64,000 bases of DNA from an uncultured Bacteroidota bacterium (GTDB taxonomy: Bacteria; Bacteroidota; Ignavibacteria; Kryptoniales; JAKASW01), in the NCBI GenBank assembly GCA_963790995.1, contig CAWBQQ010000002.1:94547-158546 (forward strand), written 5' to 3'. Shown piece after piece: positions 1 through 64,000 of this stretch (the first letter of the stretch is position 1; each line of letters starts with the position of its first letter). The position numbers and the translations under genes are program-made. The notes under the pieces were generated by a model. That model worked only from the letters and a program-made list of their open reading frames with translations. It did no database searches and was not told where the DNA came from.

Positions 1-937
1 TTCCTGCACTGCCCGCTGACAAAAGAATGCCTAACGCTTTCATGTCTGCGATGAACTTATTTACGTTTGAGAATAATTTGATTCCGAAAATAAGGATATT
101 CGTTTCGACATGATCAATGTTTATTTCGTAGAGAGGGGACTCAGACAAGACTTTTGCGAGTACCTTCGCCTTTTCATGATCTTCAGCGAGTCGTTTTACA
201 TTATGCTCCATGGCATACAAACCGGCGGCAGCAAGAACACCTGCCTGTCTCATACCGCCGCCGAAGATCTTTCGAAAACGACGCGCCCTGTCGATGTATT
301 CTTTCGTGCCGGCGAGGACCGATCCGACCGGAGCTCCCAGCCCTTTAGAAAGGCAAACCGAGACAGAATCAAAACGTTTTGCAAATTCCGAGACTTTAAT
401 TCCTGTCGCAACCGAGGCGTTCCATAATCTGGCGCCATCGAGATGATATTTCAGCTTGTGGCGAGAGGCAACGTCTTTGATTTCATCGATCACCTTTATC
501 GGGTAGATACTTCCGCCCCCGCGGTTGTGAGTGTTCTCCACGCAAATAAGCCTCGTCGGCATCATATAATAAAGGTCCGGCCTAATCGCTTCTTCAACCG
601 CAGCAGCCGTCATAACGCCTCTTACACCCGGGACGGGATTCAACTGAATTCCCGACAGCAAAGACGGTGCTGCGGTTTCATAATTAAAAATGTGTGACTC
701 GCGCTCGACGATTACTTCGTCTCCCGGATTTGTGTGAGTCTTCAGCGCAAGCTGGTTCGACATCGTTCCGCTTGGAACAAAGAGTGCGCTCTCCTTACCG
801 AGGAGCTCCGCAACTATTTCTTGCAAGCGATTTACTGTCGGATCTTCTCCGAACACATCATCCCCGACTTCCGCAGCCGCCATCGCCTTCCGCATTTCAT
901 CGTCCGGTTTCGTAACCGTGTCGCTTCTCAAATCAAT
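1..937 (-). CDS. ltaE: Low-specificity L-threonine aldolase (PLP-dependent), partial: C-terminus lies beyond the left window edge
   Basis: This ORF is not in the ORF track because it runs off the edge. My minus-strand translation reads [68 protein letters not shown]...[14 protein letters not shown]...[10 protein letters not shown]...[18 protein letters not shown]...[15 protein letters not shown], the typical threonine aldolase pattern. There is no in-frame ATG near the 5' end. ATT at 937 or TTG at 931 are the candidate starts, so the start is uncertain. Confidence 0.75.
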
Positions 938-957
938 GTAATTCGTAAAACATCTCC

Positions 958-2592
958 TTAGATTTTGCTTTTAAATTTAAGAAAAAGTCCGATAAGAATT
1001 ACTCCGGCGGAGACAATTTCTGCACCGTGAGCTATCCAATCTCCGCGTTCGGTATAAAACGTAATCTGACGATCAATAGGAATCTCCGCCTCAAGAGCTG
1101 CCCGTTCATCAAGCTTAGTTTGCTCACCTATGTATCTTCCGTAAGGATCGATAAACTCGGATATCCCCGTGTTCGCTGCTCGGACAACAGACCTTCGATT
1201 CTCCACGGCGCGGAAAACTGCATAAGCCGCATGCTGGTACGGTCCGGAAGATTCTCCGTACCATCCGTCGTTCGTGATAATCACCAAGAAATTCGCGCCC
1301 TTCTTGACGAATTCCCTGACGTAATTCGGAAAAATACTTTCGTAACAGATAACCGTAGAAAAGGTTACGCCGTTTTTAGGATTGAACACCGTCGTATCCT
1401 CGCCACGGGCCCAGTTGCTGATGCCGACTCCCCATTTGAGAGGTTTAATCAGAAACGGCAGCGCATCAGCGTAAGGAATTCGTTCACCGAACGGTACTAG
1501 AATAATCTTTCCGTAGGTCTGGTTGGGCGGTGTTTCGCTTGCGGAATTCAGGCGGGGCGTGAACAGTGCAGCGCCGTTGTAGGCATCATAATATTTGTGA
1601 ACGAATTCATCGTAGTGGCTGCTCGGCTTTGCGTCGTCGGGATTCGAATAATAGATTGCAAGAGGAACGCCGCTTAGGAGCGAAACGCCGGTGCTGTCCA
1701 AAAATGACTGAAGCTCGTATTTGAAATAAGAATTCTGCGGAAGAAGGATGTAAAATGGAATCGCCGTCTCAGGCCAAACAACAAGTTCCGGCTTCTTGTT
1801 TATTAATTGATAAGTCTCATTTTCATATTCGCGCAAAATCTCAGCCGGGCCCTCCGACCATTTTGCATACGGATCAATGTCCGGCTGCACAAGCGCGACT
1901 TCGATACTTTCTGAGTACCTCAAATGTTTCGCCGCTTCCAATATACTCAGTCCATAAATTTCAGGAACCGCGATCAGGAGCAAAGCCAGCGATAATGAAA
2001 CTGCGATCCGTAATCCTTTTCCATTTCGGTGTTCCATCCATGATGTCAAGGCATAATAGGCAAGAGAATTCACCAGCAGAATTTGAAACGACAAGCCGAA
2101 AAGGCCGGTATAAGTTGCAAACTGAATATCCGCCAGGTCAAACGATTGGGAATAGCCTACGGTGAGCCACGGGAATGCAACTTCGGTTATTGAATGCAAA
2201 TGTTCAAAGGAAAGATATAGAAACGGGAAGAGAAAGACAGACATTTTTCCGAAGCGTTTATGAATAAAGTGGTACACCAGAAACGGAATAGTGAAGAAAA
2301 GCGGGTGCCCCAATACAAGTGCTGCTCCGCCGATCATGAGAAACGGGTCCGCCTCCTTCGTCCAGCCGCCGACCCAATAGATGGCGACGATATTAAAGGC
2401 AAGAAATGCGAAATAGGATAGCTTGAACACTTCCCTGTAATTTTCGGTGGTGTCCATAACGAAAAGCAGCGGCACAAATCCCGCAAATGCCAGCCAGCCG
2501 AAGTGAAACGGCGGAAACGAAAATCCCAGGAGAAGACCCGAGAATACACAGAGGCCAACCTCTGAACTGAAGAACTTTTTCGCTATTGCCAT
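958..2592 (-). CDS. lnt: Apolipoprotein N-acyltransferase
   Basis: This is a 544-aa ORF. It has a multi-TM N-terminal half and a C-terminal CN-hydrolase domain ([41 protein letters not shown]), which is the Lnt architecture. Confidence 0.85.
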
Positions 2593-2598
2593 CTCAGA

Positions 2599-3846
2599 CT
2601 ATCGATAGATGTGAATCGGGTTTGACAATATCCATGGGTAGGAGCGTTTCATAAATAGCGGCAGCATGACACGCTTCTGGAAAGCCTGGACTCTGTATTC
2701 ACCAGGATGAAGCACAGGAAGATCTATCGAACCTGCATTCTCGTAAGACGCGATTACTTGGCCGTTCCACACGATTTGCGTCTCGACACCGTCGCTGTCG
2801 GGCATCACAATATGAAGTATTGCAGACCTTTCGGCTTTCAAGCTGTCGCCCATGACCACCTCGTTTGTATCCGCTGTTGCCGTGAACAAAAAGCCTCTCG
2901 CATTCTCAAGCCCGCAAAATGAGACGAACATGTTCCCCTTTCGAATGGAATTCAAGAGTAGCTCTCTATCGTGATGGTACAATCCGTTGAACTGCTCCCT
3001 GGTCACGATGACCGTATGAACCAGATCGAATAAGCTTTGGTACGATGGAAAGTGCCAGTAGGAATTCTTTCTAAGCTTGATATTGGAGTATGCGCCCAAA
3101 GATCCTATACCGACAACCTTGCGGCTCATATTCATATCGTCAAAGGCTCTCATCTCCTTTCCGGGATATTCGAGTAAATAATTTAGAGCTTCCCCTTGAA
3201 AGCCGTAAACGATGCATGCAGCTATCATTTTATTTATTCCGAAAAAGTTTAGTGAGCTTCGCAAGCCCTCGTCAAAGTTGTACAATTCGATCCCCGTAAA
3301 CTCGCCGGCGTCCGAGTTGTCCCGATCAGGCCCATTAAATGAGTGGATAGCGTTCTCCAGCATGACCATGCTTCCCTGCTTAAGTGCACCATGTAGCACA
3401 GAATCTGAAGTTATTCCACTGCGCGGCAGATGCGGAATGCTATCACCGATTAAAAGAAAGTGCCCGTTCTCACCGTCAGCGGAGATCTCAACTGCAGGTA
3501 CAATTAAGCTCATGCCGAAACGCCTGGCCAGACTGTCCTTCATCGGTTGGACTGAGTTGCGGTCGCTTATAATCGCAAAGTGAATCCCGAGTGAATCGCA
3601 CATTTCTCCGATTTGCCGATATGTGCCGCTTCCATTCGAGAATCGCGTGTGAATATTGATAACACCGGAGTACTCATGATATTTTCCGAAATCCACGCCG
3701 GCATCGCGATCGACTCGATATGTAAGAAGATCGTTTGCAATCGAGAGAATAATGGTTGCGGCAATTACTGCACCGATGATTTTCAAGATTCTTTTAAACA
3801 CGCCTGCGCCGGTAGAAATATATCGCGATGAAATATGCCGCAGCAA
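2599..3846 (-). CDS. PHP-domain-like (CehA/McbA-type) metal-dependent phosphoesterase with an N-terminal TM anchor
   Basis: This is a 415-aa ORF. It contains the motif INIHTRFSNGSGTYRQIGEMCDSLGIHFAIISDRNS, which resembles the PHP His/Asp motifs. An alternative in-frame GTG start at 3801 would remove the 53-nt overlap with the upstream DedA gene. Confidence 0.5.
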   Translation of the reverse strand: MLRHISSRYISTGAGVFKRILKIIGAVIAATIILSIANDLLTYRVDRDAGVDFGKYHEYSGVINIHTRFSNGSGTYRQIGEMCDSLGIHFAIISDRNSVQPMKDSLARRFGMSLIVPAVEISADGENGHFLLIGDSIPHLPRSGITSDSVLHGALKQGSMVMLENAIHSFNGPDRDNSDAGEFTGIELYNFDEGLRSSLNFFGINKMIAACIVYGFQGEALNYLLEYPGKEMRAFDDMNMSRKVVGIGSLGAYSNIKLRKNSYWHFPSYQSLFDLVHTVIVTREQFNGLYHHDRELLLNSIRKGNMFVSFCGLENARGFLFTATADTNEVVMGDSLKAERSAILHIVMPDSDGVETQIVWNGQVIASYENAGSIDLPVLHPGEYRVQAFQKRVMLPLFMKRSYPWILSNPIHIYR

Positions 3847-4405
3847 GACCTACAGATGCAACAATGATGGTACCGTAAATGCTGAGGTAATATTCTATCT
3901 GTCGCCAATTGTGGCCGAGCTGAGATCCCGCAAGAACCAACAGTGTGTTCCAAAGCAAGGCGCTAGCGGCACAGAGCGGCAGCGTGATTGCAATCGGCAG
4001 CTCAGAAAGCCCAACAACAAAAGAAATTATCGCTCTCGTTCCTGACAGGAACCGATTTCCGATCACTATCCAATATCCGTATTTTGTAAACCATCCTTCA
4101 ACAACTTTTACCTTGTCAAGAGGAAGAAATTTGAGCTTTCCCGAATCAATTATTCCTCTGCCCAAAAAGAACCCAAGATAATACATGGAAACGAAGCCGG
4201 CAGTGCTTCCGAGGGTTGCAAACAAAATGGCCGCGAACATGTTGAGTTTTCCGAAACCTACAAGCGTACCTCCGAATGCTATGACCAAGTCGCTCGGAGA
4301 AGGTGGGAAAAGATTTTCTAAGAAAGCGAAAAAGAACAACGTGAAATAAAGATAACCTGGAGCAGCGTGTTGCAGTGCACCGATAATGGTGTCAATTTCA
4401 GTCAC
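3794..4405 (-). CDS. DedA/VTT-domain family membrane protein
   Basis: The sequence YLYFTLFFFAFLENLFPPSPSDLVIAFGG plus multiple TM segments are typical of DedA. The ORF track extends to 4465. I prefer the in-frame GTG at 4405, which forms a GTGA overlap with the ispF stop codon. Confidence 0.7.
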   Translation of the reverse strand: MTEIDTIIGALQHAAPGYLYFTLFFFAFLENLFPPSPSDLVIAFGGTLVGFGKLNMFAAILFATLGSTAGFVSMYYLGFFLGRGIIDSGKLKFLPLDKVKVVEGWFTKYGYWIVIGNRFLSGTRAIISFVVGLSELPIAITLPLCAASALLWNTLLVLAGSQLGHNWRQIEYYLSIYGTIIVASVGLAAAYFIAIYFYRRRRV

Positions 4406-4899
4406 GGGATCTCTCCTGCATGGTCGGCCTGCGGGATCTCCGACATAAGAACCACAACGAAACATGCGATAGCATTTTTATTTACAAGCGTTCCCTCAGT
4501 TGTCTTCGATTTAACAGACACGTCATCCGGCGGCACGCCGCAAGTTTTTGCAATCGATTGTCGAATGTTTTCGTACATCGCATTAAGCTTCGGACGGTCA
4601 GCTACCAGAACCATGTCGATGTTGACTATTTTCATGTTTGAGTCTGCTGCACTTTCCAGTGCGAACCTCAAAATCTGGTCGCTGTCTATTCCTTTGATCG
4701 TCTTATCGTCATCGCGGAAATACATTCCGATGTCTCCCCTGGCACATGCACCGAGGATCGCATCGCTCAAAGCATGAAGAACAACGTCACCGTCTGAATG
4801 CCCCTGAAGTCCCATCGGAAAATCTATTAGCAGGCCGCCTAACTTGAGCGGCTTATTCGCTGTCAATTCATGCGCGTCAAACCCGAATCCGATTTTCAT
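4402..4899 (-). CDS. ispF: 2-C-methyl-D-erythritol 2,4-cyclodiphosphate synthase
   Basis: The 165-aa product contains [12 protein letters not shown]...[19 protein letters not shown]...DIG, the IspF signature. Its start overlaps the stop of the upstream gene in an ATGA. Confidence 0.9.
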
Positions 4900-5183
4900 A
4901 GAGCTTGAAACCCGTCAAACTCAAATGTCGGTTTCTCCCATTCGATCCGCAAATCGGAGACATGAGCAGAAATAGGACCGCGTCGTAATTCTTTTATGAG
5001 TTCTTCGACCAAACCTTCTTCACCTTCCGCTACTACTTCCACTCCGCCGTCAATGAGATTCTTAACAAAGCCTTTAAGACCGTAAGTGCCGGCCTTTCGA
5101 ATTGCAAAGAAGCGATAACCTACGCCTTGTACGAGACCACTGACGAATATATGTGCCCTAACATCAGCCATTTTGCTGCTCAA
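4896..5183 (-). CDS. acyP: Acylphosphatase
   Basis: The 95-aa product contains the [13 protein letters not shown] motif and has the typical acylphosphatase size. Confidence 0.85.
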
Positions 5184-5213
5184 ACCGCATATCTTGAAAT
5201 ATCATTGTACGTT

Positions 5214-6632
5214 TCATCCGATGTTGTGTGATTCCGGTTCTTGATGGATAACAACTTTAGAAATCATCGGAAGCTTCTTAATGATGGCTTCTTCGAGTTC
5301 ATTTACCATCTTAACCGTATTTTCTAACGAAAGAGTTTCATCAAACTGGCACACCATCGCGACTCGAAGTCCCGACTCACTTTCCGCAAAATTCAAGTCG
5401 CTGCATCCGACGACGCCCTCATGAGATCTTACGAATTTCAAAAGTTTCACGGGGAGTTCGTTATAACGGAAATTCGGCAGCGTAGCATCTATCAGCTTTG
5501 CCGAAGATTTGTCAATGTGCACGAAAATATGATCGACATTTCTCACCTGATCACGAATGGCATGTTCGAGCGCATCGGCTTTCTTGTGTGCAGTTTCGAT
5601 GGTATCTGTGTCCTCCACTTCCAGATGCAGATCAATCTCAAATCCTGTCTTCGTGGAGAACACTTCCAGCTCGTGAATTTTTCCTTCCACCTTTTCTGCG
5701 GCAAATCGAACCTTATCTATCACAGTTTCCCTGACCGTCTCCACGGGCTCAGCATGTACCACTACGTCGATCTCGTCTCTGACGGCACGCACCCGCTTTT
5801 CGATTTCATCTACGAGTGAGTGCGCTAGCTCAAATGGTAATAGCCGCGGAAGCTCGACTACCATGTCAACAAATATTTTCCCACCGGAGTCTCTCACGCG
5901 CAAACTCTTCAACTCTTCGACTCCCTTAGTCCCGAGCGCAGCCTCGCGGATACTTGCGACCAATTTACGATTCGGGCTCCTGTCAACGAGAACATCGATT
6001 GCTCGCTTTCCAAGCCTGATGCTGATAAGCATTACAATTATCGAAACTCCTAAAGCCGCGAAGGAGTCCGCAAATCTAAATCCCATTTTGGCACCCAACA
6101 AGCCGAATATCACTATGCTTGAGCTGAGAACGTCCATCGAGAAATGGAGTGCATCGGCTTCCAATGCCTGGCTGTGAAATTTCTTTGCTGTCCTCGAAAG
6201 CATCCGTGATCTCGACAGGTCAACTGCGATTGAAGTAAGCATTACGGCAAAACTCCAAAAGGTAATTTCAACTGCAACCTTCTTGAACAGCAGTCGCACA
6301 AAAGCTTCCCTTCCGATAAGGACGCAAGTCAACAAGAGAAGTAGCGTCTCGAAAAGGGCCGAAATATTCTCAAACTTTCCGTGTCCGTAAGGATGTTCGG
6401 TATCGGCAGGTTTGTCGGCAGCCCTGACCGCAAAGAGTGTCGTGATAGCTGCAATCAAATCGAGTGCGGAATGGGCTGCCTCGCTCAGAATCCCAAGACT
6501 GCCTGTAGCAATTCCGACTACAAGTTTAAAAGTGGTGAGAAAAAAGGCGGCGATTGCAGACGTAATCGCCGCTCCGATTTTTTTGCGAGATGAATTCTTC
6601 GTCAATCGGCGTTTCAATCTGCGCACCGGCAT
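5214..6632 (-). CDS. Cation diffusion facilitator (CDF) family transporter with an extended C-terminal cytoplasmic region
   Basis: This is a 472-aa ORF. The sequences SEAAHSALDLIAAITTLFAVRAADKPADTEHPYGHGKFEN and HFSMDVLSS are CDF TM2/TM5 motifs. About 170 extra C-terminal residues follow them. Confidence 0.8.
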   Translation of the reverse strand: MPVRRLKRRLTKNSSRKKIGAAITSAIAAFFLTTFKLVVGIATGSLGILSEAAHSALDLIAAITTLFAVRAADKPADTEHPYGHGKFENISALFETLLLLLTCVLIGREAFVRLLFKKVAVEITFWSFAVMLTSIAVDLSRSRMLSRTAKKFHSQALEADALHFSMDVLSSSIVIFGLLGAKMGFRFADSFAALGVSIIVMLISIRLGKRAIDVLVDRSPNRKLVASIREAALGTKGVEELKSLRVRDSGGKIFVDMVVELPRLLPFELAHSLVDEIEKRVRAVRDEIDVVVHAEPVETVRETVIDKVRFAAEKVEGKIHELEVFSTKTGFEIDLHLEVEDTDTIETAHKKADALEHAIRDQVRNVDHIFVHIDKSSAKLIDATLPNFRYNELPVKLLKFVRSHEGVVGCSDLNFAESESGLRVAMVCQFDETLSLENTVKMVNELEEAIIKKLPMISKVVIHQEPESHNIG

Positions 6633-6648
6633 CGGTACGACATCGTGA

Positions 6649-7998
6649 TTAGACCTTCACGTATTTGGTTACGGTGTCCTTCGTATCCTTGGTGTTAAGT
6701 TTCAAAAACAGAAACTCGAATCTTTTTTCGAGCTCCGTATTTGCTTTCGCGAACCAATCTTTTCCAAGATTCCACATCTGCTGCTTGAAAGGTCCGAAAG
6801 CCTTCTTTCGCGTCTTGTAGATGAATTGCTCGTCGGTCATGTCGGGTTTCTTTTCGTCCGCACAATTTTTCCTCAGATAGTCATAGATCGTTTCCTTAAA
6901 ATCTTTTGGAAAAATATCGAAAAGCAAATTCTGGAAGCCGGTCGCAAGATGAATCTCAGCGGTTCCCACCCCGGGGAATTTATGGAAGAGTTCTTCGGGC
7001 AAAGTCGATGCCCCGTGCTGAACCGCTCCTGCCATGCCGTATTCCTGTCTCGCAATTTTTGAAATCGACTCGAGAACATTAAAGTCGATCTTGACTTGTG
7101 CGACGGTGCCGTCCGGCAGCGGAACACCGCCATGGCTCGATCCCGTCTGGACGCTGATTTTGCTGATCGGCGTCAGCCCATGTTTCTTCGAATTCAGCGT
7201 CTTGACATAACCTTGCATGTAGGCACGAAATTCTTCCGGAGTGGAATTCTTACCGCCCACTTCGCCTATCTCACCGCCGACAGAAACCGTTACTCCTTTC
7301 GGCTCGACTTCACGAATGAGTGCCGTCATTTCAGCCGCAAGTTCGTAGTTATTCCGCTGCTGCTCCTCCGTTGTTGTCTTGCTGAGATCGACAAGCGTGG
7401 AAGAATCGATATCTATGTTGTAAAACTCGGCGGCGACCGCCTCTTTTATAAGCGACTTTATAGATTCAATCTCCTTCTGCGGGTCTTGCGCGAATTTCTT
7501 CGCGTTGAACTGAAAATGGTCGCCCTGTATGAATACGGGCCCGGAATAGTTCTCTTTAACCGCTGCCGCGAGAACGCAGGCAGAGTACTCGGCCGGACGC
7601 TGGTCGGTATAACCCATCTCCGATTTCGCAATCTCGAACACGAATGGACCGATGTTATTCTTCTTCGCCACTCTGAACATTGCGCGCGCAAAGTCATACG
7701 TAATTCCCCGGATGTTCACTGCAGGAACTGTAAATCCGGAGACCTCGCCCCGTCCGTATGCCGAATAAAGCCCCTGTATCGAGGCGGAACCCGAACGCAG
7801 GTTCTTTGTAAGTTCATGGATCATCCATCTTATTTTTGTTTTCACTTCTTCACTTGGATTGAAGACCGACTCGTAAACGAGTGTATCTATTACCGAGCTT
7901 CGAAGTTTTTCGGCGTTGGAAACCTTCAGCTTTTGCCAGCCGTCAACTTCGACAACACCCTGTAAATTGTTTTTAAGTTCATCAACGTTCTTAATCAT
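6649..7998 (-). CDS. fba: Class II fructose/ketose-bisphosphate aldolase (long form)
   Basis: This is a 449-aa ORF with the motifs FEIAKSE, VFIQGDHFQ, GGEIGEVGG, SVQTGSSHGG and AVQHGASTLP, which are typical of the class II aldolase family. Confidence 0.8.
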   Translation of the reverse strand: MIKNVDELKNNLQGVVEVDGWQKLKVSNAEKLRSSVIDTLVYESVFNPSEEVKTKIRWMIHELTKNLRSGSASIQGLYSAYGRGEVSGFTVPAVNIRGITYDFARAMFRVAKKNNIGPFVFEIAKSEMGYTDQRPAEYSACVLAAAVKENYSGPVFIQGDHFQFNAKKFAQDPQKEIESIKSLIKEAVAAEFYNIDIDSSTLVDLSKTTTEEQQRNNYELAAEMTALIREVEPKGVTVSVGGEIGEVGGKNSTPEEFRAYMQGYVKTLNSKKHGLTPISKISVQTGSSHGGVPLPDGTVAQVKIDFNVLESISKIARQEYGMAGAVQHGASTLPEELFHKFPGVGTAEIHLATGFQNLLFDIFPKDFKETIYDYLRKNCADEKKPDMTDEQFIYKTRKKAFGPFKQQMWNLGKDWFAKANTELEKRFEFLFLKLNTKDTKDTVTKYVKV

Positions 7999-8086
7999 TT
8001 AACCTCCGAAATATTTTCATTACAAAGTTATTAAACAGTTGCTTCCATTACAAGAAACTCATAAAGCAAACTTCATCTTCAATCTT

Positions 8087-9577
8087 TTAGCTGACTTTAC
8101 GCATTCGTGCCGCAAAAGATCCGTCCATATCGTGTCTGTGCGGGAAGATTTCAACGAAACCTTCGCGTCCCACTAATGCTTTGTTCACGAATAAATCTGC
8201 CGGCTCCACAACAAATCCGGGGTGATTGGCCAAAAAATTATGGACGACCTCCTGGTTCTCTTGTGCTTCGATCGTACAGGTGCTGTAAACAATTACGCCG
8301 TTCGGCTTCAAAAGATTTGACATGTTTTCAAGAAGCGCTGTTTGGATTTCGTTGAGGCTTCTAATGTCCTCAGGCTCGCGTTTCCATTTCGAGTCGGGCT
8401 TCTTCCTGATAGCTCCGAACCCCGTGCAGGGTGCATCAACCAATATCCTGTCAAAAAGGACCGGGTCGGAATAATTCGTGCCGTTCCCCACGACAACCTT
8501 AGCACGAGTGTACCCCAACCTGTCGAGAGCGTTCTGGATGAGACAAACACGATGCTCGTATTTTTCGACTGCCGTAATGTCCACATCCCCGCCGGTCAGC
8601 TCAAGGATATGAGTTGTTTTTCCGCCGGGGGCGGCACAGATATCCAATATTCTCTCCCCGCGCATCGGATCGAGAAGGATGGAGACTATTCCCGCGCCTT
8701 CGTCCTGGACCGTAAACTGCCCGGCTTTGAACGATTCAATGCCGCCTATCCTCGATAGACCTTCGACATAGAGGAAGTTTGGGATAAATTTGCCGCACGT
8801 GACCACTATACCATGATACCTGAATTGGGCAGCGAGTTCATCCGTCGGAATCCTGCCCGTATTCACACGCACCGAAAGCCGCGGGCGATCATTGAGTGAG
8901 ACAAGCAGCTGTTCCGTTTCAAAGATTCCGAACCTGTCGATAAACCTACGCACAAGCCACGCCGGAAAGGAATGAATGACGGAGAGAGCTTTGACTGCAT
9001 CCTCGCCTACGGCAGGAAATTCGATTAAATTGGCTTTCCGAATTACCGTCCTGAGAATCGCGTTGACAATATTCGCGGAAGCCTGGCCTCGCAGTTTCTT
9101 GACGAATTTGACAGCCTCGTTGACAGCAGCCGATTGCGGTATGCCTTGAAGGAACATTAGCTGGTACACCGCGAGTCGAATGGCATTTTTGATATTGATG
9201 TCAAGCTTGAAATAATCGCCTTTATAAAACTGCGTTATGACGTAATCAAGCTTGAGCTTCCAGCGAACAGTTCCGTTAACCAATTCGGTAATGAATGCTC
9301 TGTCTAACTTGTTCAACTCGGGATTCCTCAATTCAAAGTCTAGAATCTTGTCAAGGTAGGAATCTGTCCGGTCAATTCTGTTGAGGGCTTTGACAGCAAC
9401 TTCACGAGCGGTTTCGTACAATACGACGTCACCATCACTCCTTGAGTCGTTATTGTAGTCCTTAAATTTTGCCATCGCTGCATTCCCCTGATTTTCCTTC
9501 TTTTCATCTCTCGCCAGAGCACCTGCATACCCTGCGGCTAGTTCATGCTCCGGCAACATCTGTTCAACTTGACCCAA
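8087..9577 (-). CDS. rsmB: 16S rRNA (cytosine-C5)-methyltransferase RsmB/Sun (NusB-like N-domain plus SAM methyltransferase)
   Basis: The sequences ILDICAAPGGKTTHI, DRILVDAPCTGFGAIRKKPD and VYSTCT are the RsmB/NOL1/NOP2 motifs. The start is uncertain; an alternative ATG at 9475 gives MAKFKDY. Confidence 0.85.
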   Translation of the reverse strand: MGQVEQMLPEHELAAGYAGALARDEKKENQGNAAMAKFKDYNNDSRSDGDVVLYETAREVAVKALNRIDRTDSYLDKILDFELRNPELNKLDRAFITELVNGTVRWKLKLDYVITQFYKGDYFKLDINIKNAIRLAVYQLMFLQGIPQSAAVNEAVKFVKKLRGQASANIVNAILRTVIRKANLIEFPAVGEDAVKALSVIHSFPAWLVRRFIDRFGIFETEQLLVSLNDRPRLSVRVNTGRIPTDELAAQFRYHGIVVTCGKFIPNFLYVEGLSRIGGIESFKAGQFTVQDEGAGIVSILLDPMRGERILDICAAPGGKTTHILELTGGDVDITAVEKYEHRVCLIQNALDRLGYTRAKVVVGNGTNYSDPVLFDRILVDAPCTGFGAIRKKPDSKWKREPEDIRSLNEIQTALLENMSNLLKPNGVIVYSTCTIEAQENQEVVHNFLANHPGFVVEPADLFVNKALVGREGFVEIFPHRHDMDGSFAARMRKVS

Positions 9578-9697
9578 TTATCATGTCATTTAAGTTTCAG
9601 CAATTAATGTGTAAGCTTTTATCTGATTCTTTCCCGAGTTTGTTGCGCTATATTTGAAAACACTTAAGAAGGCGACGTGAAAAATTGGGAACGAGAA

Positions 9698-9919
9698 TTA
9701 CGCTTCAACCTTTGCTTTCTGTCCATACTTTTTCATGAATTTCTCGACGCGACCTGCCGAGTCGAGAAGTTTTTGTTTTCCCGTAAAGAACGGATGACAG
9801 TTCGAGCAAATTTCAATTTTTAAAAATTGTCCGGGGTCTGTTGAACGAGTTTTGAACGTATTGCCACAAACGCAGGTTACAGTCACTGTATGATATTTGG
9901 GATGAATTCCGCTTCTCAT
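9698..9919 (-). CDS. rpmE: 50S ribosomal protein L31
   Basis: The product [27 protein letters not shown]...[13 protein letters not shown] is a canonical L31 with the CxxC zinc motifs. The ORF-track extension to 10009 adds 30 non-homologous residues. Confidence 0.9.
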
Positions 9920-10359
9920 GTCTTTCTCCAATTTGTAAATTAATGTAAGCAAAATATGCTCGAGTTTCAAGCCGTGAAAGCATTCCTGATCGATTGCGGC
10001 TAATGCCATGATTTGATTTTCGTTTCATAATAAAAAAATATAAACCGCAAAGTGCCGCCTTGCAGCATCCCCCCATTCTATATATTATCGATGATGAGCG
10101 GGAAACGCCACGATGCGCAAAGATTATTATTATTGAAAGAATACTTGGCGAGTCTTTGCGGTCTTGGCGGTTAAGAAAACCCTTTTGGGGTATCGCAGAA
10201 AGTTGAAATTGGGACTCTACCCAATTCCGAAATGGCTCGCCCATCCGGTTATGAGCGCCGCAATTCTGCTGACGCGTAATGATCCGCGAGCTGTTGCCAT
10301 GGGCCGTCAAGGTTCATGGAGTGGCTCCGGCGCCGATCAACGGAGCCGCGATTACTTGC

Positions 10360-11622
10360 TTACGAAGGGTCCACAACCTGTTCCACCTTACGTGCAGTGC
10401 CTGCCACCAAATCCGATTCGCGCAGCCTCGACGCCATAAAAAGGCCCACCAGAACCAGCCCGGTCATAACCAGGAGCGAAGGCGTCATCGAACCTTTCGG
10501 ACCGACTCTGAATGCGTCCATGCCGAATATAAATGCAATGCCGGAAATCTGTCCCATGAGAAGGAGCATGCCGTTTGAAGTTCCCTCGGGTGCAGGTCTG
10601 CCGATCTCCGCCCCATATTGGAAGCCAATGGGTCCGCAGCTTAAGAGGAAGAATCCCAGCGCGAAGCACGCCGCGTACAAAAGACCGCTTGTGGCGGCGT
10701 ACGTAATTGCGAGCAGCCCGGGAATTGTGCCCGCAAGACTGATAACGATAAAAGGAACCCTCTTGCGGTACTTGTCCGACAAAGTCGGAAGTATTACGGC
10801 GCCGACAATTCCGCCGAGTATCATCAAACCTCCTGCCGTGCCGGCCTGCGTCGCGGTGAAGCCGCGGGGACTGATGATGTCTTCGATCCATGTCGTCACG
10901 CTGTTGAAAACACCGAGTCCGATGAAGAAGATCGACATTAGAAAGATGAAATTCCTATTATGGAGAAGCTGTTTCATCCCGTCGAACATCAGGGCACGCT
11001 CTTCCAATTCGGCAGCTCCCGGGGGCGTTGCCGGATGTTCCCGGGCGAATACAATGAATATGATTCCCGCGGCGAGTGCACCGATGCCGTAATACAACAG
11101 CATGTTGTCGAATCCGGCAGAGATCACCAGGGCAGGCGTTACAGCCAGACCAGCGAGTATGCCGAGGTACATTGCCAGTGAGCCGAGACCGGATGCCGTG
11201 GCACGCTCTTCGATCGGGAACCAGCGCGCCGCAACTTTGGTCAAGGCGTTCAGGATAAACGGCTGCCCGACGGCCGTGCCTATTTGGGCGACCATGACAA
11301 GAGTAAAGTTCGATGCTACCATGCCGCGCATTAGGCCGAACGCGCCTGTCAGCCCTGCGCCTATCCCGACGGCGACACGGAAACCGTACGTGTCTATCAC
11401 CCATGATGCGGGGATCGACACGACCAAATACGCAATCATGAAGCTCATCGACAGGAGACCGATGTCCAACTGCGAAACGTGGTAGTATGCGGCGGCGGAC
11501 TCGGTCACCGGTGCAAACGTAATCCAGACAAGCTGATTAAATGCCGCAACCAGCATGAAAACCACGAGTATAAGCCACCTGTACCCGTAAATCTTGTAAG
11601 CAGATTTTTCCATGTAATTCAT
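10360..11622 (-). CDS. MFS transporter
   Basis: This is a 420-aa ORF with about 12 predicted hydrophobic segments, and its composition is typical of the major facilitator superfamily. The substrate is unknown. Confidence 0.7.
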   Translation of the reverse strand: MNYMEKSAYKIYGYRWLILVVFMLVAAFNQLVWITFAPVTESAAAYYHVSQLDIGLLSMSFMIAYLVVSIPASWVIDTYGFRVAVGIGAGLTGAFGLMRGMVASNFTLVMVAQIGTAVGQPFILNALTKVAARWFPIEERATASGLGSLAMYLGILAGLAVTPALVISAGFDNMLLYYGIGALAAGIIFIVFAREHPATPPGAAELEERALMFDGMKQLLHNRNFIFLMSIFFIGLGVFNSVTTWIEDIISPRGFTATQAGTAGGLMILGGIVGAVILPTLSDKYRKRVPFIVISLAGTIPGLLAITYAATSGLLYAACFALGFFLLSCGPIGFQYGAEIGRPAPEGTSNGMLLLMGQISGIAFIFGMDAFRVGPKGSMTPSLLVMTGLVLVGLFMASRLRESDLVAGTARKVEQVVDPS

Positions 11623-11972
11623 ATCTCCTTAAATATTTATGCAGAGTTGATAACCAACTACCAGCGCGTTATTCGGGCCGCAAAGACTTCCATAACTGGC
11701 AGCCAAGCTTCATAGCAAAGACTCAGTACTTTTCAAACTCGAATCAGAATTTGTGGCGATATTAGGAAGTCCGTTTTCTTCAACCGAACTTACAGATATT
11801 GCGTTGATTTTAGTCAGTCTGTGGGTGATTTCCAAACGATTTCCATTGATACGACGCATTGCGGGGTGAGAATTATTCAGACAAAAGCTTCTTTCATATT
11901 GCCTGCCACTTTTACAATTTCTTTGACGCACCCGATTTTAGCAGTCGGATCCCGAGGCTAACTTGCATAAAC

Positions 11973-13649
11973 TTATTTTGTCTCCTCTGCGAGGAATTCA
12001 AATTCACCTTTTATCTCTTTGTTTGCTTCCTGAGCGCGAAGCTGTACTCTCCTGATCTTGCCGGAAATTGTTTTAGGCAAGTCGGTGACAAACTCAATTC
12101 TTCGAAGCCGCTTGAACGGCGCCACCCTTGCCCTGACGAAATCCAGAACTTGCTTTGCCGTCTCACTCGATGGCTCGAAGCCCGGCGCTAGCGTTACATA
12201 CGCCTTCGGGATGTATCCACGGATGGGATCGGGCGCAGGGATGACCGCCGCTTCGGCAACGGCCGGCGATTCAATCAGTACACTTTCAATCTCAAAAGGG
12301 CTGATGCGATAGTCCGAGCTCTTGAACAAATCGTCTGCTCTGCCCACAAACCAGAAGTACCCTTCCTGGTCGCACGTCGCGACGTCGCCGGTTCTGTAAT
12401 AACCTCCGGACATCACCGTTCTCGTTCTCGCTATGTCGTCGGCGTAATTGATCATCAACCCCATCGGACGCGAATCCAGTTTCATCACGATCTCTCCTTC
12501 ATCCGATTCAACACCGTCGGCATCGAGCAGCTCGATTCGATATCCTGGAGCAGGCCTTCCCATGGCGCCGATCTTTACGATCGAGCCCGGCATGTTCCCG
12601 ATTTGAAGAGTCGATTCCGTCTGACCGTAGCCGTCCCTTATCGTGATTCCCCAATCGGTTCTCACCTTCATGATAACTTCGGGGTTCAGCGGCTCACCTG
12701 CGCTAACAAGCTCGCGAAGCGATTCCGGTTTCTGCTTGAGATCTTCGAGAACCAGCATCCTCCACACGGTGGGAGGAGCGCAGAGCGTATTCACATTGTA
12801 ATTCTGCAGTATCTCAAGAAAGCTTTTCGGAGCGAACCTCTCATATTTATACACAAAGACCCCGGCGCCCGCATTCCATGGTGCGAAGAATGAGCTCCAG
12901 GCATGTTTTGCCCAGCCGGGCGAGCTGATATTCATATGAAGGTCTCCCTCGCACGCGCCTAGCCAGTACATTGTCGAAAGATGTCCTATCGGGTAAGAGC
13001 CGTTCGTATGTAGAGCCATCTTAGGTTGAGCCGTGGTGCCGGAAGTGAAATACAAGAAGAGCGTATCGGTGACTTTTGTCTGCACTTCAGGCTTATAAGT
13101 TACAAGCGCATTGTATGCGTCTGCGTAGGAAATCCAGTCGTCAACTTTGGGTCCGACGACAACCTTCACGAATTTGCCCTCGATTCCGTCGAACTTTGCG
13201 ACATTGTCCGGCGTCGCGATCGCTAATTTTACTCTTCCCCTTCGCATTCTATCCTGGATGTCGTTTTTCGTCAGAAGAAAGGATGACGGTATCAAAACCG
13301 CGCCCAGCTTTATCGCGGCAAGCATGACTTCCCATATCTCCGGCTGGTTATCGAGCATCAGCAATATCCTGCTTCCCCTGTTTACGCCGAGGCGCTTCAA
13401 GAAGTTGGCGACCCTGCTCGATCTCTCCGACATTTCCGCGAACGAATACTTCCATTCTGACCCTTTTTCATCCACTATCCAGAGCGCCGTATTATTATTG
13501 CCTTCTGCATAGTTATCAAAATAGTCAGTCGCCCAATTGAAGTCTTCTATGTCCGGCCATTTGAACCCGTAGTATGCCGATTCATAGTCGTCGCGGCGGG
13601 TTTGCAGGAATTCACGTGCCTTGAGAAATTTGTCAAGTTCAACTGTCAT
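11973..13649 (-). CDS. AMP-forming acyl-CoA synthetase (medium-chain/acetyl-CoA synthetase-like)
   Basis: This is a 558-aa ORF. The motifs FLYFTSGTTAQPK (AMP-binding motif I), GYGQTE, YRTGD and ISGKIRR are adenylate-forming enzyme motifs. Confidence 0.85.
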   Translation of the reverse strand: MTVELDKFLKAREFLQTRRDDYESAYYGFKWPDIEDFNWATDYFDNYAEGNNNTALWIVDEKGSEWKYSFAEMSERSSRVANFLKRLGVNRGSRILLMLDNQPEIWEVMLAAIKLGAVLIPSSFLLTKNDIQDRMRRGRVKLAIATPDNVAKFDGIEGKFVKVVVGPKVDDWISYADAYNALVTYKPEVQTKVTDTLFLYFTSGTTAQPKMALHTNGSYPIGHLSTMYWLGACEGDLHMNISSPGWAKHAWSSFFAPWNAGAGVFVYKYERFAPKSFLEILQNYNVNTLCAPPTVWRMLVLEDLKQKPESLRELVSAGEPLNPEVIMKVRTDWGITIRDGYGQTESTLQIGNMPGSIVKIGAMGRPAPGYRIELLDADGVESDEGEIVMKLDSRPMGLMINYADDIARTRTVMSGGYYRTGDVATCDQEGYFWFVGRADDLFKSSDYRISPFEIESVLIESPAVAEAAVIPAPDPIRGYIPKAYVTLAPGFEPSSETAKQVLDFVRARVAPFKRLRRIEFVTDLPKTISGKIRRVQLRAQEANKEIKGEFEFLAEETK

Positions 13650-13883
13650 TGCTGGATCTCCTCAGATGTAATTATTTTATGGACGTCAATAACTAACTGC
13701 GTTCAATTATCTGATCGCAAAGCAACGGATAAAATTTATCCACTCCCATCCGTCAAATCAAGCTTATTATATTCTTCGCAGGGTCAACATTCACGCAAGT
13801 CACTATTAATTAATGATTTCATAATTTGTATGAGACTCCTTCCGGTCGTTAATTATCCTCAACTAATATTAATGGAGTCTTTC

Positions 13884-14873
13884 ATGAAAAAAATTATATA
13901 CATTTCTCTAATTGCGGTCTTATCGTTCGGATTCCTTACCGGACGAACAAAGAAGACTTCGAGTCCAGATCCCGCAACTCTTCCGAAGTATGATCATATA
14001 GTCATCGTTATCGAAGAGAATAAAGACTATTCCGAGGTGGTCGGGAGCGAGGCTGCTCCTTACATCAACAGCGTTCTTGTAAAAGAAGGGGCAGACCTGA
14101 CACAAATGTTTGCCGAAGAACATAGCAGCGAAGGCAACTACTTCTGGCTTTTTTCCGGCAGCGATCAAAACGTCGGATATCATGACGGCATACCGGATCC
14201 GGATAATAATAAAGGCTATCCGTTCAGGTCGCCCAACCTGGGTCAGCAGCTGATCGATGCCGGTTACACGTTTAGAGGCTATTCCGAAAGCCTGCCGGCG
14301 ATAGGAGACACTGTTTCGAAAGCCGGAATGTATGCCCGGAAGCATGTACCATGGATCAGTTTCGGAAACCTTCCCGCCGGAAGCACGGAAGAGAGTTCCA
14401 GCAATTTGCAGTTTGAGCAGTTTCCTGCAGACTTTAATAAGCTGCCGACGGTCAGCATTGTGATTCCCAATTTAATCGACGATATGCACAGCGGCGAAAG
14501 AGCATCAAGGGTGAAGAACGGCGACACCTGGCTGAAAGAAAATCTTGACAAATACTATCAATGGGCAAAGACGCATAACAGCCTTTTAATTATAACGTTC
14601 GACGAGAGCGATAATAAGATACACTATTCCGGGTTGACCGATCCATCGAGCGAACAGCCTGAAATTAAAAACATAATACCGACGATAATTGCAGGAGCGC
14701 ATGTTAAACACGGCGAATATCCTGAAGGTATCGGGGTTACACATGTAAACCTTCTTCGTACAATAGAGGCGATTTACGGCCTGCCGAAAGCCGGCGGTCA
14801 ACAGATGAATGCTCTTAAGTACGGAATTCAGGATGATTATATCATCACCGATATCTTTGCTGAAAAGAATTAA
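13884..14873 (+). CDS. Secreted phosphoesterase-family protein (acid phosphatase/phospholipase C-like)
   Basis: The signal-peptide-like N-terminus MKKIIYISLIAVLSFGF starts at the ATG at 13884. The sequences HIVIVIEENKDYSEVVG...APYINS and IPNLIDDMH resemble the phosphoesterase family. The ORF-track start at 13602 overlaps the upstream gene and is unlikely. Confidence 0.6.
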   Translation: MKKIIYISLIAVLSFGFLTGRTKKTSSPDPATLPKYDHIVIVIEENKDYSEVVGSEAAPYINSVLVKEGADLTQMFAEEHSSEGNYFWLFSGSDQNVGYHDGIPDPDNNKGYPFRSPNLGQQLIDAGYTFRGYSESLPAIGDTVSKAGMYARKHVPWISFGNLPAGSTEESSSNLQFEQFPADFNKLPTVSIVIPNLIDDMHSGERASRVKNGDTWLKENLDKYYQWAKTHNSLLIITFDESDNKIHYSGLTDPSSEQPEIKNIIPTIIAGAHVKHGEYPEGIGVTHVNLLRTIEAIYGLPKAGGQQMNALKYGIQDDYIITDIFAEKN

Positions 14874-15115
14874 TTCGCTCTTGAAATTCTGAGTTCTAAA
14901 TTCCGGTAGTTGCCGATTTTTGTTAGCCTTTACTGACGGATTTTCTTCATGATGTCTGCCGGCAGTTAAGCGAGATGAGATTCGTGATGTGCCGCCTGAA
15001 GTCAGTTGATTGGCGGCACACTCTTCGGTTGTGCCGCTCTATCTCCACTTTCCCTTTCGAGAATTTCTCGCCTCTAATTGCTGTTTGGAATAAATAAACC
15101 TAAGGAGTATTCCAC

Positions 15116-16046
15116 ATGAGCCTTGATCAGACATTCTTCGATCCCGGCCTAGACGCAAAAGTACACCGGAGAGCTGCACCGCGCAATTGAGAAGGACGGC
15201 TCGTTCAACGTCCGCAAAACCGGCGTTGGGCTGAAGGACTTCCATTTCTACCAGTTCCTGATAAATATCACATGGTTCCAATTCTTCCTCGTGATCCTGG
15301 CGGGTTACATCCTCGTCAACGCACTATTTGCATCCCTGTACCTCCTTGCAGGAGTCCAGAATATACAGGGCGCAGATACCGGCACACCTCTGTCGGCATT
15401 CCTGAGCACATTCTTTCTTAGCGTTCACACTTTCACCACCGTTGGCTACGGGACAATCGCACCGAAGGACTTCTGGACGAATGTTATCGCGGCTTTCGAG
15501 GCTCTGACAGGTCTCATGGGACTTGCGATCGCAACCGGTCTGCTCTACGGCAGGTTCTCCCGGCCCACGGCGAAGATTGTCTTCAGCGAACGTGCCATTA
15601 TCGCTCCGTATCGCGAAAAGACCAGTCTTCAATTCCGCATAGCTAACCGCCGCACCAATACGCTGATGGAGATAGAGGCGAAGGTGCTAATCATGACAGT
15701 GACCGGTACCGGAGATAACCATAGGCGTGAGTATCATGTACTGAACCTGGAGCGTTCATCGGTATATTTTCTTCCGCTGACATGGACAGTCGTCCACCCA
15801 ATCGATGAACAGAGCCCGTTCTTTGGAAAGACGCTCCACGATCTCTCTGATTTGCAGGCTGAAGTCCTGATCTTAATAAAGGCTTTCGACGATACCTTCG
15901 GACAGGTTGTCCACTCCAGGTATTCTTACAGGTTCGACGAGATTCACTGGGGGGCTAAGTTCGTACCCGCGTTCAGTGTTACGAAAGATGGTGATATGGC
16001 TCTTGAGCTTGACAAGTTGAACGAAGTAGAGGAGGCGAAGGTCTAA
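15116..16046 (+). CDS. Inward-rectifier-type K+ channel (KirBac-like); the 5' end is in a different frame (apparent frameshift at A4 run 15157-15160)
   Basis: The ORF 15291-16046 has the TTVGYG selectivity filter and a Kir cytoplasmic domain. The homologous N-terminus (IEKDGSFNVRKTGVGLKDFHFYQFLINITWFQFF) continues upstream in the same frame only to a TAG at about 15150. An ATG at 15116, with the SD AAGGAG at 15102-15107, opens MSLDQTFFDPGLDAK in the -1 register. Confidence 0.75.
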
Positions 16047-16054
16047 AGACGCGA

Positions 16055-18370
16055 TCAGCGAGTCATCGCGTGATCGTTGTAACGAACAAACAGATCCTGC
16101 CCGGCATCTGTCGCAGCTCTTTTCTTCTTCTTTGAACCCTTTCCCTTTGCAATCGTGCAGCCGGCAGCCAATTCCATAATCTTCTCATACGTGTACCCTA
16201 ACGGGTCGAGCAGTACCTCGATGGCTTTCACCGTCAGCTCGGTGTACTTCTCGACGTCGCAGCCGTCTTCGGTGCGATATAGAATGAACGGCTTTGCCTT
16301 CTCGGGATTCTTCTTTCCCGAAGCATCGATGATTATATATTCGGCTGTCTCGCCCGGCTTCAACGGTACGCCCGCTTCCTTCATTGTCTGTGCCACGACA
16401 GCTTGCATGCTCTTGTTCTCGTACTCGTCGGCTTCCTTCGAAATCGTATGCCGGACTACCAGCTCGAGAGGCGGAACCCTGCCGTTCTTCAACAAGTCGA
16501 GATGGTACCGGACTATATCCATGATTGCCGGAACGAAACTCTTCAGCTCCTCGATGCTCGATGCCTTCGACATCAGATCTATCACCTCTCCCTGAACTTT
16601 ACGAGTAAACAGCGGTATGTCGCCGCGTCTTACTTCAAGGCCGCGCACTTTGACTTCGCCATTTGTGTACGCGCCGATATACCTGTTCGCCGTCGGTATA
16701 TCGGGATTCATTCTTGAAGCGGGGAATAATATCCATTTATAGATTCCTTCGAACGACATACTGATGCCGGTCTCTCCGCTTATTTCTTCGCACAGCTCCT
16801 TGTAGTCTTCTTCTGTTGCTTCCGGTTTCTTCAGGAACAGGCAATCGACTATCCCGTGCATGATTGAAAAGCCCCTGCTCTCCGCTATCTTCTTGGCGTG
16901 AAGCAAATCCCGTCTCGCAAAGGCATTGACCGATTCGTGGGCTTCTATCTTTCCGAAGCGTGCATTTTTATATCCTAAGTAGCCGAAGGTGGTCACGAGC
17001 ATCCACTTCAGAGCGGTCTGCCGCCTGTGGTATTCTTTTTTGGTTGATTCATCAAGAGCGGATTTCTCCCTCTTTTTGTATTCCGCCCGCTTCCTCAGCA
17101 CGGCCCCGATTGTCTCGGGTATTATTCCTCTCCGCTTCTCGCATATCGTATAGTGGAGCTCCGGTACGGAGTCGTTCCGGCAGCAGCTGCAGTTCACGGT
17201 CTCCGGCGAAACGTTGTGTATGGACATTATGCTCGGAAACATGGATGCGAAATCGAGCTCTCCGATGTTTTCGTGGTACCCCATGATAGGCAGATAGATC
17301 AACCCGCCCCTGTCGGCAAGGAGCAATTCCCAGCTCGATTTGAATTTCTCCCATTCCTGCTTCTTCGCCGGGATCAGTATGTCGTGTTTGTACGCCCATG
17401 ATAGCTGCATCGACGATAACCCTGTTCCTATCGTTGCGCGTCCCTGGTCTTGCACCGGTATCTGCGTTATGCGGGAAAGTTCGAACAACCCGTCCAGATC
17501 CGATTCGCCCACGATAAATGAATTCTCCGCGTTGACATGCCATCTTCCGGCAAGCATGAACGCACCAGACCTGTGCACTATTTGTCCGTACGTCCAGTAG
17601 CTCGACTCGTTAGTTGTCCGGTACACTGCCGATTTGTCCCGGTTGAGCTCGATCGGGATTTTCGTCTTCCTCGAAATGTCCACCAGCCATGGCAGCAGCA
17701 CGTCGTCGCCGTAGTTGGTGATGATAATGTCGGGGTCGCTTCGCCTCAGGTGTTCGTTTATACTGCCGAGAAGCTCCTCTGCCGTATCTGCGATTATCTC
17801 GTAAGTCCTGCCGTCGTAAGCGGCTTCCAGGTTCAGGATACCCTGATATTTCGGCGCGACTTCGGAGTTCATCGGGCGCAGTGTCATTACACTAATGGGC
17901 GGGAGCGTGTAATCGATAGCGTCGGATGTGTCATGCAGCTCCACCGACGTCAATTCATCACCATCAAAAGAATACTCTCCGAACGCGAGCGGGAAGAGCT
18001 TCTTTTCATATATGAACATCTGAACCGGAGTAAGATCGGAATTGAAGAAGACATTATAAGAGAACTCCGACTCGAACCGGCGGACAATATTCTTGAAATG
18101 CAGCGTGTCCGGTACCATGATCTCCAGAACGGGTATTTGCCTGCCGGAATAGATTTCGGTTTTGTAAACCCGGTCTTTGGATACGAGACAATGAAAGCTT
18201 GCTGCGGCCTTTTCCGCCCTGTTTCTCTCTTCCCTGCCGACGTGCATATAGAATTTAGGAGTGAATCGTGCGTACCCCTTTATCTTCTTCCCGCATTCGT
18301 CGATCAGCCAGAGTGTAATCCCCTTGTCCGAGACATAGAGGTCAAACAGCCAGGCTTTTACGGTGAGCAT
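16055..18370 (-). CDS. polB: Family B DNA polymerase, archaeal-PolB-like, with degenerate 3'-5' exonuclease motifs
   Basis: This is a 771-aa ORF collinear with archaeal PolB. Polymerase motifs: motif A is LDFASMFPSIM, motif B is KWMLVTTFGYLGY, motif C is HGIVDC (canonical YxDTDS), and KxY/RGLEVRRGD is present. Exo I (FDIE replaced by MTLRP), Exo II (NYGDDVLLPWL, the FD Asp lost) and Exo III (YxxxD not recognisable) appear lost. Confidence 0.85.
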   Translation of the reverse strand: MLTVKAWLFDLYVSDKGITLWLIDECGKKIKGYARFTPKFYMHVGREERNRAEKAAASFHCLVSKDRVYKTEIYSGRQIPVLEIMVPDTLHFKNIVRRFESEFSYNVFFNSDLTPVQMFIYEKKLFPLAFGEYSFDGDELTSVELHDTSDAIDYTLPPISVMTLRPMNSEVAPKYQGILNLEAAYDGRTYEIIADTAEELLGSINEHLRRSDPDIIITNYGDDVLLPWLVDISRKTKIPIELNRDKSAVYRTTNESSYWTYGQIVHRSGAFMLAGRWHVNAENSFIVGESDLDGLFELSRITQIPVQDQGRATIGTGLSSMQLSWAYKHDILIPAKKQEWEKFKSSWELLLADRGGLIYLPIMGYHENIGELDFASMFPSIMSIHNVSPETVNCSCCRNDSVPELHYTICEKRRGIIPETIGAVLRKRAEYKKREKSALDESTKKEYHRRQTALKWMLVTTFGYLGYKNARFGKIEAHESVNAFARRDLLHAKKIAESRGFSIMHGIVDCLFLKKPEATEEDYKELCEEISGETGISMSFEGIYKWILFPASRMNPDIPTANRYIGAYTNGEVKVRGLEVRRGDIPLFTRKVQGEVIDLMSKASSIEELKSFVPAIMDIVRYHLDLLKNGRVPPLELVVRHTISKEADEYENKSMQAVVAQTMKEAGVPLKPGETAEYIIIDASGKKNPEKAKPFILYRTEDGCDVEKYTELTVKAIEVLLDPLGYTYEKIMELAAGCTIAKGKGSKKKKRAATDAGQDLFVRYNDHAMTR

Positions 18371-18471
18371 TTTCCTTATCCGAAATATTAGAAAGGTGTT
18401 TGCGTCCCAGTTTCAATTACTCTTGTTTTCAGTAATTTCACCACCGAGGCACGGAGGCGTTTTGGGCAGCA

Positions 18472-18756
18472 TCATTCAGGTGAATTCGTTTGGACCACTC
18501 CCTTATTCTCAATCTCCTTCATCTCCCTCTGCAGCGCCGCAATCTTTTTATGCTCTTCCAAAAGCATAGACATCAGGATATTCTCGAATGGAAACGGGTT
18601 CATCGCATAAGCACACGCGGCAAGATGAATCTTGGGAGCCTGGAACAGTTCGTCGAACATTTCCTGGTCCTCTTTTCTCAATGCCTCTCTGAATTTTCTC
18701 CACCTCGATTCATATTCATCTGTGAGTTTTGTAAATGTCGGTGCAGTGCGTCCCAT
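18472..18756 (-). CDS. Hypothetical 94-aa protein in the lexA-polB operon
   Basis: The ORF sits 5 nt downstream of the preceding gene's stop. The product is charged and helical-looking (MGRTAPTFTKLTDEYESRWRKFREALRKEDQEMFDELF). I do not recognise a family. Confidence 0.5.
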   Translation of the reverse strand: MGRTAPTFTKLTDEYESRWRKFREALRKEDQEMFDELFQAPKIHLAACAYAMNPFPFENILMSMLLEEHKKIAALQREMKEIENKGVVQTNSPE

Positions 18757-18761
18757 GATAC

Positions 18762-19394
18762 TTACCTCTGAAGAAGCCTTCTGCGCTTGTTCCAGACGAC
18801 GTCGGGATAGAAATCGGAGCTGACTTCGTACACGTCGTCCGCCATCGCTTTCAGCCGCAGCTGGAAGGCTTGCCTTTCCCTCTGGCCCGGTATCAAATTC
18901 TCCGAAGCAATCAGGATCGAAACGCCTGTCTCCTTGAGTGCGCTGAACTTCTCGCTTATTCTTGCAAGACTCTTCTCCGCTTCTTTAACCGATATCTGGT
19001 CATCATAGAAGGTATGAAGCAGGCCGAGCACTATCAGGACTTTTGCCTTGGACTCGTTCAGGAACGGTTCTACTCCGCGCGTTATCACCCCGTCCGCCTG
19101 GAACGCCGTGAAGATTCTCGACACGAAAACCCTGTTCAAGGCTTCAATCGGATCCATGCCGCTCATCCTTGCGAGGCGTGCAAGCCCATAGGCATCGTAC
19201 CTGTTCGCGCCGTTGACAACGGCGACACTGGGAAGCTTCCGCAATATCTCTTTGATAATTACGAGCGTCGTGTAATAGACCATGGTAGAGCCGTAGAGCA
19301 AAGCCGTCTTCCCCGGTACAACTCTGCCTATAGTGTTCGATAGCTCGGTTGTCACGGTACGGTTATCAAGATGTATTTCGGCGGCGGTATTCAT
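18762..19394 (-). CDS. RecA-fold-like protein with an atypical P-loop region (ImuA/RadB-like by architecture only)
   Basis: I place the start at the ATG at 19394 (MNTAAEIHL). It overlaps the DUF72 stop as TAATG. The ORF-track start at 19586 would overlap DUF72 by 190 nt. The segment IGRVVPGKTALLYGSTMVYYTT resembles the G..G.(i/l)t.i.G....GKT segment of RecA/KaiC-like proteins, with the second GKT replaced. Confidence 0.45.
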   Translation of the reverse strand: MNTAAEIHLDNRTVTTELSNTIGRVVPGKTALLYGSTMVYYTTLVIIKEILRKLPSVAVVNGANRYDAYGLARLARMSGMDPIEALNRVFVSRIFTAFQADGVITRGVEPFLNESKAKVLIVLGLLHTFYDDQISVKEAEKSLARISEKFSALKETGVSILIASENLIPGQRERQAFQLRLKAMADDVYEVSSDFYPDVVWNKRRRLLQR

Positions 19395-20326
19395 TATCCG
19401 AACAAATCTCCCAACGGGCTGACGTTTATTCTTTCCGCAATCTTCCCTAACTCCGGGAAATACTTTATCACCGTGTCGGGTATGCGAACCTTTTCCACAT
19501 TGCGAAGCCTCTTTACAAGCTCCAGGGCATTTGCGACAGCCTTTCCCATCGGATGGTTGTTTGCGACGACATATACCCTGTCGCATCTCTCTTTCACTTT
19601 CCGGATTTTCCTTTCGATCTCGTCAAGCTCGGAAACGCCATACAGGTAATCATACCGGGCGTTGCGATCCATGTTATCATTCTCCGTGCCTTCTCTCAGT
19701 TCGTGCCGGCTGAGGCTCCACATTCCGGAATTCCTGCCGTGCAGGCGAATGTACCCGGTCTGCCCGAAAAGTTCGGTATCGAGCTCTGCCATGCCTTTGA
19801 GTAGCGGCTGGTCAATCGCGACGGCGTTGATGCCGTTTTGTTTGAGAAATTCCCTCCCGCGCTCCGTGTACCATGATGCGTGGCGAAGCTCGAAGAACAG
19901 CGTAAGATCGTGAAATTCACGGGCGATAAGAGAGACGTAAGACTTGTTTGGAATGTTTTCTTTGAAGTATTCCGAGAACTGGACGAGGACGCCGCCAAGC
20001 TTGCCTTGCTCCCTGAGCGGCGAAAGAAAATCCAGTATTATCTTCTTGTTGCCGTCGAACTCCTCATCCTTCCCGCGGCTCCCGTGCGTGAATTCCTTGT
20101 AGAGCTTCACTATGAAAACGAATTTCGGATTATGATCAACTTCCTTCAGCCACTTTTCAGATGCGGCTGGCGGAAAATGGCGATAATAAGTGCTGTTTAC
20201 TTCGACGCAATCGAAGAAGTCCGCGTAGAACTTCAATTCCGAAAACCCTTTCTGTTTCTTTTCAGGGTAGAACGGGCCGTGCCAATCGGCATAGCTCCAG
20301 CCTGCTGTGCCACCAAAGACTTCCAT
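19394..20326 (-). CDS. DUF72 (YecE-like TIM-barrel) family protein
   Basis: The N-terminus MEVFGGTAGWSYADWHGPFYP is typical of DUF72. The ATG at 20326 lies 1 nt after the lexA stop. The ORF-track start at 20359 would overlap lexA. Confidence 0.75.
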   Translation of the reverse strand: MEVFGGTAGWSYADWHGPFYPEKKQKGFSELKFYADFFDCVEVNSTYYRHFPPAASEKWLKEVDHNPKFVFIVKLYKEFTHGSRGKDEEFDGNKKIILDFLSPLREQGKLGGVLVQFSEYFKENIPNKSYVSLIAREFHDLTLFFELRHASWYTERGREFLKQNGINAVAIDQPLLKGMAELDTELFGQTGYIRLHGRNSGMWSLSRHELREGTENDNMDRNARYDYLYGVSELDEIERKIRKVKERCDRVYVVANNHPMGKAVANALELVKRLRNVEKVRIPDTVIKYFPELGKIAERINVSPLGDLFG

Positions 20327-20327
20327 T

Positions 20328-20954
20328 TCAATTAAGCCGCTTCTGTTTATGCTTTTCATAATTCTTAACGACGCTTATTACTCTTCCGAGTATCTCGAAA
20401 TCTGTCCCTTCGTCTTTTCTGTCGAGGATTATCGGTTTGTAATTGGGATTCTCCGACCTTAATACAATCCTGCCGCTCGTTCTTTTAAACCTCTTCACGA
20501 CGGGGCCGCCGTTGACACGCGCAATGACTATCGAGTTGTCATTCACCGAGTCCGTTTTCCGGTAGAATACTATCGAGCCGTCGGTTATACCTGCGTCCAC
20601 CATGCTATCCCCTCTTACAAGCATTCCCCTGTCTCCTTGTTTGATTCCAAGCGCATCCTTAGTGCTCAGGTAATCGATCGGTTCTTCGTCGGCAAACCCG
20701 GGAGAACCGGCTTTCACAAACGCGAAAATCGGAATTCGATCTTCACCCTTCAGCAGTCGAATACCGCGAGAGAGGCCGGCGTCTTTCCTTATAAAGCCCT
20801 TCTCCTGGAGCTTGTTAAGAATCTTCTGGACCGCACCTATTGTCACTTCGGTTCCTACGGCGATCTCTCGAATGCTCGGCGAGTAGCCTCTTTCCTTTGT
20901 AAACCTTTCTATGAAGCCGAGAGTTTCTTTCTGCCTTTCGCTTATTTCAATCAT
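20328..20954 (-). CDS. lexA: LexA repressor (S24 autopeptidase)
   Basis: The product has an N-terminal winged HTH (GYSPSIREIA), an Ala-Gly cleavage site (FVKAGSPGF), the Ser nucleophile (VRGDSMVDAGI) and the Lys (VVKRFKR). The start is taken at MIEISERQ. Confidence 0.9.
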   Translation of the reverse strand: MIEISERQKETLGFIERFTKERGYSPSIREIAVGTEVTIGAVQKILNKLQEKGFIRKDAGLSRGIRLLKGEDRIPIFAFVKAGSPGFADEEPIDYLSTKDALGIKQGDRGMLVRGDSMVDAGITDGSIVFYRKTDSVNDNSIVIARVNGGPVVKRFKRTSGRIVLRSENPNYKPIILDRKDEGTDFEILGRVISVVKNYEKHKQKRLN

Positions 20955-20976
20955 TTCTCTTCTCAATGAGTACCTG

Positions 20977-20992
20977 GTATACGAATGTATAC
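20977..20992. promoter_or_regulatory. Candidate LexA operator: GTATAC-N4-GTATAC in the lexA/helicase divergent promoter region
   Basis: The sequence GTATACGAATGTATAC lies 23-38 nt upstream of the lexA ATG, inside the 161-nt divergent intergenic region. The motif assignment is an inference only. Confidence 0.3.
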
Positions 20993-21115
20993 ATGCCGAT
21001 CCTGAAAGTCAAGCCCAAATACGCTCAAATCAAAATTCGTTCGATATTTGTTATCTTAAGCGTATGGAAAAGCAGGCGTTTCTTTTTACAAGACATTCAC
21101 AAAAAGAAATTTGTA

Positions 21116-23148
21116 ATGGCAGAGCAGGTAGATTCGAAAAATAAAGATTCCGGCGGCGGCGAGACAAAAACATACACGATAAAGACAAGCACGGTCGGAG
21201 AAGTTCAGCGCCGCGTTTTCAAAATCGATTACGAGCGAGACCTTAATCCCGACCAGCTTGAGGTCGTCCGGACGATTGACAGCCCGGTTCTCGTGGTTGC
21301 CGGCGCAGGAACAGGCAAGACGAAGGTGCTGATTTATCGGGTCGCCTATCTGGTTGAGCTCGGGGAGAATCCACGCTCCATTTTGCTTCTTACCTTTACA
21401 CGCAAGGCGGCAAGCGAAATGTTGAAGCGAGCCGCGTCTTTGCTTAAATCCACGTCGGCAGAACAAGTATCCGGCGGGACATTCCATTCATTCGCGAACA
21501 TGACCTTGAGGCATTATGCGAAAGCCCTCGGATACGGCGAGCAGTTCACGATTCTTGATGATTCCGACGCAGCAGACGTTGTGAATCTCCTGCGGACCCG
21601 GCTCGGGCCGGAAAAGAAGGCAAAGCGCTTTCCAAAGAAGGAAGCTCTCGTCGATATGTTCAGCAAATCGGAGAACACGCTGACAAAAATCGAAGAGGTT
21701 GTATTCATAGAGTATTCGCAGTTTACCGACCATATAAACGATATCATGACGCTCAAGAGACAATATGACGAATACAAGCGTAAGTACAATTTAATGGATT
21801 ACGACGACCTGCTGAAAAATCTCAGGCGGCTTCTGGAGCAGAACGAATCGATACGGAAAGCGATAGCCGGAAAATTCAGCTACATCATGGTCGACGAGTT
21901 TCAGGATACCAACAAAGTGCAGGGCGAAATCGTAAGGCTTCTCGGTATGGATAAGCAGAACGTCATGGCTGTCGGGGACGATGCACAGAGCATCTATTCA
22001 TTTCGCGGCGCAAATTTCAAAAACATCTTCGACTTCCCTGCCTTTTTCCCCGGATGCAAGATTATCAAGCTGACTGAGAACTACCGTTCGACGCAGGGCA
22101 TTCTTAATTTCACGAACAGAATTATTGAGGGAGCGAAGGAAAAGTACGATAAGGAGCTTTTCTCGCGGAAGGAAGCGGGAGAAAAGCCTGCTGTCGTCGT
22201 AACGGAAAATGAAAACGTCCAATCGAAGTTCGTCGTGCAGAGAATTCTCGAGCTTCGCGAGGCGGGAATGATTCTCAATGACATCGCAGTGCTTTTCCGT
22301 TCCTCGTACTTATCGTTCGATCTGGAAATTGAGCTCACGCGCGCGAATATCCCGTACGTGAAATTCGGCGGCATGAAATTAGTCGAGGCTGCCCACATCA
22401 AAGACGTTATCGGCTTCCTCAGAGTGATCGAGAACCCGCGCGACGCCGTTAGCTGGCACAGGATTCTGCTTCTCCACGCCGGTATCGGTCCTGCCATTGC
22501 AGAAAAGATTATCGGCAGAATTACTGCGGAGGGCGAAGAGACGCCGGCACTTGACACTGGAGGCACGAATATCCCGCCCGGTGCAGAAGATACTTATGAG
22601 CCTCATTTCAGAGAGAGGAAATAAGAAAGTTCAGCCGGTCGAGCAGGTTGAAGCGGTCATTCATTACTACGAGCCTTTAATGCGCGCCAAGTATGACGAT
22701 TACCAAAAGCGCGAGAAGGATCTTGCGATGCTCGCTTCGATTGCCGAGCGGTATAAATCGCTCCAGAGCTTCCTATCCGACCTCGCCCTGGAACCTCCCA
22801 CCGAGAGCCACATAGTATCTCGGAGCGAAAGACAAGAAAGAGGAACAAATAACGATTTCGACTGTCCATTCCGCAAAAGGGCTGGAGTGGAACAGCGTGT
22901 TTGTTATCTGGACGCTTGACGGGAAATTTCCGCCGATGTATGCTACCGATGATGACGATGCGCTTGAAGAAGAGAGAAGATTGATGTACGTCGCATGCAC
23001 AAGAGCCAAAGAGAATCTTTACATCACATATCCGGTGAACGTGTACGATCGGGAAACCGGCCGCATCTTTACAAAGCCAAGCAGGTACATTGAAGCAGTA
23101 CCCGCCGACAATTATGTGAAGTGGAATCTGAATTTCGACGCGCAATGA
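21116..23148 (+). pseudogene. UvrD/PcrA-family superfamily-1 helicase interrupted by two +1 frame displacements
   Basis: The gene is spread over three frames. Frame 1 (21116-22624) carries VVAGAGTGKTKVL, MVDEFQDTN and YRST. Frame 2 (about 22560-22919) carries VEAVIHYYEPLMRAKYDDYQKREKDLAMLAS. Frame 3 (22816-23148) carries EEQITISTVHSAKGLEWNSVFVIW...EEERRLMYVACTRAKENLYITY. The frame switches lie at about 22540-22600 and 22816-22845. Confidence 0.8.
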
Positions 23149-23516
23149 AGAAAGGGAGTTTCTCCGTTTACGAGCTTTCCGAAATATCGTGAATCGTTCC
23201 AGGTGTTGAAGCAGAAAATCCTGAAGTTCGGCATCAGCGAGCACCTTTACCTTCAGGCTCAGGGTAAGCATGTCCTTCGTTTAGCTGGCAATACATAAAC
23301 CATATTGCAGTGGGTACGGTGATGGACAGTCGGCCCGGACATCTTTGCCGCCGGCTTCACTATATTAGCAGCGCAAATCTCGGCCGGAGGCCTGAACCCG
23401 AGGTTCATACGCGGCCGAGATGCGGCTTGCACCGGAAAGATGGCGGACAAGCTGGCACAGTGCGTCTAACGTTTCTTGATATCTTATTTTGTCTTGCTGA
23501 AGATCCAACTTATGTC

Positions 23517-23656
23517 ACCCCTAAGGGGTTTAGATTGGATGGGAATGCCTTTTTCTACAACAATATCAGCCCTTTGGGCTTAAACGTGAAGACACCGAAG
23601 GTGTGCAATTATTGTAGGAAACCGATTTTGATAATCAATTCAACCCTGAAGGGGTG
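23517..23656. repeat. Cluster of four short GC-stem hairpins (5-bp stems, 3-4-nt loops)
   Basis: The four hairpins are ACCCCtaaGGGGT (23517-23529), AGCCCtttGGGCT (23568-23580), ACACCgaaGGTGT (23592-23604) and CAACCCtgaaGGGGTG (23641-23656). They lie in a noncoding stretch. Confidence 0.5.
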
Positions 23657-23779
23657 ATATAAAAGGCATTCGCAAGCAAAGGTATATCGGAGGCGCTGCA
23701 CTACCACAGAAATGACAATCCTTTTTCTCCACCCCCTGCCTCAACAGCCATATCCGCGTCGTATTCTTTCGTCTCTCTC

Positions 23780-24052
23780 CTATTCAAACCTCAGCCGTAC
23801 CATTTTGATCGCCCCGAAGAAATTCAACACTCTCAGCGGAGTCAGAACCCTCTTGTCCCAATATTGTCCCAGGTCGATCCTCGAGTAATACCGAAACACA
23901 TCGACCACTTTTATCCGATCGCTCCACTCTTCAAACTCCTTCACCGGGCCGATTTCCCACCGGTGCGGAACGAATAATTCCGATTTCATCCTCCCTCCTT
24001 TGACCAGCTTGTATCTCAGCTTCAGCAGCCATCTTGAATACACGTCAAACAT
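23780..24052 (-). CDS. Hypothetical protein; the reading frame is open up to the IS3 boundary at 24088
   Basis: This is a 90-aa ORF. Its C-terminal part (RYYSRIDLGQYWDKRVLTP) is encoded by the 70-nt repeat that is also present at 53637-53704. I do not recognise a family. Confidence 0.3.
   Translation of the reverse strand: MFDVYSRWLLKLRYKLVKGGRMKSELFVPHRWEIGPVKEFEEWSDRIKVVDVFRYYSRIDLGQYWDKRVLTPLRVLNFFGAIKMVRLRFE
23824..23893. repeat. About 70-nt repeat, copy 1 (partner at 53637-53704)
   Basis: The sequence CTCAGCGGAGTCAGAACCCTCTTGTCCCAATATTGTCCCAGGTCGATCCTCGAGTAATACC is almost identical to the copy at 53.6 kb, with 3-4 mismatches by eye. Confidence 0.7.
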
Positions 24053-24133
24053 GATTTCTCCCCCGGGGAATTCATTCCCGATGTCAACTGACCTGCCCCC
24101 AATTGATGTACCAATGCTAAGTTAGTCATCCGA

Positions 24134-24970
24134 TCAGACATTGGCAACCTGAGACGGATAATAAGCTTCTGGAGCTGGGGGCCTGTAGCCGAGAGAGCTA
24201 TGAGGTCTGACAGTGTTGTAGTGGATTCTCCACTTTTCGATGACGACTTTTGCTTCCATGATTGTGTCAAACACCTCTCGATTAAGTAACTCATCTCTGA
24301 ACTTCCCATTGAACGATTCGATGTAACCGTTCTCCCATGGACTGCCGGGCTCGATGAAAGCTGTGGTGACACCCAGGTGATGGAGCCATCTCCGTAGAAG
24401 CTCAGCGACGAACTCAGGTCCGTTGTCCGAGCGTATGAACTGTGGCGTACCATAGGCGATGAATATATCAGACAATGTATCGATCACGTCATTGGCTTTG
24501 ATCTTTCTCTCCACTCGACTGGTAAGACATGTTCTCGTGTACTCGTCGATTATGTTCAGTATTCGTAGCGCTCTCCCGTCACTGGTTCTCTCCGCAACAA
24601 AATCATAGCTCCAGACATGGTTCTTGTGTTCTGGACGGAGTCTTTTGCACGATCCGTCGTTGAACCACAGTCGTCTCCGCTTTGGCTGTTTTTGTGGCAC
24701 TTTTAGCCCTTTCTGGCGCCATAGCCTTTCCACTCGCTTGTGGTTCACATGCCATCCTTCTGTTCTCAAGAGAACTGTTATTCGCCTGTATCCATATCGT
24801 CCATACTCGCTGGCGAGCTCCACCATTCGTTCTGTAAGCCGTTCTGTGGCTGCATCCAGCCTTGCCACCACTCTTTGTGTTGACCTTGGTTGTTCCACTA
24901 CCTTGCAGGCTCTGCGTTCGGACACTTGTACTATCTCCATAACTTCTTCCACCGCCCGGCGTTTCTTCAC
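24134..24970 (-). CDS. IS3-family transposase OrfB (DDE/rve integrase core), probably expressed as an OrfAB fusion by -1 frameshifting
   Basis: The 278-aa product contains HVWSYDFV..., IRSDNGPEF and ESFNGKFRDELLN, the rve-domain DDE motifs. The ORF lies in the -1 frame relative to orfA. Confidence 0.9.
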   Translation of the reverse strand: MKKRRAVEEVMEIVQVSERRACKVVEQPRSTQRVVARLDAATERLTERMVELASEYGRYGYRRITVLLRTEGWHVNHKRVERLWRQKGLKVPQKQPKRRRLWFNDGSCKRLRPEHKNHVWSYDFVAERTSDGRALRILNIIDEYTRTCLTSRVERKIKANDVIDTLSDIFIAYGTPQFIRSDNGPEFVAELLRRWLHHLGVTTAFIEPGSPWENGYIESFNGKFRDELLNREVFDTIMEAKVVIEKWRIHYNTVRPHSSLGYRPPAPEAYYPSQVANV

Positions 24971-24975
24971 CGGGC

Positions 24976-25254
24976 TCAGTAGTTTCCCCGTGCGGCTTCC
25001 TTCAGTATTGAGTTATCTATTGTCAGATCTGCTGCCACCTTCCGGAGACGCTGGTTCTCCTGCTCGAGCTCCTTGTACCGCTTTGCTTGATCCACCTGAA
25101 GTCCACCGTATTCCTTCCTCCACTTGTAATATGTTGCATCGCTGATCCCCAGTTGTCGGACTACCTCAGCCAGCGTTTGGCCTTTTGCCATCATGACTTC
25201 TGCTTCTCGCAGCTTTGCTACAATTGTTTCTACCGTGTGTCGCGGCTTTCCCAT
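24976..25254 (-). CDS. IS3-family transposase OrfA (HTH)
   Basis: The 92-aa product MGKPRHTVETIVAKLREAEVMMAKGQTLAEVVRQLGISDATYYKWRKEYGG plus a leucine-zipper-like tail is typical of IS3 OrfA. Confidence 0.9.
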   Translation of the reverse strand: MGKPRHTVETIVAKLREAEVMMAKGQTLAEVVRQLGISDATYYKWRKEYGGLQVDQAKRYKELEQENQRLRKVAADLTIDNSILKEAARGNY

Positions 25255-25325
25255 TGTCGTTTCTCCTTTGATCCATAATATACCTTTTTACTAAGTCTAT
25301 TTTGGATCACTTTTTGGGGGGCAGG

Positions 25326-25718
25326 TCATGTTCCGTGAGCTGTTACCCCTTCTTTTCTGGCTGCAATCGTCAGCGCCTTATCGCCACTTAGCAAGGTGAG
25401 TTCGCGACTCTTCGCAATCATCAGGGCAAACAGATCGTTTCTGGAAGGTTTACTGTGTTTTTTGCTGAGATCTTCTACAATATACATTTCACTTCCTGTG
25501 GTACCTGATGCAATGAAACCAGCGCTCGCAAATGTCGCCGCAGGTGGATCCTGAAGTTCCTCAGCCAGAATAACATCAGGCAACAAGAAATAATAAGGAA
25601 GCTTGACCGTTGCGTCGAGGATTCCGCCATTGAACAAGTCAATGGCTACGGAAGTATCAATAACTAACTTCTGCTTTTCCTCCGACAAGTTCGGCTCCCA
25701 TTTGTTTGCGGAATTCAT
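25326..25718 (-). CDS. PIN-domain protein (DUF3368-like), probably 3'-truncated; its stop codon is supplied by the IS3 terminus
   Basis: The sequences LVIDTSVAIDL...LPDVILAEEL...SRNDLFALMIAKSRELTLLSGDKALTIAARKEGVTAHGT follow the PIN pattern. The TGA stop at 25328-25326 is the first three bases of the IS inverted repeat TGACCTGC. Confidence 0.6.
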   Translation of the reverse strand: MNSANKWEPNLSEEKQKLVIDTSVAIDLFNGGILDATVKLPYYFLLPDVILAEELQDPPAATFASAGFIASGTTGSEMYIVEDLSKKHSKPSRNDLFALMIAKSRELTLLSGDKALTIAARKEGVTAHGT

Positions 25719-26734
25719 TCAGCGGTCTTCCAAGAAGTTCTGCGGCTCTTCCGGAAGAGATCAGATCTTCGCTGACAGCCTGCAGGATCAGTCTTTCGAA
25801 TTGTCTCGGCTCTTCCGGCGGTATCAGATCTCCAGGCTCTTGTGAAGTCCATCCTCTAGACCGAAAAGTTTTGAATAAAATTGCAGCACAGCTGTTAGTA
25901 ATTATTCCAAGGTCCTGTGCTCTGTACACCCACGCCTGCATGCTTAAGCCATACTTTTTCTTAAGCATTGAAAGCTCAAGCAATTCAATACGTCGGCGAT
26001 GTTCCCCTAACTCTCGACATGCGGCCTCAGCAGGAACAAGAAACGACGCGGCAAACCTGTGTGCTGCTTTCTCGGGGTCGAACGTTTTTAGAAACTCTCA
26101 ACAGGAGGTGACCGAGCTCGTGCGCGAGGTTGAATCGTTCCCTGTCTCCAGTTAAACCTTTCTTCACAACGACGACAGGTATTTTGCCATTGGCCCAGCA
26201 AGAAAGGCCATCGAAATCATCATCACCGTCGAGTAAGATGACCTTGACGCCCCTGTCTTCGAATACCTCAAGCACATTCTCGATCGGGTCGATACCAAGG
26301 TTCCATCGTTTACGGAGTCTAAGCGATGATTCTTCGGCATCTTGGATTTTACTTATCTGCCTTTCTGAAGCAGGTGGCATTGTAAACCTCCGGAACCTTT
26401 TAGGCGGATACAATGATTCGACAAAGAGGTACCTTTCCAAAAGCTCTTGAGTTTTGGCTTTCAACACTTGTAGCCCCTTTGCCGATGCACCACCTCGCTT
26501 GCGATAAGCGGGTTCACTCAGTTCAACTGCATGTTCCTGCTCCCGGAAGAAGAACTCCACTTTGACACCAAGCGCGCCTGCTAATCGAAGAAGCACATCA
26601 GACCCGGGCATCGAGGTGTCTTGTTCATACTTGTGGATAGCTTGCCTGGAAACATAGTTCTGGGTCCTTTCGGCAAGTTCTTCAAGGGAAAGACCAAGCG
26701 CGATTCTGCGCTGTTTTATCCGGTCTCCAACCAT
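25657..26734 (-). CDS. XRE-family HTH fused to an ImmA/IrrE-type zinc metallopeptidase domain, split by a +1 frame displacement near the T5/A5 run at 26085-26089
   Basis: ORF 26027-26734 carries the HTH (IKQRRIALGLSLEELAERTQNYVSRQAIHKYEQ) and the HELGHLLL zinc motif. The other frame continues with DPEKAAHRFAASFLVPAEAA...LSMLKKKYGLSMQAWVYRAQDLGII (ORF 25657-25983), which is the remainder of the ImmA/IrrE domain. Confidence 0.75.
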
Positions 26735-26755
26735 AATATTTTCCTCCCAATGACA

Positions 26756-26793
26756 GTTGACAAATTAATAAATATATGAACGTTTGTCAACTA
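26756..26793. promoter_or_regulatory. Perfect 10-bp inverted repeat AGTTGACAAA-N18-TTTGTCAACT upstream of the XRE-ImmA gene (candidate operator/promoter)
   Basis: The repeat is seen directly 22-59 nt upstream of the ATG at 26734 and contains TTGACA. Its function is inferred. Confidence 0.35.
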
Positions 26794-26948
26794 CCGAAAA
26801 TTCCCATTGAAGGCGAAGAATGAATGCTGCCCCCTAACGATCCGGCAAAGAAGTAAGATCATTCGGCGCGCGATTCGCGTATCTATATGGTGTTATTTCT
26901 TGGGCACGTGTGAACGTGGGGGTATTTTTTGGGGGAAAGGAAAGATGG

Positions 26949-27527
26949 CTATTTCTTGAATCTGGAGAAGTATTCGTCTATTTCTGAACGAAGCTCGATT
27001 CCTACTCGCTCGAAGATATTTAATAATTCATCATACGCACCTTCGCCACCGATAAAATCCCAAAACTCTTTTGCAACTTTAAGCTCGTTGTCCAAATCAA
27101 GCATTCCTCTCATAGTCCAGCGATTATAAGGCTGTGGTTCGTATGGATTGTACGGAATAGCTATGATTGTATTTACTTTTGACTTTGGGTTTTCGGCAAG
27201 CACGGCAGCAACCCATTCCAACAACGTCCGCTTAAATTCTTTAAACCCTCCTGCGTTTGGCTTAGCAGTCTTAATGTCGAAGAGAAACAGTTCACCAGAG
27301 TTGCTTTCAATTTGGACATCGACTCGAGTCGGTTTCACCTTCTTCATCTTGCCTTTTTGACATACCTTTCGAATCTTTTCAATTTCTTTTGCCTTGTTCG
27401 GTGAATCGCTCGCTGTTGTTAGATCATCCATTATCTCTTGTATAACTTTATGAGCTTCTACGCTTATTTGTGTGCCCGCTATGGCTTGCGATTGGGCAGA
27501 CTTAAAATTCTTTCGCGCCAACGCCAA
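26949..27527 (-). CDS. Putative type II restriction endonuclease with a PD-(D/E)xK signature (possibly TdeIII-like)
   Basis: This is a 192-aa ORF. The segment PTRVDVQIESNSGELFLFDIKTAKPN fits the pattern D...x13...(D/E)xK. It lies in an operon-like array with a DNA methyltransferase. The family name comes from memory and has not been verified. Confidence 0.45.
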   Translation of the reverse strand: MALARKNFKSAQSQAIAGTQISVEAHKVIQEIMDDLTTASDSPNKAKEIEKIRKVCQKGKMKKVKPTRVDVQIESNSGELFLFDIKTAKPNAGGFKEFKRTLLEWVAAVLAENPKSKVNTIIAIPYNPYEPQPYNRWTMRGMLDLDNELKVAKEFWDFIGGEGAYDELLNIFERVGIELRSEIDEYFSRFKK

Positions 27528-27612
27528 AGCGACAGGTTCAAAGATCGCAGTACCAAAGTTTGTGTTGAGCGAAACGATTGATGCGGAAACGTCCGCTGGG
27601 ATTGATGTTTGC

Positions 27613-28449
27613 CTAAAGGTCTATTTTCTCTCTCAGTTCGCGGAGATTCAACTCCGCAGCGTAAAGCTCACCAACTGACTCCGCGAGAACGTGATGATAC
27701 CTGGTGGCCTGTTCAGAATAAATTTGGACTACCTGATTATATTTCTTATCGTCGTCTGAAATGACGTACAACCTTGCATTTGCATAATCTATCAGAGTCC
27801 CCATGCGACCGACGCCTGACCAGACCCCAGTCGAGAGTTCCACTTCAAAAGCATATTCCGGTATAAGATTACTGTTCTTCTCTCTAAACCATAGGACATC
27901 AATCTGTCGAAGAATCTCATAGTTTGAAAACTGGAGTTGCGGGCATACCGGCAATGTGGCAATCTCGATAAGTTTCTTGTCGTTGAACCTTTTTGACTTG
28001 TTGGGACAAAACGTTTGATACCCTCTAATATTTCCTATCTCCAACAACCTGCCCTGAAGCACCGAATGAAAACTCTCTTCCGCCGAATTACTTCCCCCAG
28101 GCATGGCACGAGCTTTCTTCAGGGAGTCCCAAGCGTTAATAAATTGGGAACAGTTCAGCCGGTTCTTTTTTCCCGACAAAATAACATTTAGCTGACCATC
28201 GATTACAATTTTATATTCACCATCTCGATCGTGGCTCATGAGTGGAAGTTGGCCGATGAGGACGGGCGCTGGAATGATCAAGGTTCGGTCCAACGAGCCA
28301 CAAATAAATGCAAAGAATGGGTTGTCAAGGTTTGCAACCTCCTCGGCGCTGACATAATTCAGCCCAAAAAAGAATCGCTTGTTTGCTCCTTCCGATGAGG
28401 CACGGATAAGAATGTTTGCCTCGCCAATCTTGTAAGCGCGAGTTTTCAA
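27613..28449 (-). CDS. Hypothetical protein with a nuclease-like C-terminal domain (D...EVE motif); second endonuclease candidate
   Basis: This is a 278-aa ORF. The sequences HSVLQGRLLEIGNIRGYQTF...IDVLWFREKNSNLIPEYAFEVELSTGVWSGVGRM resemble restriction-endonuclease-fold cores. The family is not recognised. Confidence 0.4.
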   Translation of the reverse strand: MKTRAYKIGEANILIRASSEGANKRFFFGLNYVSAEEVANLDNPFFAFICGSLDRTLIIPAPVLIGQLPLMSHDRDGEYKIVIDGQLNVILSGKKNRLNCSQFINAWDSLKKARAMPGGSNSAEESFHSVLQGRLLEIGNIRGYQTFCPNKSKRFNDKKLIEIATLPVCPQLQFSNYEILRQIDVLWFREKNSNLIPEYAFEVELSTGVWSGVGRMGTLIDYANARLYVISDDDKKYNQVVQIYSEQATRYHHVLAESVGELYAAELNLRELREKIDL

Positions 28450-28544
28450 AACTTTGATGGGTTCGATAAGTGTATCTAATTGCTTTGCCCTCTCAAGGAA
28501 TTGAGCAGCTAGATTGTCTGTATGGTAGCGAATCTTAGACAGCT

Positions 28545-28757
28545 TCAGATAGCCTCCTCAATTTCTTGGCACTCAAATGCGTCGTTCCACATTGTTTCAA
28601 TGTTTTCGATTTTGAATCCAAATTCCTTTCGATGGTTTTCAGTAGAGAGATCTCGTTCGCCTATGAAGAGATCCGCCGCCTGTTTTGCATCTTCTCTATT
28701 GGTTGCTTCAATCGTAACGGAATAAGTTCGAGACAACCCAACTTTAAATCGTGGCAT
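28545..28757 (-). CDS. Hypothetical 70-aa protein between the methyltransferase and nuclease candidates
   Basis: The ATG is preceded by AGGAAG and overlaps the methyltransferase 3' end by 14 nt. I do not recognise a family. Confidence 0.4.
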   Translation of the reverse strand: MPRFKVGLSRTYSVTIEATNREDAKQAADLFIGERDLSTENHRKEFGFKIENIETMWNDAFECQEIEEAI

Positions 28758-30300
28758 GTTTTCTTCCTTTCGAAAAATAATTTGATCTTTTCAAAAAATG
28801 TACGTGCTGCTGTTGAAAGACTGAAAATACTCTTTCGTTTTCCTGCCCGTTTGCCTTATGACCGATTTCTAATTCATCCTGACGCTTGAATCCGAATAGA
28901 TCGTAAGCGTAGGCGTGCTGTTCGTGATAATCGATCAGTCCAACGTAAGGTGGACTGGAAAATACGCCCGCGATCTTTTGTCTTTTGATAAGTGCGGCAA
29001 ATGCGGGGTCGTGTCTTTCTGTCTCACCTATAATATCAATGGATTTGCTGTCTCCTGTAAGGCAGTATTGGTAAGTCTCTGTCCGAAGTTTTTTGAATTG
29101 AGCCAGACGCATTGCAGTGTCTTTAGTGTATGTCTCCCACCATTTTAGGATTGAGAAGAGCGGCTTACATATTTTTCCATGCTTCGCACAATAATAAGTG
29201 GTTGTAACACGCTCAAGAAGCGTCGCCAAATCTGCATGAGTGGTAGCGCGACAGGACCGTATTGTTCGGCTTAAAATAATGCTGATAATTTTTTTGGTGT
29301 CGGGATTCTTAATCTTTTTAATCTCACCAAAAACAAACTCGATCTCATTACGAATATGAGGAGAGTACCATTTATCCATGAAGGTGTCTTCCTTATCCTG
29401 TCGAACTTTGATTCGGTATTCTTTTACGAGATGCTGAAAGGTTGGCAAAAATTCCCTGGCTTTTTCCGCTCCGTACGATTCCTCGTCAATTTCATCGCTT
29501 TTGACTTTGTATTTGTATTCCGGCACCGGAAAGAATTCATTGTTGAATTTGTACAGCGCCTGTAAGAGCCTTTCTTCAAACTCCAAAGTATGGGAGTCGG
29601 CAAGAAACGCCTTCAATGCGATACTAATTCGCTGAATCTCTTTATGAACGTCGATAAGATCGAACTTCGTGACCTTGCAATTACTGATCAGTGCGTTAAA
29701 TGCAGAAACATCGATGCCGATGCCGTGCATGCCAAGTTCGTTTGCTTGTACCAGCATTGTTCCGCTTCCGCAAAACGGATCGAGAATAATGTCGCTCGTA
29801 TGAAAATAGGCTTTCTCCTTAAAAGCATCAGTGTGTTCATCCAAGAAGTACTCGACCAATTGCGGAATGAATTTCCCTTTATACGGATGCAAGCGATGTA
29901 CATGCTTCGTTGTCTCGGCCTCCGTAAATTGATCGAAGGACAGTGCCCAGTTTAAATCTTTTCCGAGCTGATCTTTCCACGAAAGCTCTCTTCGCCCGTT
30001 GAAGGACTGGTAGTATTTTTCTAACTCTCGCAATGAAATTTGCGTCGCACCATTCTCGCCATGTTTCTGAACTCGACCATATTGAATCAAATATGATATA
30101 TTCGAAGGCGTTACCTTCTTCCCAAGGTGATTTGTGGCCCATTCAGCTGCCTCTTTGATGCTTAACAAATCAGATTCCGTTTCAAATAGGGTTGGGATGG
30201 AACGGACTTGATATTTTGTGGCCTGCTCTGAAACGCGCGGCTTCACCGAGGAATGTTTTTGGGATTCACGCTTGAGGTTTTTATTTTTGGGTTTTGCCAT
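28744..30300 (-). CDS. DNA methyltransferase (amino-methyltransferase, SPPY motif IV, likely N4-cytosine or N6-adenine)
   Basis: This is a 518-aa ORF. Motif I is ILDPFCGSGTMLVQA and motif IV is VFSSPPYVGLIDY, about 270 aa downstream, which gives an alpha-like motif order. The C-terminal 40 aa look unusual, and I could not confirm an intact 3' end. Confidence 0.75.
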   Translation of the reverse strand: MAKPKNKNLKRESQKHSSVKPRVSEQATKYQVRSIPTLFETESDLLSIKEAAEWATNHLGKKVTPSNISYLIQYGRVQKHGENGATQISLRELEKYYQSFNGRRELSWKDQLGKDLNWALSFDQFTEAETTKHVHRLHPYKGKFIPQLVEYFLDEHTDAFKEKAYFHTSDIILDPFCGSGTMLVQANELGMHGIGIDVSAFNALISNCKVTKFDLIDVHKEIQRISIALKAFLADSHTLEFEERLLQALYKFNNEFFPVPEYKYKVKSDEIDEESYGAEKAREFLPTFQHLVKEYRIKVRQDKEDTFMDKWYSPHIRNEIEFVFGEIKKIKNPDTKKIISIILSRTIRSCRATTHADLATLLERVTTTYYCAKHGKICKPLFSILKWWETYTKDTAMRLAQFKKLRTETYQYCLTGDSKSIDIIGETERHDPAFAALIKRQKIAGVFSSPPYVGLIDYHEQHAYAYDLFGFKRQDELEIGHKANGQENERVFSVFQQQHVHFLKRSNYFSKGRKHATI

Positions 30301-30497
30301 TATATTTTCGCTGCTTTATAAATTACCCAACCAGATATTCTTGTGCAATCCTTTGCTCTATTGACTTCACCGTTTTGGTTCATTTTTCAGACAAATCCAC
30401 GACAGAGTGACCTCTCCATTAAAAGCCAACCCTGCCGGAAGGTTGTCTGGTGGCGAATATCAGTTCAGCATCTCAGGCTGCCGTCTGTGATAATCCC

Positions 30498-30884
30498 TCA
30501 ACGCCTCAGATATTGCGCCACCACCATGATAATTGGAATCGAAAGCTCCGGGATGAGGTAACCGAGCCACCGCCCTTTTGGCTCAGGCATGCCGACTTTG
30601 CGAATAGATATCAGCCGCCCGGTGGCCCCAAGGAAAACGCCGAGCGCCAGCAGATAAATCAGGAAGCCCTGCTCTCGAATTGTGATTGCCGCCCAGAGGC
30701 AGATGAAACCTGTGGAGAGGTACACTCCTGCCATGAAACGGTGAACGTTATCCAGGCGCGGCGAAGTGTCCGGTTCGCCAACATACAGCTGTAGTGACCC
30801 GCCGATTAGCGCGATGGCGCTCACAAGGATAAGACAAACCTGAACGACAACCTGAGCCGCCGCGATGCCTGTTTGCGAAGACAT
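30498..30884 (-). CDS. Small 4-TM membrane protein (DUF4345-like)
   Basis: This is a 128-aa ORF with four hydrophobic segments. The family assignment is from memory. Confidence 0.5.
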   Translation of the reverse strand: MSSQTGIAAAQVVVQVCLILVSAIALIGGSLQLYVGEPDTSPRLDNVHRFMAGVYLSTGFICLWAAITIREQGFLIYLLALGVFLGATGRLISIRKVGMPEPKGRWLGYLIPELSIPIIMVVAQYLRR

Positions 30885-30968
30885 GTTTACCTCTCTATTT
30901 TTAGTTCTGAAAGTTCCTGAACGACCATGGCAAACAGTTCGTCGTATTTCTTCTTTGCGCCTCTCAAC

Positions 30969-32216
30969 TCACATTGCCAGCCATACGAGCAGTCCGCCCA
31001 GCGCGACGAGCGTCACCGGCACTCCCAGCCGTGCAAAGTCGCGAAAGGATATGTTTATTCCCAATTCCCGCGCCTGCTGCACCACGATGATGTTGGAGAC
31101 GCTGCCGAGAATGATGAGGCTTCCCCCGAAACTGTTCGCCAGTGCCAGCACGTAAGCGACCGTTGGATTCGTCACGTTTGTCAGTTTGACCAGCAGCATT
31201 ACCGCGGCAGAGTTGTTTATCAGATTGGAAAGCGCGGCAGTAACGATGGCGAGGATCGGCAGCGATCGAAGGTTCATGCCGTTGTGGGCAAGCCATTGGA
31301 CGGCAAGCTCGCCATATCCCGTGGACTGAAACGCACCGGTGACGACGAATAATCCCATGAATAGAATCAGGATCGGCCAGTCCACCAGGCCCAATAGATC
31401 TTCCGTGCGAAATTTCCGACTGGCAAGGTGAACCCCTGCCGCTGTCAGCGCAATGATTTCCTTCGGCAGTCCTGTGAAGAACAGAGCAATGACGACAATG
31501 AGTATGACGAGACCTTTGATCGTGTGCGGCCGGTTGAATGGCTGCGGGGCGAACGCGGGTGCTTCCGGCTCTTTCCCGCTGGAGGCAAGGTTGAGCCGCG
31601 AAAGCCACCAGATGATGGCGTATGAGGTCGCCAGCGCAAATAACACCGGCGGCAAGCACCAGAGCACATAAGGGCCGAACCCGAGCCCGGCGACCTGCGC
31701 GATCAACATGTCTTGCGGATTCCCGACGAACGTGGCTGCGGCGCCGATATTACTCGCGACGGCCAACGCCACGAGAAACGGGATAGGATTGAGCTGCCGG
31801 CGGAGCGTTGCGCTCCCGACGACCGGTGCGAAGACGAAGCAAACGATATCGTGATTGAGAAACGCCGACAGCCCGGCTGTCACCACCATCAGCAGGAGAA
31901 GAAACCGCGCGGGGCTTTCGAGCTCCGTGGAGACGCGGCCAGCGATCCTGTCGAAAAACCCGGACAGACGCAGCTGGGCCGAGATGACGAAGAAACCGAA
32001 AAGCAGGAGGATAGTGGGCCAGTTGATGAAGCCGGCTATACCGGAAGTCGGCAGCCCGGTGAAGACCATGATGGCAATGGCGCCGAGGAGCGCGATGCCT
32101 GTGCGGTCTAATTTCAAGCCCGGCACACGGCCAATTGCAATGCCGATGTATGTGAGCGCGAAAATCGCCAACACCACGGGTATTGAGGCGGAAGGTATGA
32201 TGGTTGAGCTGCTCAT
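30969..32216 (-). CDS. ArsB/NhaD-superfamily (anion/citrate-transporter-like) permease
   Basis: This is a 415-aa polytopic membrane protein with the internal repeat architecture typical of ArsB/NhaD permeases. The substrate is unknown. Confidence 0.6.
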   Translation of the reverse strand: MSSSTIIPSASIPVVLAIFALTYIGIAIGRVPGLKLDRTGIALLGAIAIMVFTGLPTSGIAGFINWPTILLLFGFFVISAQLRLSGFFDRIAGRVSTELESPARFLLLLMVVTAGLSAFLNHDIVCFVFAPVVGSATLRRQLNPIPFLVALAVASNIGAAATFVGNPQDMLIAQVAGLGFGPYVLWCLPPVLFALATSYAIIWWLSRLNLASSGKEPEAPAFAPQPFNRPHTIKGLVILIVVIALFFTGLPKEIIALTAAGVHLASRKFRTEDLLGLVDWPILILFMGLFVVTGAFQSTGYGELAVQWLAHNGMNLRSLPILAIVTAALSNLINNSAAVMLLVKLTNVTNPTVAYVLALANSFGGSLIILGSVSNIIVVQQARELGINISFRDFARLGVPVTLVALGGLLVWLAM

Positions 32217-32261
32217 GCTGGCCGTCTGTTCATACGCCGGTCATTCCTTTGAGCCCATTTA

Positions 32262-32918
32262 TTAAACGTGCAATTGCAAGGACATGAGCAGCGCTTTTAT
32301 CCCGTTCCAGACAATCTGTACCCCGATGCACAGGAGCAGGAACGAAGCGAGACGGATGATTACGGTAGTCGCCGTTTCGCCAAGTATCTTCGTCAGCCGG
32401 TCCGCAAAGCCATAACAGACGTAAACGCTGGCGGCTACCAGCCCTGTGCCGATCAGCGCTGCCGCGATTACCGCGATGTGCAGCCCGTAATGACGGGACA
32501 TATGAGCACCAAGCGTGATCGCAACTGAGATCGATCCCGGACCGACCGTCAGCGGAAGAGTAAGAGGATAGAACGCCTGCCGAAATACTTTCTGCGGCTC
32601 GACCGCTCCTTTACCGGTGTTGCGCTCCTCGTCTTTTTGCAGAAGCATCTTCCAGCCGATGGAGACGACGACCATCCCTCCCGCAACTTGCACAACAGGC
32701 AGCGATACGCCGAAGAAGCTGAGGACGTACGATCCCACGAAATACGATCCGACCATCAAGAAAAAACTATCCAATGCTACCCGCCGCGAAAGTGATCGCC
32801 GCATAGGTGACGATAAGTCGCTCGTTAATTGAAGAAAGATCGGGCTTCCACTCAGCGGATCAACAATCGGAAACAGCGCGCTAATCGTCAGCAGAAAAAC
32901 ACTGATTGCATCGGTCAT
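32262..32918 (-). CDS. MarC-family (UPF0056) integral membrane protein
   Basis: This is a 218-aa ORF with six hydrophobic segments and the N-terminus FPIVDPLSGSPIFL, which is typical of the MarC family. Confidence 0.7.
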   Translation of the reverse strand: MTDAISVFLLTISALFPIVDPLSGSPIFLQLTSDLSSPMRRSLSRRVALDSFFLMVGSYFVGSYVLSFFGVSLPVVQVAGGMVVVSIGWKMLLQKDEERNTGKGAVEPQKVFRQAFYPLTLPLTVGPGSISVAITLGAHMSRHYGLHIAVIAAALIGTGLVAASVYVCYGFADRLTKILGETATTVIIRLASFLLLCIGVQIVWNGIKALLMSLQLHV

Positions 32919-33194
32919 CTACTTTTCCATAGAATTGTATCATCATGCTAATCCCAAGATAGCAGCCGCATCAGAAATTGGCAACCTGATCCGGAGTATC
33001 TTCTTATTCTCGCTCCATCACTTATTAGCCATTGTAACGCTAAGCCAGGAGTCAAGACAACATCTCAGTTTACGGCACATGTAACAAATTCATTAACCAT
33101 CTTCATACCGGGTTCTCCGAATAATTCAACATTTCAATTTTTTGCTAATTCTAAGGACTCTTTTTAACTGCAATGTCAAGATTCGTTCCGATAG

Positions 33195-35012
33195 TCATGA
33201 CGTTTGCAGATCGCCAGTCGCCCGCTTCTTCTTCTCGAATCTTTTTTCAACAACTTCCGGCGGAATGATGCCGTCCTCAGCGAGCTTTTTCAAACGTCCT
33301 GAGATTACCTGCGTGCGCCCCAGGTAGCCGACAATCGTGTAGATGTCGTCCCTGCTGACCACCGGCAGTCTCCCCACGTCATGGTGCAGCATCCTTACAA
33401 CAGCTTCATAAAGAGGTTCCGTCTGGAAGGCAAGCACGAGTTCCTTGCTCCCGGCCTCGATTACGGTTTTCTCCTGCATCCCCTTTTGCACAGCTCTTCT
33501 GATATCGTTGTGCGTGATAATCCCTGAGAGACGGTTATTGGCATCGACGATTGGAATACCCCTGTGACGGTTGGCGTCGCTATCCCCGCTGAGAATCTTC
33601 TCGGAGAGTTTTCCGACCTTCATATCCGAATTGACTGTAGGGACATCTGTATCCATCACTTCAGAGACCGGAACACGTTTGAAGATGTCCGCTTCATAAT
33701 CCTGCGGAATCAGGAATCCACGACGTGCAAGCTTCTCAGTGACTACAGAATTCTTGTAGAGAATGTACGCTATGCCGGATGCCACGACACCTACAAGCAT
33801 TAGAGGCAGAACCGAATCGAAGTTCCGCGTCATCTCCAGCGGGAAAATGATAAATGCAAAAGTTGACCTCACCGAGGCACCAAAGACTGCGCCCATGCCG
33901 ACAAGGGCAAACGCAGCAGGAGAAAGATTTGCACCCGGTATCAGCCGGTTCACGAGCATCGCAAAGATCCCGCCGATCGCGGCACCTACCATGAAAACCG
34001 GAGCTAACAAGCCGCCCGACGTCCTCGTTCCGAGCGAAAGTATCAAGGCAGAGAACTTGAATACGAGTATCACGAGGAGAACAGTCAACGTAAATTGATT
34101 TCCCAGTATGGCGCCGATCGTATCATACCCGGGCCCGAAGATGCGCGGAACAAAATAGCCCAATACTCCAACCCCGAGCGCTCCAAGAGACGGTAGGATA
34201 TAGGGGCTCAGATGGATCTTTTCGAACTGGTCCTCCGTCCAGTAAAGCAACTTTATGAAGAATACTGCCGCAAGCCCGCAGATCACTCCAAGGGCTACGT
34301 AGTACAGGAGCGCACCGGAGAAATTGAAGTCCACGGATTCGATCGGGAACATGGCGCCGGACTGCATTATCCGGAAGCGCACGGCGGTGGCTAAGCTGCT
34401 TGCTATGACGAGCGGTATGAACGAGCGAGTCCTGAATTCAAAGAGAAGAATCTCGATCGCCATGATGACGCCGGATATCGGGGTGCCGAACGTGGCGGCG
34501 AGACCTGCCGCGGAGCCGCAGGCTAAGAGAATCCTTCGTTCGGATTCGGTGGTTTTGAGAATTTGTCCGACGAAGGAACCCACTGCCCCGCCGGTTTGAA
34601 TGATCGGGCCTTCAGCTCCAAACGGGCCGCCGGTCCCTATCACGATGGCCGCGGATAGTGGTTTCCATATCGCTACCTTACCGGGGATGCGGCTTTTGTT
34701 CGAAACTACCGCCTCAAGCGCTTCCGGCAATCCGTGACCCTGTATCTGATCCGTCCCGTACTTTGACATCAACCCGACGAGCGCACCACCGACTACAGGC
34801 ATCAGGATAGCCAGATAACCGATGTGATTGTTTACTTCACTGACGAACACAAAGGATATTCGGTGAAAGAAAACAAGGTTTGTAATCAGACCTATGAGAT
34901 GGTACAGCACGTACATGATCAATCCTGTGCCGATGCCGATGAGGGCTGCAAGCGTTGAGATGTAAAGCAGCCTTGAACCCTTCTCCTCAGTCAACGAAGT
35001 GTCATAGTTCAT
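33195..35012 (-). CDS. ClC-family chloride channel/antiporter with C-terminal CBS domains
   Basis: This is a 605-aa ORF with the motifs GHGLPE, GGPFGAEGPIIQTGG and GTPISG, followed by a CBS pair (VSEVMDTDVPTV..., IPIVD...GIITHNDI). Confidence 0.85.
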   Translation of the reverse strand: MNYDTSLTEEKGSRLLYISTLAALIGIGTGLIMYVLYHLIGLITNLVFFHRISFVFVSEVNNHIGYLAILMPVVGGALVGLMSKYGTDQIQGHGLPEALEAVVSNKSRIPGKVAIWKPLSAAIVIGTGGPFGAEGPIIQTGGAVGSFVGQILKTTESERRILLACGSAAGLAATFGTPISGVIMAIEILLFEFRTRSFIPLVIASSLATAVRFRIMQSGAMFPIESVDFNFSGALLYYVALGVICGLAAVFFIKLLYWTEDQFEKIHLSPYILPSLGALGVGVLGYFVPRIFGPGYDTIGAILGNQFTLTVLLVILVFKFSALILSLGTRTSGGLLAPVFMVGAAIGGIFAMLVNRLIPGANLSPAAFALVGMGAVFGASVRSTFAFIIFPLEMTRNFDSVLPLMLVGVVASGIAYILYKNSVVTEKLARRGFLIPQDYEADIFKRVPVSEVMDTDVPTVNSDMKVGKLSEKILSGDSDANRHRGIPIVDANNRLSGIITHNDIRRAVQKGMQEKTVIEAGSKELVLAFQTEPLYEAVVRMLHHDVGRLPVVSRDDIYTIVGYLGRTQVISGRLKKLAEDGIIPPEVVEKRFEKKKRATGDLQTS

Positions 35013-35523
35013 AGAACATCTCTCTCGAACCTTAGAACATGGTCAACGATGCTAAGCTTACGGGGTTCCCAAATACTGCCACCCATGCCGCTTTCCACTA
35101 TACAGTCACCGGCAATATCCGAAATGAATTTCATATAATTGAAAACTGCCAATCCTGTCAAAAAGTTCGTGCGTCCTGCGGCTGCGGCTTAAAATAAGAT
35201 CCATCTCTGAAGCTGCCGGACTTTACTAATCCTGACGATGGCTGCGTCCGAAGTGGAGAAAACCTCGCGGTCAAATGTCTGGTCGGGGCGTGTCCTGTTC
35301 TGGAAAAAGCAGCAAAGAGAGAAAACTATTCTTACTTTTGCCGTCGACTTTTCTCAGAACGACACAGGGATTCAAGTCAGGGGTCTAGCGCCTGTCCCGT
35401 AGTGCTCTGATACGGCGGTGAGCTTGGCAATGCTAACACAGACGAGTCGCCATCGTTAGCTGCCGAATCTTTGCCTGTTCGTTGAATGCTTTGAACCGAA
35501 TTTCCACTTTGCTATCTTAGACC

Positions 35524-36450
35524 ATGGAGAACGATACTATTTCAGTTTACAAAGCCTGTAAAGAATTCACGAACCATCTCCACATTGGAACGTGCAGCTG
35601 GAATTATCCGGAATGGGAAGAGATCGGGATCTATTCGACAAAGCAGCAGAGGCATTTCGATTACCTTCCCGAATATGCGGAGCATTTCAATACGGCGGAG
35701 GTGGACCAGTGGTTCTGGAGTCTAGAATCACCGGAGACAATTCGGCTTCCGCGCGGCGAAGACGTTGAAGCCTATGCCAAACTCACGCCCGAAGACTTCA
35801 AGTTCACCGTCAAGGCACCAAACGCCATTACACTGACGCATTTCTACAAGCAGGCGGCTAAAGAGTTTGCAGATAAACCGAACCCGCATTTCCTGAGCAA
35901 GAAATTGCTGGAGACATTCTTGAAATCTCTCAAGCCGATCGAGTCTAAGATCGGCGCGATAATGTTCGAGTTCGAATACTTAAATAAGGAAAAGATGCCT
36001 TCACTCGGGGCTTTCATGGATCACCTCGGACTGTTTCTTACCACACTGCCGGACGAGTATCCTTTTGCGATTGAGATAAGAAATCCGAACTTCATCAAGA
36101 AAGAGTACTTCGATTTCCTTAAGTCGCACAACGTCGGGCATGTATTCGTCGAAGGTTACTACATGCCGCCGGCCTGCGGGGTGTTCGAGAAGTTCGGGAA
36201 GGATTCGCTTCCTGCCCGGACTGTCGTGGTTCGCCTGCTCGGTGCAGACAGGCAGGGTATCGAGAAGAAAACGAACAAGCACTGGACAGAGATAGTCGAG
36301 CCTCGGGACAAGACGATCCGGGAGATCGCCGCTTTTATTGCGAAGCTCATTCCCGGAAAATACGACCTCTATGCGAACTTCAACAACCACTTCGAAGGGA
36401 GCGCCCCGCTCTCGATAGAGAAGCTTCTCCGGGCATTCGAAAGCACTTAA
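35524..36450 (+). CDS. DUF72 family protein (second paralog in the window)
   Basis: The N-terminal motif HIGTCSWNYPEWEEIGIY and the 308-aa size are typical of DUF72. Confidence 0.7.
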   Translation: MENDTISVYKACKEFTNHLHIGTCSWNYPEWEEIGIYSTKQQRHFDYLPEYAEHFNTAEVDQWFWSLESPETIRLPRGEDVEAYAKLTPEDFKFTVKAPNAITLTHFYKQAAKEFADKPNPHFLSKKLLETFLKSLKPIESKIGAIMFEFEYLNKEKMPSLGAFMDHLGLFLTTLPDEYPFAIEIRNPNFIKKEYFDFLKSHNVGHVFVEGYYMPPACGVFEKFGKDSLPARTVVVRLLGADRQGIEKKTNKHWTEIVEPRDKTIREIAAFIAKLIPGKYDLYANFNNHFEGSAPLSIEKLLRAFEST

Positions 36451-36500
36451 TATGTCCCGTGCCGGTCCCGCCGGCGCCATTCACCGGGGCAGCTGTGTTG

Positions 36501-37895
36501 CTATAAGCCATCGTAGACTTTTAGAACGACCGGTGCAGTCGATTCGCCACCGGCAGCCGCGGTCCATTTTATTTCCTGCCATACTCCCTTACCGGTTTTC
36601 GGCGCCACGAGGCGCACGTAGAATGGGAATTGGTCGTGTGCCCCGACGATAAGGGTCTTCTCCGGAAGAAAATGGTGGGCATATTGAGCCGAGTTGCTGT
36701 CTAAAGACCAACCCGGCGGCATTTGAGTCCGTAGATCGAACGTATCTGCCCTGTCGGTATTATTATGGAGTATTAGTGGTACAGAGAAGTCGGCTCCGCT
36801 CCCGACGCCAAGTTCAGGAGCGAGAAGATCGGGCATGGAGTCGAGATTGTGTGCGGGCCAAAAGTTTTTGTAGAATGCCCAGGCTCCGCCAAGCTCGATT
36901 GAGAAGTCCGGCAATTTTTCCGGCGGCTTATATCCGCGCACCATGGCAAACGGGATTGGACCTGGATTGACGTCCTCGAAAATGTCGCCGGTAATCGAGC
37001 CTCCCACCAGCGATTTGCCGAGGATAAACATAAGCGGTTTCTTATAATAACGCAGATCGCCCGATTCGAGCTCCTTTTCGGTTTCGCCATCGTATTGGGT
37101 TTCGTGAGAGGAGATTTCCCTGGCAGCGAGCCGGGCGTATGAAATGTTCTCCGACGGCGAAATCTCTGTCATGGAATATTCGGGGCCCTTCCCCTTTACG
37201 AAATCGAAATGTATCGCATCCGTGAAGTAATAGAGTTTTTTCGGCTGCCACGTGCGCAGGCCTTCCATAAGATTGGCGTACCATAGATGGTCTTCGGGCT
37301 CCGTCACCTGCTCGGGAAACCACGTTGGATCGCCTGCAAGATCGAATGCCTCGCTGGTAATTACGCCGGCGGCCTGATGATCTTCGTGATTCTCGCCTAC
37401 CACGACATCCGGCAGCATGGTGATGACGACCTCCGGGCGAGTCAGCCGGACAAATCGCACGATCTCGCCGAGAACGTTGCCGTGGTTCCAACTCTCCAGC
37501 GAGCGCAGTACGTCGGGAACGTCCTGCCATGGAGTATCCGGCGCGCGAAGGAACCATACGTTATGAACCCCGATTGAAGCCAGTGCCTGGCGAGCCTCCA
37601 TCTCGCGAATCTCAGCCAGCGAGTTGGCCTGCTCGTATCCGACGAGGTTTTGCCCGGCGTCTCCGCGCGTCGTAAATACGACTGCGATCCGTTTGTGTTC
37701 GTCGAGCGACGCTTTCGCAAGATAGCCTGCAATTATCGATTCATCGTCCGGATGTGCCACGACAACCAGTATGTCGGCTTTGAAGCGATCATCGGGCGGC
37801 GGGTTTGCGGCTGGCTCCTGCGCCATGGCAGGTTCGGTAAGTAAAGCCAGTGAAAGCCAAATGATATTAAAAAGACAGCGATGTATCCGATTCAT
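36501..37895 (-). CDS. Secreted PIG-L/LmbE-family deacetylase with a C-terminal extension
   Basis: A signal peptide (MNRIHRCLFNIIWLSLALLTEPAMAQ) starts at the ATG at 37895. The sequences ILVVVAHPDDESIIAG and HEDH are LmbE/PIG-L motifs. Confidence 0.7.
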   Translation of the reverse strand: MNRIHRCLFNIIWLSLALLTEPAMAQEPAANPPPDDRFKADILVVVAHPDDESIIAGYLAKASLDEHKRIAVVFTTRGDAGQNLVGYEQANSLAEIREMEARQALASIGVHNVWFLRAPDTPWQDVPDVLRSLESWNHGNVLGEIVRFVRLTRPEVVITMLPDVVVGENHEDHQAAGVITSEAFDLAGDPTWFPEQVTEPEDHLWYANLMEGLRTWQPKKLYYFTDAIHFDFVKGKGPEYSMTEISPSENISYARLAAREISSHETQYDGETEKELESGDLRYYKKPLMFILGKSLVGGSITGDIFEDVNPGPIPFAMVRGYKPPEKLPDFSIELGGAWAFYKNFWPAHNLDSMPDLLAPELGVGSGADFSVPLILHNNTDRADTFDLRTQMPPGWSLDSNSAQYAHHFLPEKTLIVGAHDQFPFYVRLVAPKTGKGVWQEIKWTAAAGGESTAPVVLKVYDGL

Positions 37896-38012
37896 AGTCT
37901 CATCCTCCTTTAAAGTCCGATCCGAAATCCGAAGCGTTGTCCGGTCCGTTGGTGGTACGCGTATGTGCACAAATTAAGATATAAAGTAAACAAGGCAAAC
38001 GGCATCCCGCCG

Positions 38013-39359
38013 TCATCCAGCGCCAACCATCTTTTGCCCTTCTCTTTTTGCAAACCATTTAAAATACACGAATATTCCCGCCGCCATCCAGGCGATGCCG
38101 AGCGAAATTGCGCCAATCCCGGAGCTAGCGAAAATGTATGAGAAGCCGATAAAAGCGATGATCGACGGAATAGGATAGAGCCACATTTTGAACGGCCTTT
38201 TCATATTTGGGCGGTCCTTTCGAAGAAGGGTAAGTCCTACGATTTGCCCGATAAACTGTATTAATATCCTGCTCGAAAGTGAAACGGCGATTATGAAATC
38301 GAGGTCGAATAGGCTTACCACGCACGTCATGAGGCCGATCGTCAGGAGAGAAAAATGCGGAAAGTGCTTTGTCGGGTGGACTTCTCCAAGCCATTTGAAA
38401 AAGAATCCGTCTCGTGCTGCGGCGAATGGAAGCCTGGAGTAGCTCATCATCAAGGAATACGTGGAAGCATAAGCGGTAATGATCACGAGAACAGTAAGAA
38501 CCGCGGCCGCTCCATGGCCCACCGTGCGCTCAAACATATCCGAGGCAACATGCGTCGATGCGGCAATGTCCTGCCACTTCATTGTCCCGAGTATTGAAAT
38601 GTTCATGACAAAGTAGATCAGCGTCACGCCCACGACGGAAAAAAGTATAGCCCTCGGGAACACATATTCCGGACGCTTCACTTCTTCCTCTACGTAACAG
38701 ATGTTGTAATATCCCATGAGATCGTACATTGCGATAAGTGTCGCCGAACCGAGGCCGGCGGCGAATCCCCACGAGAAGCCGAACCAGCCGTGCGAAAAAG
38801 TGAAGGCGTTGCGGGCATTGAAATGCGTCATGCCGACGATAATCGTCAGCGAAACCGTAATTAGCATGACGACCCAGAGAGCGACCGTAACCGCTCCCAC
38901 AAACCTGACACGATTATAATGCAGCGCGATCGTTACTACGCCGACCATGAAAGCAAGTATCCTTATGGTTGTTTCGTTCAATAGCGGCCAGATGAAAGAT
39001 GCATACTGCACCATCCCGACGAACCCGGATGCGATCTCAAGAGGCCCGCTTAAGAGAAACGTCCAGATGAAAAGGAACGCGATGAGTTTTCCGAAGTACC
39101 TTGCGTACGCCTCGCGCAGGTAAACATAGGAGCCGCCCTCACCCGGAAGCGACGTGCTCAGCTCCGCCCAGACCTGGCCGTCGGATATCGCAATTACAGC
39201 TCCCGCCGCCCATCCTATCATGGCCTGAGGCCCTCCCATTGCACTTACTATAAGCGGTATCGTGATGAACGGCCCGATCCCTACCATCGTCGCCATATTG
39301 TTGGCGGTGGCCTCCAATAAGCCGAGGCTTCTGTCTAAACGACCCTTTGTTCCTTCCAT
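38013..39359 (-). CDS. APC-superfamily amino acid permease
   Basis: This is a 448-aa ORF with about 12 TM segments and the N-terminal GIGPFITIP-type motif. Confidence 0.7.
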   Translation of the reverse strand: MEGTKGRLDRSLGLLEATANNMATMVGIGPFITIPLIVSAMGGPQAMIGWAAGAVIAISDGQVWAELSTSLPGEGGSYVYLREAYARYFGKLIAFLFIWTFLLSGPLEIASGFVGMVQYASFIWPLLNETTIRILAFMVGVVTIALHYNRVRFVGAVTVALWVVMLITVSLTIIVGMTHFNARNAFTFSHGWFGFSWGFAAGLGSATLIAMYDLMGYYNICYVEEEVKRPEYVFPRAILFSVVGVTLIYFVMNISILGTMKWQDIAASTHVASDMFERTVGHGAAAVLTVLVIITAYASTYSLMMSYSRLPFAAARDGFFFKWLGEVHPTKHFPHFSLLTIGLMTCVVSLFDLDFIIAVSLSSRILIQFIGQIVGLTLLRKDRPNMKRPFKMWLYPIPSIIAFIGFSYIFASSGIGAISLGIAWMAAGIFVYFKWFAKREGQKMVGAG

Positions 39360-39374
39360 CCCGGCAAACGTCGA

Positions 39375-41996
39375 TTACTCAGTTGTCATCGGAGAAACAT
39401 TCCATCCGGAGACCTTGAGCCCGGCAGTTCCACCATTCAATTCGTAGGCGTGGAAATAGCCCTCAATCTTCCTCGACTGGCCCGGCAGGATGCTTATGTA
39501 GTTATCGTTCCAGAATACCGGCGATATTGACTCCGCGGATCTTTCGTTGACAACCGAGAGGTGAACCATGAAAGCTAAATAAGGCGAAGTGTTTTTCAAA
39601 TCGGCAGTCACATGGATGTCGTCCCCAATTCTCTTAAACCGCGCCTTTACATTCACTCTCGTCTCATGTAAGTGATTCAACTCAGTCAGATCGGCATATT
39701 GCGATTCGGGCGTTATGTACCATGTTGACTTAGACCAATCGAGGACATCAGGGACTGTCGAAAGCGCATAAAAATTGGAGCTGATCAGCTTGCCACGTCG
39801 ATATAATCGCAAATCAAGAAAATGCACCCCCGCCGGCAATTCGATGCGGGGTATTTTCCCAACAACCATGGAAGTATTCGGAGAAATGCCGGCGTCCTTT
39901 TCAAATTGGAAGTGCTTCTTCATTTGAAAATCATATAATCCGGCTTCTGCTCTAAGCTCGTCTTTTTCCTTCAGGGTCGAGTTAACGATGTACACGTTGC
40001 TATCGGCAGGGTCGTACTCGACATGTAGCGGCTCACAAGCTTTTTGTGCACCATAGAATGCGGCCGTCGGCTGCAGGTAATAATCGAAAAGCTGCCACCA
40101 TAACTTCGGCCACGCGGCGTTGTACATCCATTGTATCACGCCTGTCGCTTTGAATTTCATAGCGCCAAACGCCTCGAACATTGCCCGCAAGCCTTCATAG
40201 TTCGTGTACTGTGCTTTTCTTTCGTAGTCCCGCAAACTCCGGGGTATTCCCAGTCGATTGTCGATTGCCTGATTATACCTGGTGAGATTCGGGAAGCTGC
40301 CGCGCGGACAATGAAATATCCATTCGCCGTTGATCGGCCACAAAGAATCGGGTGACAGCATCCTGTCGAGAGACTGCTCGATTGGAATTTCGGGGCCGGG
40401 ACCGGTCTCGGTATTGAATCCGAAAGCACCTCCGTTCAACGTGTCCGCGAACCAGTAAACGGGTGGGACGTAGTCGTAAGGGCCCCTCATTTTCACTCCG
40501 GTCTTGCCCGTCAGCACGCTTGTATGTTCTGCGGCAGACCCTAATGCAGGTCGAGTCGTATCGTACTTAGCAAGTATTCCCAAATACTTCTCCTCAAGCT
40601 CCGGGCGCGGAAGCTTGTCGCTGCCGTATAACCATGCAAAGATGCTCGGATGGTTTCTCAGCCACTTCACCTGATCCTGAAACGATGCCGCCACCGCATC
40701 CATGTCTTTATTTGATTTGACCGCACCGAAATCGTCGGCTTCTTTCCCTGCATATTCCGGCCACTCCCACTGTGCACTCCAGCCGGCCATGATGAGGATT
40801 CCCTTCTCATCGCAGAGATTATAAATATCGCTCCCTTCGCCCCAAAAACCTTCCATCCTTAACGTGTTCAAATGCATATTGATCGCGTAATCGACCTGCG
40901 TCTTCAGGTTATTCTCATTCTGATCTAGGAAAATCCGGTCTGTCCAGCCGCCGCCCCGAAGAAGAATTTTCCTGCCGTTGAGCTTGAAACCTCTATAGCC
41001 TTGCGGCGTCATGTAGCTATCTATTCGTCTGATTCCAAACCTTAAGCTGACCGAATCGCTTACCGTATTACCGGTAACAAATTCAAGATGTAAAGAGTAC
41101 AAATTGGGTTTGCCATATTCGTAAGTCCACCAAAGCCGGGGATTCTTTATAACGAGCTGATTAAAATCTGCTGGCATGAACGTCACTATTTTCTTCTCCC
41201 CCGGAGACAGCGTAACCAGCTGAGAAACCATGAGTTGTCTAATTGTTCCGGTAATAGTTCCAGTAATTTTTCTGTGTGTCATGTTTGTTACTTCAGCCGA
41301 GACGGTAAGTTTCGCTCTACTCAAGGATGGCGTATCAACGTCCGTCGCAACGAATGGGAAACCTAACGAGACGTCTCCCGTAATATGCAACTCGACCGGA
41401 CGCCAGAGTCCCATATCATGATCAGGCGGAGTGGGATTCCAGTCAACAAATCCAACCGTAAAATCTCCCGGTTCCGGTCTCGAGACTTCCACTGCAAGAA
41501 CGTTTTCTCTGCCGAACGCCGCATATTTAGTCGCATCGAACGCAAACTGCCTGAACCCTCCGAAGATAGAATCTCCGTTTGCAATAAGTTGACCGTTGAG
41601 CCAGATGTCCGCTTTATAGTTGATGCCGAGGAACTTCAGAACCACATGATCGGAGGTCTTTGAACGCGCGGGAAGCACAAAAGTTGTTCTGTACCACCAT
41701 GGCTTCTCAAACAGCGAGTCGGGAATGCGTGCAAGATTTTCTCCACGCAACGGATCCTTGCAAATGCCGTCGGCTATGAGGTCACCCAGTATGGTTGAAG
41801 GCACCCGGGCTGCGTACCATCCTTTCGGGACGTAAAAAGACGAGGAGACTTCACTTCCCCCGGCGTTGACGACTGCGGACGACTGAATTTGCCAGTGGTT
41901 TGTCGGAACACTTTCTCTGCCGGACGCCGATGCGCCCGGTGGGTTTACACCAAGAAGTGAGACGGCAATGGAGAAAAAAAAGAAATGAGATTTCAT
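39375..41996 (-). CDS. Glycoside hydrolase family 2 enzyme (exo-beta-D-glucosaminidase/beta-mannosidase-like), secreted
   Basis: A signal peptide (MKSHFFFFSIAVSLLG) starts at the ATG at 41996. The protein has a sugar-binding N-domain and then HLNTLRMEGFWGE and ILIMAGW segments, as in GH2 CsxA-type enzymes. The ORF-track start at 42149 adds 51 unlikely residues. Confidence 0.7.
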   Translation of the reverse strand: MKSHFFFFSIAVSLLGVNPPGASASGRESVPTNHWQIQSSAVVNAGGSEVSSSFYVPKGWYAARVPSTILGDLIADGICKDPLRGENLARIPDSLFEKPWWYRTTFVLPARSKTSDHVVLKFLGINYKADIWLNGQLIANGDSIFGGFRQFAFDATKYAAFGRENVLAVEVSRPEPGDFTVGFVDWNPTPPDHDMGLWRPVELHITGDVSLGFPFVATDVDTPSLSRAKLTVSAEVTNMTHRKITGTITGTIRQLMVSQLVTLSPGEKKIVTFMPADFNQLVIKNPRLWWTYEYGKPNLYSLHLEFVTGNTVSDSVSLRFGIRRIDSYMTPQGYRGFKLNGRKILLRGGGWTDRIFLDQNENNLKTQVDYAINMHLNTLRMEGFWGEGSDIYNLCDEKGILIMAGWSAQWEWPEYAGKEADDFGAVKSNKDMDAVAASFQDQVKWLRNHPSIFAWLYGSDKLPRPELEEKYLGILAKYDTTRPALGSAAEHTSVLTGKTGVKMRGPYDYVPPVYWFADTLNGGAFGFNTETGPGPEIPIEQSLDRMLSPDSLWPINGEWIFHCPRGSFPNLTRYNQAIDNRLGIPRSLRDYERKAQYTNYEGLRAMFEAFGAMKFKATGVIQWMYNAAWPKLWWQLFDYYLQPTAAFYGAQKACEPLHVEYDPADSNVYIVNSTLKEKDELRAEAGLYDFQMKKHFQFEKDAGISPNTSMVVGKIPRIELPAGVHFLDLRLYRRGKLISSNFYALSTVPDVLDWSKSTWYITPESQYADLTELNHLHETRVNVKARFKRIGDDIHVTADLKNTSPYLAFMVHLSVVNERSAESISPVFWNDNYISILPGQSRKIEGYFHAYELNGGTAGLKVSGWNVSPMTTE

Positions 41997-43125
41997 TCCG
42001 ATAGAATACTTTCGATCAACATGAATATAATTGCCGAATGCACTCAATGCAATATGAACCCAAAATAAGAATGAGCTGTTCATGGTTTCTATATTTGAGT
42101 TGATATAATAAGGAACACAGCAGTGACCCTCTCTATACCACCTGGTCACCGGGTTTTAATTCGTTTTTGATTCAAAATTTATGTCGTCAGGAGTACAGAT
42201 TCTGTTTGGCAAACTAAAAAAACAGGACACCGTGAAGAGAATAATCTTACTCGTATTCCTGCCGTCATTGATAGTATTCGTCTGCGTCTATTCTCACTAT
42301 GCTCCGAGACGGGGTAATAAGGAGATAAAAATAGAGGTGAAGACAAAGAAGCACGAAAATAGAAAGTCGGTGATACAATGAGAGAAGTGTACGTCGGCAA
42401 AATAAAGTGGTAGTCATAGTGAGCAGGGAACCCAATCGCGAAAAGACGGACGCGCAGCCGCCCTGCCGCTAAGACACTTTTGATAATCGCACATCATGTG
42501 AAGAGTCTGATACCAGGGGACAGTTTTTAATTAATCATCAAGTTGCCGGTGAAATTAAATAGGAAGAGCCTGCCATATTGCTTGACTTCATAAGTGCCGG
42601 GCGCGGAGGATGTTTTTGATTTCGGGAGATGAATTCCTGCTATATCTCGCGGTCAATTATTCCCCGCGCACATATTTCGAGGTATGCGTATTCATCTACT
42701 CTCCATATTATTTGTCCCGCCGGTTGCTGCCATGGTAGAGCACCCTGGAGCGCTCCCGGAGGCGGAGCGCGTGGGACGATCCGATGCCGGGGTCCTGCAT
42801 GTTCCACAGGGCATGGTGTGTGCGGGAGTTTGTCGCGCTCGGAACTATCTAGCGTTACCGATGTTTATACCTGTAAACGAAGAGGTCAGAATTCTATGGC
42901 ATGGCGTAATGTTGTTGAAGTGTTTACTTTAGTTTTGTCAGTCTTTATTGGGGACGAATGCGCCGAGGCCCAAACTGCTGTACCTGTAAACAGTCATGGC
43001 TTTGTGTACGCGGCGACTCCTTTGGCAGCAAGTTCTGGGGGCTATGCGCAATCTTTGTTAACGAAAACTATACCCGACGAGCCCGATCCCATTAGGACGG
43101 GATCTTCGGCGGGGATGACGTAGGT

Positions 43126-43878
43126 ATGGCGGTCTTCAGTGGTTTCGGCGACAATATCTTGCATAGCTTTACAGGCATAAACTTCCTTTATCAATCTGCG
43201 GCAGTTGCCGTCACCCCCATTCTAGTCGGCAACAACGTTGATTACCATGTGGAGCGTTTTTTCAACGCGCATCCAGGGTACGGCGAGATCGCGACTCCCG
43301 TGCCGTTCACCGGACAGGCACTCCCTTTTATCGTTGGGGGATCGCTATTGGCTTATTCCTATCTCAAACACAACGATGAAACACTCGGCGCATCCTTCGC
43401 TGTCATCCAGGCGAGCCTCATCGAGCTTCTCGACAATACGACGCTAAAGGCAATCACGGGAAGGCCGGGTCCTAGCTGGAGGAAGGTATCCAATATGGAA
43501 GATCTCAGCGAAGAGTTCAGGTTCGGCTTTTTAAGAGGCGGAGTTTATAACGGGTGGCCCTCCGGCCACACGGGTGCAACCATGGCAGTAGTGTCCGCTC
43601 TCACAAATTATTATCCCGAAAATACATGGCTCAAGATAACGGGCTACAGCCTGGTCCTTTACACAATGTACGGAGTCACATCGGTCAATAGGGGCGGCAT
43701 GCACTGGTTTTCGGACGCAGTGAGCGGCGCCCTGATGGGATATGCCATCGGCTCTACCGTCGGAAAGTTTTATCGGAATCTTTATTCCTCATTGAGCGGA
43801 ACGGTGACCGACGAAAACGAAACCAGCCTGTCATTCGGAATCACGTCAGGCGGATTAGGTTTCACTTACAGCTTTTAA
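43126..43878 (+). CDS. PAP2-superfamily phosphatase
   Basis: The sequences KAITGRPGP, PSGHTGATMAV and HWFSDAVSGALMGYAIG are PAP2 motifs 1-3. There is no signal peptide in this ORF. See the finding on the upstream signal-peptide ORF at 42896-43123. Confidence 0.7.
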   Translation: MAVFSGFGDNILHSFTGINFLYQSAAVAVTPILVGNNVDYHVERFFNAHPGYGEIATPVPFTGQALPFIVGGSLLAYSYLKHNDETLGASFAVIQASLIELLDNTTLKAITGRPGPSWRKVSNMEDLSEEFRFGFLRGGVYNGWPSGHTGATMAVVSALTNYYPENTWLKITGYSLVLYTMYGVTSVNRGGMHWFSDAVSGALMGYAIGSTVGKFYRNLYSSLSGTVTDENETSLSFGITSGGLGFTYSF

Positions 43879-44178
43879 TCGTGGCAACTGTGCGACCGTG
43901 TAAACTCCGGCTATCGCCATGGGATAAAAACCCCAATCCACAAGACCCTGCCTGCCCTTGCAAATACCGGGATAGCCTCACGAAAGCTCTGCTTCATATA
44001 TACCTGCCTTCTCGCAAATCTTTCGGTGTGTTGATAGACTCAGTCGTAACCCTTAGATTAGTTGTCAGAGCGTCCAAAACTTGTGTCACACATATGTTAA
44101 GCAGGGCTGATATGCGCAATCCGGCTGGCCATGAAGGATGCGTGGAATCGCGTGGTTAAGCCAAAAGGAGAAGTAAAG

Positions 44179-44535
44179 ATGGAATTTGAGGAAATGAATG
44201 CCATAATAGAGTCGGCTGATTTTATGATGGACAAGCTTGGACATTTGACGGCCTGGATCAATCTCAGATGTGATGGCGGCATTCATAAATTCGGCGGATA
44301 TGCTCTCTACCTGCCAAAATCTTTTAAGCACCACAAAATGGATTATGGATATGCCGGTCATTTTATTTGGAGAGTAATGGAAATTGCAGGGGTAACGGAG
44401 TGGAGCCAGCTTAAGGGGAAATGCCTTCGCGTTCGCACAAAAAACCAGCATGTTCATGCAATCGCTCACACCATGGAGGATGACTGGTTCTTTCCCGGTC
44501 ATGATTTTCAGCCGAAGAATAAAGACGGGAAATAG
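44179..44535 (+). CDS. Hypothetical protein
   Basis: The ATG at 44179 is preceded by AAAGGAG (44164-44170). The product is 118 aa (MEFEEMNAIIESADFMMDKLGHLTAWINLRCDGG). I do not recognise a family. Confidence 0.45.
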   Translation: MEFEEMNAIIESADFMMDKLGHLTAWINLRCDGGIHKFGGYALYLPKSFKHHKMDYGYAGHFIWRVMEIAGVTEWSQLKGKCLRVRTKNQHVHAIAHTMEDDWFFPGHDFQPKNKDGK

Positions 44536-44760
44536 AGTAAGGAAGCTAAAGACGAAAATTCTCATCTTAGAGCCAAATCTTAGCATTAACTAAACATTTC
44601 AGTAAAGTGTCATGCGTATATTGAGTTGTGAATGCTACGAGCCGATCCTGCTAACGTCGGAACACAATGTCCAGCTGAGAGAATTGGCAGCAATTGCGCA
44701 GTTATGCGGGTTGAGAGATTTGCTTGAATATTTCGTTCCGTAGCTGTACTATGCCCACTT

Positions 44761-45786
44761 TTGAAACAGGAGACACTAAGGATGGATGGTGATGTTTGCG
44801 GGCTCTTAAATGGAAAAGGGACTGTCCTCTCTTCCGTGTTCATCTTCTCAATGACGCTTTTTGTGGGACAGCTCCACGCACAGCAGACTGATACGGCTCT
44901 GGCACTCAGAGACACTTCCGTCAATGCCATGGGTGGTACCACATCGCAAACGTCGTATTCCATCGAGAGCGTGCCGGACACCATATCTGAACATGAGGAA
45001 GTCTACATGCCGAAATGGGATAGCATGTTAGCAAACCTGCCGACCGACTGCATGAGATTCACAACCGAGTCGTTTCAAACGAAGAATATCCCGTTGACGA
45101 TCGGCATCGCGGGTTTGACAGCAGGACTCATGGTAGCCGATAACCGCTTGTGGCAAGACGAAAGAGGATTATACGACCGGTCGTTGACATTTCGCGAATT
45201 CAGCAACGATATGGTTTGGGTGGGAGACGGAAGGGTTCAGTTTGGAGTTGTGGGGCTCTTTGCCGCCTACGGATTCGTATTCAACAATGATCGTGCATTG
45301 CGAACGGCAAGTCAAACCACCGAGGCGATTCTTGCCTGCGGTGCGGTTGTGCAGTTACTCAAACACGTCTCCGGAAGAGAGCAGCCTGACGTGGCCTCGG
45401 AGACCGGCGGAGATTGGACATTCTTCCCGAGTCAGATTTCTTATTTGAAGCACGTCCCTCATTATGACGCCTTCCCATCCGGGCACATCGCAACCACGGC
45501 AACTACGCTGGTGGTGATTGCTGAAAACTATCCGGAGCTCACGTGGTTTAGGCCCGCCTCGTATGTTTTGATCGGTGCGGTATCGTCGAGCCTCGTAGCG
45601 TATGGGATACATTGGTGGAGTGACATCCCGCTCGGAATTGTATTGGGCTATGCATTCGGCGAAATTGCATCACATCCCTTTGCAGTGGACCTCAACTCAA
45701 AATCCGTCAGCGGCTCGCCAAGCCTTTCGTTTGAGCCGGTAATGCTGCAAGGCGGAGTCGGCGTCGGAGTGGGTTTGTCATTTTAG
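44761..45786 (+). CDS. PAP2-superfamily phosphatase (paralog), secreted
   Basis: The sequences KHVSGREQP, PSGHIATTATT and HWWSDIPLGIVLGYAFG are PAP2 motifs. The N-terminus is hydrophobic (VLSSVFIFSMTLFVGQLHAQ). The start could be the downstream ATG at 44782. Confidence 0.7.
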   Translation: MKQETLRMDGDVCGLLNGKGTVLSSVFIFSMTLFVGQLHAQQTDTALALRDTSVNAMGGTTSQTSYSIESVPDTISEHEEVYMPKWDSMLANLPTDCMRFTTESFQTKNIPLTIGIAGLTAGLMVADNRLWQDERGLYDRSLTFREFSNDMVWVGDGRVQFGVVGLFAAYGFVFNNDRALRTASQTTEAILACGAVVQLLKHVSGREQPDVASETGGDWTFFPSQISYLKHVPHYDAFPSGHIATTATTLVVIAENYPELTWFRPASYVLIGAVSSSLVAYGIHWWSDIPLGIVLGYAFGEIASHPFAVDLNSKSVSGSPSLSFEPVMLQGGVGVGVGLSF

Positions 45787-45987
45787 AAGTTGTCCGACCG
45801 CCTCTCAATCTCAAGCTATGATTCATTTCTCTCTCTCCTGAAACCTGTCCTCACGAAAGGGGGGAATCGCAATCCATGTTGGTGAGTTAATAGATTACTG
45901 ATGCCGTGATACGTCATGCCTTCGCACCTCAACCGTGGTTCGCCCGTGGAATGCCGGGGCGACAATTATATTTGCTGCGATTTATGT

Positions 45988-48213
45988 CTACTTCAACAGC
46001 AAAAGTTTCCTCGTAGCTGTGTATGCCATGGTCCCTTGACCGGGATTTTCGACTTGCAGGCGGCAGAAATAAACACCGCTTGCGAAGTTGTTCGCCTTGA
46101 ACGTAACCAGATGACTCCCGGCGGTCTGGCGCTCATCGACCAATGTCTCCACTTCCCTTCCGAGCACATCGTAAATCTTAAGTGAAACAAAACTGTCTAT
46201 CGGCAATTGATAACTGATCGTTGTGGTTGGGTTAAAGGGGTTGGGATAGTTCTGATTCAAAGAGAAGGATCCCGGCTGCTCAACTGCCGTTACTCTCACG
46301 CCCACCGTTGTTTGCACGCTCCGAAACACTCCGCCGCCGTAGGTACCGGCATATATTATTCCGATAGAATCGAACGCGAGAGAATACACATTGGCATTTA
46401 CCAGTCCGGAATTCACGGCAATCCATGTTCCACCGCCATCCGTTGACCTATAAGCTCCTCCACCGTCGGTCCCGGCAAAAATGTTACCCTTTGAATTAAT
46501 AACTATGGAACGGACATCGCTCATCGTATCCAGCTTCGACCAGTATTCCCCATTGTCCGTTGAGCGGTAGATTCCGTCCGCCGCACCGGCCAAAATATCT
46601 CCATCGGAGCGCACGGCGAGAGAATAAACCGCTAAAGATGACAGCCCGCTATCCACCGTGGTCCATGTAAGTCCGTTGTCGGTGGAACGGCTGATCATCC
46701 CGCCGCCCGTCGCATTGATATATCCGCTTGCGGCAAAGATATCTCCACTGGAATTGAAGACCATGGAGTTGACAGAGCTGTTGGACAGCCCGATATTTGT
46801 TTCAGCCCAGCTGCCGCCCTTGTCGGTTGAACGAAAGACATCCCCCGCGCCTGCGAAGACATCACCGTTCGGCCCGACAACCAGCGACGAAATGGTGTTA
46901 TTGGGCAATCCTGACTGGCCCCAGCTTTTGCCGGTGTCGGTTGAGAGGTAAACGCCTCCCGTAAAGACCCCTAGAAATTCTGCTGTACCCGCATAAATAT
47001 CCCCGCTGGAATCCATGGCGAGCGCCTGAACATAAGTACTGGTCAGTCCTGTATCTACAACGTTCCATGTTGTTCCTTGATCGGTAGAAAGAAAAGCGCC
47101 TCCTATGTTGCTTCCAAAGACATTATACCCGACCGTTCCGGCAAGGATGTCCCCGTTTGAGATTATTAAAAGAGAGTTCACGTAAGTTGACGGGACGCCG
47201 ACTCGCACCCATGTTCCACCATCGTTCGTTGACCGGTAAATTCCGCTCGTTATCAAGATGTTACCGGTGCCGACAAAAACGTTTGATCCGGAAACGGCAA
47301 GCGAGTAGACGGATGTATTTGCCAGCCCTGAATCTACGGCGCTCCAGCTTGTTCCGTTATTGGTCGAACGAAAAACTCCGCCGCCCCAAGTGCCGGCGAA
47401 AACGTTTGAGCCTGAAGAGCCAACGGAACTGACGTCCGTGTTCGTCAGACCGGCGTTGACCAACGTCCAGCTCGAACCGTTATTTGTGGAGAGAAAAATG
47501 CCGCCGTAAGTAGCTGCGAAGAGATTCATCCCGCCTGTCCCGTTGAGCGAAACATCAAGACTCTGGACGTTCATGTTTGCCAGTCCCGTATCCTTAGCAG
47601 TCCAGCTCGAACCCCCGTTAGTAGAAAGGAACACGCCGCCCGGCGAACTACTATAAGCTCCTGTCCCCGCGAAAATGCGACCGTTTGAACCGACGACTAA
47701 GCAAGTAACGTAAGGACTCGTCAGACCGGTGTTAACACTACCCCAGCTTCCACCGCTGTCCGTAGAGCGCAGCACACCGGTGCCATTCGTCCCTGCTAAG
47801 ATATCTCCGCTCGAGTCCACTGCAAGAGAACGAACGTCTGTGCCTGCCAATCCGACCTGTGTCCATGTTGCACCATTATCGGTCGAACGGAATACTCCCG
47901 AACTCGCGCTTCCGGCAAAGATAAGACTGCCGATTGGATCGAATGCGATTGCCTGGATGTCGACATCCGTGATGCCTGTATTCACCGGTGCCCAGTTGGT
48001 ACCGTTATCTGTGGAGCGAAACACTCCGCCGTCGTACGTTCCTGCGAAAATATATCCTGCCGGATTGACGGAAATGCAGTAAACGTCGCCTCCGTTTGGG
48101 CCATTGCACTGCTGCCAGAAGTTAGTCTGGGTGAATGCAGCTTCGCTGAAAACGCTGCACAGTATAATGGCTGCACCAGATACCAGCCGGGGCAAAATCT
48201 TGACAGTCCTCAT
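45988..48213 (-). CDS. BNR/Asp-box (Sortilin/Ycf48-like) beta-propeller repeat protein with a T9SS C-terminal sorting domain
   Basis: This is a 741-aa ORF with more than 15 repeats of the G(G)VFRSTDNG.(S/T)W type. It has a signal peptide and the C-terminal sequence FSLNQNYPNPFNPTTTISYQLP...GVYFCRLQ, typical of Por/T9SS CTDs. Confidence 0.8.
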   Translation of the reverse strand: MRTVKILPRLVSGAAIILCSVFSEAAFTQTNFWQQCNGPNGGDVYCISVNPAGYIFAGTYDGGVFRSTDNGTNWAPVNTGITDVDIQAIAFDPIGSLIFAGSASSGVFRSTDNGATWTQVGLAGTDVRSLAVDSSGDILAGTNGTGVLRSTDSGGSWGSVNTGLTSPYVTCLVVGSNGRIFAGTGAYSSSPGGVFLSTNGGSSWTAKDTGLANMNVQSLDVSLNGTGGMNLFAATYGGIFLSTNNGSSWTLVNAGLTNTDVSSVGSSGSNVFAGTWGGGVFRSTNNGTSWSAVDSGLANTSVYSLAVSGSNVFVGTGNILITSGIYRSTNDGGTWVRVGVPSTYVNSLLIISNGDILAGTVGYNVFGSNIGGAFLSTDQGTTWNVVDTGLTSTYVQALAMDSSGDIYAGTAEFLGVFTGGVYLSTDTGKSWGQSGLPNNTISSLVVGPNGDVFAGAGDVFRSTDKGGSWAETNIGLSNSSVNSMVFNSSGDIFAASGYINATGGGMISRSTDNGLTWTTVDSGLSSLAVYSLAVRSDGDILAGAADGIYRSTDNGEYWSKLDTMSDVRSIVINSKGNIFAGTDGGGAYRSTDGGGTWIAVNSGLVNANVYSLAFDSIGIIYAGTYGGGVFRSVQTTVGVRVTAVEQPGSFSLNQNYPNPFNPTTTISYQLPIDSFVSLKIYDVLGREVETLVDERQTAGSHLVTFKANNFASGVYFCRLQVENPGQGTMAYTATRKLLLLK

Positions 48214-48533
48214 GACGATTCTCCTTTCAGGTCAACCTACAAAATCCCTAACTATAACTTCGCGAACGTCGATTTTGTTCCGTCGAGATAGATCCACGGG
48301 ATATCTCCCGCTATTTGGGAAATGGCTTCAGGACATCCAATCTGTCGAAACCCTGTTTCCTCTGTTTGTCCTGTGAAAGCTGCCCTCACGAACGTATGCA
48401 TCGGTGACTTCGCTGCGCGATTTGGTCTGTACCCTCTTGACTATGACTCATGAGCTAAAGAGTGACGCGGAACAAGTTTCGGCAGCTCATTGTTGGATAG
48501 CTTAATCATAAACTATTAGGAAGGTAAACGATA

Positions 48534-48938
48534 ATGGCAGAATCAATAAAGATATCCGCGACCGTGCCGGCGTCCCCGAAAGAGGTTTACGATGCGTGGC
48601 TTAACGGGAAAGAACACTCCGCCTTCACCGGGGAAAAAGCCACAGGGAGCGCCAAAGTCGGGAGCAAGTTCACCGCCTTTGGCGATTACATAAAAGGCAA
48701 GAACATTGAGCTCGAGCCGCACAAACTGATTGTGCAGGCATGGCGAACGTCCGAGTTCCCCGCCGACGCCGAGGACTCTAAAGTGGAGCTGACCTTGAAG
48801 AAGATAAGGGGCGGTACAAAGTTGACCTTTGCTCAATCGAATATACCGGATGGACAGGGTTCGCGGTACCAAGATGGATGGAAGATGCATTACTTCAATC
48901 CAATGAAGAGGTACTTCAGAGAGCAAAGTAAGAAGTGA
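48534..48938 (+). CDS. SRPBCC-superfamily protein (Aha1/activator-of-Hsp90-ATPase-homolog-like)
   Basis: The 134-aa product contains ISATVPASPKEVYDAWLNGKEHSAFTG and QAWRTSEFP, the AHSA1-like pattern. Confidence 0.6.
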   Translation: MAESIKISATVPASPKEVYDAWLNGKEHSAFTGEKATGSAKVGSKFTAFGDYIKGKNIELEPHKLIVQAWRTSEFPADAEDSKVELTLKKIRGGTKLTFAQSNIPDGQGSRYQDGWKMHYFNPMKRYFREQSKK

Positions 48939-49160
48939 TGTCTTTTCGACTTCTCTTCCCATTTCCTGCAGAGTACTCAACGAAGATTCCATGGCACAAA
49001 AGGCTTAAAGCTACATTCGCAACCTTGCGAAGGCTTACCTGGCAAAATTTGAGAACATCCCTGCCTCGAACGACTTCTTTCTAATTAGGAAACCTAAGTA
49101 AGGTCACCCTGAATTCCTCAAATGAATCACTGCCCGCATTTTGCACCACGCTGACGCGAG

Positions 49161-52100
49161 TTATATATTTAGGCTCTCGCGGACTTTTCTTGCAAGAAAG
49201 GTAGGGGTAAACGGCTTCTGGAGAAACTGCAGATCTCCTTTCAGGATTCCCTCAGGCACAAGCTCATTTGCCGTGTATCCGGACATAAATAACGTCTTCA
49301 TTCCAGGTCTCATGACGGTGATTTTTTTGCTTAATTCCTTCCCGCTCATGAATGGCATAATTACATCGGTCAGCAACAAGTGAATCGGTCCAGTATAAGT
49401 CTCCGCGAGCAGAAGCCCTTCGCCCGGTTCAAGCGCAGTTAGGACTCTGTATCCGAAACCCGCCAGCAACGTCTTCGTTATTTCGAGCAAGTCCGCCTCA
49501 TCTTCGACGATTAGAATTGTTTCAGCCCCACGAATGGATTCATCAGCGGGCTGCATCTTCTCAGTTTCAGCTTCTCCATGACACCTGGGCAAAACTACTT
49601 CAAAAGTTGTCCCCTCACCCGGTATGCTCGTAACGGAAATATCCCCGTTATTCTGCTTGACTATTCCATAGACCGTTGACAATCCAAGCCCCGTGCCCTG
49701 ACCCTTGGGCTTTGTCGTGAAAAACGGTTCAAATATTCTTTTAAGTGTTGCATCATCCATTCCCCTGCCGGTATCTTGAAACGTCAGGTTAACGAAATCG
49801 CCAGGTATAATTCCCGAATAGTCCCGCGCTTCGCTGTCGTTTATCTGCTTGTTCGCGGTCCTAATAGTGATCGTCCCGATTCCGGTGATCGCATCCCTCG
49901 AGTTCCCTGCGAAGTTGATCAATATCTGATCAAACTGTGATGGATCAATCTTGATATTCCACAAATTACTATCCGGCACAAAATTAAGTTTACGATTCTC
50001 TCCTATAATGCGAAACAACATTTTTTTTATCGATTCGATTGAGGAATTCATATTTATGACCTTAGGGGATACCATTTCCTTCCGGGCGAATGATAAAAGC
50101 TGCCTGGTCAGATCTGCGCCCCGGTTCGCCGCTTTAAGGATTGCATTGACCGGTCGCTTAGCTTTATTGTCGTCTTCAAGTTTGGATATTAGGAACTGGG
50201 CATAACCGATTACGACGCCAAGCAGGTTATTGAAGTCATGGGCGACACCACCTGCCAGCTGACCTATACTTTCCAATTTCTGGGACTGCAAGAGTTGTTC
50301 CTGGAGCGACTTCCTATCTGTTATGTCGGTGCAAAGCCCTTCGTGGTACATAATCCGGCCCGTCTCGTCGCGGACATATCTCGCATAATCCTCAATCCAG
50401 ACTTCGGCGCCATTCTTCTTTTTCAATCGATATGACTCGGTCGTTGGGGCAAATCCCGCGTGTCGAGTTGCTCCAGTTCGTTCAGTCTCGGCAAAATAAA
50501 GCGTACCGGGGATATTCATCGTCAGCAATTCTTCCCTGCTGTAGCCCACCATCCGGCAAAATGCCGGATTTATCTCAACGAACGTTCCTTCGGGTGTGCT
50601 CTTATAGTATCCGACCGGCATCGACTCGATAAGCTCATGATATCTCAAGTCGCTTCTTGTGACGGCTTCCTCCATCTCTTTACGTTGAGTTATGTCTTCA
50701 CTCACCGAAATGAAATTCCTGATCACGTTATCTTTATCTTTGACGGGCGAGATGTTCACAAGCTCCCAATACAACTCCCCATTTTTCTTCCTATTATGCA
50801 ATTCACCCTGCCATTCATTGCCTCCCAGGATAGTTTCCAACAAACTCTTATACTCTTCCTGGGACGTTCTCGATGGACTTCAAAATGTCGAAGTCTTTCC
50901 CGACTGTCTCTTGCAGAGTGTATCCCGTGAGCCGGGTGAACTTTGGATTGACGTATTCAATCTTTCCGTCAATATCTGTGATAACGATTGAAACCGGACT
51001 CTGTTCAACTGCGAAATAGAGCTTACGAACCTGCTCTTCTGTCTGCTTTCGTTCGGTGATGTCGCGTAAGAAACCTACGATCCCCAACGGTTCGTCGTTT
51101 TTCCCGATCACGGGGGCCTTATATGTCTCGTACCATCTGCCTTTTTCAAAGCCTATTATTTCTTGCTCGAGAATGTTTTTCTCACGGGAAGCCAGCACAA
51201 AACGGTCGTGGGCACGGTATTCCTCCGCAACTCTGCGTTCGACTATATCAAAGTCATTTTTTCCAACAAGTTCATCGGCAGTTGGAATGTTAAAGCTCTT
51301 CGCAAATAATTGGTTCACTGCAAGGAACCGGCTTTCCGTATCTTTCATCCAGACTGCAAAGGGAAAATTATCCAGCAAAGCACGTTGATAACGTTCTTTA
51401 TTTTGCAATTCCTCCTCTGCCCGTTTGCGATCAGTGATGTCGCGTGCAACCCACACCGCGCCGATGATCTCGCCTCCTGCACCATTGATCGGGGAAACGG
51501 ATACTGAAGCATAAATCATGGCGTCGTCTTTTCCGGATATAGTCTCGTAGTGCTGCGCATGATTTCCTTCTCTGATGCTTTTAATAATCCCGAGAATATT
51601 ATTGCCATGCTCAGACGGTAACAACGCCGACGCAGACCTGCCAATAGCCTCGCCATGCGTGTAACCGTAAACTCTCTCCGCACCCTTGTTCCAGCTTGTG
51701 ACAATGCTATCCAACGTCATGCCGATAATGGCATCGTTTGACGAATCCACTATTGCGGCCAGATAACTGTTCCTTTCTTCCCATATTTTCCGGCTCGTAA
51801 TATCTCGTCCAAGTCCCACCAGACCGATAATCTTACCCTCCTTATCGCGCAAGGGTACCTTGGAAGTGAGAAGCCAGCGCTTTTCGCCATTCGAATCAAT
51901 GAGAAAATCTTCGTGATTTAATATTGGAATACCATTTTGGATAACTGTCCTATCGTGTGCGCCGAATCTCTCGGCTGTTTCACGGGAGAATAGTTCGAAA
52001 TCGCTTTTCCCAAGAACTTCTTCTTCGGAATGAAGCCCGACATTTCTTAAATCGGCCGGATTCGTGACTATTTTTCGACCTTCTATATTTTTTGCATATA

Positions 52101-52572
52101 TCCCATCGGGAATATTATCTATGACAGTGCGCAATAAAATCAACTCTCGACGAAGTTGTTCCTCCAGCTTCTTCTTACTGGTAATTGAATGAAAAGAGAT
52201 TCCGACGATGTTCGGCCGAAGCGGAACCACTTTCACGTCGTACCAGCCTCGATGGTTTGCGCTGTCTCCCATATACACTTCGCCTAAGTCCATCGGAGCG
52301 GACGATGCAGACATCTTGCCCATCGCCTCTAAGGTTTTCGTTTTTATTTCCTGCGGTAGAATCGAAGCTATATCAATTACCTGATCGGTCGAAATCCGGA
52401 TTCCGGCAAGCTCTTGTGCAGCATTGTTAGCCTCGATTACTTTGTGGCATATTTTGCCTGTCGTTTTGCCGATCTCGACTAAAAAAACAGCGTCGCTGAA
52501 ATTCCTTACGAAGTCACTGAAAAGGTCCAAACCTCTTTCTGAGCCAGTCATATGTTGACTCGTTTTCGACAT
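49161..52572 (-). CDS. Multi-PAS hybrid sensor histidine kinase/response regulator, split by a +1 frame displacement at about 50851-50866
   Basis: The upstream ORF (50848-52572) holds several PAS/PAC domains. The downstream ORF (49161-50843) holds PAS, HisKA (GGVAHDFNNLL), HATPase (GTGLGLS) and a receiver (ILIVEDEADL...DVIMPFMSG). The split falls in the middle of a PAS domain: ...LKSIENVPGRV* in one frame continues as QEEYKSLLETILGGNEWQGE in the other. Confidence 0.8.
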
Positions 52573-52869
52573 TTAAGATCCCACATCATATAATAGCTTC
52601 AAATTCACGAACTCTTGTACAGGTTGCAATGAATTTGCCTGTATAGGCTTAATCATTCAATTCCCACCATGAGCAGAATAACTTCACAATTCACCCTATT
52701 TTGACATCCTTACGCGGTTTAGCATGTTTCAAATTCAAATCGGCACTTCACTCCACTCACTTTATCGGATTAAATAAGTCCATTTATAGTGACCTGCCTC
52801 AAGTTGTACACCGGCGACAAGGTAGTGATTTGGCCGGGCGTTGAACACCCATCAGAATCTTTCTACTAC

Positions 52870-53052
52870 TTAAAAATGCCGAAGCAAGTACATGATCAGC
52901 AGAATCATCACTATTGTTCCGAGACATCCCAATCCTCTCTTCTCCACTCCACGCACACGTCCTGTTTGGGAATCGACAATAAAGTATGTTTTTCTCCCTC
53001 TGAAAAGTTCTACGACCAGGACAACTAAGATTGCAATTAACACGACATGCAT
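52870..53052 (-). CDS. Possible small two-TM membrane protein
   Basis: This is a 60-aa ORF with two hydrophobic stretches, preceded by AAAGGGG 8 nt upstream of the ATG. There is no other support. Confidence 0.3.
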   Translation of the reverse strand: MHVVLIAILVVLVVELFRGRKTYFIVDSQTGRVRGVEKRGLGCLGTIVMILLIMYLLRHF

Positions 53053-53340
53053 ATTAATACCCCTTTCGCCTTATACGATCGAACTCATACGACATCATTT
53101 TGACCTTTAAAGCTCTCCGTTAATTTCCAAAGTTATTTCTTTCGTCCATGAAGTGCAATTCGGTCTTCGACGACAACCTGCGGAGAGGTCAAACTCTTTT
53201 AGCTCTGTGGTATTACTGCCGGTCTGCAAACTATCGGGCAAAAAAACAACATATGTACTCCATATTGAACTCAGTAAGATCGATTGGGGTTCATTATTAA
53301 GTAGATATTTGCAAAACTAATCTAAGGAAGGACAAAGGAG

Positions 53341-53634
53341 ATGATCATTGTACACGATGCATTCGTCTGCAAACCCGGCAACGCCTCCAAAGTTGCAAAG
53401 ATGTTCAAAGAGGCCATGATGCTGGACACTCACTCGGTAAACGTCATGACCGACGTAACGGGCCAATACCACCGCGTCATCATGGTTTCACAATACAAGG
53501 ATCTGGCAGAATATGAGAAGAGCTGGGAAGCAATGTCAAACCCGACTAAGGAAATGCAGGAAGCCATGAAGAAAATGGAAGGCTACCAGGAGATGTACGT
53601 TTCGGGAAGCCGTGAAATCTACAGAACATGGTGA
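53341..53634 (+). CDS. Hypothetical 97-aa protein (possibly a ferredoxin-like/NIPSNAP-like fold)
   Basis: A strong SD (AAGGAAGGACAAAGGAG) lies immediately upstream. The fold guess rests on size and pattern only. Confidence 0.5.
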   Translation: MIIVHDAFVCKPGNASKVAKMFKEAMMLDTHSVNVMTDVTGQYHRVIMVSQYKDLAEYEKSWEAMSNPTKEMQEAMKKMEGYQEMYVSGSREIYRTW

Positions 53635-53636
53635 GG

Positions 53637-53704
53637 ACACGCTCAGCCAAGTCAGAACCCTCTTGTCCCGATATTGTCCCAGGTCGATCCTCGAGTAATA
53701 CCAA
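53637..53704. repeat. About 70-nt repeat, copy 2 (partner at 23824-23893)
   Basis: The sequence CTCAGCCAAGTCAGAACCCTCTTGTCCCGATATTGTCCCAGGTCGATCCTCGAGTAATACC matches the 23.8-kb copy in the same orientation. Confidence 0.7.
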
Positions 53705-53855
53705 CACGCCGGGATTTCGAGCAATCCGGCGACATACTTAAGAATCCTTCCCTTCTTATCGGGAACAAAAAACAACAACCGGAGTGTTGTTGGAAATAAT
53801 CGATAGCAATTACAGTCTATTTCACGAACAACATTACAGAGAAAGGATTTAAATC

Positions 53856-54305
53856 ATGGGAGTCAAATCAATTCCGGATGGGTATCACACAGTCACACCC
53901 GCAATCATAGTGGATGGCGCCGCGGATGTCATCTCTTTTGCGGAAGAGGTGCTAAACGCGAAAGTGGCAACAAAGATGGAGAATCCCGACGGTACGATCG
54001 GCCACGCAGAAGTTAAAATCGGAGACTCGATCGTATTTGTAGCAAACCCGATGATGGGATCTGCACCAGCACCAGGATGGCTCTACGTGTATGTAGACGA
54101 TGTCAACTCCGTTTACAGGAAAGCAATGGCAGCCGGTGCGAAGTCGGTTGAAGAACCGTCCGACAAGTTTTACGGCGACCGGACAGCAGCATTTACAGAT
54201 AGAGCCGGCAACCATTGGGGGATCGCAACGCATGTTGAAGACGTATCGCCAGCGGAAATGGAAAAACGCATAGAGGCGTACAACAAGCAAGCGCAGGAGA
54301 ATTGA
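53856..54305 (+). CDS. VOC-superfamily (glyoxalase/bleomycin-resistance, PhnB-like) protein
   Basis: The 149-aa product contains HAEVKIGDSIVFVA and FYGDRTAAFTDRAGNHWGIATH, typical of VOC/PhnB-like proteins. Confidence 0.7.
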   Translation: MGVKSIPDGYHTVTPAIIVDGAADVISFAEEVLNAKVATKMENPDGTIGHAEVKIGDSIVFVANPMMGSAPAPGWLYVYVDDVNSVYRKAMAAGAKSVEEPSDKFYGDRTAAFTDRAGNHWGIATHVEDVSPAEMEKRIEAYNKQAQEN

Positions 54306-54656
54306 GACGGTTCAACTGTCTTCTTCTTTTTCCTAAACTCTTTTTCGGGAAATCCGGTCGGAAGCTGTGTTTTACTCTGACGTTCCCGAGTGTGAGCGCA
54401 TTTGCGCCATGGCGTAAGGCGCCGCATCTATCGGGAACCCATGACGAGCGGGGGCAGTCCAAACGACCTCACCCTACCCTCTCCTTGGCAAGGAGAGGGA
54501 CACAGATCTTTTTCTCCATCCCAAGCTCCTGCTTGGGATGACCTCTGTTATGCGGGAAGTCAACTCTCGCACCGCGGAGAATCCAGACAGAGGTAAAAGC
54601 GGTCGTTAATCTGCGTTTCGCGAATCTGTGTGGTGTGTCAGCAGGGGCACATGTGA

Positions 54657-54820
54657 ACGTGCCGGTGTTTATCTGGTTCGGGCGCGACCCAACTGTATCT
54701 AACTTATTTTTTGTGTACCAGTGTTTCAATCCACGCGCCCGCGTGGGGCGCGACTCGTGTCTGCGTCCGCAAGGGTCGGATTGTCCGTGTTTCAATCCAC
54801 GCGCCCGCGTGGGGCGCGAC
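54657..54820 (-). CRISPR. Minimal type I-C CRISPR array: two intact 32-nt repeats, one degenerate terminal repeat, two 34-nt spacers
   Basis: The minus-strand repeat is GTCGCGCCCCACGCGGGCGCGTGGATTGAAAC, at 54789-54820 and 54723-54754. The spacers are at 54755-54788 and 54689-54722. The degenerate repeat at 54657-54688 retains only the GTCGCGCCC end. The repeat sequence and length fit the type I-C class, and the array lies downstream of cas2. Confidence 0.85.
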
Positions 54821-54959
54821 TGTATTACTTAAAATATCACAAATCACTCGATTTATCCAGAAAATACAACCTACGTTGCTTACCTCAAATTTGTCAAAGA
54901 ACATCTTGCCTCTATTATGCTGAAACAAGGTACTTCACTCATGCGCGCTTCGGTTAGCG
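54821..54959 (-). promoter_or_regulatory. Putative CRISPR leader
   Basis: This is an AT-rich 139-nt segment between the cas2 stop and the first repeat. The degenerate repeat is at the opposite end of the array, as expected for a leader-distal position. Confidence 0.45.
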
Positions 54960-55250
54960 TTACACAATAATCGGCTCTTCTATATCCGCTAAACCAGATT
55001 TCCCATGATGCTCAACCCGCCGCTTCCAGTTTGAACCCAAGAAATAGAACCTTAGGCTATCACTCTTCACATCGTACATCGATAGCAATTGATCCTTGAG
55101 ACTCTCCCATTGTGCGGGCTCGACGTTGCATTCGAAAACAGAATTCTGAACTCGTATTCCATAATCGACACAAGTCTCGGATATCTTCCGAAGCCGCCTT
55201 ACTCCCGCAGCTGTTGTCGTCGAAACATCGTAACTCACAAGAACCATCAT
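54960..55250 (-). CDS. cas2: CRISPR-associated endoribonuclease Cas2
   Basis: The product MMVLVSYDVSTTTAAGVRRLRKISETCVDYGIRVQNSVFEC is a canonical Cas2 N-terminus. The ORF-track start at 55280 (MPIEQAEVSY) is created by a REP-like unit. Confidence 0.9.
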   Translation of the reverse strand: MMVLVSYDVSTTTAAGVRRLRKISETCVDYGIRVQNSVFECNVEPAQWESLKDQLLSMYDVKSDSLRFYFLGSNWKRRVEHHGKSGLADIEEPIIV

Positions 55251-55265
55251 ATAAGACACCTCCGC

Positions 55266-55338
55266 TTGTTCGATAGGCATTCTTGCCTTTCATTAATCTC
55301 TATAAGAGGGACATTCAAGAATGAATGTCCGACAACAA
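55266..55338. repeat. REP-like hairpin pair (one type 1 unit plus one inverted type 2 unit) in the cas1-cas2 gap
   Basis: The units are TTGTTCGATAGGCATTCTTGCCTTTCATT (55266-55294) and GGGACATTCAAGAATGAATGTCCGACAACAA (55308-55338, opposite orientation). Confidence 0.8.
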
Positions 55339-55351
55339 TAATTGTCACCTT

Positions 55352-56458
55352 TCATTTCATATAAAACGGCGGATATTCTTGAATATCTCCGCGGATGTAC
55401 CTTGCCATTAGCTGAGCTTGAATATGCGGCAAGAGCCCAATAGTCATCTTCTCGCCAAGAAAAGGGTGCGTGATCTCTTCCTGCTTTCGCTTCTGATAGG
55501 CAGTGAGCACTTTCTTCCGTGCCTCATCTGACATTCTCACTTCTCCCGATTCACGAATCTCAAAATCTTTCTTCGTGACCTGCTTCAGGTTAATCAGATT
55601 CAGCATAATACGATCTCCTAAATACGCTCGAAACTCCTCCATGATGTCAAGGGCAAGACTTGGTCTTCCGGATCTCAGCTGGTGAAGAAAGCCAACCTGA
55701 GGATCAAGCCCCGTCGTTTCAACTGCCGATCTAACATCATTCGCAAGAATCGCATATAGAAACGAAAGCAGCGCATTTGCGGGGTCGAGCGGCGGCCGCT
55801 TCGAGCGGGCAGTGAATTCAAATTCCTCAACGACTATTAAAGATGACAGCACTCCGAAATACATCGCGGCACACTCGCCTTCGTAGCCACGAAGCTCATC
55901 AAGAGTCTCTGCCTCTTGAATGTCAGGTAAACGACCGCCCATCGCGGCTGCAACGGATTCCACTGCTCCTGAGGATTCTTCGTCGGGTATCCTCCCTAGC
56001 TCTTCAATTGATTCTTCAGTTGGACAAACATTCCTGTTTGTCCCATTCTTGTCTGTCCCTAATTCCGGATGATTCCTCTGGTGACGGAGCAGAAGGTTTC
56101 TATAGTTTGCCACCTTCGCCGCAATAATGGGACGCGCAATTGATAACGAGCATGGTTCACTGTCCGCCGTTGCATACTGTGCCTTCCGAAGCAATACGTT
56201 TCCCTGCTGAGCACCAGAGACATGGGCGAGGAACTTTCCATTCTCCGACAGATAACTAATTCCGACATTATTCTCCGCACAGAACGCCATAAGAGCAGGT
56301 GAAAGAGCTTTGAAGCCGAAACAGACAATATTTTCAATCGAATGAACCGGCGCCTGAAATACTCTCTTGTTGTCTACTTCAACAACAAACGTTTCTCTTT
56401 CTTTGTGGACATAGGCATCATCAGAGGTAATGTAAAGATTGTTGAGATGTTTTTTCAT
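55352..56458 (-). CDS. cas1: CRISPR-associated endonuclease Cas1 (type I-C), with a REP-derived in-frame insertion
   Basis: The sequences MKKHLNNLYITSDDAYVHKERETFVV, RGYEGECAAMYFG, NALLSFLYAIL and GLDPQVGFLHQLRSGRPSLALDIMEEFR follow the Cas1 pattern. The ORF-track start at 56485 (MSVEQ) lies inside a REP unit. Confidence 0.9.
   Translation of the reverse strand: MKKHLNNLYITSDDAYVHKERETFVVEVDNKRVFQAPVHSIENIVCFGFKALSPALMAFCAENNVGISYLSENGKFLAHVSGAQQGNVLLRKAQYATADSEPCSLSIARPIIAAKVANYRNLLLRHQRNHPELGTDKNGTNRNVCPTEESIEELGRIPDEESSGAVESVAAAMGGRLPDIQEAETLDELRGYEGECAAMYFGVLSSLIVVEEFEFTARSKRPPLDPANALLSFLYAILANDVRSAVETTGLDPQVGFLHQLRSGRPSLALDIMEEFRAYLGDRIMLNLINLKQVTKKDFEIRESGEVRMSDEARKKVLTAYQKRKQEEITHPFLGEKMTIGLLPHIQAQLMARYIRGDIQEYPPFYMK
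56019..56058. repeat. REP-like hairpin unit plus a half unit inside the cas1 coding sequence
   Basis: The sequence is GTTGGACAAACATTCCTGTTTGTCC followed by CATTCTTGTCTGTCC. It encodes GTDKNGTNRNVCPT in the cas1 frame. Confidence 0.7.
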
Positions 56459-56470
56459 ATTTCTTTCAGA

Positions 56471-56560
56471 TTGTTCGACAGACATTCTTGTCTGTCATTG
56501 GCATTCCTGCCTGCCATCGGTACTCCTGCTCAAGTTCGACAGACATTCTTGTCTGTCATC
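56471..56560. repeat. REP-like hairpins (two full units and one partial) filling the cas4-cas1 gap
   Basis: The full units are TTGTTCGACAGACATTCTTGTCTGTCATT (56471-56499) and AAGTTCGACAGACATTCTTGTCTGTCATC (56532-56560, overlapping the cas4 stop). The partial unit is GGCATTCCTGCCTGCC. Confidence 0.85.
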
Positions 56561-57269
56561 AAGACAAATACAAATTCTTCAAATAGTTCTTAAGCTTTCT
56601 TTCATTCATAGCCTTCGGCATACACACCGGCTCCAGCGAACAATTCCGGCACTTTGCCGAATACTCTGCGGCCGGCGTTCGCTTGTTTGCTATCAACTCA
56701 CGAACTTGCGCAATGATCTCTTCCGTCTGATTACGCAGATCACTGTCAATCTCGACCCGCACACGCCGTCGGATCTTTCCATAGAAGAATGCACCATGGG
56801 TCACCTGAATATTCATCATTTCTCCCAGGCAGAGTGCTTGTGCACAAAGCTGTACTTTGTCGCTGATATCGTCCTTCGGCTCACCTGACTTAAACTCCAC
56901 CGGGACAATCAAGAATGATTGTCCGACATTTTTCTCATCTTGTGCTTGTTCGAAAGGCATTCGCTCTTGTTCGACAGACATTCTTGTCTGTCTAAAGAAT
57001 TCCACCACATCACATCTTCCTGAAATCCCAAGTCGAAACGAATGAACCTTTAGCCCTCGCACAGTCTTTATCGACCCGCGAGACTCATAAGTATCAGTAT
57101 CCACCTTCTCATGCATTATATCGCCCCGTACAGTAAACACATTTTCATGCCATACATCCTCGACGTGTATCAGGGCGCACTGCCGCGGACAATAGACATA
57201 ATGCTGCAACGCACTTATCTGAAAGAAATCGTCTTCAGTGTACGGCGTCGATGGACTTGATTCAATCAT
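56559..57269 (-). CDS. cas4: CRISPR-associated exonuclease Cas4 (type I-C) carrying an in-frame triple REP insertion
   Basis: The sequences ISALQHYVYCPRQCALIHVEDVWHEN, GRCDVVEF, PVEFKSGEPK, VQLCAQALCL and C-terminal CRNCSL..C form the RecB-nuclease/4Fe-4S pattern of Cas4. Confidence 0.9.
   Translation of the reverse strand: MIESSPSTPYTEDDFFQISALQHYVYCPRQCALIHVEDVWHENVFTVRGDIMHEKVDTDTYESRGSIKTVRGLKVHSFRLGISGRCDVVEFFRQTRMSVEQERMPFEQAQDEKNVGQSFLIVPVEFKSGEPKDDISDKVQLCAQALCLGEMMNIQVTHGAFFYGKIRRRVRVEIDSDLRNQTEEIIAQVRELIANKRTPAAEYSAKCRNCSLEPVCMPKAMNERKLKNYLKNLYLS
56902..56993. repeat. Three REP-like units inside the cas4 coding sequence
   Basis: The units are GGGACAATCAAGAATGATTGTCCGACATT (56902-56930, type 2), CTTGTTCGAAAGGCATTCGCTCTT (56945-56968, degenerate) and TTGTTCGACAGACATTCTTGTCTGTCT (56967-56993). 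Confidence 0.8.
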
Positions 57270-57292
57270 TAATCATACCGTAATTTACCTCC

Positions 57293-57517
57293 ATGGAAAG
57301 GGAAGATAAGATAAACTTTCGCGTTGAATTTGAACAGGAAGAGGACGGACGGTGGATCGCTGAAGTCGTCGATATACCGGGTGTACTTGCATACGGAAAG
57401 TCGCAAGAAGAAGCGATGTTGAAGGCGCAAGCGCTCGCCCTGCGTGTCCTTGCCGAGAGAATCGATATAGGCGAGGTTTCCGCGATGCCACTTACGATTT
57501 CCTTCCTCGCTGCATGA
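57293..57517 (+). CDS. hicB: HicB-family antitoxin-like protein (UPF0150)
   Basis: The 74-aa product contains FRVEFEQEEDGRWIAEVVDIPGVLAYGKSQEEAMLKAQALA, typical of the HicB N-domain. Its stop overlaps the hicA start by 4 nt. Confidence 0.7.
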   Translation: MEREDKINFRVEFEQEEDGRWIAEVVDIPGVLAYGKSQEEAMLKAQALALRVLAERIDIGEVSAMPLTISFLAA

Positions 57518-57729
57518 GGCAGTGGTCCTCTCAGAAAGCCCGCCGTGTGCTCGCCGCTCTGCTTCGCACTGGTTGGACGATCAAGCGCGAGACTGCAGGT
57601 TCCCACAAAATTCTCTCCCGTCCAGGTTGGACAGATTACGTTTTTAGTTTTCACGATGCAGAAGAAATTGGTCCGAAGATGCTTGCCCGAATCGCCAAAC
57701 ACACGGGCTTGAAGCCGGAAGATCTGTAA
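57514..57729 (+). CDS. hicA: HicA-family mRNA interferase toxin (YcfA-like)
   Basis: The 71-aa product contains KARRVLAALLRTGWTIKRETAGSHKIL...FHDAEEIGPKMLARIAKHTGLKPEDL, the HicA pattern with the catalytic GSH. Confidence 0.7.
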   Translation: MRQWSSQKARRVLAALLRTGWTIKRETAGSHKILSRPGWTDYVFSFHDAEEIGPKMLARIAKHTGLKPEDL

Positions 57730-57744
57730 CAACGGATGCTCCTG

Positions 57745-57856
57745 TCTTTTTCCATTCATGCTCGACATCAGTAAATCGATGCTGCCGCGGACAAATACAC
57801 ATATAATGTTGCAGAGCGCTTATTTGAAAAAAATCGCCTTCAGTGTACACGCACTC
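57745..57856 (-). pseudogene. Duplicated, diverged 5' fragment of cas4
   Basis: The minus-strand translation VYTEGDFFQISALQHYMCICPRQHRFTDVEHEW parallels cas4 residues PYTEDDFFQISALQHYVYCPRQCALIHVEDVWHEN. The DNA similarity to 57140-57245 is visible by eye. Confidence 0.7.
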
Positions 57857-57858
57857 TC

Positions 57859-57887
57859 CAGTTCGACGGGCATTTTTGCCTGTCATT
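57859..57887. repeat. REP-like hairpin immediately 3' of the RAYT-like gene
   Basis: The unit is CAGTTCGACGGGCATTTTTGCCTGTCATT. Confidence 0.75.
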
Positions 57888-57893
57888 AGATAA

Positions 57894-58346
57894 TTATTCT
57901 TCTTCATTCAAATACCATCCCACATACTTCTCCGGCTCTTCTGTCAGTTCTTTCTTCACCGGATTATTGTACATATAGTTTAGCTCATTCTTGAACTCGA
58001 CATCATTACGCACTATTCGATCATACGACTCATCCTGCCAGACTTGCCCTCCGGTTCCTCTGTGCAAATTGATCTTATGCGCCGAGACACCTTTCATTCC
58101 ATGCATAACGCGGCTGAGAGTTACGCTTTCATTCGGCTGAATGAGAAGGTGGGCATGATCCGGCATCACCATGGCGGCATAGCAATGATAGAAAGCTCCA
58201 TTCCCTTCCTTGATATGTTCTAAGACGATACGTTGTTCCTCTTCGTCAAAAAATATTCCTCTTGCAGCATGGAGCGTAACAAAATAAACGGATCCTTCGA
58301 GAGTCCAATGCGGCAGATGCCGCCGTGTAATTCTCAATTCAACCAT
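57894..58346 (-). CDS. REP-associated tyrosine transposase-like protein (RAYT; IS200/IS605-type HUH Y1 transposase fold)
   Basis: This is a 150-aa ORF. It has the N-terminus RRHLPHWTLEGSVYFVT, the HUH motif in MVMPDHAHLLIQP, and the Tyr region VWQDESYDRIVRNDVEFKNELNYMYNNPVKKEL, as in RAYT/TnpA-REP proteins. Confidence 0.75.
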   Translation of the reverse strand: MVELRITRRHLPHWTLEGSVYFVTLHAARGIFFDEEEQRIVLEHIKEGNGAFYHCYAAMVMPDHAHLLIQPNESVTLSRVMHGMKGVSAHKINLHRGTGGQVWQDESYDRIVRNDVEFKNELNYMYNNPVKKELTEEPEKYVGWYLNEEE

Positions 58347-58358
58347 AATCTTTCAATG

Positions 58359-58577
58359 TTGTTCGACCGACATTCTTGTCGGTCATTCACATTCCTGCAT
58401 CCTGCTCGACAGGCATTCCTGCGTGTCATTCAAGCAATAAGGGGACACTCAAGAATGAGTGTCCGACAACAAATGAATGTCTGACAAGTGAGTGTCCGAC
58501 AGTGATTCAATTCGACAAACAATCGTGTCTTGTTCGACAAACGCGCTAGCGTTCGACAGACATTCTTGTCTGTCAGT
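58359..58577. repeat. Dense cluster of about 8 REP-like units (both orientations, full and partial) between the RAYT-like gene and cas7
   Basis: Full and near-full units are at 58359-58387 (GACCGAC/GTCGGTC stem), 58402-58430, 58441-58472 (type 2, GGACACTC/GAGTGTCC) and 58549-58577 (consensus unit). Half units are at 58473-58502, and degenerate units at 58508-58546. Confidence 0.85.
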
Positions 58578-58578
58578 T

Positions 58579-59424
58579 CTACAATTTCTCTTCTATCGAA
58601 ACGCCATTCGGAAGTTTGTCTCTTTCAATAGAAACTTCATAATCATTCCACGCACGCGGGAGCACAACCTCCTTTTTCTTTTCAACCTTCACTCGCTCGA
58701 AGAGTTCTCCTGCTCTTGCATTGCCAAGATGGCTTTCGTGTTTGAATACGATGAGCTTTCTTGGATTCATTTCTCCACGCGCCGCAGAGCGATCATGCTC
58801 AAAAGCATTCACTAATGCTTCCCACAACAAACTCAAATCGTCTTCGGAGAAACCAGTCTTTGCCGCATCAACTGCCGAGACAAATCCGTGCATCCTGTAA
58901 AGACCATATGGGACAGTAGATTTCCTGCCTATGGTTGATGCAAATTCCCTCTTTTCTTGCTTTTTCGCTTCCTCTTCAGTCGCAACCGCTTGGCGCGTAA
59001 TAGAGTGCTCAGCTTGATAAACGCGGTCTTCAGAACGAGAAAATGTAAACTGTACAGGACCACGAACAGTACCTGCATTGTTCTCGCCTGTACTTAATAC
59101 AGCACCGAATGTCCGGATATCCCAGTAGCTTTTGCACAGATCAACCTGACGATCGTGTGGGGTCTTTCCCTTTGCTTTTTCTATGATATTATTCAAGATG
59201 TTTCCCTGACGAATGAAGATTTCAGGTCCATCTTCATTCCCCTGTGATTTCACTTCAACATAGTTCCGCACTTTGCGTTTGATGCAGACATCAGTCACCA
59301 ATCCCTCCTGATTCTCTGCATCGACGCGCGGAAGGTTGTCCTGATCAGGATCACCATTGGGATTTCCGTCCTTCACATCGAATAGGAATACAAAATCATA
59401 ACGGTTTTTAATTGTGGTTGCCAT
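58579..59424 (-). CDS. cas7: Type I-C Cas7 (Csd2)
   Basis: The product MATTIKNRYDFVFLFDVKDGNPNGDPDQDNLPRVDAENQEGLVTDVCIKRKVRNY is the canonical Csd2 N-terminus. GAGGAG lies upstream of the ATG at 59424. The ORF-track start at 59547 overlaps cas8c. Confidence 0.9.
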   Translation of the reverse strand: MATTIKNRYDFVFLFDVKDGNPNGDPDQDNLPRVDAENQEGLVTDVCIKRKVRNYVEVKSQGNEDGPEIFIRQGNILNNIIEKAKGKTPHDRQVDLCKSYWDIRTFGAVLSTGENNAGTVRGPVQFTFSRSEDRVYQAEHSITRQAVATEEEAKKQEKREFASTIGRKSTVPYGLYRMHGFVSAVDAAKTGFSEDDLSLLWEALVNAFEHDRSAARGEMNPRKLIVFKHESHLGNARAGELFERVKVEKKKEVVLPRAWNDYEVSIERDKLPNGVSIEEKL

Positions 59425-59428
59425 GGTA

Positions 59429-61210
59429 TTACTCCTCTTTATTACTTGATTTAGTTGAAAAATCTTTTTGCCGTTGGTGATAATACCCGATCGCAAAACT
59501 TGCCTGGTCTTCGAGTGAAAATACAGTCGGGAAGCGAGTGCCTTCAACTTTCGACATCAGTTCCTGCAATTTCTTGTCAAGATTTATTGCAAGCCCTGGC
59601 TTTTCTCCCTGAATCTTCGACAAGTGATGCTGAGTCAGCTTCATCAATCTTCCAAATGCAGTTGACGGCATTGTGGAGGCGAATGAAAAGAATCGTTCGC
59701 GGATACCTGCATTTAGATTGCCACCCGAAGCATGATATTGAATTGATTCGAGGACGGCAAAAATCTTTCCGCAGGTATATGCCGTATTTTCACCTGTTCC
59801 ATCCTGTTCAGACATAAGTTTACTCCTTTCGATTGGATTGTTTTTTCGTTTTAGATATAAGTTCAGAAGAGCAATGCGTTCAGCCGTCGCATTTCCCTGT
59901 GCTGCTCGAATTCTATTCAAGACAGCACTCAACAACCAGAGCGGCGGTGGTTGTCCCGTGACGGCACATTTCCAAAGCACCGCGCCAATTCTCCCGTATT
60001 GAACATCATTCGTGCTTTTGCTTTTCGCAGATTTAACCAATTCCCAGAAACGTGGATATTGTTTCACAAGTTTTTCGTGGTCTGGATCATACCGCTCAAT
60101 TTCGATGTCCCTAAACCACTTCGCCAAATTCGTCTGAAGATCTTTGAGACTTGTCACTATCCAATCTCGCACAGCAATTCGGGCCGCTGTCCCACTAAGC
60201 GTTATTGCGTAGAATGTGTCTCGCTCGATTTTAGTCGCAGATGTCTTGTGACCATCGTAAACAGAGTCGAACATTGCACGAACGGCGTCTTCGGTAGGGT
60301 TGTCGAGAATATCAAGAAGAGATGCCTCGGTGGATTTCCGAAGCCAGAAGACTACAGCGGTATCATCTGAAATATTCCTACGGTTCTTATAGATAAATAT
60401 CTCTTTGCCTTTATCATTAAGTTTTGAGGTACCGTTAGAAAGAAGCCAATTTAAAGCATCCACATAGGCACGCGCACATCTTGCGCAAACAGAAGAATTC
60501 TCATTTCCTCTTAAGCCATAGGATTCTGTTGCATTGAAGTTGTATGAGATGAGCGCGCAACCGGATGTTTGTCCGGCAGGCACGCGCTTGATCATCCCAT
60601 GTGGAAAATCGACAACGGGGAAAGACGACAACCCGCAAATCGAGCATTTGTCAAAACGACTGCTTTTCAATCTTACTTCTGACTCTTCTTCGAATCTACC
60701 AATTATAGCTTCGTAGATTGGATTTTGCTCATGGATTCGTTTTGCACCATTAGTTAAAAGAAACCCGATGTTCCCACTTCTTTCTTTTTCCGTGACCTCG
60801 CTTCCAAAAGCATGCAACGCTTTTTCAACACCGTTCTTTCTATTGGACTCATAAAATGAGAGAATAGGAGACAACCCCTTTACGTCTCTGTATTCATTTA
60901 GCTTATCGCGAAATAACTTATGTTTGAATTCAACTTGTTGCTTTGACTTTTCTCGTTTTTTCTTGTCCTTCTCTTTTTCATCGAAGAATCCCAGCACCTC
61001 TTCAGGTTTATCCACAAGAAGGCGAGCTTTCCCCTTTTTTGCAGTGATTCTCTCTGCCAACGTTTGCTGTTTATCATGCGCAATAAATTTCTTAAAGTTT
61101 CCTTTTTGATCGATTACACAATCGATGGACACTGGGACGTAATCGAGAGCATCGTGGGATAATTTTCCTTTCGGAAGTCTCCCTGAAAGTTCTACTAGTT
61201 CTTGAATCAT
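59429..61210 (-). CDS. cas8c: Type I-C large subunit Cas8c (Csd1)
   Basis: This is a 593-aa ORF positioned between cas5 and cas7 with 4-nt overlap coupling to cas5. Its size and N-terminus (MIQELVELSGRLPKG...) fit Csd1. Confidence 0.8.
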   Translation of the reverse strand: MIQELVELSGRLPKGKLSHDALDYVPVSIDCVIDQKGNFKKFIAHDKQQTLAERITAKKGKARLLVDKPEEVLGFFDEKEKDKKKREKSKQQVEFKHKLFRDKLNEYRDVKGLSPILSFYESNRKNGVEKALHAFGSEVTEKERSGNIGFLLTNGAKRIHEQNPIYEAIIGRFEEESEVRLKSSRFDKCSICGLSSFPVVDFPHGMIKRVPAGQTSGCALISYNFNATESYGLRGNENSSVCARCARAYVDALNWLLSNGTSKLNDKGKEIFIYKNRRNISDDTAVVFWLRKSTEASLLDILDNPTEDAVRAMFDSVYDGHKTSATKIERDTFYAITLSGTAARIAVRDWIVTSLKDLQTNLAKWFRDIEIERYDPDHEKLVKQYPRFWELVKSAKSKSTNDVQYGRIGAVLWKCAVTGQPPPLWLLSAVLNRIRAAQGNATAERIALLNLYLKRKNNPIERSKLMSEQDGTGENTAYTCGKIFAVLESIQYHASGGNLNAGIRERFFSFASTMPSTAFGRLMKLTQHHLSKIQGEKPGLAINLDKKLQELMSKVEGTRFPTVFSLEDQASFAIGYYHQRQKDFSTKSSNKEE

Positions 61211-61923
61211 GGCACTTCCTCCTCCGAAGACTCCTCCGCAAGATTGAATTCATGAATAAGTTGTCTAGGATACTCTGCAATTTCCTTGCGCGGATGTGAG
61301 CTTGAAAGTATTTGTTCGCCGTAGTCTTTGCTGCAATCCAACACCCCTTGCTTCACTGCAACATCGTAGAAAAACTTCGGCGTTGGAACGCCCTTCTCAT
61401 CGTACCACATATCAAGGAACATACTGCCAACAGGAATGTCTTCCGTAATAGATTTGTCGTTTTCATCAGGCAGAGAGAACTCTGCGGCAAATTCTCTTGT
61501 CCCAAGATATGGTCTGCGCCAACATTGACCTTTCCGCGCGCGACGATTAAACATTTCCATGTATTTCCTGGTAGGGTTTTTCACGGGTGAAGTCGCCTCG
61601 TGGACGGCCGCCTCGATGATATAAGCAACATCTTTCAGGATGATGCTATTGCGTTGTGCACGATCTTCTTCAACAATGATTGGCATCTTGCCCTGCTTCT
61701 TATTGATCTCATTTCTCTTTACAGAATAAAATTTCACAGGCTTGAGTACGAGGATGCGTTGCATATGCCACGCGAACTCGGGTTTCCAGAGAACACTATC
61801 CAGAATGCCACGCGCTGCCGATGGAGTCATGCAAGGATATGTCATGCGCTCAACTTTCAGATCGGGACGCGTAAAGCACGCAAACTCTCCCCACACTTTA
61901 AGTCTTACAGTATTGTCGTACAT
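61207..61923 (-). CDS. cas5: Type I-C Cas5 (Cas5d, pre-crRNA endoribonuclease)
   Basis: The sequence RLKVWGEFACFTRPDLKVERMTYPCMTPSAARGILDSVLWKPEF is the Cas5d signature. Confidence 0.9.
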   Translation of the reverse strand: MYDNTVRLKVWGEFACFTRPDLKVERMTYPCMTPSAARGILDSVLWKPEFAWHMQRILVLKPVKFYSVKRNEINKKQGKMPIIVEEDRAQRNSIILKDVAYIIEAAVHEATSPVKNPTRKYMEMFNRRARKGQCWRRPYLGTREFAAEFSLPDENDKSITEDIPVGSMFLDMWYDEKGVPTPKFFYDVAVKQGVLDCSKDYGEQILSSSHPRKEIAEYPRQLIHEFNLAEESSEEEVP

Positions 61924-61950
61924 ATTTTGTCCTTTCTATTTCAAAAATAT

Positions 61951-61980
61951 CCAGTCGGTCAGACATTCTTGTCTGACCAG
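61951..61980. repeat. REP-like hairpin in the cas3-cas5 gap
   Basis: The unit is CCAGTCGGTCAGACATTCTTGTCTGACCAG, with an 8-bp stem (GGTCAGAC/GTCTGACC) and an ATTCTT loop. Confidence 0.8.
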
Positions 61981-61991
61981 ATACAACTCTT

Positions 61992-63606
61992 CTAAAAGAC
62001 TGTCTCAACGTCTTCAGGCGCAATGCCAAGCTTTTGGTCATATTTGCCATGCCAAACTCTCAGAACATCTTTGATGTTTTCGATCTGTTTCTCGTTATTC
62101 CTCAGAAAATTCCGATATACCTGCACGCTGAATTGCTGAATTCTCCGATACTGTTCACGAGTGACAAACCCGCGGAAGATTAGCGACTCAGTGACTTCGT
62201 TCAGCAATGCTTTGCTCTCCTCGGAATAATCGGGGATGAATAAAGGTACAGTTGGACTTTCAATAATCTTATATTGCTCGCTGACGGTCTTGAAATTGAA
62301 ATCCTTCCGCTCCGCGGTGATATTGTATTTGTCAGCATCGACCAGCAATGCGACTCGTTTGTAATAGCCATGAAATGAGTCAATGTGATAAAGGAAATCC
62401 AGATCGTCCTTGATCAAGACTTCTGTCAAGCCTGCACAGGCCTCGTAAGTCCTATCTGGGAATCTCTGTTTCTCTAATTTGAAGATGACAACCTTGCCTT
62501 TCGCTTCGCCGGGATCACCGTTTCGGTTACATCTTCCAGCAGATTGGATCAACGCATCGAGAGGTGCCATGGCCCGATAAACGATTGGAAAATCTAAATC
62601 AACACCAGCTTCCACTAATTGTGTCGATACCACAGATATTCGCGTTTTATCCTTAAGATCTCGAACAATACATGAAATGATCTTCTTTCGATGATGAGGA
62701 CACATAGCTGTGGACAAATGATAATGTTCGTGGTATCCTTTGAAACTCGATATCCTTCCAAACAGCTCCATGGCAACAGATTTTGTATTGGCAATAACCA
62801 GAAAAGATTTTTTCTCTCTGGAAAGTTTCTCTTCCACAATGTCCATGGCACTCGGCTCGAGTTTGTTCAGCAATTTATAGTCCACACGCCGAGTGGAATC
62901 AAAATATATCTTCGAGTTTCTGATCAGCGGTCGGATTCTTTCGATCCCATCGAAGCCTTCACGCTTTTCAAATGCTGGCAATGTAGCCGTGCAGAACAAG
63001 AAACTGGTATTGGCAAGTGTATTGATGTTCTTCAGCATTATGACCGTGGGCTCCGCAATGTGTTTCGGCAAGGTCTGAATCTCGTCGAAGATTACTACGG
63101 ACTCGGAGATGTTATGATTTTTCCGACATTTGGACGATCTGTTGCTAAACAAAGATTCGAAGAACTGAACCGAAGTCGTTACAATGATCGGCGCATCCCA
63201 ATTTTCGCAAGCGAGGCGCTTTGCAAACGCGACGCTTTTGTCGAATTCTTCCTTGGCATATTGTTCATCATCGTCTATTATTCCAGAATGATGTTCCAGT
63301 ACAATGTTTTCACCAAAGATGTCTTTCAAAATCGATGCGGTTTGGTCAATGATATTGATATAGGGAAGAACAATGATGATCCGTTTCAAATGATTGTGCT
63401 TAGCATGGCGCAACGCCCAATACATTGACGTTAGAGTTTTTCCCAGTCCGGTCGGCAACTGAAGAGAGAAGAAACCATGCACTTCGTTTGCAGATCCCGT
63501 CACTTCAATTCTTGCTTTTGTTCGAAGTTCATTTATTATACCATCGGTTGGAAGTTGCTTGAATACTTCTTCGAGTTTGTCAAGCAAGCGTTCACATAAG
63601 CGGTCT
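61992..63606 (-). pseudogene. cas3: cas3 (helicase part only); 5' HD-nuclease region missing at the IS3 junction
   Basis: The helicase motifs are present: LQLPTGLGKTLTS (I), VIFDEIQTLP (II), FCTATLP (III) and QSAGRCNR (VI). Only about 45 residues precede motif I. The frame stays open (QDRLCER-LLDKLEE) right up to the IS end at 63607. Confidence 0.8.
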
Positions 63607-64000
63607 TGACCTGCCCCCCAAAAAGTGATCCAAAATAGACTTAGTAAAAAGGTATATTATGGATCAAAGGAGAAACGACAATGGGAAAGCCGCGACACAC
63701 GGTAGAAACAATTGTAGCAAAGCTGCGAGAAGCAGAAGTCATGATGGCAAAAGGCCAAACGCTGGCTGAGGTAGTCCGACAACTGGGGATCAGCGATGCA
63801 ACATATTACAAGTGGAGGAAGGAATACGGTGGACTTCAGGTGGATCAAGCAAAGCGGTACAAGGAGCTCGAGCAGGAGAACCAGCGTCTCCGGAAGGTGG
63901 TAGCAGATCTGACAATAGATAACTCAATACTGAAGGAAGCCGCACGGGGAAACTACTGAGCCCGGTGAAGAAACGCCGGGCGGTGGAAGAAGTTATGGAG
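63607..64000 (+). mobile_element. IS3-family insertion sequence, second copy (partial, continues beyond the window), inverted relative to copy 1
   Basis: The element starts TGACCTGCCCCCCAAAAAGTGATCC, identical to the 25328 end of copy 1. Its orfA differs from copy 1 by one residue (A to V). Confidence 0.9.
63681..63959 (+). CDS. IS3-family transposase OrfA (copy 2)
   Basis: This is a 92-aa ORF with 91 of 92 residues identical to the 24976-25254 product. orfB begins at GTG 63965 and runs off the window. Confidence 0.9.
   Translation: MGKPRHTVETIVAKLREAEVMMAKGQTLAEVVRQLGISDATYYKWRKEYGGLQVDQAKRYKELEQENQRLRKVVADLTIDNSILKEAARGNY

Follow-up and report, generated by a model that had tools for sequence, protein, structure and literature searches.

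A long-standing, optional partnership between a RAYT transposase gene and the spacer-acquisition genes of type I-C CRISPR-Cas loci

Why does a gene for a REP-associated tyrosine transposase (RAYT) sit inside the type I-C CRISPR-Cas operon of an uncultured Bacteroidota bacterium? RAYTs are widespread, typically single-copy genes that evolve much like housekeeping genes and, to our knowledge, no benefit to their hosts has been established since they were first described. In the 64-kb stretch of DNA analysed here (the window), a first-pass annotation had recognised a REPtron, a RAYT with its own REP hairpins, between cas7 and cas4. That reading survived examination of the protein family, of whether the repeats are cognate to the gene, and of related loci. 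The partnership of the RAYT with the I-C spacer-acquisition genes is long-standing, optional and previously undescribed; the literature searched, which included the text of a survey of CRISPR-linked genes and gave incomplete coverage, held no report of a RAYT-CRISPR link.

The 150-aa product (...MPDHAHLLIQ...VWQDESYDRIVRN...LNYMYNNPVKK) is an intact RAYT maintained by purifying selection. The profile search proposed earlier as a check of its family gave 89.1 bits against the curated NCBIfam model NF047646 (REP_Tyr_transpos), above the trusted cut-off of 80, and 26.2 bits against the IS200 model NF033573 (transpos_IS200), below its cut-off of 55; Pfam Y1_Tnp also matched (E = 3.5e-9). Both active-site regions named in the first-pass annotation are present in the predicted ORF: the HUH motif in PDHAHLLI is H64/H66, and the tyrosine in YMYNNPV is Y124. 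In an alignment with the sequence of 4er8, H64/H66, Y124 and N128 correspond to H59/H61, Y115 and N119 of E. coli TnpAREP, with K132 at the position of TnpAREP H123, and the four residues H64, H66, Y124 and N128 are invariant across 50 homologues. The tyrosine of ‘ESYDR’ was considered as the catalytic residue and rejected, being Phe in L032, L034 and other relatives, and the 4er8 alignment points instead to Y124 in ‘NYMYNNP’. TnpAREP (4er8) is the sole PDB sequence match and also the best structural match: the AF2 model (pLDDT 91.3) has 4er8_A as its top Foldseek match (E = 5e-8, TM 0.67/0.61, rmsd 3.9 Å), a monomer, versus rmsd values of 8-13 Å to IS200/IS608 dimers. The window holds one RAYT copy; a related locus (L035/L017) has two paralogs with 75% DNA identity, and the L004 contig carries a second Y1_Tnp gene ~10 kb upstream. 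Values of dN/dS are 0.09-0.14 at dS 0.4-1.0, similar to those of the cas genes, and orthologues in the same position are separated by dS of 0.4 to >1. RAYTs in general show slow, gene-like evolution under purifying selection (PMC5581495), and the window RAYT is alike.

The type I-C set is complete, with cas3, cas5d, cas8c (Csd1), cas7 (Csd2), cas4, cas1c and cas2 all matched in Pfam/NCBIfam (Table 1), and the RAYT is indeed co-directional with all seven. Its reported position between cas7 and cas4 is correct as to order, but its immediate 3' neighbour is a remnant of the 5' end of cas4, followed by an antisense hicBA toxin-antitoxin cassette and only then by the intact cas4. A similar remnant occurs at L016, and the window, L016 and L057 share the hicBA cassette, which is supported by Pfam HicA_toxin (E = 1.9e-10) and a precomputed HicB-like_2 match. 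The true start of cas1 is likely M10 of the 377-aa ORF. The window cas3 is interrupted by an IS3-family element, and the first ~183 aa, which make up the HD region, are missing. GC skew over a 64-kb MAG window was judged too weak a guide to replication direction and strand bias. The I-C repeat is 32 nt long (GTCGCGCCCCACGCGGGCGCGTGGATTGAAAC) and spacers are 33-37 nt.

Table 1. Coordinates of the RAYT, the hairpin units and the neighbouring genes of the I-C locus (positions in the window)
Feature	Position	Strand	Basis or detail
I-C CRISPR array, minimal	54723..54820	-	2 repeats, 1 spacer of 34 nt
cas2	54960..55280	-	Pfam CRISPR_Cas2, E = 9e-24
REP pair in the cas1/cas2 gap: A-type (+), B-type (-)	55266..55334	.	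unit pattern matches
cas1 (I-C)	55352..56458	-	TIGR03640 cas1_DVULG, 453 bits, in two stretches
Two A-type REP units and a partial unit in the cas4/cas1 gap	56469..56560	+	exact matches at 56474 and 56535
cas4, intact, 236 aa	56559..57269	-	TIGR00372, 127 bits
hicB (57293-57517) and hicA (57514-57729), antisense to the cas operon	57293..57729	+	
cas4 5' remnant, ~130 nt, ~43 codons	57719..57847	-	tblastn, 53% identical to cas4 aa 10-51
3' REP unit, directly past the RAYT stop codon	57857..57887	+	repeat families, unit pattern, fold
RAYT gene, 150 aa	57894..58346	-	HUH H64-A65-H66, catalytic Y124, N128; profile, PDB alignment, AF2
5' REP block, cas7 stop to RAYT start, 232 nt	58347..58578	.	repeat families D1-D4, I1-I3; fold
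Intact A-type units in the 5' block	58357-58387, 58400-58430, 58547-58577	+	repeat families
Intact B-type unit in the 5' block	58443-58471	-	repeat families
Partial units in the 5' block (four or five)	58474-58545		repeat families
cas7 (Csd2)	58579..59424	-	Pfam Cas_Cas7, E = 1e-97; 281-aa product called on identical contig L001
Degenerate REP-like hairpin GTCAGACATTCTTGTCTGAC in the cas3/cas5 gap	61958..61977	+	

Cognate hairpin units of the TTCGACAGACATTCTTGTCTGTCA type lie on both sides of the gene. The 3' hairpin first placed at 57859-57887 was confirmed as the unit 57857-57887, whose fold (-6.8 kcal/mol, z -4.0) has 8 stem base pairs and a loop of 4 nt, and the 5' block of units in both orientations, first placed at 58359-58577, was recovered within 58347-58578, a region that folds at -49.3 kcal/mol (z -5.4). 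Individual units have fold z-scores of -2.6 to -5.7, and a 24-nt unit pattern searched with ≤ 2 mismatches gave 8 matches in the window versus 0.00 expected from shuffles. Units lie in either orientation and make up REPIN-like pairs, and each carries a 5' tetranucleotide tag: GTTC on A-type and GTCG on B-type hairpins, GTTC, GTCG or GTGC across the window's subgroup, and GTAG in the outgroup and arrangement-ii relatives, which thus share the tag of the GTAG REP superfamily (PMC3733652, PMC3479197). The claim that the flanking repeats are cognate to the RAYT is borne out by their occurrence: the same hairpin family flanks RAYT relatives of 50-89% identity at >20 loci (L004-L038, L059) and was not found at three closely related I-C loci without this RAYT (L055, L057, L061).

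The first-pass description of the hairpins as RAYT flanks captured only part of their distribution; both sides are occupied, but units also fill cas gaps and enter the cas1 and cas4 ORFs. Hairpins occur in most gaps from cas3/cas5 through cas1/cas2, spanning 56474-56558 in the cas4/cas1 gap and 55269-55330 in the cas1/cas2 gap, for a window total of at least 11 units. In cas4, an in-frame, REP-pair-derived insertion of ~28 aa (56900-56995, hairpins within 56904-56993, at 56904 on the minus and 56973 on the plus strand) is placed by protein alignment between ‘DVVEF’ and ‘PVEFK’. The in-frame REP-derived insertion in cas1 (56018-56062, hairpin 56023-56059) aligns as an extra segment, GTDKNGTNRNVCPTEE..., in a linker. 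REP units may be tolerated as in-frame insertions in Cas1 and Cas4, which is relevant to annotating and engineering these proteins. The remaining 55 kb of the window, beyond the cas locus, yielded no hairpins, and none lies downstream of cas2. Across six loci, 34 of 34 hairpins fall within cas spans, whereas the 87 kb of flanking DNA has none (p ~1e-14), a local-only distribution as seen over 64 kb of the source genome and the flanks of its relatives. All 3 units of L005 are at the RAYT, and other loci carry units in the cas8c/cas7 gap and ahead of cas5. Apart from three units of L059 that lie beyond its cas locus, the hairpins are found solely where the RAYT is found and are confined to the cas locus.

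Several other identities for the hairpins were considered. Kinship with the CRISPR repeat was rejected on inspection, as stems and loops are unlike. A scan of 52-64 kb against Rfam at E ≤ 1 returned only weak CRISPR-repeat matches, and the hairpins had no match. The hairpins are without T-tracts, terminator-like sites number 5 versus 4.9 expected, and promoter and terminator counts equal the shuffled level, so a role as intrinsic terminators is unsupported. The exact 24-mer unit was not found in viral contigs; a degenerate 20-mer hairpin core occurs in 16, and because none of the 16 has a RAYT or cas genes, there is no phage link. A comparison of the 248 spacers of 13 arrays with all loci gave no match to REP or RAYT sequence, and thus there is no sign of hairpin-derived spacers.

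Is the association private to this genome? Related I-C loci, which the first-pass annotation had proposed as a check, carry the RAYT between cas7 and cas4 in many cases (L004, L005, L009, L016, L017-20, L021-24, L030, L031) and between cas4 and cas1 in others (L010, L032-34, L059-60), so the association is conserved and not a private insertion. Members of the window RAYT clade are found within or next to the I-C loci of about a dozen distinct lineages, in three arrangements. The cas-linked clade has bootstrap support of 188/200, and Cas1 and Cas4 trees split as the RAYT tree does (all are neighbour-joining trees of 12 to 25 sequences). Among the relatives the gene invariably shares the strand of the cas genes and adjoins cas4, upstream or downstream, inside the operon. 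Inheritance shared with the adaptation module extends down to ~42% Cas1 identity (L021), and the same slot is filled in loci with effector genes only ~30% identical. RAYT-bearing loci have arrays of 11-32 repeats. The linkage of RAYT and cas genes, in a small and partly RAYT-first sample of loci, is non-random and conserved across diverged loci.

Conserved linkage does not make the gene indispensable. L055 occupies the same chromosomal site as L005, with 86-90% DNA identity, and has no RAYT; its cas7-cas4 gap is 36 nt versus 693 nt in L005. Given this RAYT-less sibling, the CRISPR system does not need the RAYT, and the module is optional. The L055 array has 38 repeats and that of L061, also without RAYT, has 27; L061 is a canonical, hairpin-free I-C locus with overlapping or abutting genes. 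In L057, an unrelated Y1 gene occupies the RAYT's slot, which suggests that enzymes of this class are drawn to the slot or favoured there. The I-C cas7/cas4 border gathers accessory genes: RAYT, another Y1 gene, hicBA and Bro-N.

The RAYT edges are also places where sequence similarity changes abruptly. The window and L004 share 90.5% DNA identity up to the RAYT stop and 76% beyond it, with the 3' REP unit marking the change. Homology to L005 and L009 begins at the hairpin just upstream of the RAYT, and Cas7, Cas8c and Cas3 of these loci are only 31-57% identical to those of the window. The hairpin clusters mark recombination points of effector and adaptation modules.

We consider it probable, with some reserve, that this is a long-resident REPtron at the effector/adaptation border of the I-C operon, co-inherited with cas4-cas1-cas2, seeding hairpins locally and marking the breakpoints of module exchange. 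The RAYT would be expressed by read-through from a cas promoter. By analogy with E. coli TnpAREP, the enzyme may bind the 8-bp/4-nt hairpin and its 5' tetranucleotide tag on single-stranded DNA, cut, and rejoin. New hairpin copies would be deposited within a few kb because, we propose, the RAYT acts mainly in cis. Such local deposition could fill the cas intergenic gaps and, on occasion, insert a copy in frame at a surface loop of Cas1 or Cas4. Clusters of hairpins on either side of the gene may also serve as junctions for the exchange of effector and adaptation modules between loci. The CRISPR operon would supply the element with expression and a ride in horizontal transfer, and a return benefit to the host, for example through hairpin effects on mRNA structure, is possible but unproven. 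Published precedents (PMC3733652) exist for REPtrons in genomes that have no dispersed REP family, for REP units lying within ORFs and for read-through transcripts as a source of RAYT expression. Persistence under purifying selection, the cas strand and adjacency to cas4 are also expected of a recruited accessory gene.

Such a recruited gene, co-transcribed with its neighbour cas4, would be an accessory of I-C adaptation that processes single-stranded or hairpin DNA, feeding or regulating prespacer capture by Cas4-Cas1-Cas2, or that moves the adaptation module between effector modules. We judge this unlikely, although much of the evidence above speaks for it: co-inheritance to the depth of L021, dN/dS of ~0.1, an unvarying strand and place beside cas4 within the operon, the Y1 gene of L057, the long arrays of RAYT-bearing loci, and breakpoints exactly at the RAYT/REP edges. 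The arrays of L055 and L061, however, are long without it. Moreover, the RAYT is neither fused to nor overlapping cas4 or cas1, with hairpins filling the gaps; the invasion of cas1 and cas4 coding sequence looks parasitic; no spacer in the set matches a REP or the RAYT; no REP past cas2 in the window bounds a mobile adaptation cassette; and the searched literature held no RAYT-CRISPR paper. It is improbable, in our view, that this RAYT lineage represents a true CRISPR-associated HUH nuclease, either a partner of Cas4-Cas1-Cas2 in spacer capture or the agent of hairpin-based excision and re-insertion of a RAYT-cas4-cas1-cas2 cassette. The latter would account for the exchange of adaptation modules among unrelated I-C effector modules precisely at RAYT/REP borders. 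Either role, if true, would give a RAYT its first host-level function and add a new class of accessory enzyme to CRISPR systems. A direct role for the RAYT in adaptation is possible but unproven.

Might the hairpins instead be the useful part, with the RAYT as their maintainer? E. coli REPs have established operon-level roles in mRNA 3'-end protection and attenuation. RNA stem-loops could set effector versus adaptation transcript levels in the same way. A role of this kind would fit the 232-nt block of several hairpins that falls exactly on the effector/adaptation border, the units in most other gaps, and the units that other loci carry in the cas8c/cas7 gap and ahead of cas5. How REPs might affect mRNA and the expression of RAYTs has been discussed (PMC3733652). 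We nevertheless hold this to be quite unlikely: unit positions and numbers vary widely among close relatives (3 in L005, at least 11 in the window), canonical I-C loci such as L061 work hairpin-free with overlapping genes, T-tracts are missing, and terminator-like sites are at their expected number. A recent, incidental IS200-like insertion, in which a unit of ~720 bp, a Y1 gene bordered on each side by a hairpin end of the same strand, landed between cas7 and cas4, is very improbable and already largely refuted. The architecture and size resemble IS200, the presence/absence difference between L005 and L055 is clean and limited to the intergenic gap, and the window locus is decaying anyway, with cas3 cut by the IS3-family element and an array of 2 repeats. 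However, the RAYT model is above and the IS200 model below its respective cut-off, a second copy was not found in the 64 kb, same-position orthologues reach dS of 0.4 to >1, the RAYT tree agrees with those of Cas1 and Cas4, and the slot is occupied in loci with ~30% identical effector genes. The long-resident REPtron remains our preferred reading, and whether a RAYT is parasite, regulator or working partner is testable here, in a seven-gene operon that occurs naturally both with the gene and without it and for which the hairpin substrate is defined.

How does this locus compare with known systems? Like canonical I-C (Dvulg), it has the order cas3-cas5-cas8c-cas7-cas4-cas1-cas2 followed by the array, with a 32-nt repeat. 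Unlike canonical I-C, it has a RAYT, hicBA and a cas4 remnant added at the cas7/cas4 border, and its gaps are hairpin-filled rather than closed by overlapping or abutting genes as in L061; the HD domain of the window cas3 has been lost to an IS, and the array is down to one spacer. As in casposons, Tn7-like CRISPR-associated transposons and the IS605 TnpB ancestor of Cas12, a transposition enzyme is linked physically and evolutionarily to CRISPR-Cas genes. In contrast to those partnerships, the relatives' CRISPR systems are complete, ordinary I-C systems with Cas3 and adaptation genes, with no hint of RNA-guided transposition or Cas1-mediated mobility, and the enzyme is of the HUH/Y1 transposase class, not reported as CRISPR-linked in the literature searched. 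IS200/IS605 elements share the Pfam Y1_Tnp superfamily, a ~720-bp unit with hairpins on both sides, and presence or absence between sibling loci. They differ in that the RAYT falls below the IS200 HMM cut-off, matches the TnpAREP-like monomer and has kept its position across deep divergence; several identical copies were not seen in the 64-kb window.

The closest likeness is to REPtrons and RAYT-REP(IN) systems, such as TnpAREP-YafM with BIMEs in E. coli and RAYT-REPIN in Pseudomonas. The window module shares with these a ~150-aa HUH/Y1 enzyme with the active-site residues and fold of TnpAREP, and short, perfect flanking hairpins with a conserved 5' tetranucleotide, in both orientations and REPIN-like pairs. 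The 64 kb of the window hold one gene copy. The module's hairpins, however, are few and local, with none in 87 kb of flanks, versus the tens to hundreds dispersed in those systems. REPtrons without a dispersed REP family are known (PMC3733652), so dispersal does not define the RAYT gene itself. Further differences are the tag change from GTAG to GTTC/GTCG/GTGC in the window's subgroup and the in-frame hairpin copies in cas1 and cas4. This RAYT also lies inside a CRISPR-Cas operon and is inherited with a mobile adaptation module rather than the host chromosome backbone; one RAYT lineage here tracks the CRISPR adaptation module, not the chromosome.

A type I-C cas operon occupies the minus strand over the final 9 kb of the window (Table). 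A REPtron, that is, a gene for a REP-associated tyrosine transposase (RAYT) with its cognate hairpin repeats (REPs), had been placed between cas7 and cas4 by the first-pass annotation. Its coordinates and description are correct, but the RAYT does not directly adjoin the intact cas4; cas4 was rebuilt around a hicBA insertion. This toxin-antitoxin cassette, antisense to the operon and beside the cas4 5′ remnant (57293-57847), also occurs in L016 and L057, two of the related loci (L) fetched for comparison, and is absent from L004, L005 and L009.

Table. Features of the type I-C locus in window coordinates, in operon order
Feature	Coordinates	Strand
IS3-family transposase orfA (Pfam HTH_Tnp_1)	63681-63959	+
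cas3	61992-63587	-
cas5	61207-61923	-
cas8c	59429-61210	-
cas7	58579-59424	-
Hairpin-unit block, 232 nt	58347-58578	
150-aa ORF (RAYT)	57894-58346	
Single further hairpin unit	57857-57887	
cas4 5′ remnant	57719-57847	
hicB-hicA pair	57293-57729	opposite to cas operon
cas4	56559-57269	-
In-frame hairpin pair in cas4	56900-56995	
cas1	55352-56458	-
In-frame REP unit in cas1	56018-56062	
cas2	54960-55280	-
CRISPR array, two repeats	54723-54820	
Possible degenerate third CRISPR repeat	~54655-54690	

The 150-aa protein is a RAYT, as originally called: it scores 89.1 bits on the NCBI curated REP_Tyr_transpos model, above the cut-off of 80, and 26 bits on the IS200 model, below the cut-off of 55. Its sole PDB sequence match is the E. 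coli RAYT, TnpAREP (4er8), with H64/H66 aligned to the HUH histidines H59/H61, Y124 to the catalytic Y115 and N128 to N119; the roles of the TnpAREP active-site residues have been described (PMC3479197). None of these four residues varies across 50 aligned homologues. The tyrosine of ‘ESYDR’, previously highlighted, is not the nucleophile and is Phe in several relatives. The AlphaFold model (pLDDT 91) best matches 4er8 (TM 0.67, rmsd 3.9 Å), and the domain-swapped dimers of IS200/IS608 match it less well. The dN/dS of the gene, 0.09-0.14, is within the cas-gene range, and the named relatives nearest to the Cas1 and RAYT proteins derive from MAGs assigned to Candidatus Kryptoniota/Kryptonia, Ignavibacteriota and Bacteroidota.

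The hairpins are the cognate REPs of this RAYT. Each unit, introduced by a short tag, has an 8-bp stem and a 4-nt loop (GACAGACA-TTCT-TGTCTGTC, plus compensated variants). A 24-nt pattern finds eight copies in the window and none in shuffles, a stem-aware scan finds 11, and folding z-scores of individual units are -2.6 to -5.7. A-type units (GTTC tag, plus strand) and B-type units (GTCG tag, minus strand) pair up as REPIN-like inverted pairs. Hairpins of this family also border the genes of RAYT relatives at 50-89% identity (>20 fetched loci), and no such hairpins occur in L055, L057 and L061, three close I-C loci without this RAYT. Because the scan for stem variation demanded pairing, the paired changes among loci (GACAGGCA/TGCCTGTC, GACAAACA/TGTTTGTC, GACATTCA/TGAATGTC, GACACACA/TGTGTGTC and others) are illustrative and not an independent covariation test. 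The tag is the classical GTAG in the outgroup and in relatives with RAYT between cas4 and cas1, and GTTC, GTCG or GTGC in the window’s subgroup. The change from ancestral GTAG to GTTC puts TTC, the usual I-C PAM, immediately before the stem (e.g., 56469-56501), a match that may be coincidence.

Every REP unit of the window lies within 55269-61977, with none in the remaining 55 kb, and in a set of six loci all 34 units fall inside cas spans, with 0 in 87 kb of flanks. They fill the cas7-RAYT, RAYT-cas4, cas4-cas1 and cas1-cas2 gaps of the window, and one degenerate copy sits between cas3 and cas5. The in-frame pair adds ~28 residues to a loop of Cas4, between ‘DVVEF’ and ‘PVEFK’, and the in-frame unit adds ‘GTDKNGTNRNVCPTEE...’ to the inter-domain linker of Cas1; relatives without these copies have correspondingly shorter proteins. 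For both cas1 and cas2, the first ATG of the longest ORF lies inside a hairpin, so the next Met is probably the true start. ‘GTDKN..NVCPT’ and ‘MSVEQ’ recur in the REP-derived Cas1 and Cas4 segments, and shorter versions occupy the same Cas1 site in L004 and L005. A unit within the RAYT ORF itself (10300-10330) adds ‘AGTDKNVCPTG’ to the protein in L012, a non-cas relative. REPs outside cas genes do occur in some genomes: in L059, a Bacteroidota locus with a RAYT, three units spaced in tandem lie upstream of cas3 (641-837) and three by an ISL3 transposase past the array (15889-15955).

Contexts collected by starting from RAYT homologues show a conserved association with I-C, one of the outcomes anticipated for related loci. 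The gene lies (i) between cas7 and cas4 in the window, L004, L005/6, L009, L016, L017-20, L021/22/24, L030 and L031, (ii) between cas4 and cas1 in L010, L032/33, L034 and L059/60, and (iii) upstream of cas3, behind a TPR gene, in L035-38. RAYTs of L007/8, the protein P0008 and all relatives at ≤60% identity have no cas context. A neighbour-joining tree unites all cas-linked RAYTs and that of L007 in one clade (bootstrap 188/200). The Cas1 and Cas4 trees show the same division, with arrangement-i loci in one clade, arrangement-ii loci in another and L021 outside both, so RAYT was inherited together with the adaptation module. Identities to L005 and L009 agree, at 75-86% for RAYT, Cas4, Cas1 and Cas2 versus 31-57% for Cas7, Cas8c, Cas5 and Cas3. 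A recent incidental IS insertion is largely refuted and very improbable. The L035 and L017 contigs overlap (99.85% identity over 3.3 kb) and are thus one locus with two RAYT paralogs (75% DNA identity), one upstream of cas3 behind the TPR gene (L035, 386-847) and one between cas7 and cas4 (L017, 4394-4831). L007 has the ispD-RAYT-TPR context of L035 without any cas genes.

RAYT is optional for I-C, and the cas7-cas4 slot acts as a hotspot. Starting from Cas1 queries instead of RAYT gave four contexts: a RAYT of this clade is present with P0133 (L059), no RAYT occurs with P0149 (L061, a compact canonical locus) or P0117 (L055), and with P0113 (L057) an unrelated Y1_Tnp gene fills the slot, adjoining the same hicBA cassette. 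This Y1_Tnp gene (8161-8778) encodes 205 aa with 28% identity to the RAYT of the window; it reaches 61.8 bits with the RAYT model, under the cut-off, and has its own hairpins, GGGAGAAGGAAAyCTTCTyCC, at ~8634 and ~8781. L055 is a sibling of L005 and shares its chromosomal site (DNA 86-90% identical); its cas7-cas4 gap measures 36 nt (9342-9377) versus 693 nt in L005. This gap holds a lone REP-like hairpin, GAACAATCAAGAGTGATTGTTC, that could be a deletion scar or an original target; loss from L055 is the simpler explanation, given that the RAYT tree matches that of the adaptation module. Other occupants of this effector/adaptation border, in various loci, are hicBA and Bro-N domain genes, the latter between cas7 and cas4 in arrangement-ii loci L032 (6462-7301) and L060 (7812-8651).

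Interference is probably disabled in the source genome. The window cas3 begins at the position that matches residue 184 of L004 Cas3, so the HD nuclease region (the first ~183 residues) is missing, and the IS3-family orfA abuts the gene upstream; the other cas ORFs are all intact. The IS3-family element continues past the window end (region 61992-64000). The array has one 34-nt spacer between its repeats, compared with 32 repeats in the close relative L004 and 11-32 in arrays of RAYT-bearing loci. L004 cas8c and cas1 are each broken into two ORFs (7208-8990; 11292-12384), a split that may reflect real frameshifts or indel errors in the assembly.

The locus is, we think, probably home to a long-resident REPtron co-inherited with the I-C adaptation module. 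The RAYT would be expressed along with the cas operon and would copy its own hairpins mainly in cis; the CRISPR system has no need of it. Identity to L004 is 90.5% from cas3 to the final RAYT base and 76% from cas4 onward, and homology to L005 and L009 starts at the hairpin just upstream of RAYT. Both edges of the RAYT/REP unit thus coincide with module-exchange breakpoints, and we infer that the hairpin clusters cause this exchange. Of the rival readings, the most interesting is that RAYT has a true accessory role, in adaptation or in module mobility, which appears unlikely. A regulatory role of the hairpins, compatible with a long-resident REPtron, is quite unlikely. None of the literature searched described a RAYT clade that tracks a CRISPR adaptation module; REPtrons, low-copy REP families and REPs within ORFs are already known (PMC3733652, PMC5581495).
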